Origin: Tubulanus polymorphus
Taxonomy: Eukaryota > Animalia > Nemertea
Length of the DNA: 64,000 bases
NCBI RefSeq assembly: GCF_964204645.1
Contig: NC_134029.1
Span: forward strand, 4,340,001-4,404,000
Direction: 5' to 3'
Shown in pieces: positions 1-64,000 of this stretch. The position numbers and the translations under genes were made by a program. Within the stretch, counting starts at the first letter, position 1. Every line of letters begins with the position of its first letter. Below the pieces are notes generated by a model. It did not search any database and was not told where the DNA came from. It worked only from the letters and a program-made list of their open reading frames with translations.

Positions 1-74
1 GTACACAAGTCAGTTGCTTAGTTCAGTAAAAAGACATGTCTTATTTAAGCTTTTGTGGTTTTGAATATTTTCAG

Positions 75-1164
75 TTGAATGTGATAAGGAATATGATAAT
101 GAATACTATTTTACCGCACGTGGTAGAGGTCAAAAAAGTCTTGGTAGAATCGAAAAGTCCACGCGTGTGGTTTGTAAGACATCATGCTCTGATGATGAGA
201 AGTGTGCAGCTTATATGGTATACACTGTACCACATGATGAAAGTAAAACGGAATATTGCGCCAAATACCGAAAAGTGCAGAAGGCTTATCTCCTGCGTAA
301 ATCAAATACGCAATATGAAAGTGTTATTATTGGAACAAAATGTCAAGAAGGTTAGTACATATAGAAATGATACAAATTACGCATGAAATCAAATATCAGT
401 TTAACTTCAAAATGATACCCAATCTTATTTGCAGGAAAGTCGCAACCGAAAATCATCCAATTGTCCGTAAGTTTATCAACAAAGAAAATGATAGGTGTTA
501 ACATATGAACTTGATCGTTAAACAAGATAAAAAATTTAATGCAGATGATACGTTCTTGCAGACAGCGCCATGTCGTTGTACTGGTGGCAGAAGTCTTGTT
601 CACTTTATCAAAATAAAAGAACGTTATCATTAGCTTTTTATTGTGTTTTAGAAACGAAGCGATGAAGAGGGAAGTGATGAAGATTCTGTTCCTCGCCGTA
701 AGTTGTTTCTATGCCACATATTGTTTTAAACTCCCGATTGTGTCCATCCAAAATATTATGATCAGATTGTATTGATTCTCTCTATTTTCAGTTGATTGCG
801 GAGTACCTAAGAAAAACTATTATATCGCAAAAGATGAAATGGCGCAATTAGGACATGTGGAGAAAGGTATGACAGAATGCGCTGAAGAATGTCTTCCAGA
901 TCACCAGTGCGCTGCAATAATGATATATACAGTTCCCGCCGATGATAAAGAATACTGCATGAAATTCAAACAGGCGAATAAAGTTTATCCATTGAGCGCC
1001 TCGAAAGGAAAATATACAAGCGCTTCAGTTATCGTCAAATGTGGTGATGGTAAGAATGATTTATCAATTAGGCGGAACCGTTTACATTGACATGTTCTTA
1101 TAGTAATTGGATTTTTGCTGTTTTTGTAATTGCAGCTCAAGAAGGCCCGGAAATTGTGGAATAG
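75..1164 (+). CDS. PAN/apple-domain repeat protein, 3' part (5' end outside window). Exons about 75-350, 435-466, 652-697, 792-1049, 1136-1164
   Basis: Two paralogous phase 1-1 exons each encode a 6-Cys module with the PAN pattern C..CxxxCxxxxxCxA..Y..C..C (CKTSCSDDEKCAAY; CAEECLPDHQCAAI). GT-AG sites splice in frame through two micro-exons (GKSQPKIIQLS; KRSDEEGSDEDSVPR). TAG at 1162-1164; AATAAA near 1569. Confidence 0.7.
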
Positions 1165-1650
1165 CTCTTATCGTAAGTATTTGTCATTCGCCTTCAATCC
1201 ACATTGTGATTGTAATTTCTTACTATGGACGGACTTTCTATACGAATGTTCACTTTCAGACGGATGGGACTGAAATGGCCGATTTCGTGATTTCTTTAAC
1301 TCTGTAAAGAACAGCCTGTAAAATTACTGCATTCGTTTCTTATTTTTGGTGAAATCATCATTTTCGTGCATTTCAGGAAAGTCAAGTTGATGAAACTCAA
1401 AACATGCCGAGTTGAGAATAACCGCAACAAAATAGAAATACAGATCACTTCATGAAACCTTCGTGATAAACTCTAGATGATACCTGATAACGCGGTTTTG
1501 ATTTTGTTGAAATATTGCCGAAAAATAATTCTTCGTTGTGTTTGAATTGTTTGGTTTAGACATGAAAAAATAAACTACCTAGTTAATCTAACTGAATTTA
1601 TTTTCGAAACCAAATTTCTCACAATCAAACGGTGATTTGCGGAACATTAA

Positions 1651-3746
1651 TCAAAATGAAACCCACTTCTTGTAGTTGAATTTGTTTGAGCCGGGATCTT
1701 CGCATTTTTTCGTGATGCAGACCATGTGTTTTAAAGCAGTAGGATTATCTGTAATAAAGATGACGCATCCATACATTGAAATTCAATTCAAATGTTCTAT
1801 GGCTATAGATACTTTGAATGTAAAAATAACTAGGCCAGTAGAAATTTCGAAGCAAACAAAAATTGATTTACTTTGCCATTCTGTGTCTTGACAGTAAGCT
1901 TGACGAATGTTCACGATATCGAAATAACTTGATGAAGGTTTTTGGTTGTACATAGCGACAATATCAGGCTCCTTTTCGCCGAGTTCGGTCAGTTTTGTGT
2001 TGACTTTCTCAACGATATTTTCCTTTAGGACAAAATTGTTCTTCGTGTAAATTCTCAAAGCGGACATTATGTTATACGGTGTCTTGAAGTAGAAGTTGTC
2101 GTCTGGGAACTTTGCCAACAGTTTTTGAGCTCCGCTGCCTACAATATGATTGGGTATTAAGATTCTAAAGGAGATGAAGACTCACCTTCACAGAAATAAT
2201 TGCCACCGTTTTTCCATTAGTGTTTCACGCAGAGTACGGTGTTTATATAACTGATAAAACGTTAGAATATGTCACCAAAACGGGATCCTACTAATGAGTT
2301 AGATGCGTAAAAGTTATGAACAATGAATTTACGTACAATTTACCCAACCCTTCATGCTCGTTTCCACAAATGTATCTCTTATCGGTCTATTAGTCTGTTT
2401 CATCAGTCCAAGTCGTTTGAACATAGCGCTGTTGAAGCCATCCTGGTCTCTTAGTAAATCACACGGGCCTTTGTAGGTGGACGTCAGACGTATTTCGTTA
2501 AATCTACTGCCGGCATTTCCACTGTAATACGACCCACATAAGGTACTGAAAATAAATTTATTCGAGAAAATGAATTTGGGAAATTGATTGCACATATTGG
2601 TTCAAATCCCTTTAATCTATCTGTTGATTTTAATCTTTATTTTTCGTCAGGAAAAATTGTCAAAAGACATTCCGATAACTAATCCTGTTTTAGGTTGCCT
2701 TGAAAAACTTATTGCTTAGTACTGTCTACAATAAATAATGATATAAATCATGTCATATTAATGATCAACAAAGATATTTTGGATTTGAATATATTGATAA
2801 TTGAATTGAATTGACTGGCAAACAGTCTAGCCCCGATATACTGATGCCGTAGTGCACCTCTCAAAAATTACTAAAATTTACCAAAAATAAGATTAGAGTT
2901 ATGGAATATCGGTATGGAATATATGGAATATATTTGATAACAAATGAATGCCAAAATTCGCAGTTATAATTGTCTACTTGCACAGAAGCCCTTGAATAAA
3001 GCATATTTACTAATTATCAATGTATGTAAACATTATTGTAGGCCATTATTGTAGGACGGTTTTTTACGTCGAAGTACTAACCCTTTCAATTTGAATGTGA
3101 TGAAATTGTTACCCGGAGTTCGCGCTTCATCGTTTTTCGGTATGAATCCGATGCAGGGTTTGTTGCTGCCCTTGATTTTACCGATTATGTTTTTGAAACC
3201 ATTCAATCGATCTTGTAAATCGTCCCGATCCTTTTTCGCTGAATAAGTAATCATTCAATCACTTTTAATCATAAGACAATCGTAGAGGAAAGCCATCATA
3301 AATGAAATGACGATTTTTTTGTTAATGCTTACATAAATCTTCGTCAACGACATACTCAATTCGAGAGGCATCACCCCAAAGTTTTTGATTGGCATCAGGA
3401 TTATAGCTTCCAGAAACCTATGAATATCATTCCAATTTATTCTACTTCTTTATGCAATTCAGCGAGAGCAAAAATTAAAGATGAATTAACGGCTTAGAAC
3501 CGATACAAAGATGCCGTCAAAATACTGATGAATTGTGACCAAATATATATATATTACTATTACGTAAAACAGAAGCCTAGGGCTGTACAAAAAAGCAAGA
3601 ATTCGTCATGTTTGAGGAAGAAAAAGGCTTACTCCACAATGTCCACCAAGCGCAGAATACCGATTATTATGATCATTTGAAAATACCTGATAAATGCAGA
3701 ACAGAGCGAGCACGGCGGCGAAAACGTGGACAGATTCCATCTTCAT
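1651..3746 (-). CDS. Secreted astacin-fold pseudo-protease, copy A (6 exons, intact)
   Basis: Spliced reading: MKMESVHVFAAVLALFCIYQ | VSGSYNPDANQKLWGDASRIEYVVDEDL | SKKDRDDL...PCIGFIPK...FITFKLK | GTLCGSYYSG...GPC...FNSAMFKRLGLMKQTNRPIRDTFV...WVN | CSGAQKLL...TPYNIMSALRIY...FDIVNIRQAYCQ | NNPTALKHMVC...WVSF*. Collinear with astacin (M12A) motifs; all introns GT-AG with consistent phases. Confidence 0.8.
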
Positions 3747-4229
3747 CCATCGAATGATTTCAACCACGGAAATCTACATCTTTTATGCAAATCGCACCCC
3801 AATACTTAATACCCGTGCTTCACCAGCTTATGATTCGTGAATTGCTAAATATAATCCAGTTAGTCTAGCATTTATTTTCAAACCGAATAACACGAGGCCC
3901 TTATTGATACTTTAAGTTATTATCGCAAACTCGGCGAAACAATCTGTCGATGTTAATTTTATTTCGTGGTGAGTTCGTGGCATACTAGTTGAGGTGATTT
4001 CCATTTACTAAGGGTTAATTATTAGTAATTTGCCGAAAAAACAGTTATATCCTCAACCTTCCTATAGAATGTTTTCGATATGAATCCTATCGCTGGCGAT
4101 GAATGAATACGAAATCACATTCACTTATGATACAATCGATGAGGAAAATCATCTCCGTAAATACGATATATACAATATCATATAACATACAACAAATGAG
4201 AACAACAATTATAGTTTTCTATTTTCTTT

Positions 4230-4619
4230 TCAACGACATACTCAATACGAGAGGCGTTGATTGGCATCAGGTTTATAACCAGAAATCTGATTGATAATAT
4301 AGTATACGGCATTGGATCAGCATGGTAGAAAAACTCATTGATGAAACTAAAAAGATGTTTCAACTCAAGATAATACGTGAAACATCAAATGATAAAAAAA
4401 AATCTTGCAAAAATTACTCGAACTGTTTTGGAAAAAAAGCATTCAAACAAAAGATAAAGGAGAAAAACATTAAATGACAAAAACATATAGGCCCTAGATT
4501 GTTTAGAGGTTGGAATAGACCACATGCCTTCATGGTACTAGGTTATCATGTGAAAATACCTGATGAATGCAAAACAGAGCGAGCACGGCGGCGAGAACGT
4601 GGAAAGATTCCATCTTCAT
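4230..4619 (-). pseudogene. Truncated pseudo-astacin copy D (signal-peptide exon plus internally deleted exon 2)
   Basis: 4560-4619 matches exon 1 of copies A/B/C. About 4230-4290 matches exon 2 but lacks the KLWG segment. No exon 3-6 homology seen between it and copy A. Confidence 0.7.
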
Positions 4620-7164
4620 CTATCGAATGATTTCAACCACAGAAAAATCTTCATCTTTTATGCAAATCGGGCCGTAACAATTGTAACTTTAATAATTACG
4701 ATTAGAAACGATTTTCAATTAAAATAAATCACAAGTGCTTTGAATCACAATACATGTACACGCCGAACAAAGATTACATTCAATAAATCGGCCAATCTAA
4801 TTTCTATCAAACAATGCAGCACCAGGCCCTTTTGGAGACCTGTGGTCACTTTTTAACATATCAAACCAGAGCGCGAAGAATAGAAGCAGCTTAATCCTAT
4901 ATACATCGATATTTACTCTAATAATATTACAATATTGCAAAATCGGGTTAAGCTCGTTTCAATCGATTAAACACTACTATAACACCAGGCTCTTGTTTGG
5001 GGGAAAGCATTCAGCTATTCCGAGTAAAGTCGTTTAAGCCTTTGAAAATCTTATCAAGTGATACAAATCAGGGAAATTCAGGTTTCAGCTTTTTCACAGA
5101 AAACCTTTTTCATTACATTCTTCCAAATTATTGTCGTTATGCTCATTATTTCCCCCTTTCCACGCAGTTGATCCCCAAAAGTCAGTAAAAGCTTAGCAAG
5201 GCTACTAAACTACTTAACTGATTCCTACCAAATTATCTCGGATTTTGCTTTTAACCCAATAACCACAGATTTCAACTATACTGACCTCTTCGGTTCGGCC
5301 CCAGGGGCATGAAGTAATTTGTATAGGATTGTATAAGTTTTATCAAAAATACGTATGTATATTTGGTTTTATGAATATTGCATTGCTACCTGCCTGCCTA
5401 GGGTCTATAAAAGTATGGAATATATTGGTCAAGAGGAGATTGAAAACCACTTTTAGAGTGTTGTTGTTGTATGGTAAATGGTCAATACAGATGATGTCGG
5501 TTTGTTTATTTTACGTACCGATCATTAGATCGGTAGGTTACCCCTTCGTCAGCATTCTTATCGGTGTATAAAACAAACCGAGAAATGTCACCATGACATA
5601 TGATAGCGTCCTGGTAAAGTTTCAGAATGCCGCACTCTGGATTAAGAGATCGAATACTGTTCTGTTCGATATTGTCTAGTTCCACGACGTATCTGTACTG
5701 CAACATTGTTATCAATGTCTAGAATAACAAGTCTAGTTCACGTATCTTTTTATTTCTAAAATGAAATAAAGGATTCAATGTTTAATTATTTTCTTCGTCT
5801 TACTTTAAACTTTAATGTTCGCCAGTACCAATGCAGGGCTATTTGATTATACAGAAAATACCGCTAATGGATTCCACATTCTAAGTGTTATCTAATGAAT
5901 CGTCAAATGTATATAGGCCTGTGTGTATAGTATCTTCTGAGGCCTATCTAATATTTCGTAGCGTTGGAGAACTAAAAAGAACTAAAATTAAATTATCTCG
6001 TTGAGCTCAGATTTACATTTACAACACATATCTTATTTCGGCTACAAAAATATTTCAGATAGTTTCCATGTCCGTCAGTGCCATCATTCGGTTCGAATTC
6101 AAATGAAAAAGAACTTGGTTTTCACCCCAACAACTAAGAAATCGCCGTTTTGGGTTATGAGTCCGATACACGTCATTTCAAGTTAACTGTTATTGGATAG
6201 TCTCACATCGCACTGGTTCGAACTCTTATCGAAAAAAATGTGTAGTGTCCAAATGTGACATAACACACCGACGTAGTTGTACCAGACATATCAGGTTCGA
6301 ACCCGACGATAAAAATTATATTCATGTCTATTCAACTCCCAAAGGTTAGCATATCTATGATGCTACTAGGCAGAAACCAGTTATCTCTGCTTTGCAGCTA
6401 AGTTTGTATATACGATTGGAATCATATGAGTGGAATGATCATCACTATACAAGATCTACAAAAACCTTCTCACGCTCTCCCAAAACTTTCAAAATTTGGA
6501 AAATCCTATCTATATCAATTTATCATCCGGGTTGAGAATGATATCTAGGTTTTGACCTTATTTGGTTATTTCAGCTAAACTAAATACATAATTGATAACT
6601 GGATATTTTCAGTTTGGTGTTGGCCAACAGAATAATAATGATTTATAAATTTGAGAAATTATTTCAACGCAGGGCCGTACAAAGCGTTTTAACTTTTTTT
6701 GGAGGCGGAGGGGCGTAGGGCAGAAGATCCTGAAAAAGGGCAGAAATATTGGACATAACAAGATTATTCGCAAAAAGCGCTTTTCCAAAGTTTCTGCGGC
6801 AACTGCCCCCTCCCCCTGCACCCCACTAGAAACAGCCCTCATATAATGTGAAATGACCGCATCCTCACATGGTACTTTCACACGATAAAGAATTTTTTTC
6901 TATAAAAATTTTACATATCTTTAGAAAATGCTGCAGATTTTGTCTCTGTTACAATATAATCGTTCAACTAGATACGCATCAAAATCAGATTAAAGTCCAT
7001 TTTCAAAATTACATCAGATTTAAGTTCATTTAAAATCACAGCAGGTAAAAAGATCGTAAGTTTTAAAGATCTTGTTTACGTAGGTCATGATCCATTTAAC
7101 CGCGCCTCTTGGCGAATCTCTATGCGCGACACACTCTATGTCTAACTATGGAAGACCTCAGACG

Positions 7165-7245
7165 ACATACGAGATATGAGATTTAACATACGAGATATGA
7201 GATGCAACATACGAGATACGACATATGACATACGAGATACGACTT
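7165..7245. repeat. About 21-bp tandem repeat (ACATACGAGATAYGA core), about 4 units
   Basis: acatacgagatatgagattta / acatacgagatatgagatgca / acatacgagatacgacatatg / acatacgagatacgac read directly. Confidence 0.8.
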
Positions 7246-7734
7246 ATTTACAGTACGGGTGTCCGTCCGCTAGCGCCACCGCAGTGTATATTTTTCAACA
7301 TCTACTCGGCGTTGCGGCGTATACTACGACACGTGCGCAGGCAGTGGCGTATACATTTACTATGAATATCAATATGCGAAAAACGTTTCATTTGAAACGA
7401 AAAACATTTTAAAATATTCGATCAACCACTCCCGGGGACCGGCTTCTCGCTGTGACGTCAGTGGGCGGCCACTCTTAGTGTGAGACACCGATATGGTCCG
7501 GTGATTCGAGTTGGCTCCAAATACAGGGCTACAGCCCCTAAATCCACCAAAAACGCCTCAAATTCCATTTTTGAGTGTACAAAAATCCCTCAAAAAGAGT
7601 TAGCTAGCCATGGCCCCTTCAAATTGGTGGTCACTAAGAATTGCGCCTAGTCAAGGGTTTAAACTTCGCGTTCGATCGAGGGTTTTCGATGAAGAATGAA
7701 AGATGTATGTATATTACGAATAATAATATGATAT

Positions 7735-8563
7735 ATTTATTTCCACTAAATATTACAATATATCATTATACATTATAAAAAATGAAGTTGAATGAAATAG
7801 TTTAATATTAAGCAGGGGAGACTTGAAGAAGCCAGTTAAGACTTATGTCAAACGTACAAGTCCCCCAGCACGCAAAGAACCACACTCACACACGCACCCA
7901 CGCACGCACGCACACATAATAAAGTGATAGATGACAGAAACCATAATGATGAAAAACGATAAATATTACAGACACTGAGTTATTGATTGATTAGATAATG
8001 TTTTAATTTGACCTTGAATGATTGGGTACTGGTAATATGTTTCAAATATTCAGGTAGATTATTCCAAACTGTAGGACAAGATACTTTAACAGAGAATTTC
8101 ACTTTATTGGTTTTAGATCTATCGATGCGAAATGAGTTATTATTTCGAGTGGCATAACTGTGGAAATTGGTACCTTTTTGAAAATAGGAATTAAAAGAAC
8201 TAGGTAACTCTGTGTTGATGTAGTTATGCATGAATAAGGATAACTGAAATTTGGTAATATCCTTGAATTTAAGAATTTTGAGTTTTTTAAAGATAAGCTC
8301 GGTATGTTCAAGATAGGGGGACTTGTTGATAATTCTAATGGCGCGCTTTTGCAATATGATCAACGGCTTAAGGATAGTATCATAATTGCTAGCCCAAATG
8401 AGATTACAATATTGAAGGTATGGATAAACAAGGCTATAGTATAGTGAAGACAACAATTTTGAGGGAAATATCTTTTTCAATCGATTTAAAATTCCAAGAC
8501 TTCTGGCAACTTTGTTTGAAACATGTTTTATGTGGACATCCCACTTCAATTTTTCGTCTATAA
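7735..8563 (-). mobile_element. 5'-truncated non-LTR retrotransposon (CR1/L2-like), C-terminal ORF2 plus 3' UTR
   Basis: ORF 7980-8549 (LKWDVHIKHVSNKVARSLGIL...LYYSLVYPYLQYCNLIW...LQKRAIRII...HSYATR...WNNLP...FKVKLKHYL) is the typical post-RT thumb region of CR1/L2-clade LINEs. Followed by a (TG)n-like tract, a GGGGAC..CTCCCC stem-loop and AATAAA. Confidence 0.85.
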
Positions 8564-8991
8564 CGTACCGAGATAACTATATCCTTGACTTCTGAACACG
8601 AATATTGAGTGCTAGCGTATCACCACGAGCGGACGAAAGAATAACATACGCGATTAAAAACTCCCTGAATTCCATCTTTGTATTCCAAAGATTATGATGC
8701 GCGATGGACAGATTTGTTGTGAGGTGTCGCAGTCGCACAATTTCAGTTAAATTGAAATTAAAGAAGACTTTTTAGCAATCCATCGATACAGTGTAAAATG
8801 GATAAACAATGGTTTATTGTGACTGCACAGTGGTTTCACCAGTCGTGTTAAGACTCATGTGTTCAAACGATTAAGCGAATTATCCACCAAAAAACCGATG
8901 ACACACTAAAATGACTTTGGGCTGGTTGCTAGTCGATTTCTGCGCCACCTACATTCGCCAAGTCAAGCTATGGTAAGCGTATATTTTGGTG

Positions 8992-9490
8992 TACGAGTGT
9001 TCACTTTCAGACGGGTGGGGCTGAAGTGGCCGATCTCGTGATATATTCAACTATGTAACGAACTGCCTGTGATTGAACTGCAACCACTTTCAACGAAACT
9101 CAGAACATGTTCTTGATCTCGTGATATCTTGAACTCTGTAAAGAACTACCTGTAAAATGACTTCATTCGTTTCTTACACTTGGTGAAATCATCATTTCCG
9201 TTGTTTCCATACATCAAGGAAAATCAAGTTGATGAAACTCAAAACACGTAGTTGGGAATAACCGCAACAAAGTAGAAATACACTTCATGAAACTTTCTAG
9301 ATTAACTCTAGATGATACAAACCTATCTACTGATAACGCGGTTTTGATTTCTTTGAAATAGTTCCGAAATATAAATCTGCGTTGTGTTTGAAATTGGTAG
9401 ATTAGACATGAAAAAAATAAACTACCTCGTTAATCTAACTGAATTTATTTTCAAATTCAAATTTCGTACAATCAAATGGTAAATTGCGGA
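8992..9490 (+). repeat. Duplicated 3' end/UTR of the PAN gene (paralogous to about 1240-1645)
   Basis: Shared strings such as gttcactttcagacgg, tcaagttgatgaaactcaaaac, gataacgcggttttgattt and ttaatctaactgaatttattttc occur in the same order. Confidence 0.85.
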
Positions 9491-9497
9491 AGATCAT

Positions 9498-11571
9498 TTA
9501 GAATGCAACCCAGTCCTTGTAGTTGAATTTGTCTGAGCCGGGATCTTCGCAGTCTTTCTTGATGCAGACCATGTGATTTAGAGCAGTAGGATTATCTGTG
9601 ATAAAATATGAAATATCCATTCACTTCCATCAATACAAACGTTTTACAATACATTCAACTATGGCTATTGATACTATGTATATAGAAATTATCTCGACCA
9701 GTAAACATTTCGAAGATAGTGCAAAAAATTTACTTTGCCATTCTTTGTCTTGACAGTAAGCTTGACGAATGTTCACGATATCGAAATAACTTGATGAAGG
9801 TTTTTGTCTGTACATAGCGACAATATCAGGCTCCTTTTCGCCGAGTTCGGTCAGTTTTGTGTTGACTTTCTCAACGATATTTTCCTTTAGGACAAAATTC
9901 TTCTTCGTGTAAACTCTCAAAGCGGACATTATGTTATACGGAGTATTGAAGTAAAAGCTGTCGTCTGGGAACTTCGCCATCAGTTTTTGAGCTCCGCTAC
10001 CTACGTAATGGTAGATTAGTTTTTATATTTTGAAGATCATCTGTCATATGCAAGAAAGATCGTTAGGCCTAACAGGTTTAATGTCTATCACTATGCCTAC
10101 AATATGGTAGGCTAATAGGTAAAATTTCAAATGATATGTTTTTTATTAGAATTTCGCCAGTAAGGTATTTTTATGGATTATGAGGCTATTCCTTGATATT
10201 TCGGAGACCAACTGATAACGAAACGACGTTAGGCTTAAGTGTAATGCTTATCACTATGCAACCAGTAAATTTCGTTCCTGCGTATGCTTGAGATAGAAGT
10301 TATGCAATACATCTAAAATTACGTACAATTTACCCAGCCCTTCATGCTCGTGTCAACAAATGTATCCCGTATCGGTCTATTAGTCTGTTTCATCAGTCCA
10401 AGTCGTTTGAACATAGCGCTGTTGAAGCCATCCTGGTCTTTCAGTAAATTACACGAGCCTTTGTAGGTGGACGTGAGACGAATTTCGTTAAATCTACTGC
10501 CGGCATTTCCACTGTAATACGACCCACAGTAGGTACTGAAAATGGAGGAATGAATCTAAGTTCCTTTGATCTGTATGTTGACGTTAATGGAAGATTTTTT
10601 TTGTAAATGCAAAATCTAAGACATTTTGTTTTAAGTCTATCAATGATATAGAAAACAAAAATACTAACCTTGACATTTTAAATGTGATGAAACTGTTGTT
10701 TGGAGTCCGCTTTTCAGATTTCAGCCTGAAACCGATGCAAGATTTCGTGCTGTCCTGTATTTTACCGATTAGCTTTTTGAAACGGTTTAATCGCCTTTTC
10801 AGATCGGTCACATTCGCTTCCGCTAGAAGGTAAAACACGGGATCATATTTCAATCAAATGACAGGAAGGAAGGAATATCCCCAAAATATATACGATATCA
10901 TTCTATAGGAACAATGAATGCAAACAACTATACATTTTCTTCAAACACTTACAGAATTCACCCTCAAGGATATACTCAACTCGAGAGGCATCACCCCAAA
11001 GTTTTTGTTTGTGATCAGGATTATAGCTTTCAGAAACCTATAAATATAGTTGCACTTCATTCTACTTCTTTACATCATTACGCAAATTCAGCGAGAGCAA
11101 AAATTAGAAATCACTTATTTTTTGAATATATCAACACAGATGGCGCTTTGAAATACTAAGTTCATTTCGAAAGGCTCAGAACATTACTAAAACTTATATA
11201 ATCTATTCAATTTATCATATCTATAACTAGAAATGATATATTTTATTAAACAAAACAATAGCTTAGATCTGAATATATTGAAATGAATAAAAAAGAAAAG
11301 AATTCGTCATGTAGGGGAGGAAAAAAGGTTACTCCAAACATATCTGAAAGCTTAGCCATTTTGAAAAAAATCGGAAATCTAAAGCACGCATTCAAAACAA
11401 ACAAATGCTGGAAGAAGAAACACAATGACAAACATAGAATTTGTCTCGAGGTAGAAATAGTCCATGCCCTCATGAATATGGTACCAGAATAATATGATCA
11501 TTTGAAAATACCTGATAAATGCAGAACAGAGCGAGCACGGCGGCGAGAACGTGGACAGATTCCATCTTCAT
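9498..11571 (-). CDS. Secreted astacin-fold pseudo-protease, copy B (6 exons, intact)
   Basis: Same exon structure as copies A and C. ATG at 11571, TAA at 9498. ORFs 10584-10853 and 9630-9980 cover exons 3 and 5. Exon 4 (about 10330-10535) has FNSAMFKRLGLMKQTNRPIRD. Confidence 0.85.
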
Positions 11572-12024
11572 CTATCGAATGATTTCAACTACGAAGATCT
11601 TCACCTTTTATGCAAATCGCATACTACATGCCTACTTAATGCTAAGCCGTACTTCAACAGATTATTTTGTGCGAATTGCTAAATATAAATCAGTTAATCC
11701 TGCATTTCTTGTCAAACTGAATAACACCAGGCTCTTTTTGATACTTAAAGGTATTATTGCAACCCCGGTGAAACAAGTAGGCCTCTTTCGTCCAATTCAT
11801 TAAATAAACGTATTTTCGAATTCGTCGTTATTCATCATAATTTCTGTTCAGCGCATGGCTTCATGCCACAACAAAACTAAATTAGTACATACGGAATCCA
11901 TTTTGAATGAATCAACAGAAATTGACAGATTGAGAATCATTACACACGAGCATAATCGAATAGAATCTTACAACAAATGATTGTTCATCAACTCTAAAAA
12001 CGGACATTCTGTAATACACGGGGT

Positions 12025-12427
12025 ACAGAAGTAAAAGTTGTCATATGGGAACTTCGCCAACAGTTTTCGAGCTCCGCTGCCTACAATATAATCGGTTACT
12101 TCGCGCGATGTTTAAGGAGGGCACCCTGCAGAAGTAATTGTAACTTTGTCCAGTGTTTCACGCAGAGTACGGTGTTTATATGACTGACGAAATTTTAGAT
12201 TATTTCACCAAAACGGCCTTTGTTAATGATTTAGATACGTAGAAGTTATATACGCTAAACTTACGTACAATTTACACAACCCTTCATGCTCGTTTCAACA
12301 AAGGTATCTCGTATAGGTCTGTTAGTCTGTTTCATCATTCGTTTGAACATAGCGCTGTTGAAGCCATCCTGGTCTTTCAGTAAATTACACGGGCCTTTGT
12401 AGGTGGATGTGGACAGATTCCACCATC
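12025..12427 (-). pseudogene. Deleted pseudo-astacin copy E (start of exon 1 fused to mid exon 4; truncated exon 5)
   Basis: Minus strand reads ...atggtggaatctgtccac|atccacctacaaaggc..., joining exon 1 to exon 4 out of frame. The LG codons are missing (FKRMMKQ) and exon 5 homology stops after about 60 nt. Confidence 0.8.
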
Positions 12428-12429
12428 TA

Positions 12430-13245
12430 TTGAATGATTTCAACTACGGGAATTTATCTTTTATGCAAATCGCACCCTAAAACTTGTTACTTAAATAATT
12501 AGGATTCGAAACGATTTTCAATTCAATAAATATCAAGTGCTTTCGAACCACAATACATGCACACGGCGAACAACGATTTCACTGAGACAAATTTAAAAAC
12601 AAAATAAATCGGTAATTTTGATTTCTATCAAACAATGCAACACCAGGTCCTTTTGGAGACCCGGAATTTCTTTTTACCAAATCAAACCAGAGAGTGAATA
12701 AATTCAGAATACATCGATATTTACCCTAATGATATTACAATATTGAAAAATCGGGTTAAGCCCGTTTCAATCGATTAAACACTACTATAACACCAGGCTC
12801 TTGTTTGGGGGAAAGCATTCAGCTATTCCCGCAAATAATGTCGGTTAAGCCTTTGAAAGATCTTATCAATAAATACAAATCCTCGAATGCATTTAGCTCA
12901 ACAGCCGGCCATATTTCTACCATCTATATGTATATAATACCAAATATACATAAATCGTATTTTGATACGTATATCGTTAAGAGATACACTTTGCTTTCCT
13001 CCTTATAATTGTTGTTAGGGTTTTCTGCTTTTTCACAGAATAACTAATGTTGCTTTCCGTCGGAATAAAAATGATGATGATAATCACTATTAATCATGAT
13101 CATTAGTAATGATAATGATAATAGTAATCATTTATGATTTCATTTCCCCTTTTCAAGCACCCCAAAAGTCAATTAAAAACCTAAGGCTCCTAAACTGCTA
13201 GATGGATTTCTACCCCATCTTCTAGGATTTTACTTTAAGCCCAAT
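12430..13245. repeat. Direct duplication of upstream/promoter region, paralogous to about 4620-5270
   Basis: Shared strings such as gtttcaatcgattaaacactactataacaccaggctcttgtttgggggaaagcattcagctattcc at about 4956 and about 12764. Confidence 0.85.
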
Positions 13246-13628
13246 ACCTAATAAAGCAAACCGATAGGTGTCAACGTGATGGCTCCATGTAAACAATTTG
13301 AGGCCAAGCTCCATAATTACACGTATTGTGACAATTATCTTTAGTGGCTTGGATCATGGACGTATAAATTTTGAAAAAATTCGGACATCTAAAGCAAGCA
13401 TTCAAAACAAACAAGGGCCTGGTGTTAGTATGTGTTCAAAAGATGGCAATGAGCTTAACCGATTTAGACCCGGATCGATGTAGATCTAGATTCATTCTGA
13501 ATGTGCTAGCCTAGTTTTTAAGGTTTTCCGGTCTTTAAAAGGGCCGGGTGTTACATTGTTCGATAGAAAATCACTTTCTGTTGATCCAATAATCGTTATT
13601 CAGAAGCATAAGTATGAGGGTCCGATTC

Positions 13629-13667
13629 GCATAAAAGAAGTTGAAATTATTTGAAATCATTCGATAG
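13629..13667 (+). promoter_or_regulatory. Putative core promoter of the pseudo-astacin genes (CATAAAA TATA-like box plus TCATTC initiator-like motif)
   Basis: gcataaaag about 28 nt upstream of tcattc, which lies just before the ATG. The same arrangement is conserved in copies A, B, D and E. Confidence 0.5.
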
Positions 13668-15903
13668 ATGAAGATGGAATCTGTCCACGTTTTCGCCGCC
13701 GTGCTCGCTCTGTTCTGCGTTTATCAGGTATTTTCAAATGATTATATTATTCTGGTACCGTAGCCACTAGGGCATGGACTATTTCCACCTTGTGACAAAT
13801 TCTATGTGCTTGTCTTTCCTCCTCCAGCATTTGTTTGTTTTGAATGCTTGCATGCTTGCTTGCTTGCGATTTTTTTCAAAATGGCTAAGCATTCGGATAT
13901 GTTTGGAGTAACCCTTTCTCCTTCTCAACGAGTTCTTGCATTTTATTAATTCTAATATATTCAGATCTAAGCTATTGTTTTTTTTTCTATATAATATATG
14001 ATTTCTAAGTATAAATATTATTAGTTAAATAAATTATATAAATTTCAGTAATGTTCTGTGCATTTTGAAATGAACTTAGTATTTCAAACCGCCATCCGTT
14101 CTGATATATTCAAAAATAAAGTGATCTCTACTTTTTGCTCTCGCTGAATTTGCGTGATGATGATAAGTAAAATTAAGTGCAACTATATTCATGTTTAATG
14201 GCAAGTTAAACAAATTATACAAGTTTCACTAATTATCAAAGCATTTCGAAATGACCTATGTATTTCTAAACAGTCAATTCCGTGCTGATGTATTGAAAAA
14301 TGAATGACCTGTAATTTGCGTAATGATGATAAGAATTAGAATAAAGTGCAACTATATATTCATAGGTTTCTGGCTATAATCCTGATGCCAGACAGAAGCT
14401 GTGGGGCGATGCCTCTCGAGTTGAGTATATCCTTGAGGGTGAATTCTGTAAGTGTTTGAAGAAAATGTATAGTTGTTTGCATTCATTGGTTTCTGTAAAA
14501 TGATATCGTATATATTTTGGGGATATTCCTTCCTTCCTGTCATTTGATTGAAATATGATCCCGTGTTTTACCTTCTAGCGGAAGCGAATGTGACCGATCT
14601 GAAAAGGCGATTAAACGGTTTCAAAAAGCTAATCGGTAAAATACAGGACAGCACGAAATCTTGCATCGGTTTCAGGCCGAAATCTGAAAAGCGGACTCCA
14701 AAAAACAGTTTCATCACATTTAAAATGTCAAGGTTAGTATTTTTGTTTTCTATATCATAGATAGACTTATAACAAAATGTCTTAGATTTTGCATTCAAAA
14801 AAATCTTCCATTAACGTCAACATACAGATCAAAGGAACTTAGATTCAATCCTCCATTTTCAGTACCTACTGTGGGTCGTATTACAGTGGAAATGCCGGCA
14901 GTAGATTTAACGAAATTCGTCTCACGTCCACCTACAAAGGCCCGTGTAATTTACTGAAAGACCAGGATGGCTTCAACAGCGCTATGTTCAAACGACTTGG
15001 ACTGATGAAACAGACTAATAGACCGATACGGGATACATTTGTTGACACGAGCATGAAGGGCTGGGTAAATTGTACGTAATTTTAGATGTATTGCATAACG
15101 TCTATCTCAAGCATACGCAGGAACGAAATTTACTGGTTGCATAGTGATAAGCATTTCACCTAAGCCTAACGTCGTTTCGTTATCAGTTGGTCTCCGAAAT
15201 ATCAAGGAATAGCCTCATAATCCATAAAAATACCTTATTGGCGAAAGTCTAATAAAAAAACATATCATTTGAAATTTTACCTATTAACCTACCATATTGT
15301 AGGCATAGTGATAGACATTAAACCTGTTAGGCCTAACGATCTTTCTTGCATATGACAGATGATCTTCAAAATATAAAAACTAATCTACCATTACGTAGGT
15401 AGCGGAGCTCAAAAACTGATGGCGAAGTTCCCAGACGACAGCTTTTACTTCAATACTCCGTATAACATAATGTCCGCTTTGAGAGTTTACACGAAGAAGA
15501 ATTTTGTCCTAAAGGAAAATATCGTTGAGAAAGTCAACACAAAACTGACCGAACTCGGCGAAAAGGAGCCTGATATTGTCGCTATGTACAGACAAAAACC
15601 TTCATCAAGTTATTTCGATATCGTGAACATTCGTCAAGCTTACTGTCAAGACAAAGAATGGCAAAGTAAATTTTTTGCACTATCTTCGAAATGTTTACTG
15701 GTCGAGATAATTTCTATATACATAGTATCAATAGCCATAGTTGAATGTATTGTAAAACGTTTGTTTTGATGGTTAAGTGAATGGATATTTCATATTTTAT
15801 CACAGATAATCCTACTGCTCTAAATCACATGGTCTGCATCATGGAAGACTGCGAAGATCCTGGCTCAGACAAATTCAACTACAAGGACTGGGTTGCATTC
15901 TAA
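13668..15903 (+). CDS. Secreted astacin-fold pseudo-protease, copy C (exons 13668-13727, 14366-14447, 14579-14732, 14863-15071, 15399-15665, 15806-15903; 289 aa)
   Basis: Six GT-AG exons sum to 870 nt with no internal stop: signal peptide MKMESVHVFAAVLALFCVYQVSG, then LWGDASRVEYILEGEFS...SCIGFRPK..FITF..YCGSY..GPC..SAMFKRLGLMKQTNRPIRD..PYNIMSAL..DIVNIRQAYC, then a short Cys-containing tail. Confidence 0.85.
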
Positions 15904-16149
15904 ATAATCTTCCGCAATTTACCATTTGATTGTACGGAATTTGAATTTAAAGATAAGAATTTGAGACCATCGATTCCGACGATATCAACTACAAGAAGTT
16001 TTGACGACGGTTGCTTTCTAATTGATCGCTGTGCACAATCATTTGCAGTTAAATTGTACGTCCTTTGAATTCAGATAGAATAAAGTTTTGAAAGCGTTTA
16101 AATCCTTAAAAATGTTATGATTGTGTGATAATGATAATGTTTTATACAC

Positions 16150-17010
16150 GATTCTCATTGGGTCTTAGTGGTATGGATCCACACAGCGCGCGAAACAGAA
16201 TTGAGCTGGAAGTACTAATTAAAAATTGCTATCAACGCTGACTTCGACACGTGCGCACACACAAGCAAACTTGTAGCTCATATTAACTTTTTTTGGATCT
16301 ATATTTCAGCAAACGTAATAATAATTCACTCTCTAGTAAATGGAAACCACCTTACCCAGCATGCAAGTCACAAACTCAACACCGCAAAAATGGATTTTTG
16401 AAGGACAGAATGAATATCAATTTATCAGTATCGCTTAGACCCAGAAAATTTGTGACGCTTTCAAGTTTTTGGAAAAGCGGATATCTTATGTCCTGGTAAC
16501 CGGGCATTCGAGGAGGTTACAATATCTTTCAGTTGCAATTTGTGGTGGGTGACATCTAATTCGAAACTCAATTATCCTTGAAAAGACATCCATAGGAGAC
16601 ACAGTGGAATCAGCCCTTATTTGTAAACTTTCGAAATCCAACTTATCTACCATCTCCGGCCACATAATCAATTACCGTATTATCTAGAGATATCAACACT
16701 CTCTACTAGATTTTGGTTAATGTCACTTTGTGTCACACTGCTTTCTCCGTCCTCTTCTACCCCCCCCCCCCGTTACATAATTTGTATTCATCCTGAATTT
16801 TGTGGTTTCTACGGGACGGTACCCCCGATTGTTTTCATCTGTCACTTGTTCTGTTTACATTTATTCTGACACATCGCTTTTGTTTATGTCCTGTAAGTTT
16901 ATATGGTGCATACATTACTTCTGTTTTCTGTTCATTCCACCTGATGATGGCCGTTAGCCAACAGTCGAAGCGTTGCAGTTTCGTTTTAATAGATTATTTC
17001 ATATACAATT
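16150..17010 (+). mobile_element. Decayed Penelope-like retroelement 3' end (GIY-YIG C-terminus plus pLTR)
   Basis: A plus-strand frame near 16570-16680 reads SIILEKTSIGDTVESALICKLSKSNLSTISG, resembling the xxESxxI...N..G end of PLE GIY-YIG endonucleases. A hammerhead-like motif follows at 16941-16975. Confidence 0.45.
16937..16980 (+). ncRNA. Degenerate minimal hammerhead ribozyme-like motif
   Basis: CTGATGA-t-[ggccgtt agcc aacagtc]-GAAG-CGTT. Core CUGAUGA is intact, stem II pairs with one mismatch and one GU, and GAAA is changed to GAAG. Confidence 0.45.
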
Positions 17011-19073
17011 CGAATTGTGCGACTTTTTCCGTCAACAACTGTCAACGGGCCCAGTGTGAAGTGTAAAGTCGTATTGGTTTTGCCATTGAATCATCATCAC
17101 ATAATCATGTCTTCCGAACGTGTAAAAGTTTGCCGGTGGACCATGCAGTTGGTGGGATTATTTATTGGGTTGAAAAAAGAAGTACATTGCAAGGATAAAA
17201 CACAGGGGCTCGGATCTGAGTTGTAGGTAGTATAAAAACTGTTGATTAACAGACACTGGATTAACAGATTATCGTTTTTACACTACCTATTTTACAACTC
17301 CATTGGGATCCCTGGGAGAAACTGATTGGACAACAGCAAAGCCCACGGCCCAGTTTCATAAAAAGGTTGAACACTTAAATCGATTTAATTTCTTCATTAA
17401 TTCAGTTTATCTTAAGTCGATTTAGGCCTTTATCCAGGAGTTGCTATATTAAACTCAACAAATTTCAAAATCAATCATATTTATTCTCATACAACAATTA
17501 TACAAAATGCCAGGAGTGCTCGAGGAATTATAATGTAAGCTCCTCAAACACGTGAACTTTCAAAAACAACTAGTCCAACCACCACATAAATGAGAGTTTA
17601 TACGCCCATGGTCCAACCACAGACTCTAAAACAAAAAAGTATGTGGCCCAACCATGGACTCAATTGTCCATGGCCCCCGCACTAAAACCAGAGATAAACC
17701 TGGCCAAATACTCGTAGCGTAGGATTAAGCACTCAATCTGATTTACATTTTTACATCATTTTATTTTCACATATCAAATTATTAACTTTTAGATTATTTT
17801 CTCAAATTTTAATAGTAATCTTATTTCTATTACTATGTATGAAATTGTACTAATTTTAAAACCACAAAAGTTACATGTAAGGCATTTATAAGTCTTTATA
17901 CATGATACATTTCCACTACAGCTGATTTATACAATTTGCATCAATAGGAAAATAACAAAAATACACAAAGAATTGTAAACTTTGATCCATAAAACACCGA
18001 AAATTGGACTAGTCTGAAAGTCTAAGATTATGAATTTGACAATTCATGAGGTCAATATAACCGACACTTTGTTATATTTCATGAAATATGAATCTATCAT
18101 GTCAACTTTTCAAATTACATCTCAATTATCAAGAAAAAGCTCAACTATATTAGATGAGGGCCTTAATGAATCAGTGTTTTATGAACGATTGACATGAACA
18201 TGTCGGTTTATCCCCACAACAATAATCATACCTAAATGACAGGTATTTATGTACTTGAAGAAGTGCCTCAGTCATTTACAAAAACATGACCTGTATCTAA
18301 AAAGAAGTCTCCAATATAAAAACATTAAAACCAGAGATGAAACACAAATTCAAACTGGAAAGCTTATAATTAACTAAACAGTCTTTGATTTAATTTTCAT
18401 CAACTTTATTTTACAAGATAACTAGATTTTTGCCACCTTTGCTCAGACATGATCAAATTGGTTATTTTCTCACATGTTACATTTAATACAATGTATTTTA
18501 GAGGTATCCTCTTATAGGCAATCAACAAGATAACATTGTTCACCTGTCAATTTGAATACAGCTAGCGGCGTACAAGTTCTACCAATCTACTAATTAACAC
18601 TTCATATATCCTCATTTATCAGGAGACTGCTCCTCTATTTTCCATAAAGACCTTAATAAAAATAGTATTTTATGAACCACTGAAAAGCACCACAGTGAAA
18701 AAGTTGCCCACTCGATGCAAGGGATGAATGTGTCACAATCGCATTGCTCATGTAGGACAAGTTGATTTTTGAGGGTCAAGTGATATTATAAATATGCTTG
18801 CCCAAAGGTCAAGTGGCATTTATTCCTTAGATCAAACCCTGCAAACAATCATAAAGGTTTGTCTTTGTGACAATTCAAGATAAATCGAGTATCTTCAAAC
18901 AAATATGGTTTGACTGACAAAGCTACAGTAACTTCTTAATTATATTATTCAACTTGATAGTAGGTACAAATACAACTCTATATAAACATCAGAAATTCTT
19001 CGAGTCCAGATATTACAGGCCCCACACAGACACGGTTAAACCGATAATCAAAACCAAGCTAGGACAATTGACC

Positions 19074-19532
19074 AATAAAGAAGTTTCCAGTTTCTAGGCG
19101 CCATTTTGTGGCGGTCCCTCGAGGTCCCCATTGTTGCGATGATTTGCGCTAATTTTTAAAACATAAGTTTAGATTGAATATCATATAGTTCTTCAGCCCC
19201 TTGCTCGATGAACTTAAGTTATACAGCATTTTAAAGGAATTGAAATGCAGATATTTGCTGGCGATTCTTGGAATTTTTGAACGCGGTCCTTGGTTTCACA
19301 TCGTCACTGTTCTCAATTGTTGCGTTCAAAAATTCCAAGAATCACCAGCAAATATCTGCATTTCATTTCCTTTAAAATGGTGTATAAATTGATTTCGTCG
19401 AGCAAGGGACTGCAGAACTATATGATATTCAATCTAAACTTATGTTTTAAAAATGAGCGCAAATTATCGCAACAATCGGGACCTCGAGGGACCGCCACAA
19501 AATGGCGCCTAGAAACTGGAAACTTCTTTATT
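19074..19532. mobile_element. Foldback MITE with about 210-bp terminal inverted repeats and about 37-bp spacer
   Basis: aataaagaagtttccagtttctaggcgccattttgtggcggtccctcgaggtccc... is mirrored by ...gggacctcgagggaccgccacaaaatggcgcctagaaactggaaacttctttatt, with scattered mismatches. Confidence 0.85.
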
Positions 19533-20155
19533 AGCATTGTATCCTAAAGCTATCAAGAAACTGCTGCTATTTTCGACAGGCCCTTAATTAAATCAGTATT
19601 TCATGAACCACTGAAAAGCACCAAAGTGAAATTGTTGCTATAAAACTTAACAACTGAAAAGTTTCAACATGAATGATGAAAATGTACATCGTTTTATTCA
19701 CACAACAATAATATCTTAATCGAGGAATCATCATGCAAGTTCCTAATTTACAAACATGCAAACGGTGTCACAATAACAATCTCCACCATAAATCATTAAA
19801 ACTAGAGATGAGACGCTCAGATTCACTTTGGAAATCTTAGTATCAATAATCAGTCTTAATGACATTTTCATTAACATTACTTTCACTAGAAAACTAGAAT
19901 TTTGCCAACTTTGCCCTGACTTCCATACACCTTGACATTACAAACTAAGTATTCTGACGTTTTTTCTTCCAGCTTTGAAAAGATCAACGTAATAATACAA
20001 TCAGTAACTAATCAATAACATCAATAACTAAGTTTATAGCTGTTCAATATTCTTTTAAAAAAGCAAAAAGTATTTACCAGATTTTAGACAGTAAGTCTAC
20101 CCCAGTATAACAATAAACAGTCACAGCAGTGATTGAGCGCGGCTATAGGACGGTC

Positions 20156-20302
20156 GATCTTTCATAACAGTTATTCAAAGCATTCTATCATATCAGTTAT
20201 TTTTTTAAGTGTGATCGGTTTAGTTAAGGTTTATGGTTATTTGTTTTGTTCATTACAATAACTGAGTTGATAGAATGCTTTGAATAACAACAGAAAAGAT
20301 CT
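20156..20302. mobile_element. Short inverted-repeat element (MITE-like)
   Basis: gttattcaaagcattctatca ... tgatagaatgctttgaataac is a perfect 21-bp inverted pair, with further imperfect pairing on either side. Confidence 0.65.
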
Positions 20303-21579
20303 CGGGTTTTCGCTATACTTAGGGAAGGTTGTTCGATAAATGAAGAACCTTGTTGATAAATATTTGAAAAAAGGCCTTTTCATGTAAATAGAATATTAAT
20401 TTATTGTTTGTTTGTATTGTTGTTTATTCTATCTATTATTTATTTTTATTTTTTATTTTTTAGAATTGATTTATGTACTTGTATTTTGTAGTTATGTATT
20501 ATCTATACTCCTCTATTTACAACAACTGCAGGCATTTTTTCACTGTTAAGTCCTGGGGCCCATTTTAAAAAAGCGCTACCGATTCACTGCCACTCCTTAA
20601 TAATCATTATACACCCGATTTGAAGCTAAATGATTATTCACGAGAGCCATCTTGTGATATGGATTTACCCATTACAATTAAAGAAGTTCAAACAGCTATA
20701 AACAATGTTAAAACGTTCAAAATTAGTCCTAGCTATAACTTTAAACCTAGTTATCTCTAGCTTTACCTCTCAAATGTAATAATGGTCTTCTTTCAGATAA
20801 AGCTTTAGTTTTCAAATACGTAGCTATGATCATCAAACAGATAGATGGAGGCTTAAAAGTCAATGTGAAAATCGAAATCTCCGATTTCAAATATGTCAAA
20901 TTGGTTACATGGGCCTTCCGAATATATCAATACCATCAAATTAGTACATCTACAATTCATCAAATACACATGTAATTAATATTTGTACATCAACACTGGT
21001 CTAACTTATGTTCTATGTTTCCTAACTATGTGATATCTACACTGACAATTAGCCACAGTTGACTATGTTTAGCTATGGTAAGTTTGAAGATTAAACTCAC
21101 AATTCATGTTGAAACTATATCTCAGTTTAGGAGTTAACTCAACAGACCTACAAATCCAAACTAGGCACTCGCGCGACCATTTACTCCTAGTGACTAACCT
21201 AACTTGACTTATCTATCGACCAAGGATCGAAGACCAAAATCGTGAATTAATGGAGTTTAGCTTTTATTAGACTCTCACATTGCATAAAACATTATCAAAT
21301 AGTTTCCTCGAAAATACTATATTATCCATCAGTCTGGTTTGAACGTAAGTAACAAAATCAATACTTTACTACAGAAGTCCGCTTTTGTCTTCACCGCTCC
21401 TGGATCTAGTGTTTATAGGATGCACTATTGTTTATGCTGCTCCTAATAAGATACACTATTGTCTTTGCTGCTTTTATAACAGTGTTTATCCTGAATCAGT
21501 GTTTATGAGATAATCCATTAGCTTTGTCGCTTGAATCAGTGTTTAAAAGATTCACTATTGTCGATAAAATGTTTTATAG

Positions 21580-23520
21580 AAATCAACCACTGAATGTAGA
21601 AGAATCCATCGTTGAGAGATTAATCCGTTGCTGGCCCCTCAACTTTTCATCTGGGCTTCTGCAGTTTTCATCAGCAAATGGGTCGATCAGTATTCATCTA
21701 GTTGTGAGTGTCTTCTTCAGGCCATTATTGCCGAGATGTAGTCTGGCTGAAACAAAGTAAAAAAAGCAAAACATTTCAGACAGATTTATCATAATTTACA
21801 TGTCATTTAAAATTACAAGCCACCGTCTTTTTCACAAAGTAAAATTCATTGACGTCAATTGCCAATTTAAACCCCAATAATTAATTGCAGTAGTAGGACT
21901 AGTTCATCACTGTTTAACACTAGTGATGATTAATGTTTAAAGATAAAAGTTCAGCCATGTGGACTGGTAAATAGATTTTGATGATAGTCACTTATCAAAT
22001 GATATTCATATGAGGACTGAAATTTCTATATACTGGTAATTTCATGTATATCAACTTACCTTTTAAGATTGCTGAGTTAAGTTCTGGCCTCTTCTGTGCG
22101 CCATTCCAGTTTGTAAATTTTGCATGAGTGTTTGATCTCAAGCTGGGTTTTTTTCTGATAGTTGAAATTTAGCTGCAATGATTAAAAGAAGATATCCTGT
22201 AATGACAAATTATTTCCTTTTAGAATTCATCATAATTATTTCCATAAAAAATCAACTTACATTTCAAGTTTGCTGGTTCCGTATTGGTTAAAATGTTCTT
22301 AGTTCTTGATGCATTTGATTTAAGCTTCGATTTTTTCCGAGGGCCGTTCTAATCGGTAGATTTTTGATGAATTGTTGATCTCAAGCTCGGCAGTTTGATA
22401 GGATTTTGCTAAAATGAATCAAAAAAGATATCATGTAATCACAAAAAATATCATTTAGAATGAATCGAAATAATTCCATCTATAATAAGTTACTTTTATG
22501 ATTGCTTGGTTTATTATCAGCGTGGATCATTGGTTGATGAGTTTGATCCTATTTGGCCTCCTGTTTGATGTTCCAGTTGGTTGATTTTGATGATGAGTAG
22601 TTGATCTCAAGCTGGGTTTTTTCTTATAGTTAAAATTGAGCTACAATGATTAAAGGAAGATATCCTGTAATAACAAAATATTTCATTTAGAATTTATCGC
22701 AATAATTCCATATATATTAAGTAACCTTTTGTGATTGCCGGGTTCATTATCGGCGAGGGTCTCCCAAGTTGGTTGTCTAATTTTAGATAATTTTTGTCGT
22801 TTTTTCTGTGTAATTAGTCCGAAAGTTTACAAGGTAGAAGACAATTTTGTCTAATTTTAAATTTTTTTGTAGTTTTCTCCGTGTAAAGTTTTTTCAAAAT
22901 CGGAAATCGAAGTACAGATATAGTTGTGTGATCAGCGGTCGATTTTACATAATTTTTTTTCGAAATCGATGTACTTCTTTGTCTTCTTGGGTTTCGTCGA
23001 AGCTGAAATGAATAAAAGAACAACATTGTGTAGTCAAACAATTCTTCATTAATCCTTATTTACATGTATATCAACTTAACTTTCAAGATTGCAGAGTTCA
23101 GCAGTGACTAGGATTTTCTTTTCACTTCTATGTCTTCTTGGGTTTCGTCGAAGCTGAAATTGAGTAAAAGAAAAACATTCTGTAGTCAGACGTTTCTTCA
23201 TCATTAATCCTAATTAACATTGGTATCAACTTAACTTTCAAGATTGCCGAGATGAGTATTTTTTTCGGCATCTTCTGTAGTCGCCTTCTAGCATCTTCTT
23301 CTTCTTCAACTTCTTGGGAGTCCTAAAATGAAAAAAAAGAGAAGAGCGATGAAAACCTTGTATGGAACAAAACTAATGTCCGAAAGCTTTTCAGCTCTCC
23401 ATCGCCGGTCACATGCAGAGAACACCAGACAATGAGCCAGCCAGGAATATACTGCCCCCTACTCGCCCTCACTCAGAACGCGAAAACCAGGATGATGATG
23501 CCTTACTTTCACCATTTACC
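21580..23520 (-). ncRNA. Putative multi-exon transcript built from duplicated exon-intron modules, probably non-coding
   Basis: Regularly spaced minus-strand acceptors (tttcag, ttttag, ttgcag) and donors (gtaagt, gttaag) flank purine-rich 70-150 nt blocks. Modules at about 22060-22250 / 22495-22700 and 22975-23090 / 23125-23250 are paralogous. No long spliced ORF found by eye. Confidence 0.4.
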
Positions 23521-23602
23521 GATAGGGTATGCCGGGTGACGTCAGTAACTGGCAAACCTGCAAGTTTGCTTGAGACAAAAATAGAGTAGCGCAACTGCAT
23601 TG

Positions 23603-23922
23603 CCCGAACTAGCACTCAAAGGAAGACAAGACTTATCCCTGCCCGAAGCAACCCACGCGGAATCAATGAATACTAACATTCAAAGGAAGACAGGGAAATT
23701 AATCCCTGCCCGAAGCAATTCCTTAAAAGGAATCAATGAATGCTAGCACACAAGCGATCCCACAGTGAATCAATGAATCCTAGCACGCAAAGGAAGACAG
23801 GGAAATTAATCCCTGCCCGAAGCAATCCCTTAAAAGGAATCAATGAATGCTAGAACACAAAGGAAGACAAGACTAAATCTTTGCCCGAAGCAATTCCTGA
23901 AAAGGAATCAATGAATACTAGT
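23603..23922. repeat. About 70-bp minisatellite, about 4.5 units, with internal hairpins
   Basis: Unit aaaggaagacagggaaattaatccctgcccgaagcaattccttaaaaggaatcaatgaatgctagcacac repeated with variants. Confidence 0.85.
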
Positions 23923-23992
23923 AGACAGTCCAGCTTTACCACTCCATTTTTACAGCAAACAATCTGACAATTCTGCTCGTCATTGATGTCAC

Positions 23993-24150
23993 CTAGCACA
24001 CTCTGTTGATAGGTGGGGAGAGTAAGGCCTCGTCATCCTGGTTTTCGTGTTCCGTATGAGGGCGTGTAGAGGGCAGCCATTTCCTGACCGACTCTTTGTC
24101 TGGCATCCTCGACATGTGACCGGCAAAGGAGAGCTGGCGCTTTCGGACAT
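23993..24150 (-). mobile_element. Fragment of non-LTR retrotransposon ORF2 C-terminus (RTE-like)
   Basis: VRKRQLSFAGHMSRMPDKESVRKWL matches the RxLxxxGHxxR motif at the end of RTE-clade reverse transcriptase ORFs. Confidence 0.55.
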
Positions 24151-25985
24151 TAGTTTTGTTCCATAGAACGTTGAAAATCGACAGAGAAATCGGCCCTGAA
24201 AAATAAAACGGATTAGACCCTGAAAAACAGAACGGATTAATTAACACGGAACAGTACAGGACAGTACGGAGACTAACAGTAACACATAAAACATAAAGAC
24301 GTCGTTCCTCAGGAAGCAGGAACAGGAGCGCAGCGAAGATCGCCAGGATCATGATCGCCAGGAGAATCCACGGAAGCATGTCTGCACAGTGTGAGATAGC
24401 GGAGGTGAATAATTTCCTATGCTTACACACTGTGGTCAGCCGGTGACGTATTCCAATTGTGATCAATAGTGCGTGTTAATGATATCAACTAACTCTGAAA
24501 AACCTCAATTGTGTCTCTTTATTGTTGAATGGAGTTACCGAAGGTTCAACTGCCGGGTTGAGCACGCGCCAGTAGCCAGCTGAACAATCGTGGAACTTTA
24601 ATAAGGCCATAAATATAAATTACTTGATTCCCAACAGCTCCCCCCTAATTTAGCCACCGCCTGTTTTTTTTCTTTAAATTTTAGAATAATTTATTGAAAT
24701 TGAAGAATAAAAACGTTAACATTTATTGATGAAAACCTCTAGCTTTATTTCTCATAAATGCATAGCTTCCCCGAAATGGTGACATAAATAATTCCAAGTT
24801 GTTCAAGGCTAAACAAAAATGATACTTTGTTTCTTCGCAGCGGCCGGGTCATTTTGGTTAGATATAATAAAATTTGTAATCAGTTCCTGCCGGGTCTTTT
24901 ATAGGGTTATGGTATAAATTAATCACGATTTTAAAAACAGTGTAGCAGGCCTACAGGCCCGGTATGAGCCCGTCTGTCAATAGAGGGAGACAGCACCGAT
25001 CCTCTGAAATTCTGCCAAAGACTTCTTTACCATTCATAATCTAAAAAAAGATTTTTTCTTTAATTTTGATATTGGAGTAAACGGTAAATCGTAAGTCGTT
25101 AGGTTTTGAAGGAAAAACGTCGTGTATTTTATATATTTTAGATTGTTCGAAATTAATTTCTTGTTTTTAAATTCTTTTAATTTGTAGATAGTTGGTTTTT
25201 ATCTTCTTTACTTAATTATCCGTTCACCGCGTTTGAGTTTGGTTATCGTTCAATCGAGTTTAGTTACTATCGACATTTCGTCTATAAAATGCAAAGTTTT
25301 CATTTTCTATCGGGACCTGTGACAGGGATGTCCCGTCACAGGCCCCAGGTCCTCTCACGGGACATGCTGCACTGCTGCAGTTTAACCTGTTTCAAACAAA
25401 CATGGCGAATGCGGAAGCGACAGAACAGTTTCCATCATCATCATCTGTCTATTTCCACTTAACTTGAGAACACGTCGGGTGACCTGGCTCAGTTAGTAGA
25501 TGCCCGATAAATGTTTGAATACCTGGATGATGTGCGAATTCCCCTACAGTACAACGATTGTTTGGGAACATCCGCACGGCTGGATTGACGAACAAAATCT
25601 TTCGTCCGTCGCGTCGTTGGCGTCGTGTAAAAAATAGTGGAGCTGGAGGCCCAATTTATATATTATCACTCATATAGAGCATTAATAGCAGCAAGCACAG
25701 GGACTTGTCACAATTGATGATAATGTAAAGTTGACCAGTGACGAGTGTCTGGGTATCCTCCAACAATGGGAAAGTGACAGTTATTTTTGCATCTTTGACT
25801 TTGTTGTTGGTGGATAGATATAGATATAGGCCTGCTATTTTGAATTGAAGGCCACCAGAAATGATTGAAATAAAAAGCAAGGGTGGTAAGCCCATAGCAG
25901 TTGAGTAGGCCTGGTCAAATCTTAGTTTAATTTCGTGGGACCCAATTTAATAATGATAGGCCTAGTCAAAATGACATCCTTGACC

Positions 25986-26059
25986 TAGTCTGTATACCAG
26001 TCGTTGTTACCGGTCCCCTACTACCCCTGTTTGGGGGACAACGGCTAGGTACTAGACTA
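25986..26059. mobile_element. 74-bp non-autonomous element with 9-bp target-site duplication (Mutator-like MITE)
   Basis: TSD tccttgacc at 25977-25985 and 26060-26068; termini tagtct...agacta with imperfect internal inverted repeats. Confidence 0.7.
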
Positions 26060-26547
26060 TCCTTGACCAAGCAAATAGCACCAACAAATTAAAATATTTA
26101 GTGTTTTGATAGCAGGCATTGTCTGACTCAAACCGTGCTCATCTTTCCTGATCTGCAATGTTCAAAAAACGACCAGGGTCCGAGACAGATGATTAGTTTA
26201 CCTGCTGTATCCTAGGTTGACCCTCCAGTTCCAGTATCCTCTAGGGTGAACTCTTTAATCAGATCGGAGAATCTGTTTGCCTCCGATCGTACTCTATTAT
26301 TCGTCACGTAACCCTTTGGAGAGTCCAAAACCTCCTTTCTGTCGAGGTGGTGTGATTCGGATTTTGTGTGGAGCCAACCGCAGATTTCGGATGGAGACTT
26401 CGGAGGTCATAAAAGAGTACGCCCCTAGGTTTATGATCATCTTCCATGATACCGGTATACAAAGTCGCGTCAGGGCCTGGTGCCAAAACCTAGTGTTCAC
26501 CTAGTGACCGTTTGATCTTTTCACTTATAGCGATTCATCCCTGCAAA

Positions 26548-26668
26548 CTGGGTCCAGTTCCACAGTTCTGAGTTCAGATTTGACCCTGGGTTAAAACATT
26601 GAAAATGAACTAACTTTAACTCTAACTCTAGAGTTAACTCTAACTCACAACTGTGGAACTGGGTCCTG
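26548..26668. mobile_element. MITE, ctgggtccagttccacagtt family (related copies about 43142-43368 and 45885-45980)
   Basis: ccagttccacagtt ... aactgtggaactgg inverted pair around an aactcta-rich core. Confidence 0.65.
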
Positions 26669-26738
26669 GACAAAGAAATGTCAATGCGAATGGGACCAAA
26701 TAACTTAACAATTTCCTTTTGATTTTCAGCGCCGTAAT

Positions 26739-29700
26739 ATGGATGATAAAAGAGTTGTCGATTATTTCGTCGTAGCTGGTCTGCCAGCGAATCCGCTTCC
26801 TCTTGAAGAATTCTCCAACGAAGCGATCTTGAAACCGACGCATAAACAGGATCCGATTACGGACGTGATCGTCATTATCAAAAACGCCGGCGAGTCGCCG
26901 CCGAAAGGATTCACGTGCATCGAAAAAACACCGACGGGCTATCCATCGGATTTAAACCATGGCAGTATACGCGCGCCCGAAATGTATCTCTGTTATAAAC
27001 GAGGACGCAACAAACCACCCCTCACAGACATCGGGTAAATACTTCTTTATCAATAGTAGCGTTGAAATAAACGCAGCAATGATGATAATGATCTTTTAAA
27101 GATCATCATTACCGCGTTTGTTTCAATAGGTCCATTCAAAGTTTAATATTATTAAACATTGAATGGACCTCAATCATTGACGATGCTGTGCCTTCACACT
27201 GTGTCTTAAATTCAGCTGTTATCACTCGTCCAGTTTAGACACAACACTGTGATTCGCAGGAAATAAGAGCATTAAGTTTCTATTCATGCACGGAAAAATG
27301 ATCTGTTTTCAAATGGACCTGGCTAGGTCTTTTTGGTCGATGGATCAGACTCAATTTGAATATGCGATGCCAAGTCGTGGGTTCTTACCCCGTACATTAA
27401 TGCAGTGTCAAGCATATCCTCATTTATCTGGCTCCTGATGACTCATGAGCGCTAAGTAGTTGCTTGGATGATTCTTCTATGGGACAAATATGATGCCGGG
27501 GTAATAATACCAATGACATTGATCGCATTCATTGTGGATAAATGGGCATTTGGAATACTGTTGGGATCATTAGCTCATGAAACAAACAAAATCATTACTT
27601 AACTTGCATTAGAAAAGCCTTCGACTTTTTAATGAAATGATAATGAAAGTGAAACTTCCCTGGAACATCTTATGTATGAAAGAGGCATGATCCTTCGCTA
27701 TATTGCGATTCTATTGTCGATGTTTGTTTTTGCAGAGTTCTGTACGAAGGTAAAGAACGGGTTATGTCCGGCTGCGAGGTCGTTTACGTGACACCTCAAG
27801 GTCGTCCGGCGAACGTGAATAATTCTAATTCGCAGCGTATATACATCACGTACCGGCGTGCTAATGAGAATGCTGCCTCTGACACGCTCGCTGTCACTGA
27901 AATCTGCATTATTCTGGCGAATAAGGTAATTGGGAAATTCAGGATCAGATGGTTTCAGTCAGATCAAGCAAGTTCTGTACAATGTAGTTCTCTTTCTGTA
28001 GTTCTGAGAATTGATTATGAAAAATTAAGAGTTAAAATTAAAAAGTTATTTGAAATGTGGGGAAAATATGGACAATTAAAGGACAGGCTTTTGCGGCAAA
28101 AGATAATCGAAGTGTTGTTCATAGATATCCGCAAATGTTTCAATGGGCCGAATCAGGGATCACGGGTTTAAAGAGTTTAGAAAATTATCGGAACCACAAA
28201 AAGATTCTGGGATAAAATGCAGGAGTTGCAAACAAGCTGCTAGAGCATCATTTGCGTCCACTGCAGTATTTTACTGGCAAAAAAACTTTGCTCTATTCGA
28301 GTTAAAACATCGGAAATGAACTAATTATATATCTAGTGACAAAGTTGACCAAATGTAACGATTGATGTGGTACTGGGTCCTATTTTAGAATTGCTCTCAT
28401 AATGACGAAAAAGATCTGTTTTCACAGCAGAGAGTCTATTGAATGCATTTACCGGTACCGGTACCTATATCCTACAGCGAACAATCTCTTTTGATTTTTA
28501 GGGTGAAATGGCACCGCACGCTTTTTGCCAGATAAATAAGAATTTAAACAGAGGAATGGTAAGATTTGAAACTCTTTATTATATAAGATAGAGATTTTAA
28601 ACCAGAAAAAAGAATTATGTCAATGCCAGAAGAAATTATGGTAAAACTCGATATATTTTTCAGGTTGGTTCTGACGTTTTTTTATGCTACAAAAAATCGA
28701 TGGTTAAAACTAATACGATCGCTTATAATCCAGGTATGTCAAATATGGTGGTTCACACGTTTCAAAATAGACTGTTCTAATTCATTTATTTATGTACAGT
28801 AAACTTGCTTAAAAGTTGGATCGAAGTCGGATAATTGGGAAATAATTTCTAGGTCCAGAGTTTTCCGCTCAATTTCCCTTATAAAATCTCTAAGCTGGTT
28901 CTTATCAATCGGATTCTCGCCTTAGTCGGACAAATATTTTATCCCCATAAGTCTGAAATATAGGAAATTATATTCCCCAAGACAGACGCGTCATTGATTT
29001 AGTCAAATAACTCTTCTTACTTAACGCGAGTACTTTCTAAAACGAACTCTACGTATTTATGTTTCAGGATGCTTGGGTCGTTATCCGCTGGAAGACCATG
29101 CCGATTTCCCATTGCCCGAATCTGTGCCATTGTTTTGTTTGCCGATGGGTTCGACTCTGGAATGTTGGCCGCAGCAAACGCAGCACCCGCTGCCCGTGTT
29201 CTCGACGTTCATTCTGACCGGTTCCTCAGTCGAAAAGGTTGATATCAATTTGAATCCCAATTTTGTTATCCCTTAACAGTGCGTCTACACTGTAGTGCAG
29301 TGTATGAATCAGTGTTTGACTCAGTTATGAAGTTTAAAAAAAGTTTTCAAATATTTAAGCTTTATGATTGAGTTTGAATGGTCGTCATTGAAAGTACAAC
29401 GTAAAGTAACCGATAGCAATTATCAAACCAAAATTTGACTTAGACCTTTTCGTGAGACTTAACCCGTGGTCTCATCAATCTGAGATCATCTTGCTAGAAA
29501 ATTCTTCGCCAGCCTCTGCCATTAACGTATCTGTGTGCTAGCTTGATTGAGCAATACAAAAATCATTAAATAACGTTTGTATTTTTCGAAGGTTTACGGC
29601 GCCGCGGTCACGTTCTACGAAGAATACGAACAGGATAAACTAACCGATCTGCAGCAGCGGTTACTCGGACTGAAGGAGCCAAAGTCGTCGTCGAAACAGC

Positions 29701-32700
29701 ATTCCGTACACGTGAATAAAAGCATCTGTTTATTATCGCATTGGCCGTTCTTTGACGAGTTCAAAATGTTTCTGAGTTATTTATACCGGATTTCTATCAT
29801 CGGTCCTCATAATGTACCGATGGAAAGGTAAGATTCATGTGACATGGTTCCCACAATACGGGGGAAGCTGACATGATTGTCGGTATATTTCCCCTGTTTG
29901 GAAACATTTTGGAATTACGATTGATTTTGCTCTAATCCGGGAAATGTTTTGAAAATTCATCTCACACTTCACGTATCAACATGGTCTGGGATGTCAATTG
30001 CTTGTCCAAGGAAATCTGTCTTTTGCAATTTTCCTTGAATCGACCGATGATTACTAAAATGTGAAATTAACTCGAGTATGAGGGTATGTTCACTTTTAGG
30101 CAGGCCCCATTTCCATTCCGGAAAATCGAAAAATCACCCTTAAAGTACTTGGGAAAAACTTAGAATTTTGAATTCATGCAATGACTGGGAACAATGACAT
30201 GATGTACAGTAGACTTCGTATGCTTCAAATGGGCCAATCAATTTTCTCCAGGGCCAGTTGATGCTCTTTCATTCGGAGTGACAATGAGTTGTAATGCATT
30301 AGAGTAGGATAAGAGTAGGAGAGTTTGACATCTTTGGTCTCGCAGGGCGCATGATAATCTGAGGCAATCGGAGTCTACTGTAGACGCAATCATCAAATTG
30401 AACAAATTAACCTTTTGTCAAAAGTTTTGAGGATGAATTGCTGAAGTACATAGTATTTAATGATTGTCCCCTCTAGTTGAGTATTCTCAATTATTGTTTC
30501 ATGAATTTCAGACACATCAGTCATTTTATGTTCAGCGTTCCATTCCCATCTCCGAAACGACCTCGGATTTTAGTTGAGTTAAATGACGAAGCAATCTGTC
30601 TGAACCAACCCGAGGAAACTCCATTACCAAAAAGGTATGTACATTATGTATTTCAAATAAATTAGTTTTTGGCCATCATTTCCATTGAGACTGTAGTAAG
30701 TTTTGTGACTCGTAAATGGAAATCAGAATTTGCATATTCTTGGAGCTACCCTTCATTAAAACTGGCTCTAATATGCTTCATTTTAATCTGTACTACAAAC
30801 TTGTATTTGTGTTTCAGCGGTGCTTCATTTATAACCCTGGTTCAGAATCTGGGACCGGAGAATTGTCTGGATTTGTTACTGTATGTGATACTCGAGCACA
30901 AAATCCTCATTCATTCCCTTCGTCCAGCGGTATTAACAAGTGTCGCTGAAGCTGTGTCTACAGTAAGTATATCATTACTTCACTCCACTTATCCAAGTTG
31001 ATTAAGGCGTCATTAAACAAAACTGTTGTCTGTACCCACCACTTCCGATGATCAACAGACAACAGTCCTCCTGACAAAAACTGATTATACGGACTTTTTG
31101 CCAGGTCTCCTATCTGGACAAAAGTCATTTCTATTTGAAACTAAATTACAGTTTTTTACCTAACGCCGCTGTCATCAGTCGCCATGCATTGAAAATCAGA
31201 TCATTCACACTTCACCTCATCAAATGGTGAATATCTGAATACAGAGTGAGAAATTTCTATTGATGCATTGACTTATGTGCAATTTTCTCTGATGTTTTTG
31301 AATTCATTGTCGGTATCATAAATCGTGACTCTTTTAATTTCAGCTCATATTTCCATTCCATTGGCAATGTCCATATATCCCTCTATGTCCACTTGGTTTG
31401 TCAGATGTACTCAACGCTCCCTGTCCATATATTGTGGGTATGTACTCTGTGCTGATTGATTCATCAACTGTAGATTCTGATTTAGAAAAATGGCACTGAT
31501 CGAATCTTCCATCTTACCAGGTGTTGATTCGCAGTATTTCGATCTTTACGATCCACCACCAGATGTCACTTGCGTCGATCTCGATACAAACACGATAACG
31601 CCGTAAGTTATCTCGTCGGAGATAGTCAAAATGTCGAAAATACGTCCTGTTTACAGTAGCTAGTATTGTTTATGTTTCTATTTGTTTTGAAGGCCTGAAG
31701 ATAAGAAAACGAACTATAAGCTATTACCAAAGGTAAGTTATAGTTGAAGGTTCTTCTCTTAGTGATTTTAACAATTTTTCGGAATATCAGATTGACATGG
31801 TGTAATGTCAAATTCATACGTCGATGAGGGTAACATTGTCAACTTGGAAAAAGCAAAAGTCAATTTCAAGTCAGATGCTCAAAAGTTGATCAGTAGTGAC
31901 AATTAAAACTGGTATATTTCATCTGATGGTTTTTTATACTCAAGATTTGACTACTCGAATCATTGTAGAATGCTTAAAAAGCATAAAAAGATTACTCAGA
32001 AGTTCGTTTTTATTGAAAGATCTCTCGTCTCACATCTAAAATCAACGCATTTTCAGAAACCGTTGCGCATCCTGCAGAACACGTTGAACCGTATATACGA
32101 ACAAATATTCGAACAAGGTTCAAACGCCAGCACTCCTGAAGTGACGCTGGATACAGCTCCGATTGATCCACACTTCCGCAAGAAACGTAGAAAGGTGAAT
32201 GAAAATAATTAGGTGTTTGCTGAATATAAACTCATCTAAAAATAGGCGCTCAATTTCTGAAAAATGATTTTTTAATTTCAGTTGTTGCTGGAGATGGAGA
32301 TTCAAGAAGCATTTTTACGCTTTATGGGCTGTCTGCTGAAAGGATATAAAAACTATTTATTACCAATCACCAGTGCCCCAACTATCGGCACTACAGATGC
32401 AAGCTCTCTATTTGATATGCAAGGTTTGTCCGAAATCACCAGATCTCAATCATGATTTTTGCAATTTTAGGGCCACAAATGCTGCTGGTTTTGAAAAATC
32501 ATGAAAATGTGTGAAAAATTCATGGAGCGAGTCTATGAAAATATTTCGTTTTAATCAATCTGTCCAGTAATCTGAAAAATCTTGATATTTTGTTGTGAAA
32601 AAATGTGTAAAAAAACCTACCCCTAATATGGAAAGGATGTGAAAAATGTGAAAATTCCTGAATTCATCAATCTTGCCCCTATTTAAGCATTGAATAAAAG

Positions 32701-35700
32701 TGGCCAAATTTTCACCCCCTCCCATGGTTGCGTACATACGCTAATTAGGCTCTAAGAATATGTTCATTGATTTGTAGGATTCCTGCGTAGTCGCGACAAA
32801 GCGTATCATAAATTCTTCAACATGATGATGAAAACGCAGATATTTATACGTTTCATCGAAGAACGTTCGTTCGTCTCGGATAAAGACGCCAGTCTCGCTT
32901 TCTTCGACGAATGCGCCGAAAAGGTTCGTTATACTTTCACAGCGCTCAAACGAAGATTGTATATCAGTGAATAAAAGATGAACTTTTTAATTTTCAGGTT
33001 GATGAGAACAGCGATGAGCCGAAATTGATAGAATTGGACGATTCGCAAAAAAGGTATAGTAACCTAGAAGAGTAGAACGGTGCCTATTTTTACCAGGATT
33101 CTTGCAGATCAGCGAAATCTGGGAAATCTGACTTTTTGTCTTGAAAATCAGTAAATTTTTGGTACCTAATTGTTCTTGCTGTTGTGGAATGGTGCAAGGA
33201 ATGTCTTGAAAATAAACAGTCCCCTCTGAGGATATCTTGTTTCATTGGGGAATTTTTGGTTATGGGCGGGGAAATACCTGGAAATTTTGGATGATTAAAT
33301 TCTAATCTTTGTCGAATTTGCAGTGAACACACAGTGTTGATCACTCCACCGGAGCCGGTCGGACTTCCTCCAGATGTCAAGTACACCTACAACGGGTTCC
33401 CCGAGTTGAATCCGGATTTATTTTTACACAACGGCCACAAAGCGCCGAGTACGCCGATGACGAAATCGGGCCACAATCGTAACAGCCCGCTCGCTAGTAA
33501 CGCCCGACGCACGAAGCAGGAAATAAAATCGGCGCAGAAAATTGCGCAACAACATCAAGGCACACCTCTACTGTGGGCGAAGTGAGTAGTTCTATGAATG
33601 AATGAGATTTCATTGCCAGAATTACAGTAAACCTCATAGTCACCTAACTCAGACTAAATGCTATAGAAAATCTATTGCTGTCCCTAAAACAATTTTCCAT
33701 TGTCCCTCTAAAGATCCTTCTAATTCTAGATTTTTCCTTATGTCCCTGAAAATTTACTTCTTCGTCCCCGATGTGGTAATTAATAGGTTGGCAGGTCTGA
33801 CACTGCAAAACAGACTACCGGTAAGGTTTCACGCGAATGTTATTGCTTAACTAGTTACTTAATCAATTTGAATGCTCACATATTTTTCAGATGTTTATTA
33901 AGTCATTGTTACAGCCTGTGGTTTATTCATTTGCCTTCATACGTGAAATCGATGCATTCGAAAACGAAAGCGCTGCGCACGGCATTCGATGTTTTACAGA
34001 AAATGCAGGAAAGCCGACTTGATCCTCCTGACGAGGTAACTGTTTCGACTCCTTGATTCCTCATCAAAGTATATTAACGAATCAATCAGCAGCCGCGACG
34101 AGATAGAAATCTGCGATGTGGATGTTCTAGAATGCTGAATTAGTTTGTATGTATCGTTAATTAAGCGTGTAATCGTTTCAGGTTTGTTACCGGGTATTAA
34201 TGCAACTTTGTGGTCAGTATCAGCAGCCTGTTTTAGCTGTTAAAGTACTCTTTGAAATGAAACGTAATGGAATTCATCCTAATGCAATAACCTATGGATT
34301 CTACAATAAGGTGCGTATCGGCCCCCATAACTGAGGCAGGTTTTGATTGAATCCAATTCCAATTAGGAAAAGCAATTCTGGATAACAAACTCTGCCGGTC
34401 GCTTCTGTCAGGTTTACAGATTATGCTATTTTGGAATTAATCGTGTTTCAGAATATGATTTTGAAATCGGTGAAGACCAATTGAAACCTGCCTTATTTTA
34501 TGAATCTGTTGTACTACTGTGCCAACGATAGCTTTCTTGAAAATTTTTTCCGACTTATATTACGTATGTTTTTGTCGGTATTTACTAAATCTAAATCATT
34601 TAACGACAGGCTGTTCTGGAGAGTAAGTGGCCTTCATCGACAAGCAATGCTTATTTGAAGTGGACTAAATTACGCAACGTGCTGCTGGCCGTAACTCAGT
34701 TTCGTAACGCACTACGACGTCGCAGTATGTCGCTGTACTCAAACTCAGAGAGCGACCCTGATCGAGAGAGCAGAGCGAGTTTAGAGAGTTTCCAGGAGGA
34801 GTTTGTACCGTTGCCTCCTGATCAATCTCCGCAGAAAGGAATGACGACATTCGTACAGGATCTCGTGTCTGTGGACGGGGTGGTGCATGAAGACAAGTCT
34901 AGTTCAGGTAAGATGAAATATTATATACTAACTGTTTACCCTCCACCCCAACCTATACGCGCCTATAACAGTGTTCCTGGGGAGAAGTAACACATGGTTG
35001 CCACTGACCTGGAAAACTCAATAACATTACGGAAAATGATTTTGACATGTTTCTTAATCAATACGTGATTCAATAGAAAAAGTGAATTGTAACATTTTAA
35101 ATCTAGAAATTTCTCTGATTCACTCTGGAATTTTGCGTAGTAAACACATGAAAAAATCGGGGAATAACTTGGGGGATTTTTAAATGGGTGGAAAGTGTCC
35201 AGCCTGTAACATGATGACATGTTTAAATGATGAGGACTGGCCTAGACAAAGTGTGCTGCCTCTTACACAGTCTTACTTACGTGTTTGAAATGAAAGTCTT
35301 ACTGAAGTTAACATAATATTTTAATATTTCAGATCAAGGTTATAGTTCAATGACTCAGGTCGACGTTGCCAGTAAACTGTCAAACAGTGACATACCTCAT
35401 CACGAACCAATAATATTGGAGGGCGTGGTTACCAGCGAGAGCGGCACGGATCAATCATCCAATCGAAACGATGTACAAGGCGTGTCTACTTCGCCTCCGA
35501 AATCGGGGCCATCGTCGCATCAGAAAGCCGTGGTCAGGTCGCAAAGTGAAAAACTGAAATCGTCCGATATAGACTCAACACAGCGGCAAAAAACGGCGAA
35601 AAACTCGGCCTACTCTATAGGTCAGTTCTGTTTGAAGCTCAAATACTTCAAGTTTTCACTCTCTGAAATGTTATTTTTAACGTAAGCTAATCTATAATCT

Positions 35701-38700
35701 GTGTACAAGCTAAGCTTACTGCTATAAAACCTAGTTAAGCTTCTCAATGCATACACACTGCAGTGCAGTGTATAAATCAGTGATGGACATTGCTAGTACA
35801 CCGCATCACAGTGTATTGATGTTATTAGTAATTATTTTTTATCGCTTTTGATAGATGGCATCACCTGGCAAACATAGTGAAATATTAGCGACTACACAGT
35901 GTAGACGCACTAAAGTGGTGTGCCCATTATTCACACTGGGGTGGAATGTTTTTCAAATTAGCTTCAGCACTTTCGGGTATCAATTAGTGGGCGCTGAAAC
36001 GGTTTAGCCCATTTTGGCTCTACAAATGATCAAATGAACACCAGTTGTAAAGTTGATCAGTTTGTCATGAAAGCTGTGGTTTTCGTTTTATTTCAGGTGG
36101 TAAGAATATAATTCGCCGGGCGACGGTCGGATCGTTCGATCCTCTAGATTCAGTCGGCGCCGATGAATTCCGTACGAGAGTCGGAAGCATCGTTCGTCAT
36201 TCGGTGAGCAGTTTCGGTAGCAGTAGCAGCGTTGGTACTCTACGCGGCAGTACATGTAAGTCTACATTCAACTCGTGCTATTAGATAGTCTATAGTCCGC
36301 TTTATCACTAGAATATCTGCCGCTTTAATACTCATATTTAGTTTCGTTTTTTTATGAGAAAGTCATGTGTATTTAATTGTGGAGTTGTCGGGCTAAGACT
36401 TTAAAACTTAGAACGACTGCCAGATTAGATGCATTCTGAGTAGCATGCTAATGAATAGCATGTTTTATACCAGAAGCGCATGAGGCAACTTCAGATTGCG
36501 ATATAGCCACAAGGTTTATTCTCAATTCGGCATCTCGATGTTAGATTACAGTCAAATCCGCTTACTTTGGATCAGTTTAATCTGGATTTTGATCTGATCC
36601 AGATAATATTTACGGTCTACTCATACATGTAAAATAGGATTTTTTACAAATGATCCAAATTAACCGGGTTCTACTGTATTTAGCTGATTTTAACCTCAAT
36701 ATCTTCCATATTGTTAAAACTTTGTTTTGTCTTGCATTATTTGTTCTGAGTAGCAGAAGGATTTCATTTAAACTGTCCAATGTATGAATAGGTTTTGAAT
36801 TATGTAATTCATATTTCTGGAGGTGTTTAGTCGCGTATTGTTAGTTGTTGAAAAAGGCTGAATTAAATGGTCTCAAAATTTCATGCGCGGCCATCCATCG
36901 CGGCGAATCCTGTCAGTATGATGGTAGAATCCTCGTTAGAATCCGTTTCAAGGCGGATGCTAATTACTACAGAGATGGAGCTTACCGTAGCTCAAAGTTC
37001 GATTTTATATTTTCAAGCATGTTGATGACATTTTTCGTTCGTGGCCTTGCCGGCTATTTTAGTTGAAAATTATTGTGACGCCGTACATTGTTTGGTGTGA
37101 TTAGTTAGAAATCTCTCGCTTATCCATTCTTGCACCATCGCCGTTCACTAAAGTCGACTCTTTGCTATCTTAACACTATTACTACTATACTATCACACTT
37201 GTCGTGTTCACTGATGAGAATCAATGTCCGATTCCGAAAAGACAACCAAAAAAACCTCGAGTAAGGTGGCTTCGCTTAGCGGTCTAGTCCTTCATGAGTA
37301 GAATTTTGATTTAACAATCGCTGATACTAATGAGATTAAACTAACAATTAAGGAACCGATTAATTATTGGCGATGTGAAGTGAAATTTTATTGTACATAC
37401 ACTTCGTAGACGGAGAAGCAACTGTTAATTTTTTAGGAAAAATATCTAATCGCTATTGAGTTTTAACAGTCATATCGTTGTAGTAAGCAGTAAGCGTTTT
37501 TCAAAAACGGATCTTAATGACTTCGACTATTGATCATTTAGATTATAATTTATTCGCATCGGTTACATATACACCGTATCGGCCCTCCTACATATAAACC
37601 AACAACGATTCTCGAATACCTTTCGACCCCCAAAAATTACCGGTTTGTCAAATCAACGGAAATCATGCGTTCATAATTTGATTTATCAATATTTCCCCGA
37701 TGATGTATTGGATGAATTTCTGATTCATCGATGAATTGATGGATAATTGAGAGAGATGATTATCTTTATAGATTCGGTACGTGTGTGGCTTGTCGCTTGT
37801 AACTCGTGTTCTGTTCACCCTTCCCCGTTTTTTATTTATTTCAGTTGGAAGTGCCGCCGGTATTCTGATATCGACTAGTCAAGTGTCTCTCGAAGGCAGC
37901 AGCAGCGGCGCCGGCGGTGGCGACGTATTCGATGATGCTGGTTTACCCGATCGCGTCTCCGGGCGTTCTAGTCGCGTTAACGACGAGCGCCGACGACATA
38001 AAAGCGAGGGCTCGTCGCGTCGTCATTGTCAGCGCGGTAACCAGTCAGCGTGGCGTAACCGGCACGTCAGTTCCGATCAGAATCCGTCGTTGGTTTGCGG
38101 CGATTCCGAACGTTTCGTCGAAGATTTCGGTCAGGATTCAAAGCTGGTTTCGTCGTTGAGTAACTCGCCGCGCGATGACGGCTCGCCGCGTAAAAACATC
38201 GAGCACGTCTCCCCCGGTGCGCCCCCGGCGTGGACGCCGTTAATCCTGAATGTCTCCTCGTCGAAGTCTGTCGTCGTTAACGTATCAACGTCGGAACGAG
38301 ACGAGCAGAAAACTCCGACTCACGCGTCCGATAAAGTATTCGATATACCGGAAATGATTCCGGAAAAAGAAACGGTTCCGGCAACTCAGCGGACTCCGGT
38401 AACTGAAAACGATCCGCTCGGATTATTTACGACTGATCAGGAGATTACGCCGGCGCCCTCGCGGTCTGAGTCGGTTGTCAACGCGAATCCGCTCGTGAAA
38501 TTCGATCTCGATCCGTGTAATCTATTCTCGAGTACGCCAGGTACGTCGCAGAGCAGCATCGTCTTAAACCACAAGCGAAACGACGACGTAAAGAAAGACC
38601 TTTTAATCGACTTCGATCCGTTGGATAACGATAGCGCCGGGGTAACGCGTCGAGCCGATCGACCGCACGAGCTCGATGTCGTCAACGGAAATCAACCGAA

Positions 38701-41700
38701 AAACGGCCGTCCGAAACGCGCGCATACGATATCGGAAAGCTCGACGAACAGCTGGCTGTACGGCGCGTTTCCCGTCGCGCCTCGTCAACAAACGTGTTCG
38801 GAAAGCTCCGAATGCAGCAATCAAAGCGACGGCGAGGCGTGGTCGCCGATGTCGCCGATACGCTCGAATCAGTCGTTGAACGAAGCGATGTTGACAACGT
38901 CGAGTCCGCGTAATATCGGTCGAAACGAACGCGGCGGCTTCATTCGCAGCGAGTCGTTCTCCGACGCGTTTAAATACGCGGCCAGCGCCGTTTCAGCCGT
39001 CGGCAAAAAGTTCAAGCGAACGATTTCGTCGACGGCGTCCGGGTTCTCGGCGAGCTCGCTGCCGAAAGCCGTCGAAAATGACAATAGCTCGGCGAGCGCG
39101 TTCGGCAGCGGTGACCGTCTCACGCCGAAACGTCGCGGCTCCGAGGCGGCCGTCGATTATTTACATCGAAGCGAGAGTTTTTCGATGCCCCTCTCCGCGG
39201 CTGCCACTGCTGCTGCTGCTGTCGATTCCGGATTCAAATCTTCGCCGCAAATTCCGCAAAGGAAGATGTCATTCGGTAAGATAAACCTGACCGAGCGCCG
39301 TGTCCTGACGTGGCTGTAGAATGCTCCCTGAATCACCACCTCTCTCTAGCATGCTCTGACAATCAATACCCATAGATTTATCACAATCACATCTGCATTT
39401 TAAGATTTATTTCATATTTATCTATTTTCTATCCATATGTATTCATTTATTTGAGACCGCTCTATCGTGTCACTAGCATGTTCTAGAGAAAAGATATTTT
39501 TTGTTCCGTCAGCTAAACTATCTCAGAGTCGCTGCTAATTTTAATTGGCACTCAAATCATTTGAGATATGGTAATACTAAGAAAAGCTGTTTTGTATTAG
39601 AACTAAATCACAAATGAAGTGTCGATAGAAATCTGTTTGACAGATTGATTTTTAATGTATTTGGTTTTTGCGAGTGCTTATTTTTTTAACTATGATTTGA
39701 TTACCGGTAACTGATTACCTGCTTATTATAGTCGATGGTTACAAGAACAGACTGTGTTACTTCCATGCCTGCTAATCTTTTTAACCTGTGAACAACTTAA
39801 CATTTTTTTGCTTCATAGCTTCCAACCTTGGAGTAATCATTCTGTCTGGATGATTAATTACTCCAAGATGTAGGATTTTGATCCCCTCAATTATGACCAT
39901 AATTTTTAATCTAACAAATCCTTCCACAAGTCGTGTCTATGAACTCAAGATTCAGGGTTCAAACGCGATTTTCGTTCGTAGAATTTGAGAAATTATTATC
40001 AGGTATCGTTGTCCAGTCCTTACTTTGCAACACCTGCTGGATGCTCGCTCCCTTTCAGTGCAGTGTATAAATAGGTGATTGGCATTGCAGCGTATTTATT
40101 TTTTTTAGTAATGAATTTCTATCTCGATTGAAAGATGGCAGCATCTGTCAATCATACTGAATTATAGGTAACTAACAATCCAGCGCACTGCGGTTTAGAC
40201 GCATTATAGCGGTGTGCCTGTAATTCAACATCCGGGTTTGAAAATCATCTCTAACCCTTTCAGGTATTAGTTGGTCAGCTTCGAAAGGTTTAATGTCTGT
40301 TTTGATATATTCTCGTTTATAGGTAGCGCGCCGGTGCCATCGAAACTCGACCAGTACGTACAGATGCAAGAACTGCAGGACCTCGAGCGATCTGCGTCGG
40401 CTGCAATGCGACAGCCAGTAACGACGTCGATGGCTCAGAGTCTACTCGATGTCGCGATGGAAGTCGACATGTGGTCGTGTTCGCGATGTCACTCTTGTAA
40501 TTCGTTGCTGTACGATGAGGAGATAATGGCCGGCTGGTCGGCCGATGATAATAATCTAAATACTACGTAAGTGTGTCTATGGATCATCTATTTACTGAGC
40601 ATTGGAAGCAGTTTTCAAAGTCATACAAGAGATTGTTGCTATGTATCATCGCGAATTTCTGTCTCCGTATAAGCCATGACATTCTTTGCGCTGTCGAGAA
40701 AATAGTGTCAAGTTGTCTCGTGTTATACCTAAAACAATGTTTTATGGCAGTCGATCTTTTTCACATGCGGTACCAATTTTTAAAGAATAATCTATCTACC
40801 TCTTAATCTTCGTAACTGTAATGACATCGATGATTTTAATGAAACCTCGTCTTAATACTGTCCTTAGTAAAGAAATCATCAATTTCAATGCGTTTAGCTG
40901 CCTAATTTTATTTTAAACCACACTGAGACGCAGTTATGTGTATTGCTATTATGCTGATTCCTTAAAAATTCAGTTAGAATTTCATTTCGTACTCCATATT
41001 TACAGTTGCCAGTTCTGTTCATCGCGATTGGTGCCGTTCCTCCATGTTTATGTCAAGGTACGTGGGGATCATCTTTTTGGCGATTGTTTCATCAAAAGAA
41101 AGTTCGACATTTTATGAAGAATTTCGTTTCGTTTCAGGACTGGAGAAGCCGCGATCGAGCTTTGTTTATAACGCCGAGTTATTCGTTAGAAAGCATGCAA
41201 AGCGTGCAATCATTACCGCTGCTCGAACCGAGTCAACATTCGAACGATCGAAATCTGAATACTAGCGCTGTCGTCGTATCGGACGTCGGTTCCGTATCGA
41301 GCACCGGCGTCATGAACAACGCAGCCGCCGATTGTTCGAAATCGGATACGAGCTCGGATACGGGATCGTTGAATACGCCGGTCGATAATCTGATCGATTT
41401 CAGTCCGATACACAACGCGAGAGGACCGATGTACACGGGTACGGCCGGTGTCGCGGTGTCCGAACGTCGACGGTGCGCCAGCGAATGTTTGCCGAATAAT
41501 AACAACGCGACGACCAGCAGCAGCAGTAGCGGGAATAACGAACGTCGTATGAATTTGAATAACAGCTTGAAGTCGTCGATCGAAGAGGAGACTGATTCCG
41601 GTGAACGGTTGTCGAATAGTTTAAAGTCATCGGCTGATTGTAACAGTAGTAAATGTAGAAGCTTCACGGATTCAACGTGTACTAATAGCAGCAAGTCGTA

Positions 41701-44700
41701 AGTCACTTCAGCTTTGTTTCTCACGATGATTCGCTTTTTCAATTTGAGAAAAATATTCTTGCAGTCTGTATTGAATAACATATGATGAAACAGTGTTCAG
41801 TGTCTGTGTTCTATAATGATACTATGAAAAGCTGAGAATGAAAAATAGAGTTCGAAAAGTTTCCATTATATTGTAGTTTATACGGCGTTTCAACTTCATC
41901 CTAATAGTCATAACAGGTATACTACAAAATATATGCTGAAGATTTCTGAAGATGACTATTAGGTTACTGTTGAAACGTTGAACTGGGATGTTAATGTAGG
42001 CCTATATCATAATGTATTAAATGTAGATGAAAAGATTTGTATTATTGTCATGAATTTGTCGGTTTTCTCGTAGTCGTCGTCAATCGTTGACATCTGAACC
42101 GATCACCGTTCCATATCTGAGTCCACTGGTGCTACGTAAAGAGGTGGAGAATATTCTAGTTCAAGAGGGCGACTCTTGCATCGGCAAGTCAGAATTCATC
42201 GATGAACATCCTATTATATTTTGGAATTTGGTGAGTATTCATCTGTATTCTCTAATGATTCATTCAAATCATTGCTGATTGGACCTAAGTATGTATTCAT
42301 TTTGTATATACCGGGTACATTGATTTTGGATTAATGAAATTTAGTTGTATTTGAGAAAAGTAAAGTCACTTTTCATCATTTATGCAGCACGTTCCACTTC
42401 TCATTCCTATAGGTTTGGTACTTCAAAAGACTCTCTGTTCCCAGTCATCTACCCGGTTATGTACTGACTCTGAAAAGTAATGACAAGGAAGAACAGGTAT
42501 GTTTTATGTATGCCGCGTATCAGAGCGTGGGTGGAATTGCTCAAAAGTTGCTTTCAATTTACCAATGGACTAGTTGACACAATGACAATTAGAATTCAAA
42601 ACTGAATTTTATCTATCAAGAATTAGGATAAAACTCTCTCTAGAGATCTTTGTCAGGTCACCACCATAAGTCTAATCATTTAGATTTATATTTTAGTGGG
42701 TTTTTTCAGTCAAAAGTCCATTGCTACCATGGTATTTATGCGATGGTTAAGTTGGGAACTAGATCCGTGGCTGTCTTTCACACTCGATCACAATTCGTAC
42801 TTCGTGTATCTATATATATATTCAGAAGTTGATTTTGTTTATTTGTAGCATTCTAAAGACTGGTCGAATGCTGACAGTCGACACGTGTCAATTAGAACAT
42901 TGTGGGACAGCATCCGTGCCCATGATGAGATTGGTTATCCGATGTATCTCAATTACAATACTAAATGTAAGTTATTCTGTACGGTGTGTATGTAGCTATT
43001 GTTTACGACTAGGTCTAGTGAGAGCAATTAATTTTTAATTTCGTAATATGACGGTCCATCAGTTGGACTAGTAGAGACAATATTTAGTCGGAACCTGTGG
43101 ATTTGACAATTCCTGATTTGCTGGTGTAGAGAAGTAGGTTGCTGGACCCATTTCAAGTGTGAGTTAGGTTTTGCTCTGGATTTAGCTCATTTGCAAATAA
43201 TTGAACACACAAGAAACACAGAAACAAAAACATGTTTGATCTCGAAAAAGTTGTTTCTTTTAAACGCATGTTTCTGTCTCCTGTGTTTCCCTGTATCAAA
43301 GTCTGTTAATTTTCAATTCGATCAAATGTTGAATGAAATTTTAACTCGCATTAGTTAAACTGGGTCCTGGGTTATTAACACTTGTCTCCTCGGTACAGTT
43401 AGGCTTTTATCTAGAAATGAGAACCAGGGCGATTAGCTAAAGCATCCTCTCTTCGGTTGAATGTTCACTTGATAATGAACTGCATGTTTCGTTAAATTGC
43501 TTGTTCAGTTTTCTCGTAGACTTTGTGGCTTTTCTTAGAGTTTTTTTTCTGCTTTGTTGAATTTCAGCACACACATCTCGTACTGTTAGCGCTCTGGTGA
43601 CGGACAATCGAGCCTTTTCAAAGAGGTAGGCTTGGGCTGGTATCTCTCTCGCGAGCTGTAGGGGTGTGGTCTCTAATATGAATGAATTTTTGACATTTCA
43701 CCCATCTTAAACTTGAATGTGTACATTGAAGATGTAGTGTGTTTACTAGGATTCAGTTCTTCAGGTTGATGATGAAAATGGACTGAGTGAAAATTACCGT
43801 TGATTTTAAAATTGTTTAACCCGTTGGGTTGTATTTACTGCAGAACTGGATCCTGGGTTTCAGAGGTTTTGAATCCAAAAAAGATTTGATGAATCTTATC
43901 ATCTTATTCATTTGTCGCAGTTAAATTTCAAGAATCAATTGAAACATTCATTCTCTTGGGTTCAGGGTTCTTACAGATAAGGAAAAATCGAAAAATTCTG
44001 ACATTTCTTGAAAATCAGAGAAAAGTCAGGGAGATTTATGTTTTGGCATCTTGTCAATAGCCCCTACTGAGATTATCTTATAATATATTCAAGAGAAATT
44101 AGGAAATTTTCGATTCCCTGATCCGTAAGAACCCTGTTGGTTGCATATTTACTGTATGGTAGTGATATGTGTGTTTTGTTTCGCCGGTTTCAGTATAATG
44201 CAACAGATCGTGTCAAATATCGAGTGCAATGATCTACTGTCTCCGATCAAACTCATGATGAACGAACGTAAACGACTGAGTCCAGCGAAAGGCAGCCATT
44301 TTAGAAGCATCTATCGCGAGATCATCTATTTAGCTTTCGTAGCTTGTGGACGTAGTAACATCGATCATGGTAAGACAGCTGTATAGCAAGGACATGAAAT
44401 TGTGGTCTTACCAGAAGACTCCTCCTTACTCGAATCAATGGATATAATGAAATTAATTGACGTTCCGTTGCAATGGTTCTAAGATTTGTGTTCAAGTAAA
44501 GTGATGATTCGACTTGAAAGCATTCCATTTAAGATGGGTCTACTTTAAATACCTATCTTTTGTGGTATTTAAGATGAATCGACGTCTCTGATAGTCCTAT
44601 ATTCATTTCCCAGAGCCAGCCTGTTGTACAGTAAAGGCTTAGCTCATTTAGGTTCTGTAACCATTTTAACATTTTAAGACTGGTCTTATGATTTAATGAG

Positions 44701-45007
44701 CACAATCCACAGTTGATGATTTAACCACTTACTTTCTGATACAAATTCAACCGGTCATCTTATGATTTAAGACTGATCTAGTCACATCTAGTGCCCAGCA
44801 CTTTCTATCGGTGGTTTACGTTGTTGATCAACTTCAAGTTGTTATTCGATGTTTATTTCAGATGCGTTTGATCGCGAGTACAGACACGCCTACCATCAGA
44901 TGAATTTCCGCGATCGCAACAAGCTGCAGCATAACGATAAACCGCCTAGCAACGGTGTCGTGTGGTGTCGAAAAATATTCCGTGAATTAGAACTCTTAAC
45001 TCAGTAA
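26739..45007 (+). CDS. DENND4: DENN domain-containing protein 4 / Crag-like Rab GEF (MABP, uDENN-cDENN-dDENN, PPR repeats, long Ser-rich region, conserved C-terminus), about 30 coding exons
   Basis: Spliceable exons include [15 protein letters not shown]...[160 protein letters not shown]...[13 protein letters not shown] (TAA 45005-45007). Confidence 0.95.
30264..30382. mobile_element. Tc1/mariner-type MITE (TA-CAGTAGACT termini); related elements at about 36547-36678 and 61380-61558
   Basis: tacagtagacttcg ... cggagtctactgta inverted termini with TA flanks. Confidence 0.65.
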
Positions 45008-47562
45008 CGAAGTATATTTCGCGCTGCAGATATTCACAGATATTCACTGAAAACAATTTGGGAAGACATTTTATTTATCATATAGAAACGAAATGAAATC
45101 TCACTGAAAATTGTGGCTACAAAATCTCGAAAAATGTTTCGCAAAGCACATAATATTGTTTTGACGGATTTGGCAACTATTTACAGGCTCTCATCATAGA
45201 ATATTCAGATGCATCCTAAAAATGTTTTGATCTGTAGAACTGGGTCTAGAGTATGAAACTGATACGTAATAAATTTTCAGTGATCTAAGCTTATGCCGAT
45301 TATCAATCCGTCGACCCTTATCACCACTCACAACATTTGGTATTTTTAATTCAAGATGAACTACTACAAATGAAAATCATTTAATTAGCACACTTTCATA
45401 AAAGTCATCGTCCAGACTTCACGCCACGTTGATGAATGTTTTGAGGGGTGGTCGCGGTGGCATAATAGACATTGATTATGTATCCATAGTTAACGGTATT
45501 TGGAAATTGATGTTCCCAAAAAGGTTTACCAACTCGGTGTACCGGTAATGTATTGTTTCTTGTAGATAACTGTAAATTCTGTACAGGTCTCGAATAAATA
45601 GTCTTTCATTCTGGGATATTAATAGTGTGTATAATTATGAAACCGATTCAGAAGTTGCGTTCATAGTGTGATTTAGATATGACAATATAAACTTTTTCGA
45701 TGTTTCTTCGACTAGAAGTGAAATTTTACAAGCTGATAGAATAGTTTTTTAAAGACTGTTTGATTTGGTTGATTAAGAAAAAAGTATACTTGTTGTTAAG
45801 GTATTAATAATAATAATTATAATGATAATGATAATACTAATAATGATAGTAATGAACGTAGTAGTATTAGACTCTCGAATCCCATTCCGCAGTTGTGAGT
45901 AAAATTTGACTATCGGGTCAAGAAATTATGAATGAACTGAAATGAGTTAAACCTAACTTGGAACTGTGTAACTGGATCCTGGTGTTTGACATTGCTGTAA
46001 ACATTCTGTGTCCTCTGCTATGGACAAATTTATCAAGATGGAGCATTTTACTTAAATTGGAGTCACCCGCTTCAGATGTTGAACAATTTCGTATTGAATT
46101 TAAGACTAAATGACGTATATTATACCCAAATCTAATTGATTGATTACGATTTAATTTTACTCGATAGAATTCTTACGTAGATATATTTTTGCTCATTATG
46201 TCAGCTGTTAAATAGCGCTTTTCTTGAATTAACTTATGAATTGATTTGTCATTATATATTGTTGATGTATTGTATCTCATGACAGCTTATAGCGCACTGA
46301 TTAATGCTTCGAATTGATGATGAAAATATTGTATACTCATATGACTCGTTATTCAGGTCACTTTTAGAGTTATCTAGCGGGTATTTTCTTTTTTTTTTCT
46401 TTTTATAAATTTACGCGTGATTTTAGTCAAATTTTCTTGAATTGTTGCAAATGATGTTAAAAATAGAAAATGAATTGCACTGGGACTGTTGTAGAGCTAA
46501 GGCCGATTCACAGAACGCTTTTCGATTTCATTTTCGGACTACTATTTTTGATATTGAATTACTCGCATTTTAGTGAAAATTACTTCAATGTATATCAGGT
46601 AGTCCGGTCTGCTTTAGTCATGATAACACACTATTCACTAGTCAATGAAATGTTATCTCAGTCTGTGAAATAGTCCACTCATTTATAGGTCACCACTTTT
46701 CAGTCTGTTTCTTGAATATTATTTTATTTTGTGTAAAGGTTTTCGTGAAAAGAATGTGATCGAATGTCATTGATATGACGCATGTTTGAGGGCACGTCCC
46801 GGGGACTGGGAATATTATCTTGCGAACAAATCGTTCGTTGTATCTTCTATTATTATACAAATCTTTTTTGATAAGTATTCAGTAAAGCAGGTCTATTTTC
46901 CTTATTTCTGCAATCGATTCTCAAAGGTTGGAGGGTCTGGATACTTCGCGGAAAATATGTTTCTACACATACTAGAAAATAAATCACTTGTTGAATGTTG
47001 TTGAATATTGTAAATAAACTTAAAATGAAATATCTTTGAAAATATATTTGTGAATTGTATATATATGTATGTATACGTTGGCGCTTTTATCAATGTAAAT
47101 TTCAATCATAATGATAGAAATAATATTAATGATGATGTGAATAATAATAATAATAATAATATAACAATGATAAGAAAATAATTATGTTGTTGATGAGAGG
47201 ATTGAGCATTATTGTCTTTTGAACTTGAAAAAAAATAAAAAAGATTCATCTCTGATAGATATTTTTTGTTGTGCAGTAATCACATAATTCGAGGATTGAA
47301 AATGCATTTTCGGATTATTATTTATTAACGTGTCACGCTATCGCGGCGTTGGAAAATTTATACCACTCGTATGCCACAGTAGGAATTTCAATCCGTGAAA
47401 TCTTAATAAATCTCTGCCCATCGTAGATGGCAAATACGTGAACGAACTTATTGCCACATCTCATGCCGGTCGGCTTGATTCCAGAAATATATGTTGCAAA
47501 TAGATACGTAGGTCGAAGGCGATGCCCGACTAGGCCTATGATTTTATAAATCGCATTTTCCA

Positions 47563-48252
47563 CTTCCCATTCTATCATTGGTCGGAAGTATATCTTCTAT
47601 ATTGAGTCTGTTGTTTGCTGTTTTCGTTCACTTGTTCCTGCCACAACTGGGAACTTTTCCAGGACTTCTCTTAGTGAATTTAAGCTTCGCCCTTATCGTT
47701 TCTCACGTCCTGATAATAGCATCGGTGAACATACATTCGCTGCGTGTCTGCGAGATTTTGGTTATTCTCAAACACTACATGTGGCTCGTTGTTTTCACCT
47801 CTATGAACGCCGTCGGAATCAATATGGCTTACACATTCAACAAGAAGTTCCAACTCGAAACCGCTACGACCAACATCAAACGCTGATTATTTGCAAATTA
47901 TGCCTTTATTTGGTGTATTCCCCTCGTGGCTTTGGTCCCTTGCTTATACCTCCATCTCAGTCCGGACACACAACTGAAGTCAACCGTCTACGGAAATTTG
48001 AAAAGTTGTTGGATCAAGAATTCCCAATTCCAGATTTATGGGTTTATACTTCCTGTCGCCTAATCGGTTTCATTCAATTTATTTATGTTTGGGTTGATCG
48101 TTCGGGGTATCCGCCTTTCGATAAAATCCATCAATAGGTGGCAGCCTTCGGAACAGTATGGCGCGAAGAAGGAACTGCCAATATTCTTACGCGTATTTGC
48201 TGCCATCGGACTGACTTGGTTAATAGGGTTCATTGCTAGTTTAGTCGGAAAC
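47563..48252 (+). pseudogene. Partial duplicate of the GPCR 7TM region
   Basis: Near-identical to about 50452-51141, but with premature stops (TGA 47884-47886, TAA 48061-48063) and lacking the ectodomain and the last TM helix. Confidence 0.9.
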
Positions 48253-48574
48253 TATGAAATGACAAGTTATGTCAGAAACACGGAAAGTAGTTGATAATAT
48301 CTTAACTTTCGCTGGTGTTATGTTTCAAACTGATGGGAAATCTAAAATCTGACTGTAACATTAGAATATTCCTTATGGCAGTTTCATTAATCGTTTTGAA
48401 AATTCGATACCCACATCTATAATTGGAAAAGTTATATCTATCTAATTAAACCATTCATTTGTCAGACGAATGCTAATGAATGCATTTTACCAACATTTGA
48501 TTGGTTACATGTTAGCTATATACGCAATTTGATCGCGGGAAAGGCAGTAGATCGGCCTAGCGCATCACACAAAC

Positions 48575-51306
48575 ATGAATATGCGCTTTCTGATAGTTTC
48601 ATTTCTGTTTGGTAAGTTAACGTACATCGTAGATACCCGATCGATAAATGTTTGAGACTCTAGTCAGCGTTCATCCTCAAAAAGATATATAATGCTGTAA
48701 TGATAAACTGTTAAATGCATTGAACCCATGTCTTTATTTCAGCCCTGTGTGAAGGCAGTATTGGTCCTAACGAATACATGACTTTTCGACGCGTCAAACT
48801 CATTGAGGGCAACATCGGAAACTTTTCGTTTTCGTATCATATGCCGTATAATCGAACGGATTCATTCGGACAACGAGTTCCTTATTGTAAAAACATAGTG
48901 TGCTTTGAAAAACATGAAGATTTATGCCACGTTTTCGGGGACTGTTGCGAGCCAAGTTTACTCCATGATACTAACTCGCATTCATCACGGGTAACTCAGC
49001 TGAGTTCCGAGGTTCCATTCGCTTCGTGTCATAGTTTCGAGTTTCGCTATCCACCTTACAATGTTTGGGCAATAAGCAAGTGTCCTCCGGATTATACAGG
49101 TAACCTGCTCATCAGGAAGCTCTGCGAGGATGAAGACGGTAGCCATATCGTCTCTTCAATGCCAGTTTATAGGAAAGACAGAATCTTACCATTCAGGAAT
49201 TCATTCTGCGCCCGTTGTCACGGGTATTCGATGGAAGAAATACAATTTTTGGAAGCTGAACTTTTTTGCGGAGGTTCATATATTACAGTGGAACAAGTGA
49301 TGAACGAAATAGGTAAAACTGGTAAATACCCGACTGATAACTGCACAGTTCTATATGAAAATGAGAAAACAGACGTCAACCAATCTCCACTATATAGACA
49401 ATGTACGAGAAGTAATCAACTGCCTGTAGTTTTGTATCCACCCAACTTCAGCATCGAACCTATAAGAAATCCAGAGAGTTTTGAATGCAGAGCCTGCACG
49501 TATGTGACTGGTGTGGTGAGTCGGCTAAAAAATAATCAACTCATAGAGTATAAAAGCATTTACTGTATTGCATGTTACCACAATGATTTCGAAATGGACT
49601 TGGACGATCTTCGGTGCGTTGATCATTCAAACGTTGTCATCGATCGGGACCTTCAAGGTCTGAGGATTCTTTTGGACTTCAATCTGGTGGAAGGGCTACA
49701 GATTCATACATCCGACGGACGCGTCACTAACTTAGAGTCGAAAGACGCAATTTGTCGTCAGGAAGAAGATTATGAATCTAAAACTGGAACATGTGTTAAA
49801 GAAATTTGCTTGTCAGGATTCATAAAACATAACAATGAATGTATTCTAGATGAGACCGATTTAGGCATAAAGGCAACGATTTATGTTGGATTTCATTTCA
49901 TATCCAACAAAACTGTTATGGGAATACCGATTGGTTTATATATAAAACGTTATCTACAGTCGGGTGTCAATTATCCTGCTGTTATGAATGACTACGTTCA
50001 AGTAAATACGTCTCACTTTCGGTCGAGCTTTTTTCACGTTGATATTCACGAATTTCGTCGCGCTGACACAATTTTCAGTTCCGATGACGTGCGAAACTTG
50101 ACAGAAACGACGATTAAATACATTCGAAAATGGTTCAGATCGCAAAGTATGGATACTCTTGAAATCGACGAGGAAAACTTTGAGATGGTCTCTCTAGCCG
50201 CTAACAGCAACTGTAGCGCTGGTTACATGGTCAACGAGACTGTTCACGTGAGTTCGAAGCATATCGGACTCAGAGAAAGGCAGACTGTTCTGTTCGATGT
50301 AAGGAAAACGCCGAACGGATCAGTTATTACTAAGAAGGTTTGTCGAACTCCGCTTACAGATTGTTTACGACGTTCAGGCGAAAGGGAAAATAATACTTGT
50401 ATCTTAGCGCCATCAGTCCCACCGTCAGTTCAACCAGAAAAGCTCCCCCAACTTCCCATTCTATCATTGGTCGGAAGTATATTTTCTATATTGAGTCTGT
50501 TGTTTGCCGTTTTCGTTCACTTGTTCCTGCCACAACTGAGAACTTTTCCAGGACTTCTCATCGTGAATTTAAGCTTCGCCCTTATCGTTTCTCACGTCCT
50601 GATAATAGCATCCGCGAACATACATTCGCTGCGTGTCTGCGAGATTTTGGCTATTCTCAAACACTACATGTGGCTCGTTGTTTTCACCTCTATGAACGCC
50701 GTCGGAATCAATATGGCTTACACATTCAACAAGAAGTTCCAATTCGAAACCGCTACAACCAACATCAAACGCAGATTCTTTGCAAATTATACCCTTATTT
50801 GGTGTATTCCCCTCGTGGCTTTGGTCCCTTGCTTGTACCTACATTTCAGTCCGGACACACAACTGAAGTCAACCGTCTACGGAAATTTGAAAAGTTGTTG
50901 GATCAAGAATTCCCAATTCCAAATTTACGGGTTTATACTCCCTGTCGTCTTATCGGTTTCGTTCAATTTATTTCTGTTTGGGTTGATCGTTCGAGGTATC
51001 CGCCTTTCGATAAAATCCATCAATAGGTGGCAGCCTTCGGAACAGTATGGCGCGAAGAAGGAACTGTCAATATTCTTACGCGTATTTGCTGCCATCGGAC
51101 TGACTTGGTTAATAGGGTTCATTGCTAGTTTAGTCGGAAACCAAATGTTATGGTACACGTTCGAAATTCTAAATTCATTTCAAGGCGTTCTCATATCTAT
51201 AGCTTTTCTTTGCAACCGTCGCGTATTTGGCTTCCTGACTAGACTAAAGACTACTCCGACTGTGGGAAAATTAACAACTGACACGAAAGTAAGCGGCACA
51301 AAATAA
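48575..51306 (+). CDS. Secretin/adhesion-class (class B-like) GPCR with large Cys-rich ectodomain; exons 48575-48611 and 48743-51306
   Basis: Signal peptide MNMRFLIVSFLFALCEG. Somatomedin-B-like CHVFGDCC and repeated FRNSFCARCHG / YKSIYCIACYH motifs. 7TM with class B signatures (LRTFPG..NL, C..L.HY.WL, CWI, GLTWLIGF, ILNSFQGVLISIAFLC). Confidence 0.9.
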
Positions 51307-52032
51307 TATGTATTTTGAATGTGATTTCTTCGTTACAATCTCACCATTAATCGATGATCATTAACAAATAAATTGTGCTGTTATAAAATTCACGAATAAC
51401 CCTTTACATTCTATGTCTTAGTTTTTTAAAATAAACTTAGACTCACTATTATGTAGATGTTAGAAGAATAAATCAGTTTTGTATTCTGTGAAATTAAGTT
51501 TATATTTTCTATTTTTTTGGTCTATACGGAAAGATCTATCCTTATATCACAAAGATTTCACCAAAATATGGAAGTAATCAAATAACGATCGAAACCGATA
51601 ATGCTTTGCATTCAAAAACCCTGCCGCTAAACCACTATCAAACCCCCTGTTTCGATCCCGGCAGATGTGGTAGGACAACAAATCAAAACAAGAATAAAAC
51701 GAAATCTACCAATCAAATAAATGACAGGGTCGTCAGTCACTATTTTGAGATAAATAAACCCCACTACATCACCGAGTCATGAAAAATATGAAAGACAACA
51801 ATACTGTAATATTCAGGATTCGAGCCGCATCGATCAACAGTTTGATGATTTCTGCCAAGCAACAGGAGAAAATCGAGCGTTTAGTAACTATGGTAATTTT
51901 TCTTGGTTACGGTTTGTTTTGGCAACGGTTTCTCAGTTTCCCGCTTGGAGAAATTTGAGTAAGACGTGTTTCACGATCGCTCCTCGAAAATCTTTAAATT
52001 TGCCGGAAAATTTTGAAAATTATCGAATTCAA

Positions 52033-53941
52033 ATGATGAACAAAATGGATACAACTCCAGTTAAGGTATCAGAGAAATCTATTTATACGGTAAGCACCAT
52101 TTAATTCTTATTTTTCAAACTTTGAATCGACACGCAAAAAGTCGAACCACACTTGAAGCTTCTTCAAGTTCAAACATATTTTCAACTTTAAGTTCGGGCC
52201 AGGGGGTGGGTGGGGCGCCCCATTGTTTTTCGGTCGAGCGACCTTGGAATTTTTTCCCCGATAAAAAAGAGAATGGTGAAATTGTGAGCATATTTCATAC
52301 CTAATTTCAACCGAGAATTTCACTCAGAATGGCGAGAATGCTTCTAAATGCACCTAATTTTTCAAAGTTTTTCTGGTGGAAGACCCCCAGAAAACCGCTT
52401 GCGCTCGTTGATGACGGCGGCTGGGCCGTTATCTACGGGCCACAAACTCGTGTTGACTTAACATCCATGTGTGCGGCCCCCTTTCCCAATATCCGTAGCG
52501 CCCCCTTTTCCCAGATCCGTCGCGGCCCCTTTTCTCAGATCCAGATTCCGGGTGATCCGTTCCTGCTCACCGTGCACGTTTTACCCACTTGAAGTCAATC
52601 ACTATCGAAGTCTGAAGTCTATCACTTTTTTGCTCACTAATTTATTTCTTCGAATATTTTCAGACGCCTCGTCGTATCAATAGTATGAGAGATATTTGGG
52701 AGAGGAACAAAGTCAGAAGAATCCTTTTTGGTAAGATTTTTGGTTTAGACTTATCTCCACCAAAGAGACTAATACGTAAACTGCTTTATGTTTTATGATT
52801 TTTTCAACAAAATTTCACTCAAATTATCTTTTGATTCCACAGGCACGAATGAAAAAAGTGTCAATACTGTTCCGAAAGTTACCTCCTCGGAACCTGCGAT
52901 TCTTCCGACCGATTCTTCCAGTGTTTTCCCGCGTGCGGATGTTACGAAAGCTTCCGGAGAAGCAGCCGACTTCGACAAACCAAAACAAACAATCAAACAA
53001 TCTATACCTTTCGTCGAATTCATCAAAGTCTCCAAAAAATTGAAGAAAGATGTAACATCAAAGTGCCGATCTTTCCTGCCATCTTGGAACCGAAATTCCA
53101 AATTACTGAAAGATTTCGTCCATCGTGATGGAACGAAGGTACAACTGGACAAGAAAGATTTGGCGATTAACGGTTCACCATACCGTACAGTGCGTTATGA
53201 AAATGATGGTTGGATGTTCAGCGGAACGTTGAAGAAACTTCCCGTTAACGTCGTACTTTTAAATAAGACACGGCTCAATCTTAAAGAGGTGTTGAAAGAA
53301 GCTATATTCCTGCGTGAAATATCAAAATCGAAACTAATCCCGAAATGTTACGGTATCTATCCGATTGCCGAAAATACGGATTTCGTTAACTGGTGCCTGG
53401 TACTGGAAAAAGTTGACGGAGTGAAACTTCGATTCTTGAAGAAGAACACGTATTCCTCGGGTTCACTGGAAAAAGATTATTTAAAATGGAATCATTTCGT
53501 CCATAAACTGAAGCAGGATATTGTTCAGCTTAGTAAAAGTTCAGGTAGGTCGAATACCGCGCGTAATGATAATTCGTTCCACTTTTCGTCGGTAAAATAT
53601 TTATGAAAATGTCTCTATTTTCAGGTAAATTAGCGGTGGCCAGCGCTGATGACGTAGTTCTGGTCAAAACCGACGACAATGAGATACAAGCGAAAATACT
53701 GAAAGTGAAATATCTGGACACGGATTTGAACATCATACGTGAGATTTTAGACCACCGACGAATAGATCGACATGTCGTATTGCTCGGTTCGATCGTCAAA
53801 CAGTTATATTCGAAATTAGGAGAGGAAATCGTCTCGTGGTTGGCGAACGTAGTCGCGGATCATTGTTTGCTGGAAGATGTACTTCCATCTTTAGAATACA
53901 TCAGTCGTGCAGTGGATAATTTGATTGAATTCTTCCTGTAA
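52033..53941 (+). CDS. Degenerate protein-kinase-fold protein (pseudokinase); exons about 52033-52089, 52664-52730, 52843-53544, 53625-53941; start uncertain
   Basis: In-frame GT-AG splicing. FSGTLKKLPVNVVLL...EVLKEAIFLREI...IPKCYGI...CLVLEKVDGVKLRFL follows tyrosine-kinase subdomains I-V, but VAVK, HRD and DFG are absent. Confidence 0.55.
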
Positions 53942-54994
53942 ATACGAACTGGACAGTTTCACACGTGTATATAGAAACTTAAGTTACGTTTCTTTCGTTA
54001 AATTTTACATTATCAATGTACTGAAAAAAAAACATCTGATACGCACGCCGCGTGTGATCGTTCAGTGTCAAGGTCGACCTACGACTCGATTCCAACGTTG
54101 TCGATGACGCGTTACAGTCGGGTCTGAGGTTGATCACCCAGTACCGGTAAAACTATTGCAACCACTATCGATGTTTTGAAGAACCTCTATGGTGGGTGCT
54201 ATCAATCAGAAATATCTGAATTGACAAACTATGTCGAAAACTTGTTAAAGTGATAATGTTTGAGAAATTATTCCAAAGATTATGTACTCAATATTTCATA
54301 TTCCAACAAACATAATGTTCTTTAATTTTTGATTCGGGAATCCATTTCTATTGGTGGATTCGGTGCTAAGTGAAATCATCTTAAGTAGTTTTGTTCAATA
54401 TATATAATTCACTAAAGGTGCTTCAAAGCCAGTCATTTTGTAAATAATAACCCCTACTGCTGATCTTTTAATTCTACACTATATATCGTTATTAAATGAT
54501 TTACATCAATTTGAAAACAATTATTTGTTTTCTTTTTTTTCTGTGAGAGAAATTGTTGTATTTTACCTCATGGAGACGACTGAGGCTACTTAAAAGGACC
54601 GCCCGCTGGAACATTAAAAGTAGACCATGGACGTAGCACTATAGATTTTCTAAGGTTGGGAGCTGGAAAGAATTAATCAAGTGGAACTATATGCCATCGC
54701 CAAGTCTTGATTTTTGAAATTTGAAGCTTGCGATTCTGGACTAGTGAAAGGCAGAATGTTTGGAAATTTCCGCGGAATATGCACCCCCGACCCCATCGAG
54801 TCTGACGCCTGTTTGTCCGATTGGACCGAGTTAAACAAAAAACAACTTTTGGATTTTAGGGATTAGAGGAAATTCCAAAGGACTCTGATGCAAAAAGAAA
54901 ACGATTATCACTGTGATGATTGAAACGACAATTATATTGGGATTTTGAGAAACAGGTGAAGGGCACGAAATGTCGGGTGTAGCGACATTTCATT

Positions 54995-55090
54995 TCTGAA
55001 AACGATGGGATTCGAACCTGCATTTGATAGTGAGTCAGCCGGGAGATAACAGTGAGCTGGTGAGGTGCATTTAGAATCAACCCCAAAAGC
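54995..55090 (-). other. tRNA-like B-box element (possible tRNA-derived SINE head or decayed tRNA)
   Basis: Minus strand gcaGGTTCGAATCCcatc is a perfect Pol III B-box. No convincing cloverleaf or A-box. Confidence 0.3.
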
Positions 55091-55178
55091 GATGACGTAG
55101 AAAACACGGACATAAAAAATATTTACAAATTTCACGACAATTTTCGACATTATTCATCATATAGAAAACATTCGGATA

Positions 55179-58100
55179 ATGGAAAACGCTCCACAGAAAC
55201 TATCATGTTTCCAGATCCCTCCTCATGTCCTGGATGATCTGTGCAGGTTGGTAGATCGATTCCGTTTAGGCCATAACAAACCTTGTTCCGACGGAGGAGG
55301 CTGGAGCGAAAGGACGGGTCCGTGAACACTATTCAAAACACTTAGAATTTTTAAAAGGAAGCTTCAAACCATCGGTCTCCATGTCAGTTACGTTCCATTT
55401 CTTTGGATTGCTAACGAATTCTTAGTCAATTCTGAAAATGGTTTCAAAATGACGGCTCTTGAATATATAGTATCACTTTCAAATTTTCAGTCGATTTATC
55501 ATCAATGTTCCTGAGGAAGAGCGTCAGGATTTCATTCGGATATTCTTTCAAATAGAACTGGCTCATTGGTTCTATCTTGATTTCTACTGTCAGGACTGCA
55601 AAGAACTGAAACCATGCGGAATCAAAGATTTTTCATCACAAGGTAGTGCTCTAAAATATTTAACTGCGTCACTACAGGGATACGTCTCTTGATCTTTTCT
55701 TAGTTTTCTTTTCTGTTTTGTTGAAAGTTTTCAGACATTGTCCATTCCTGAAAGTGCATTCCGACAGAGTTGGGAAAATATTCGAAGATTGGAGGGAATA
55801 CAAAATGGCAGTTCCCACATATGGTGCTATTATGATCAACCCTTCGCTTACAAAGGTACACCGCAACTTTTGTTTAGGCCTATTGGAAGAGAATCTGAAA
55901 GATATCAAAGAATCTATTTTAACTGCAGCTTGTCGAGACTATTTGAAATCTCGGGAATTTTGATAACATGTGCCCTTAGAGATGGGCTCATCCACAGGTG
56001 ACAAGAACTATAAGAAGCGAACAAATATTTAGTTTAGTTCTCAAAGTTTGGTACATTTACCCTACCGTTCCATATGAAACTACTTTAAGGACAATCTTCA
56101 TTTATTCACGTAAAGATATGCAAACTGATAAATTTTCGTGACCAGACACTATGTAATTTATGAGAAGTTCTGTGACAAACATTCCGCTAATTGTGATATG
56201 ATTACCTTGAAGGTGGTGCTCGTGCAAGGATTCTGGGCGAAGTCCAGTTGGATGTTTCCGAAAGGCAAAGTGAATGAAGATGAAGCCGAAGCTGATTGCG
56301 CTGTTCGTGAGGTAGGCCTAATCTAAAAAAAAGTATCCACGGAGGTTTCCGTTGATATTTTAGTCACTTTCTTCCTGCTGTGTACATAATGCTTATGATC
56401 GCATACATAAGGAGACTCGGTTCATTAACGTAAAGAATGTTGTCACGTTGAAAAAGCGCATAGCTACAAAACCTGTGTAGCAAATTAAGTTGTTATCATT
56501 CGTGAAGTAGTTTATTCAGTGTCCCTTTAACTCCTTGATTCCTTAAAACCTTCTTCAAAATGGGATATAAAAGTGGTGCATAGGCCTATGCCTCCTCGAA
56601 AGTTGAAATTTTCTCCTTTAAAACTCCTTACGTCCAGGAACGACTGATCTGTAGGGATCCCGTATATGCTTTCTTTGTTATCTATTTACGAGGTTTATGA
56701 AGAGACTGGATTCAGCATACGCGATTTGATTAATGAAAAAGACTTCATCGAACACAGAATGAATGAACAACTTATCAGATTGTACTTGGTACCGGGAGTT
56801 CCTGAGGATACAAAGTTCGAACCGCGAACGAGAAAAGAAATAAAGGTCAGTTGCGCATTTTAATTGATTCATTTTACATGTAAATAATACCCTACTTGAA
56901 ATTTGAAATTACGAACAAACCAAATTTTCCTATTTTATAGAGAATTGAATGGTTCACGATAGATCATTTACCGGTGCACAAAAAAGATTTGACGCCAAAA
57001 ACAACGATCGGTTTGACGCCAAATCAGTTCTTTATGGTTTTGCCATTTGTCAAGTAAGTATTTTGATAAATGTATGACAACAGTTGATATAAATTCAACT
57101 GCAGGGGTTAGATTGATGCGAAGGACGGTAGTCTGAATTAAAAAATTGTGAAGAAATCACGAAAATCGTGGATATGTTTGAAAAATTGAAGAAAAATTGC
57201 TCCAAATTTCTTCATCCCCTTTTTAAGCCCTCGTACAGAGGAGATCAGATTTTATGCACAAGTTGTGTTCAAGATTGAGAAGTTTTATTTTGATATGTGC
57301 ACATTTTCATCAGTAACTTACGTCGTTGTACATAAGTAGGCCTACCTTGATGTGAAAAAAATGTAAAAATCGTTGAATTTTGTTGAAAATGTGGATAAAA
57401 AGCCAATTGTAAGAATCGGAAATAATGTTTCACGCCAGAGTTCATCAATGTGATCCCTGCGATTGTGAAGATTTTTCTGATCGCTTTTTTTATTGTAGGA
57501 CGCTGCGGCGATTCATAGCGAAACGACTCGGTAACCTGCATGACGGCAATAGCGACGGGAACGGATACAAAACCAGTCGAAAAAAGAGTAAGGACGACAG
57601 CTGCAGCGACAGTCAAATACAACAGCAGCAACAACTGAAGCAGGAGATGGCTCAGTACGAACAGGACAACATGGCAAAACAACGTCTCAGACAACAGCAA
57701 CTATTCGCCGAAAAACAGAAGAAAGGTTTAATAAAACTCGTCGGACATTTGACGCCTGGGTATAGCCACCAGCAGCAGCAGCAACAGCATCAGCAGCTGA
57801 TTTCATCACCTCGTAAACCCGGTCATCAGTCGACTGCTGAGTCACCGTTTAAAATACAGTTAAACCACGAAATCAGCGCGACGCACGTGTCAGGCCACCA
57901 CAGCAACAACACGCCATCCACATTCAATCCTTCAGATCACAATCAACAATTCCGAATTCTTGTAAGTGATCGATGGAACTACGATCCACGATGAAACATG
58001 ATCTCTCCGTGTTGTACCGATTATAGCGTAGAAAATCCAACGCTAAGAATTAAAAATAAGAGTCAAAAATGTTTAAAGATGACGACTATATGTATTTGGA

Positions 58101-59017
58101 TGCTGTAGTCAAAACGTTGAATAAACTGCTAGCTCAAGGAACGTTTTTGGAGTGTTCATTCTTAGTGCGGTTTTTTCAAATGTTATGCTCGTAAGCAATT
58201 TCCTTTCAATGAAATGTCATTGGCAGTAGCAGAATTTTACGATATAAGGACGGAATTAAGAAGTTGATTCGTTTTTGGCTTTTATTTTCAGAAGCGTGAT
58301 GGCACTGTTACACAACAGAGACGAAATCGTGCGAATCACATGACAGGTAAATTGAAAAAAAGAATCTGATGATTTTTGAGTAAAACGTGTAATTTCCAAT
58401 GCAGGGTCCCTACAACTCCTTGAATCTTTGAAAACTCCTTGACTTTTGAAAATATTTTTCAAGGTCCTTGAAAATCCTTTAATTTTGAGAAATATCCATA
58501 AACTCCTTGAAACTCCTTAAATTCTGGGAAAGTCCTATTAAAAATTTTCAAAAGGTCCTTTTCAAAAGACAGTGTATTCTATTATTCTTCACGGTGTGAC
58601 TTGTGAATGAAAGTTGTTTCACTTTGAGATTTAGACATGTAAAACCAAAACGGCACACACAACAACTGATCAAAATTTGAGAAAAACGGGGATTTTGTTT
58701 TTGAATTTTCGACTTTTTTTTCCTTATATATGACCGCAAAAACCTCCTTGAATTTTGAAAATTACTCCTTAAAAAGTCCTTGAATTCTGGATACCAGGAA
58801 TTGTAGGAACATTGCTATGTATTTTCCTATTTATGGACCATGGCGTGTGAATATCAAAAGATCTGAATTTTGCTTCCTAGATTCGTCCGAAGATGAACGC
58901 GGGTTGATTCGTAAGAAACTGCCTCCACAATCACGTCTGCGTAAAGACGACATACATTCAGAGACGTGGCTGAATTTTAGTCTCGACGTCGCCGCGATCA
59001 TGTCATGTTTCAATTAA
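55179..59017 (+). CDS. DCP2: mRNA-decapping enzyme 2 (Box A plus Nudix domain, poly-Q C-terminal region)
   Basis: Exons encode [56 protein letters not shown], Nudix box [48 protein letters not shown], and a terminal WLNFSLD motif. Confidence 0.96.
58402..58813. mobile_element. Intronic MITE with internal ctccttgaa repeats
   Basis: cagggtccctacaactcc ... ggaattgtaggaacattg imperfect inverted termini and many aaaactccttgaa subrepeats. Confidence 0.6.
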
Positions 59018-59063
59018 ACCCCGAGCGTAGATGAACCGTCGGACCTAGTGCAGACGCTGCCCA

Positions 59064-59294
59064 TAGCCGCATTCACACTATCGCTAAAGTTTCTATTCAC
59101 ACACAGAGAAATGGTACGTTCTAAAATTTTCGGTGGATCGGCTGGTTTTTTTTCGGTCTAAATTAGTCCGTTTTAACAGAACATGGAACCGACCAATTTC
59201 GAACGGACTTTCGCTAGGGTGAACGCTTGCTCCGTTGTTAATTGGAACGGAATAGATTTAGACCTTCTGAATAACGTAGTGTGAAAGTGGCTTA
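59064..59294. mobile_element. MITE in DCP2 3' region
   Basis: agccgcattcacacta ... tagtgtgaaagtggct imperfect inverted termini. Confidence 0.5.
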
Positions 59295-59865
59295 TGGTAA
59301 CGCGGATTTTGGACGGCTTAATTAGCTGTATATCGTGTGTGATTCATGAATGCATTTTATTTATCTTTATATGTTTTTATTTCGGAAATGTTTTATAGCA
59401 AAAGCGAAAATACAATAACAGTGAACTATCTAAACAAATGCGTTCTTTTCCTTGTCTTCAAATGATTGATCCCCTCGTTTTCCAGTACCTGTAGACTTGG
59501 TAGAAACCCTGACACGATAGTGACCTCTGTTGCCTATTGACATATTGTAGACATTTAGTCCTGGTCGTTTACTACGAAATAAAGACCGCAAAACAAACGC
59601 CACCAAAAATCTCGGTAGCACCAACGCGTACTCGTTACTCATTAAACTTAAGTGAGCGAAACAATTAACGTGACCAGTGCTCAACTGACTGGAACTTGTT
59701 GGCTATCAACTATCCTAACTAATTAATCTGGATTTTACGGTTGTTGGAACTTAGTCAATTAACGTGTGGTGTAATGCTGAAACTCGTAGCAAGACGTGTT
59801 CAGTTTTTGAAGAAGGCGTGATAGATATACACGCGTAACGCTGGCTCATAATAGGTTTTAAGGAA

Positions 59866-61107
59866 ATGTATAAGTTTCACTGTGCCATCATTCTCATTTT
59901 AATGGCTGTGTCATGTAAAGGTAAATACGTTTCAAGTTTAAGTATTTTTGGAGACCATCATGGTCCTCAATTTCAATACAATGAATCTGAAAAATGTGAA
60001 TACATTCACATTTTTCAGATTGGTTTCAGATTTTTTGGACGTTAAGGTGAGGATATGATAAGAAAACGTGTTCTACTAAAGTGCTTATTGATATCACAAT
60101 TTTCCTACGTTTAACTTAGCGCAATTATAGCAATAACTGCTATAAGGTCAAACTAAATCATATAAATGTTTAGGTCCTTTTTATACATCGTTTCATACCT
60201 ATGAAACAATACCTAATTCAGGAATTCTTTCTCATTCTGTGTACTCAATAACTGAATAGATTTATGGATATCTACCATAATAGAGTTTTAAAAATCCATA
60301 TATAGAAATAGCATTTTAAAGATATTAGATTGTACATGTATATATATGCGATTGAACTAGCAATGAACCCAGTAATGCTTAAGTATATTTGAATGAATAG
60401 ATTAATTTGCTTTTAGAGCCTGAAACCGTCTAAAATCAGAAATGGTGGACGTTTTCTTTCCATAACTAAGCATGTGAAGGAATGAATTGAATACTGTGTC
60501 ACAGTGTCTGATATTTGCCTAGAAATACCTTGGCCTAAATAGATTGACTGGTCTTAATTCATTTTTCATAGGGATTAATGAGCTAGCACACCATGCTAAG
60601 ACAGAGTACGATTGTTTTGAAGGAGTTTGTTTCGACATCTTAAAAAAATGCCCCCCGCTGAAACCAGTAAAATGTCCAGGTCTTTGTTTGGTAAGTACTA
60701 AAATACTCTTCCTTTACGTCGTACTGGTCAGCTCGTACGTAGAACTCGAGAAGTTTAGTCGATTTTGATCTTTGATTCCCAACGAAACTATTTCTCTCTT
60801 TCACCTACAGAAATATTACTTTGAATTCAACGCTTCGGACGCGTACGTGAAAAAATGTGCCAATAACGAAGGGGCGGATTCGTGTCCGGCTCAACAAACC
60901 GATTATGCCGCTACGTCAGAGGATATCGAGTCTATTTCAACGTTAATTGGTTCGGTCGGTGAAATAGAGTATGTGATGAAAACATGCTGCGCTGATCAAA
61001 TGTACTGTAATTCTGTGGAAATTCTCTATTTCTCGAGAAGAAATATTCTAACGCTTATTTTGATAGGTATGGGTATATCAGGACTCAGTACCGCTGTTAT
61101 CATTTAA
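59866..61107 (+). CDS. GPI-anchored Ly6/uPAR (three-finger) protein, copy 1; exons 59866-59920, 60572-60690, 60811-61107
   Basis: Signal peptide MYKFHCAIILILMAVSCKG, 10 Cys ending in CC-x5-CN, hydrophobic C-terminal tail, three-exon layout typical of LU genes. Confidence 0.8.
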
Positions 61108-61884
61108 AAGTATACAAAGCTTTTAAAGATTTGATTTCTACCGCGAACTACGAACTTTACTTAAATGTTTGATGCTCATCAAAAGTGATATAATGCTTGA
61201 TTTAATGTATATTTATTTATTTGTTTCAAATGATATGTAAGAATTAACCTATATTTCTACTTGTACAAATATATACGTGTCATATACGTAGATTTTAAGA
61301 TGCCTGGTTTTCTGAATTGCTTTTCTCAAAACGTCGCTTATTTTCCGGTGAAAACCATGACAAGAAGGACGACACATAATACAGTAGAACTCACTTAATT
61401 CGGATCACCTAGTATTGCAAAGTTTTGTCCGAATTAAACGAAATCCGAATTATGTCCTCTCGTTTGAATAGAAATTACCTAGAGGGGGACTGAAATTTTG
61501 TTCCCAAATAAGTGAAAATCCGAATAAAACCGATCCGAATTAGGCGAATTATACTGTATACAAGCTAAGTCTTAAGGTGGAAAGGTTCACTTGATGTAAA
61601 AACCTCTTATAAATGTGAAACCATTGATCTTAGTACATATTTTGTTAGAATGTGCAGTGTTGCACGAACAGGTTTGAGCTCTTAGGTTCTGTATTATAGA
61701 AAATTACTATGTCTATCCTTAATTGTGAAAGTTGTAAGATGACCTCGACTAATCACACAAAGAGTGCAAGTTTTAAGTGATCGGAGAAAGATTGTACTCA
61801 TAATGAATAGATTTTAAGAACTAGACTGGTAGGCCCTACATTCATATTCGAAGAAAGAAGAAAGACACTTTCCATGCGTATAGA

Positions 61885-62630
61885 ATGCTGTCTTACAGTA
61901 TTACGGAAATATCGAAGCTTATTTGTATCATCACGTTCGCTTTAATAGCTTTATTATGTAAAGGTAAATTAAATTTAGGACATTTCGAAAATGTATTTTG
62001 ATATTTGAACAAGTCTATTCATCGATTTGAGGATCTATACGTTTTGATAGGTAATCCACAAGCACATACTCTTTCGCCGGAGTATTATTGTTATGAAGGG
62101 GTTTGTGTCGATGTCGTCAAGAAATGTCCCCCACTGGAATCAGTGAAGTGTCCTGGACTGTGTTTGGTAAGTCGTGTTCATACTTTCGAGCAAACTCATT
62201 ACTTTCTCTTTCAACATGGGAAAACCGTCCAGGTCTTCCGATTTCTTCGATTCATCATTTAGCGTCTGGTCCAAACGCTACCGAGTTAGACCATGGCTCT
62301 AAAACAAGCTGTTCAAATGTATTTGTTAAATTACAGAAATACTATTTCAAACTCAACGCCTCGGATGCATATGTGAAAAAATGCGCCAATAACGAAGGGG
62401 TGGATTCGTGTCCGGCTCAACAAACCGATTATGCTGCTACGTCAGAGGATATCCAGTCTATTTCAACGTCCATTGGTTCTGAGTATGAAATAATGAACGC
62501 GATGAAAATATGCTGTGTTGATGGAAAGAACTGCAATTCTGTGGAAAAACTCAATTCTTCGATAAGAAGTATCTTAATGTTTGTTTTGATAGGCTTGGGT
62601 TTTTCTGGACTTTCATTGAAGTTTTTCTGA
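61885..62630 (+). CDS. GPI-anchored Ly6/uPAR (three-finger) protein, copy 2; exons 61885-61963, about 62051-62166, about 62338-62630
   Basis: MLSYSITEISKLICIITFALIALLCK|GNPQAHTLSPEYYCYEGVCVDVVKKCPPLESVKCPGLCL|KYYFKLN...CCVDGKNCNS...hydrophobic tail; tandem paralog of copy 1. Confidence 0.8.
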
Positions 62631-64000
62631 ATTCAGTAATTATCATGGACGTCAAGAATCCGTCCTCCCTCTCGGCCGGGATCCGAATCTGACAATCACT
62701 ATAAATCTATTCATGCGCACGTGATGAAATTATGCAAACCAGAGGAATTTATTGCAAATAATGAATTGTAGTTAATCCATGTTTAATTTGATAATGCTAA
62801 TCAATTGTATTATTCATATTATGTCAAAATCAATGTATTTGTTTTTTCCGTTACTTTACCCGTAGAAATATCTACAGGATTACAGTCATGTACACGTGTA
62901 TCAACACATGTATCTATGTATATTGTCTCTATGTTTTCATTAATTCGAATAATTCCAAAATACCTAGTAAAATTGGTAGCTCATTTTCACTCGTCACAGA
63001 CGTCATATGTTGCAACAGCAGAGGAATTGACACTGTTGATATGTGTGTTAAAATAAGGGTGAACGAGCTCTCCATCATTTCTCCGAATAACATGTAGTCA
63101 CCATTTGTCCTGATGAATCTGCAAATAAAGAGTTCACGACCCGAATATAGCTGAATATAGCTGCAAGTATATTGTCTACTATCAGCCACTTTGAATGAAG
63201 TATCTTCTATCTATTCAAATGCCGTTATCGGTAAAACGATTTTTCAATTTGGATTTAATGGGTTTTTAATCATTTTACGTCTGGACATGAATGCATGCTT
63301 TAATCGTGTTACAAGTAATACACGCGCCAATACTTCTAACAAAATCTACATTAAGTTTGAATCCAGTCCGCATCAATGAAGGTTGTTTGTGTGGCCAGTA
63401 TAAATTAATCGAATCATATCCATCGTTGTGATGTTTTAATGCATGTTTTTGACGCCGTCAAAACCGATACGATAATGGATAATGGATTTATACATTGATA
63501 ACTGCTAAGCGTTATTTAAGGGCTACTGTGTGAGTCGATGTCATCAATATTGGTGTTTCAAGATAACAATTACGATTGTAAATTTTGGCGTTCATTTTGT
63601 AATTGATGACTCATTTTGCGATATCAAGACATATCAAGACCCAACATTCTAATACATCTCCCTCCATAAACGGAAGAATTATATCTAAGCCCCCAGCTTT
63701 ATCATATTCTTCGATGACTTTGCAATACCCAACGTCAATGTCGTAATCCATCATCAGGACCCATCAAATTTGCATTAAATCCATTTTTCTACTCAGATAT
63801 CAGTATAGTTTTCATGAATAATAGTGATCTATTTATGAAATAGTTCATTCAGTTTTGACAGAAATCTAACTGAAAAGAAGACTGAGTAACTACCAGCAAA
63901 CTTGGTGGATCCTCACATGCCATCAGTGGAATCCTCGATTGCCCACAGGGTGGGAGGTTCTTCATTTTGTAGACTGGTTGCCTGTCTCAGTCAATGTTCT

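Follow-up and report, generated by a model that had tools for sequence, protein, structure and literature searches.

A predicted-secreted, astacin-derived protein family with a replaced zinc site in the nemertean Tubulanus polymorphus

The astacins (M12A) are by definition secreted zymogens with a zinc site. Pseudopeptidases are well known in a related group, the ADAMs (M12B), among which the pseudopeptidase review PMC11266112, in the part consulted, names ADAM2, 7, 11, 18, 22, 23, 29 and 32 and UNC-71 of C. elegans. For the astacins themselves, a literature search found no description of a pseudopeptidase: neither PMC11266112 nor the astacin review PMC9848320 describes a catalytically dead astacin in the portions covered, and the table of PMC11266112, to the extent consulted, has no entry for one. 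Here we describe a family from Tubulanus polymorphus in which all the elements for catalysis and latency of the astacins are gone.

The stretch of DNA analysed, referred to as the window, comprises 64,000 nucleotides of the genome of this nemertean (assembly GCF_964204645.1, contig NC_134029.1, positions 4,340,001 to 4,404,000). It contains three intact six-exon genes, A, B and C, placed as in the original prediction and represented here by spliced open reading frame models in which 15 of 15 introns are bounded by GT..AG, together with two broken copies, D and E (Table 1). The C-terminal 182 residues of A are identical to RefSeq XP_074650338, the model of which is 5'-truncated. Copy C is inverted with respect to B, and the two proteins are 96% identical. 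Between A and C, dS runs from 0.055 in exon 5 up to 0.45 in exons 2-3, an unevenness that suggests gene conversion; intron identities from global alignment were gap-inflated and were excluded. In fragment D, a large deletion fuses the start of exon 1 to the middle of exon 4, a short deletion lies within the motif and exon 5 is truncated. Cys-rich exons upstream (30-1090) were considered as part of a gene and rejected because of their opposite orientation.

Table 1. Positions of the gene copies, fragments and key features within the window (numbered from its first letter)
Feature	Positions	Strand	Basis
Copy A, intact, 291 aa	1651..3746	-	ORF/splice model; X4 contigs identical to A
Copy A, exons	3746-3687, 3417-3333, 3238-3082, 2545-2337, 2138-1872, 1748-1651	-	
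Copy B, intact, 290 aa	9498..11571	-	Sequence comparison: residues 3-290 identical to RefSeq XP_074650341.1
Copy B, exons	11571-11512, 11037-10953, 10822-10669, 10535-10327, 10000-9734, 9595-9498	-	
Copy C, intact, 289 aa	13668..15903	+	ORF/splice model; X4 joints at introns 2-5
Copy C, exons	13668-13727, 14366-14447, 14579-14732, 14863-15071, 15399-15665, 15806-15903	+	
Fragment D, broken copy	11990..12474	-	
Fragment E, broken copy (exon 1 and degenerate exon 2 only)	4208..4619	-	
Exon 1 of C, hydrophobic signal-peptide-like segment	13668..13727	+	Hydropathy, -3/-1 rule
Alternative first exon of A, 3' end (GT donor next)	7080..7092	-	One X4 contig
Replaced zinc-binding motif, copy A	2395..2430	-	Same exon 4 offset as C
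Replaced zinc-binding motif, copy B	10385..10420	-	Alignment
Replaced zinc-binding motif, copy C	14978..15013	+	Profile and MAFFT alignment
Met-turn equivalent, copy C (Ser194-Tyr199)	15473..15490	+	Alignment
Lys235, copy C, aligned with the GQR/K (S1') residue of astacins	15596..15598	+	Invariant in 5/5 paralogs

Two further paralogs, 71-74% and 41-43% identical, lie on two other contigs of the same species and likewise have the replaced motif, the paralog count being drawn from the window plus protein searches. Comparisons of five paralogs below refer to A, B, C, P0002 and P0004, the last found via a profile, and the full-length set of four to A, B, C and P0002; P0003 is copy B. The searches made returned no relatives outside T. 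polymorphus, and in a tree the family sits on a very long branch with no sister astacin identified.

Evidence of expression comes from sequencing run X4, which has no RNA record and was called spliced from its exon-only cover; runs X1, X2 and X3 cover the introns and behave as DNA. Contigs of X4 carry GT..AG joins that match introns 2, 3, 4 and 5 of C/B, copies too similar for each joint to be assigned to one of them, and an A-specific contig connects exons 2 and 3 of A. The expected splicing was recovered for introns 2-5 and not for intron 1, for which no spliced joint was seen in X4; exon 1 of A or C is without any X4 contig and run X5 yielded no contig on the genes, blanks that carry no weight as evidence. 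The sole A transcript seen with a 5' exon is a contig of 224 nt (13 + 85 + 126, depth 8) that joins exon 2 of A to an alternative first exon, bypassing the signal-peptide exon.

Judged from sequence comparison, the family is an M12A homologue by descent. The astacin scaffold that had been proposed was recovered by Pfam, by our own profile and by hhalign. The Pfam Astacin model (PF01400) matched P0002 with 25.1 bits (cut-off 22.5) over profile positions 2-188 of 189, and gave no match for P0003, P0001, P0004 or any of eight single exons, so that the Pfam check held for one protein and failed for the other three. Our own astacin profile, built from 34 of 107 metagenome loci (stops, short flanks or lack of a Met-turn disqualified the other 73), aligned A, B, C and P0002 end to end at 26.7-30.3 bits; its rows include near-duplicates and some that are probably bacterial, and they were chosen by the zinc motif, which makes the motif columns invariant by construction. 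None of 1000 shuffles of each of the four proteins reached these scores (top shuffle 9.1), and reversed sequences scored below 0. A profile of bacterial astacins (105 of 120 loci) gave the family at most 2.2 bits. In hhalign, the match to astacins reached 94.9% over 196 columns. Sequence searches of the PDB with exon 4, P0002 and profile A4 returned no matches (0 in 3 of 3), and a search of the unnamed clusters of the ESM Atlas with P0003 gave a best value of 0.79, which is chance level.

Structural predictions are compatible with an astacin fold. For P0002 (pLDDT 0.61), all ten listed ESM Atlas structure matches were astacins (TM 0.57-0.63), as were three feature matches among those listed. 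AlphaFold given family rows only produced an unusable model (pLDDT 33); with astacin rows added, which renders the exercise circular, pLDDT was 54, with residues 146-185 and the tail below 50, and the top structure matches were BMP1, HCE-1, ZHE1 and astacin (Z 8.4/8.3, rmsd 4.4-4.7). The upper subdomain of the model fits astacin and the lower one is modelled poorly. With models this weak, the shape of the cleft stands as a prediction only. All four full-length proteins keep 22 of 48 well-conserved astacin columns, chiefly scaffold residues. The four structural Cys expected to be retained were found in the alignment as Cys76, 102, 127 and 251, the last one column off, and presumably form the canonical disulfides; three extra Cys bring the total in mature A, B and C to seven each. 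A homodimer prediction prompted by this odd count returned an uninformative score of 0.02.

The family departs from the astacins at the active site. Positions 14,978-15,013 translate to SAMFKRLGLMKQ, as had been read from the sequence at the outset, and HExxH is absent from all five proteins. None of the three zinc His remains, and other residues also stand in for the catalytic Glu, the family Glu and the Met of the Met-turn: at the His/Glu/His/His/Glu positions copy C has Ser138, Ala139, Lys142, Lys148 and Gln149, and A, B, C and P0002 read S-A-x-x-K-x-x-G-x-x-K in place of HExxHxxGxxH. The register is ungapped, with posteriors of 0.7-1.0 from Lys142 on and 0.6-0.7 at Ser138/Ala139, and MAFFT agrees. 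The mature chain holds a single His in A, C and P0002 and two in B. Downstream of Gln149, the proteins have R-P-I-R-D where astacins have R-P-D-R-D. For the Met-turn the alignment gives S-A-L, an inserted residue, then V/I-Y; the original reading, SALRV/I, was right about the loss of Met, now Leu, and wrong about the Tyr ligand, which is retained in A, B, C and P0002 and absent in P0004. Lys235 occupies the GQR/K position, the S1' role of which is described in PMC3186203.

Latency elements are missing as well. A -3/-1 cleavage site, predicted from hydropathy and the -3/-1 rule, falls directly ahead of Tyr24, and in 4/4 proteins a Trp is residue 10 past this predicted cut, the same spacing that several of the astacins sampled show behind their R|NA or R|DA site. 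The gap from leader to domain leaves no space for a propeptide, and the GDI of the aspartate switch (FxGDI) occurs in 0 of 5 proteins, in agreement with the claim that the domain follows the signal peptide directly.

The replaced segment appears to be under selection, which favors the proposed retention in a non-catalytic role. Across the five paralogs, down to 43% identity, 13 of the 14 positions from 143 to 156 are invariant versus 43 of 132 downstream, a contrast that is inflated in that the bounds were chosen post hoc, P0004 was found by profile and the segment is structurally conserved in active astacins. In exon 4, dN/dS of A versus B/C is 0.16-0.20 (Fisher p=0.002 for A-C); over whole genes it is 0.55-0.67 among A, B and C, and constraint on exons 2-3 is not significant (p=0.14). 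Where A and a P0002-type transcript differ within the replaced segment (four listed differences), every change is silent. The prediction of a basic former active site also held: the motif segment carries +4, whereas all 34 astacins fall at -2 to -1, and the domain +8 to +14 versus an astacin median of -0.5, with a mature pI of 9.1-9.3 for A, B and C. Cys169, His265, Cys268, Cys273 and a C-terminal W-V-x-F are likewise invariant in five paralogs.

The family has the marks of a pseudometallopeptidase in the sense of PMC11266112: an enzyme fold predicted from homology, loss of the catalytic residues, and genes that are intact, expressed and constrained. Since the replacement residues are fixed to 43% identity, conservation points to a function gained at the old active site. 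On balance, we favor an astacin-derived, predicted-secreted protein that likely binds acidic partner proteins in the old cleft and leaves them uncut. Signal peptidase would cut before Tyr24, where astacins gain their mature N-terminus, and with this predicted cut the protein would be functional as soon as it is released, bypassing any zymogen stage. The Lys/Arg that takes the place of the third His, together with Arg143 and Lys235, would coat the cleft with positive charge at the former place of the zinc, and such a cleft could hold Asp/Glu-rich or sulfated extracellular molecules, which might then be shielded or cross-linked in secreted material, for instance mucus, tube or a proboscis product. 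A fuller version, which we offer tentatively, is that of an always-on substrate trap in which zinc, catalysis and zymogen control were lost together, the metal site became basic and the pocket for acidic P1' residues was kept, the protein being a repeatedly duplicated component of mucus, tube or venom and the first M12A pseudoenzyme family.

Instead of holding partners of its own, the protein might be a regulator or decoy that rivals active astacins for their substrates or sequesters metalloprotease inhibitors, the worm's own or those of prey, and so helps or restrains active enzymes in the same secretion. The scaffold and the S1' Lys are kept, pseudoenzymes often regulate active relatives (PMC11266112, in the part consulted), and mucus or proboscis astacins are on record for other nemerteans (PMC7460313, PMC11768458). 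We nonetheless regard this as rather unlikely: the Lys/Arg-filled site would bear little resemblance to the zinc site at which inhibitors dock, the window showed no gene for an active astacin, and the M12A toxin candidates of PMC9415933 come from three other species, T. polymorphus not among them.

Next in plausibility, and improbable in our estimate, is a cationic structural or membrane-active protein, for which the fold would be a stable disulfide-bonded carrier and the overall charge (pI >9) would serve in a glue, a tube or an antimicrobial part, perhaps with cross-links through the odd Cys. The high pI, the seven Cys and the invariant C-terminal residues would suit such a role, and Tubulanus is a tube builder; conservation, however, is maximal in the old active-site segment and not in overall charge, and exons 2-3 vary freely. 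The same invariant residues (His265, Cys268, Cys273 and Cys169) and the odd Cys count could also indicate a new metal site, or the cleft might support metal-free Lys/Arg-Tyr chemistry, the replaced motif being strongly conserved as active sites are. We consider an enzyme or metal binder of this kind quite improbable, in that Cys of secreted proteins are usually disulfide-bonded, the cleft alignment shows neither an acidic nor a His general base, and the C-terminal tail has a pLDDT below 50. Least credible of all is that these are functionless, decaying duplicates alike through recent duplication and gene conversion, as the two broken copies, the whole-gene dN/dS, the uneven dS and the detection of relatives in one species only might suggest, given that four reading frames are open over their full length, together with spliced transcripts, retention of the motif in the paralogs on two other contigs and mostly silent changes in exon 4.

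Under the favored reading of a non-catalytic binding protein, the family offers a small, single-domain and testable case of a protease cleft turned into a binding site. Its scope is one species so far, and the partner is predicted only as acidic. Proteins of this kind would be overlooked, or taken for active enzymes, in toxin surveys that rely on resemblance to known proteases.

Some nematode astacins may lack the motif. Degenerate astacins elsewhere are suggested by two sets: an ESM Atlas cluster of 62 divergent astacin-like sequences, mostly nematode and 31% with PF01400, and transcripts of tarantula digestive fluid, 3 of 12 of which lack the motif and/or Cys and may be fragments (PMC5553785). 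No sequence relation of the family to either set was detected. Closer in taxonomy are the astacin-like proteins of Amphiporus and Kulikovia mucus or proboscis (PMC7460313, PMC11768458), which share phylum and fold family with the family, would share secretion with it and are reported as metalloproteinases; they are likened to it by description only. With the astacins (M12A/PF01400; crayfish astacin, BMP1 and hatching enzymes; PMC9848320) the family has in common a collinear domain of ~220 aa, the Trp at position 10, the four canonical Cys, the motif Gly, R-P-x-R-D, the Ser and Tyr around the Met-turn, the S-x-x-D C-terminal helix, the basic S1' residue and a predicted signal peptide. Unlike astacins, it is devoid of zinc His, catalytic Glu, propeptide and FxGDI, has Gln for the family Glu and Leu plus a one-residue insertion for the Met, and is strongly basic, with three extra Cys and a 35-aa C-terminal extension. 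Like the ADAM pseudopeptidases, it combines replaced zinc ligands and general base with a metzincin fold, here a predicted one, and with a non-catalytic role, here a probable one. The ADAMs, however, are membrane proteins built of several domains, a prodomain among them, in which the Met of the Met-turn is typically retained, whereas the pseudo-astacin consists of one soluble M12A domain from which both the Met and the prodomain are gone.

Self-comparison of the window placed the related segments within 1.2-16 kb, where two broken copies (D and E) sit between three intact ones (A, B and C). Models of A, B and C built from coordinates were open throughout, and all 15 of their introns were bounded by GT..AG, bearing out the original prediction of three intact six-exon genes. 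Copy C is inverted relative to B, the two proteins being 96% identical, and the A protein shares 82-83% identity with both. A database search with exon 5 returned Tubulanus polymorphus proteins: XP_074650341.1 is identical to residues 3-290 of the B model, and XP_074650338.1, a 5'-truncated model, to the last 182 residues of A. The RefSeq model of A begins at a small exon within intron 3 and is probably a mis-prediction. Two paralogs lie elsewhere, XP_074657338.1 (291 aa, 71-74% identical to A, B and C) on another contig and XP_074656794.1 (149 aa, 41-43% identical, apparently 5'-truncated) on a third. The latter, the most divergent and probably the product of a gene model cut short, starts at a Met inside the replaced zinc-binding segment. 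Every family protein is annotated as "uncharacterized". Word-indexed searches and a profile search run in full over 1.84 billion representatives gave no relatives outside T. polymorphus, whatever share of other nemertean proteomes those collections include; on that scope the family is lineage-restricted.

Features of the gene cluster and of the neighbouring sequence (window coordinates)
Feature	Position	Strand	Description
Copy A	1651..3746	minus	six exons, open, 291 aa
Copy B	9498..11571	minus	six exons, open, 290 aa
Copy C	13668..15903	plus	six exons, open, 289 aa
Copy D	12474-11990	minus	large internal deletion, short deletion in motif, truncated exon 5
Copy E	4619-4208	minus	exon 1 and degenerate exon 2
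Alternative first exon of A	7080-7092, upstream to about 7500	minus	one contig only
Repeat in intron 3 of A	2755-2860		short, high-copy, very deep contig cover
Cys-rich exons	30-1090	plus	two, similar, ~90 aa each, PAN/apple-type repeat-like by eye, no Pfam match; part of a separate gene converging on copy A
Open frame	7980-8576	minus	198 aa, resembles C-terminal end of LINE-type ORF2 by eye, no Pfam match
DENND4-like gene	about 26700-45000	plus	multi-exon; uDENN and DENN matches, weak MABP and PPR; ordinary
Partial GPCR duplicate	47542-48300	plus	frameshifted copy of the 7TM part of the 860-aa GPCR, 96% identical, upstream of it
Secretin/adhesion-type GPCR	48724-51306	plus	single exon, 860 aa, long Cys-rich ectodomain (7tm_2)
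Overlapping frames	52773-53941	plus	277 and 122 aa, kinase-like stretch by eye, no Pfam match
Probable Dcp2 decapping enzyme gene	55664-58000	plus	weak DCP2 box A match
Tandem small Cys-rich genes	60523-61107 and 62002-62630	plus	about 80% identical, no relevant Pfam match; end in CC..CN plus a hydrophobic tail, by eye resembling GPI-anchored Ly6/three-finger proteins

The family is astacin by descent. The Pfam check (PF01400) gave a divided answer: XP_074657338.1 matched profile positions 2-188 of 189 at 25.1 bits (cut-off 22.5), and the copy B protein, XP_074656794.1, a retrieved protein (P0001) and eight single exons went unmatched. All three PDB sequence searches were empty. In the ESM Atlas, the three feature matches shown were all astacin clusters (0.91-0.94), as were 10 of 10 structure rows, at TM 0.57-0.63 for a model of XP_074657338.1 (pLDDT 0.61). 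The predicted astacin scaffold was substantiated by a profile that we drew up from 34 out of 107 astacin loci in metagenomes, which aligned end to end with A, B, C and XP_074657338.1 at 26.7-30.3 bits, a score reached by 0 of 1000 shuffles of each, with reversed sequences below 0, and by an hhalign comparison with astacins (94.9% over 196 columns). XP_074656794.1 scored 7.2 bits on the same profile, and one made from 105 bacterial astacins was unsuccessful on the family proteins. AlphaFold pLDDT was 33 with family rows and 54 after astacin rows were added; the latter model, circular by construction, first matched BMP1, hatching enzymes and astacin, with residues 146-185 below 50. Sampled astacins show at least 70% conservation in 48 columns, of which 22 keep the identical residue in each of the four full-length proteins.

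On this scaffold the family does not, by sequence, qualify as an active M12A peptidase. Ser138, Ala139, Lys142, Lys148 and Gln149 (copy C numbering) occupy the positions of His, the catalytic Glu, His, His and the family Glu, and positions 14978-15013 of copy C translate as originally stated. The register is ungapped, and HMMER, MAFFT and hhalign concur on it (posterior 0.7-1.0 from Lys142 onward, 0.6-0.7 for Ser138/Ala139); a shift could not rescue a zinc site, because HExxH is absent anywhere in the family proteins. The Met-turn, originally read as SALRV/I, carries Leu in place of Met plus an insertion of one residue; its Tyr199 is retained in A, B, C and XP_074657338.1 (though absent from XP_074656794.1), a correction to that reading. 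The four canonical Cys align, as anticipated; the additional Cys169, Cys268 and Cys273 are invariant in five paralogs, likewise His265 and a C-terminal W-V-x-F. The expected lack of a propeptide was also upheld, the domain directly following a hydrophobic leader and FxGDI being absent from the family proteins. In all four proteins the predicted -3/-1 cleavage site lies just before Tyr24, and a cut there places the conserved Trp at position 10, where cleavage between R and NA or R and DA also leaves it in several sampled astacins. According to section 2.1 of PMC9848320, the family Glu of astacins binds the N-terminus created by propeptide removal, and its change to Gln would therefore be consistent with loss of the zymogen step.

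The former active site is basic, as had been proposed: the motif window carries +4 in the family versus -2 to -1 in all 34 astacins, and the domain +8 to +14 versus an astacin median of -0.5 and maximum of +10. Lys235, invariant in five paralogs, aligns with the Arg of the astacin GQR/K motif, whose basic residue accounts for the preference of astacins for acidic P1' residues (PMC3186203). We consider it highly probable that the family is a functional, non-catalytic astacin derivative. With somewhat better than even chances, the protein would be secreted already mature, hold no zinc and bind acidic partners in its cationic cleft without cutting them, a binding mode and setting that we infer. 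Since astacins have been reported from mucus or proboscis of other nemerteans (PMC7460313 and PMC11768458), a secretion role in T. polymorphus would, by analogy, be plausible. The proteins are unlikely to be decoys or regulators of active astacins, less likely still to be cationic structural proteins, and it is very doubtful that they bind metal at a new site or work by metal-free chemistry.

Decay of the gene copies is scarcely credible, and the replaced active site is, on sequence grounds, under selection. In the four full-length proteins 52 of 60 columns are invariant in the blocks of residues 99-158, and 24 of 60 in those of residues 40-98. Adding XP_074656794.1 leaves 13 of the 14 positions in residues 143-156 invariant, versus 43 of the 132 that lie downstream (p=1.5e-5, the segment bounds having been picked post hoc), and invariant residues of this segment unlike those of active astacins are Arg143, Leu146, Met147, Gln149, Thr150, Asn151 and Ile154. 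Between A and B/C, dN/dS was 0.16-0.20 for exon 4 (p=0.002 for A-C); among A, B and C the whole-gene value was 0.55-0.67, and constraint on exons 2-3 was not significant. Uneven dS among A, B and C suggests gene conversion, so that the off-contig paralogs bear most weight. Between A and the contig of XP_074657338.1 type, exon 4 has 17 differences, seven being silent among the 11 listed, and in the motif segment all four listed differences are silent.

The family genes are expressed. Contigs of sequencing run X4 contain exons only, joined at GT..AG sites that equal introns 2-5 of C/B, unlike those of X2 and X3, which behave as DNA and extend over introns; neither X4 nor any other run is recorded as RNA. 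The forecast of spliced transcripts thus holds for these four introns, the joint of intron 1 not being among those in X4. A-identical contigs are also present, and one spliced contig carries short unmatched pieces that by eye read as XP_074657338.1. In one 224-nt contig of depth 8, exons 2 and 3 of A are preceded by 13 bases, the last at position 7080, with a GT donor directly after them in the genome. This alternative first exon spans a 3.66-kb intron to exon 2 and bypasses the signal exon; nine bases ahead of its donor there is an in-frame ATG, and a further seven bases back another that is out of frame. Such a form would be signal-less or non-productive.

The T. polymorphus genes are a real astacin pseudoenzyme family. 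MEROPS has a category for non-peptidase M12A homologues. In the literature searched, which included few subscription journals, no astacin pseudoenzyme, nor anything on these genes, was described; the toxin tables in PMC9415933, like the sequence list in PMC9848320, may bear on the novelty of the family. Hints of degenerate astacins come from a mostly nematode ESM Atlas cluster with 31% Pfam coverage, and from 3 of 12 tarantula transcripts that lack the motif, the Cys or both (PMC5553785). By analogy, the closest functional parallel would be the ADAM pseudopeptidases, which the family is most like: as described in passages of PMC11266112, these too have lost zinc ligands, but ADAMs typically retain the Met-turn Met and the prodomain.
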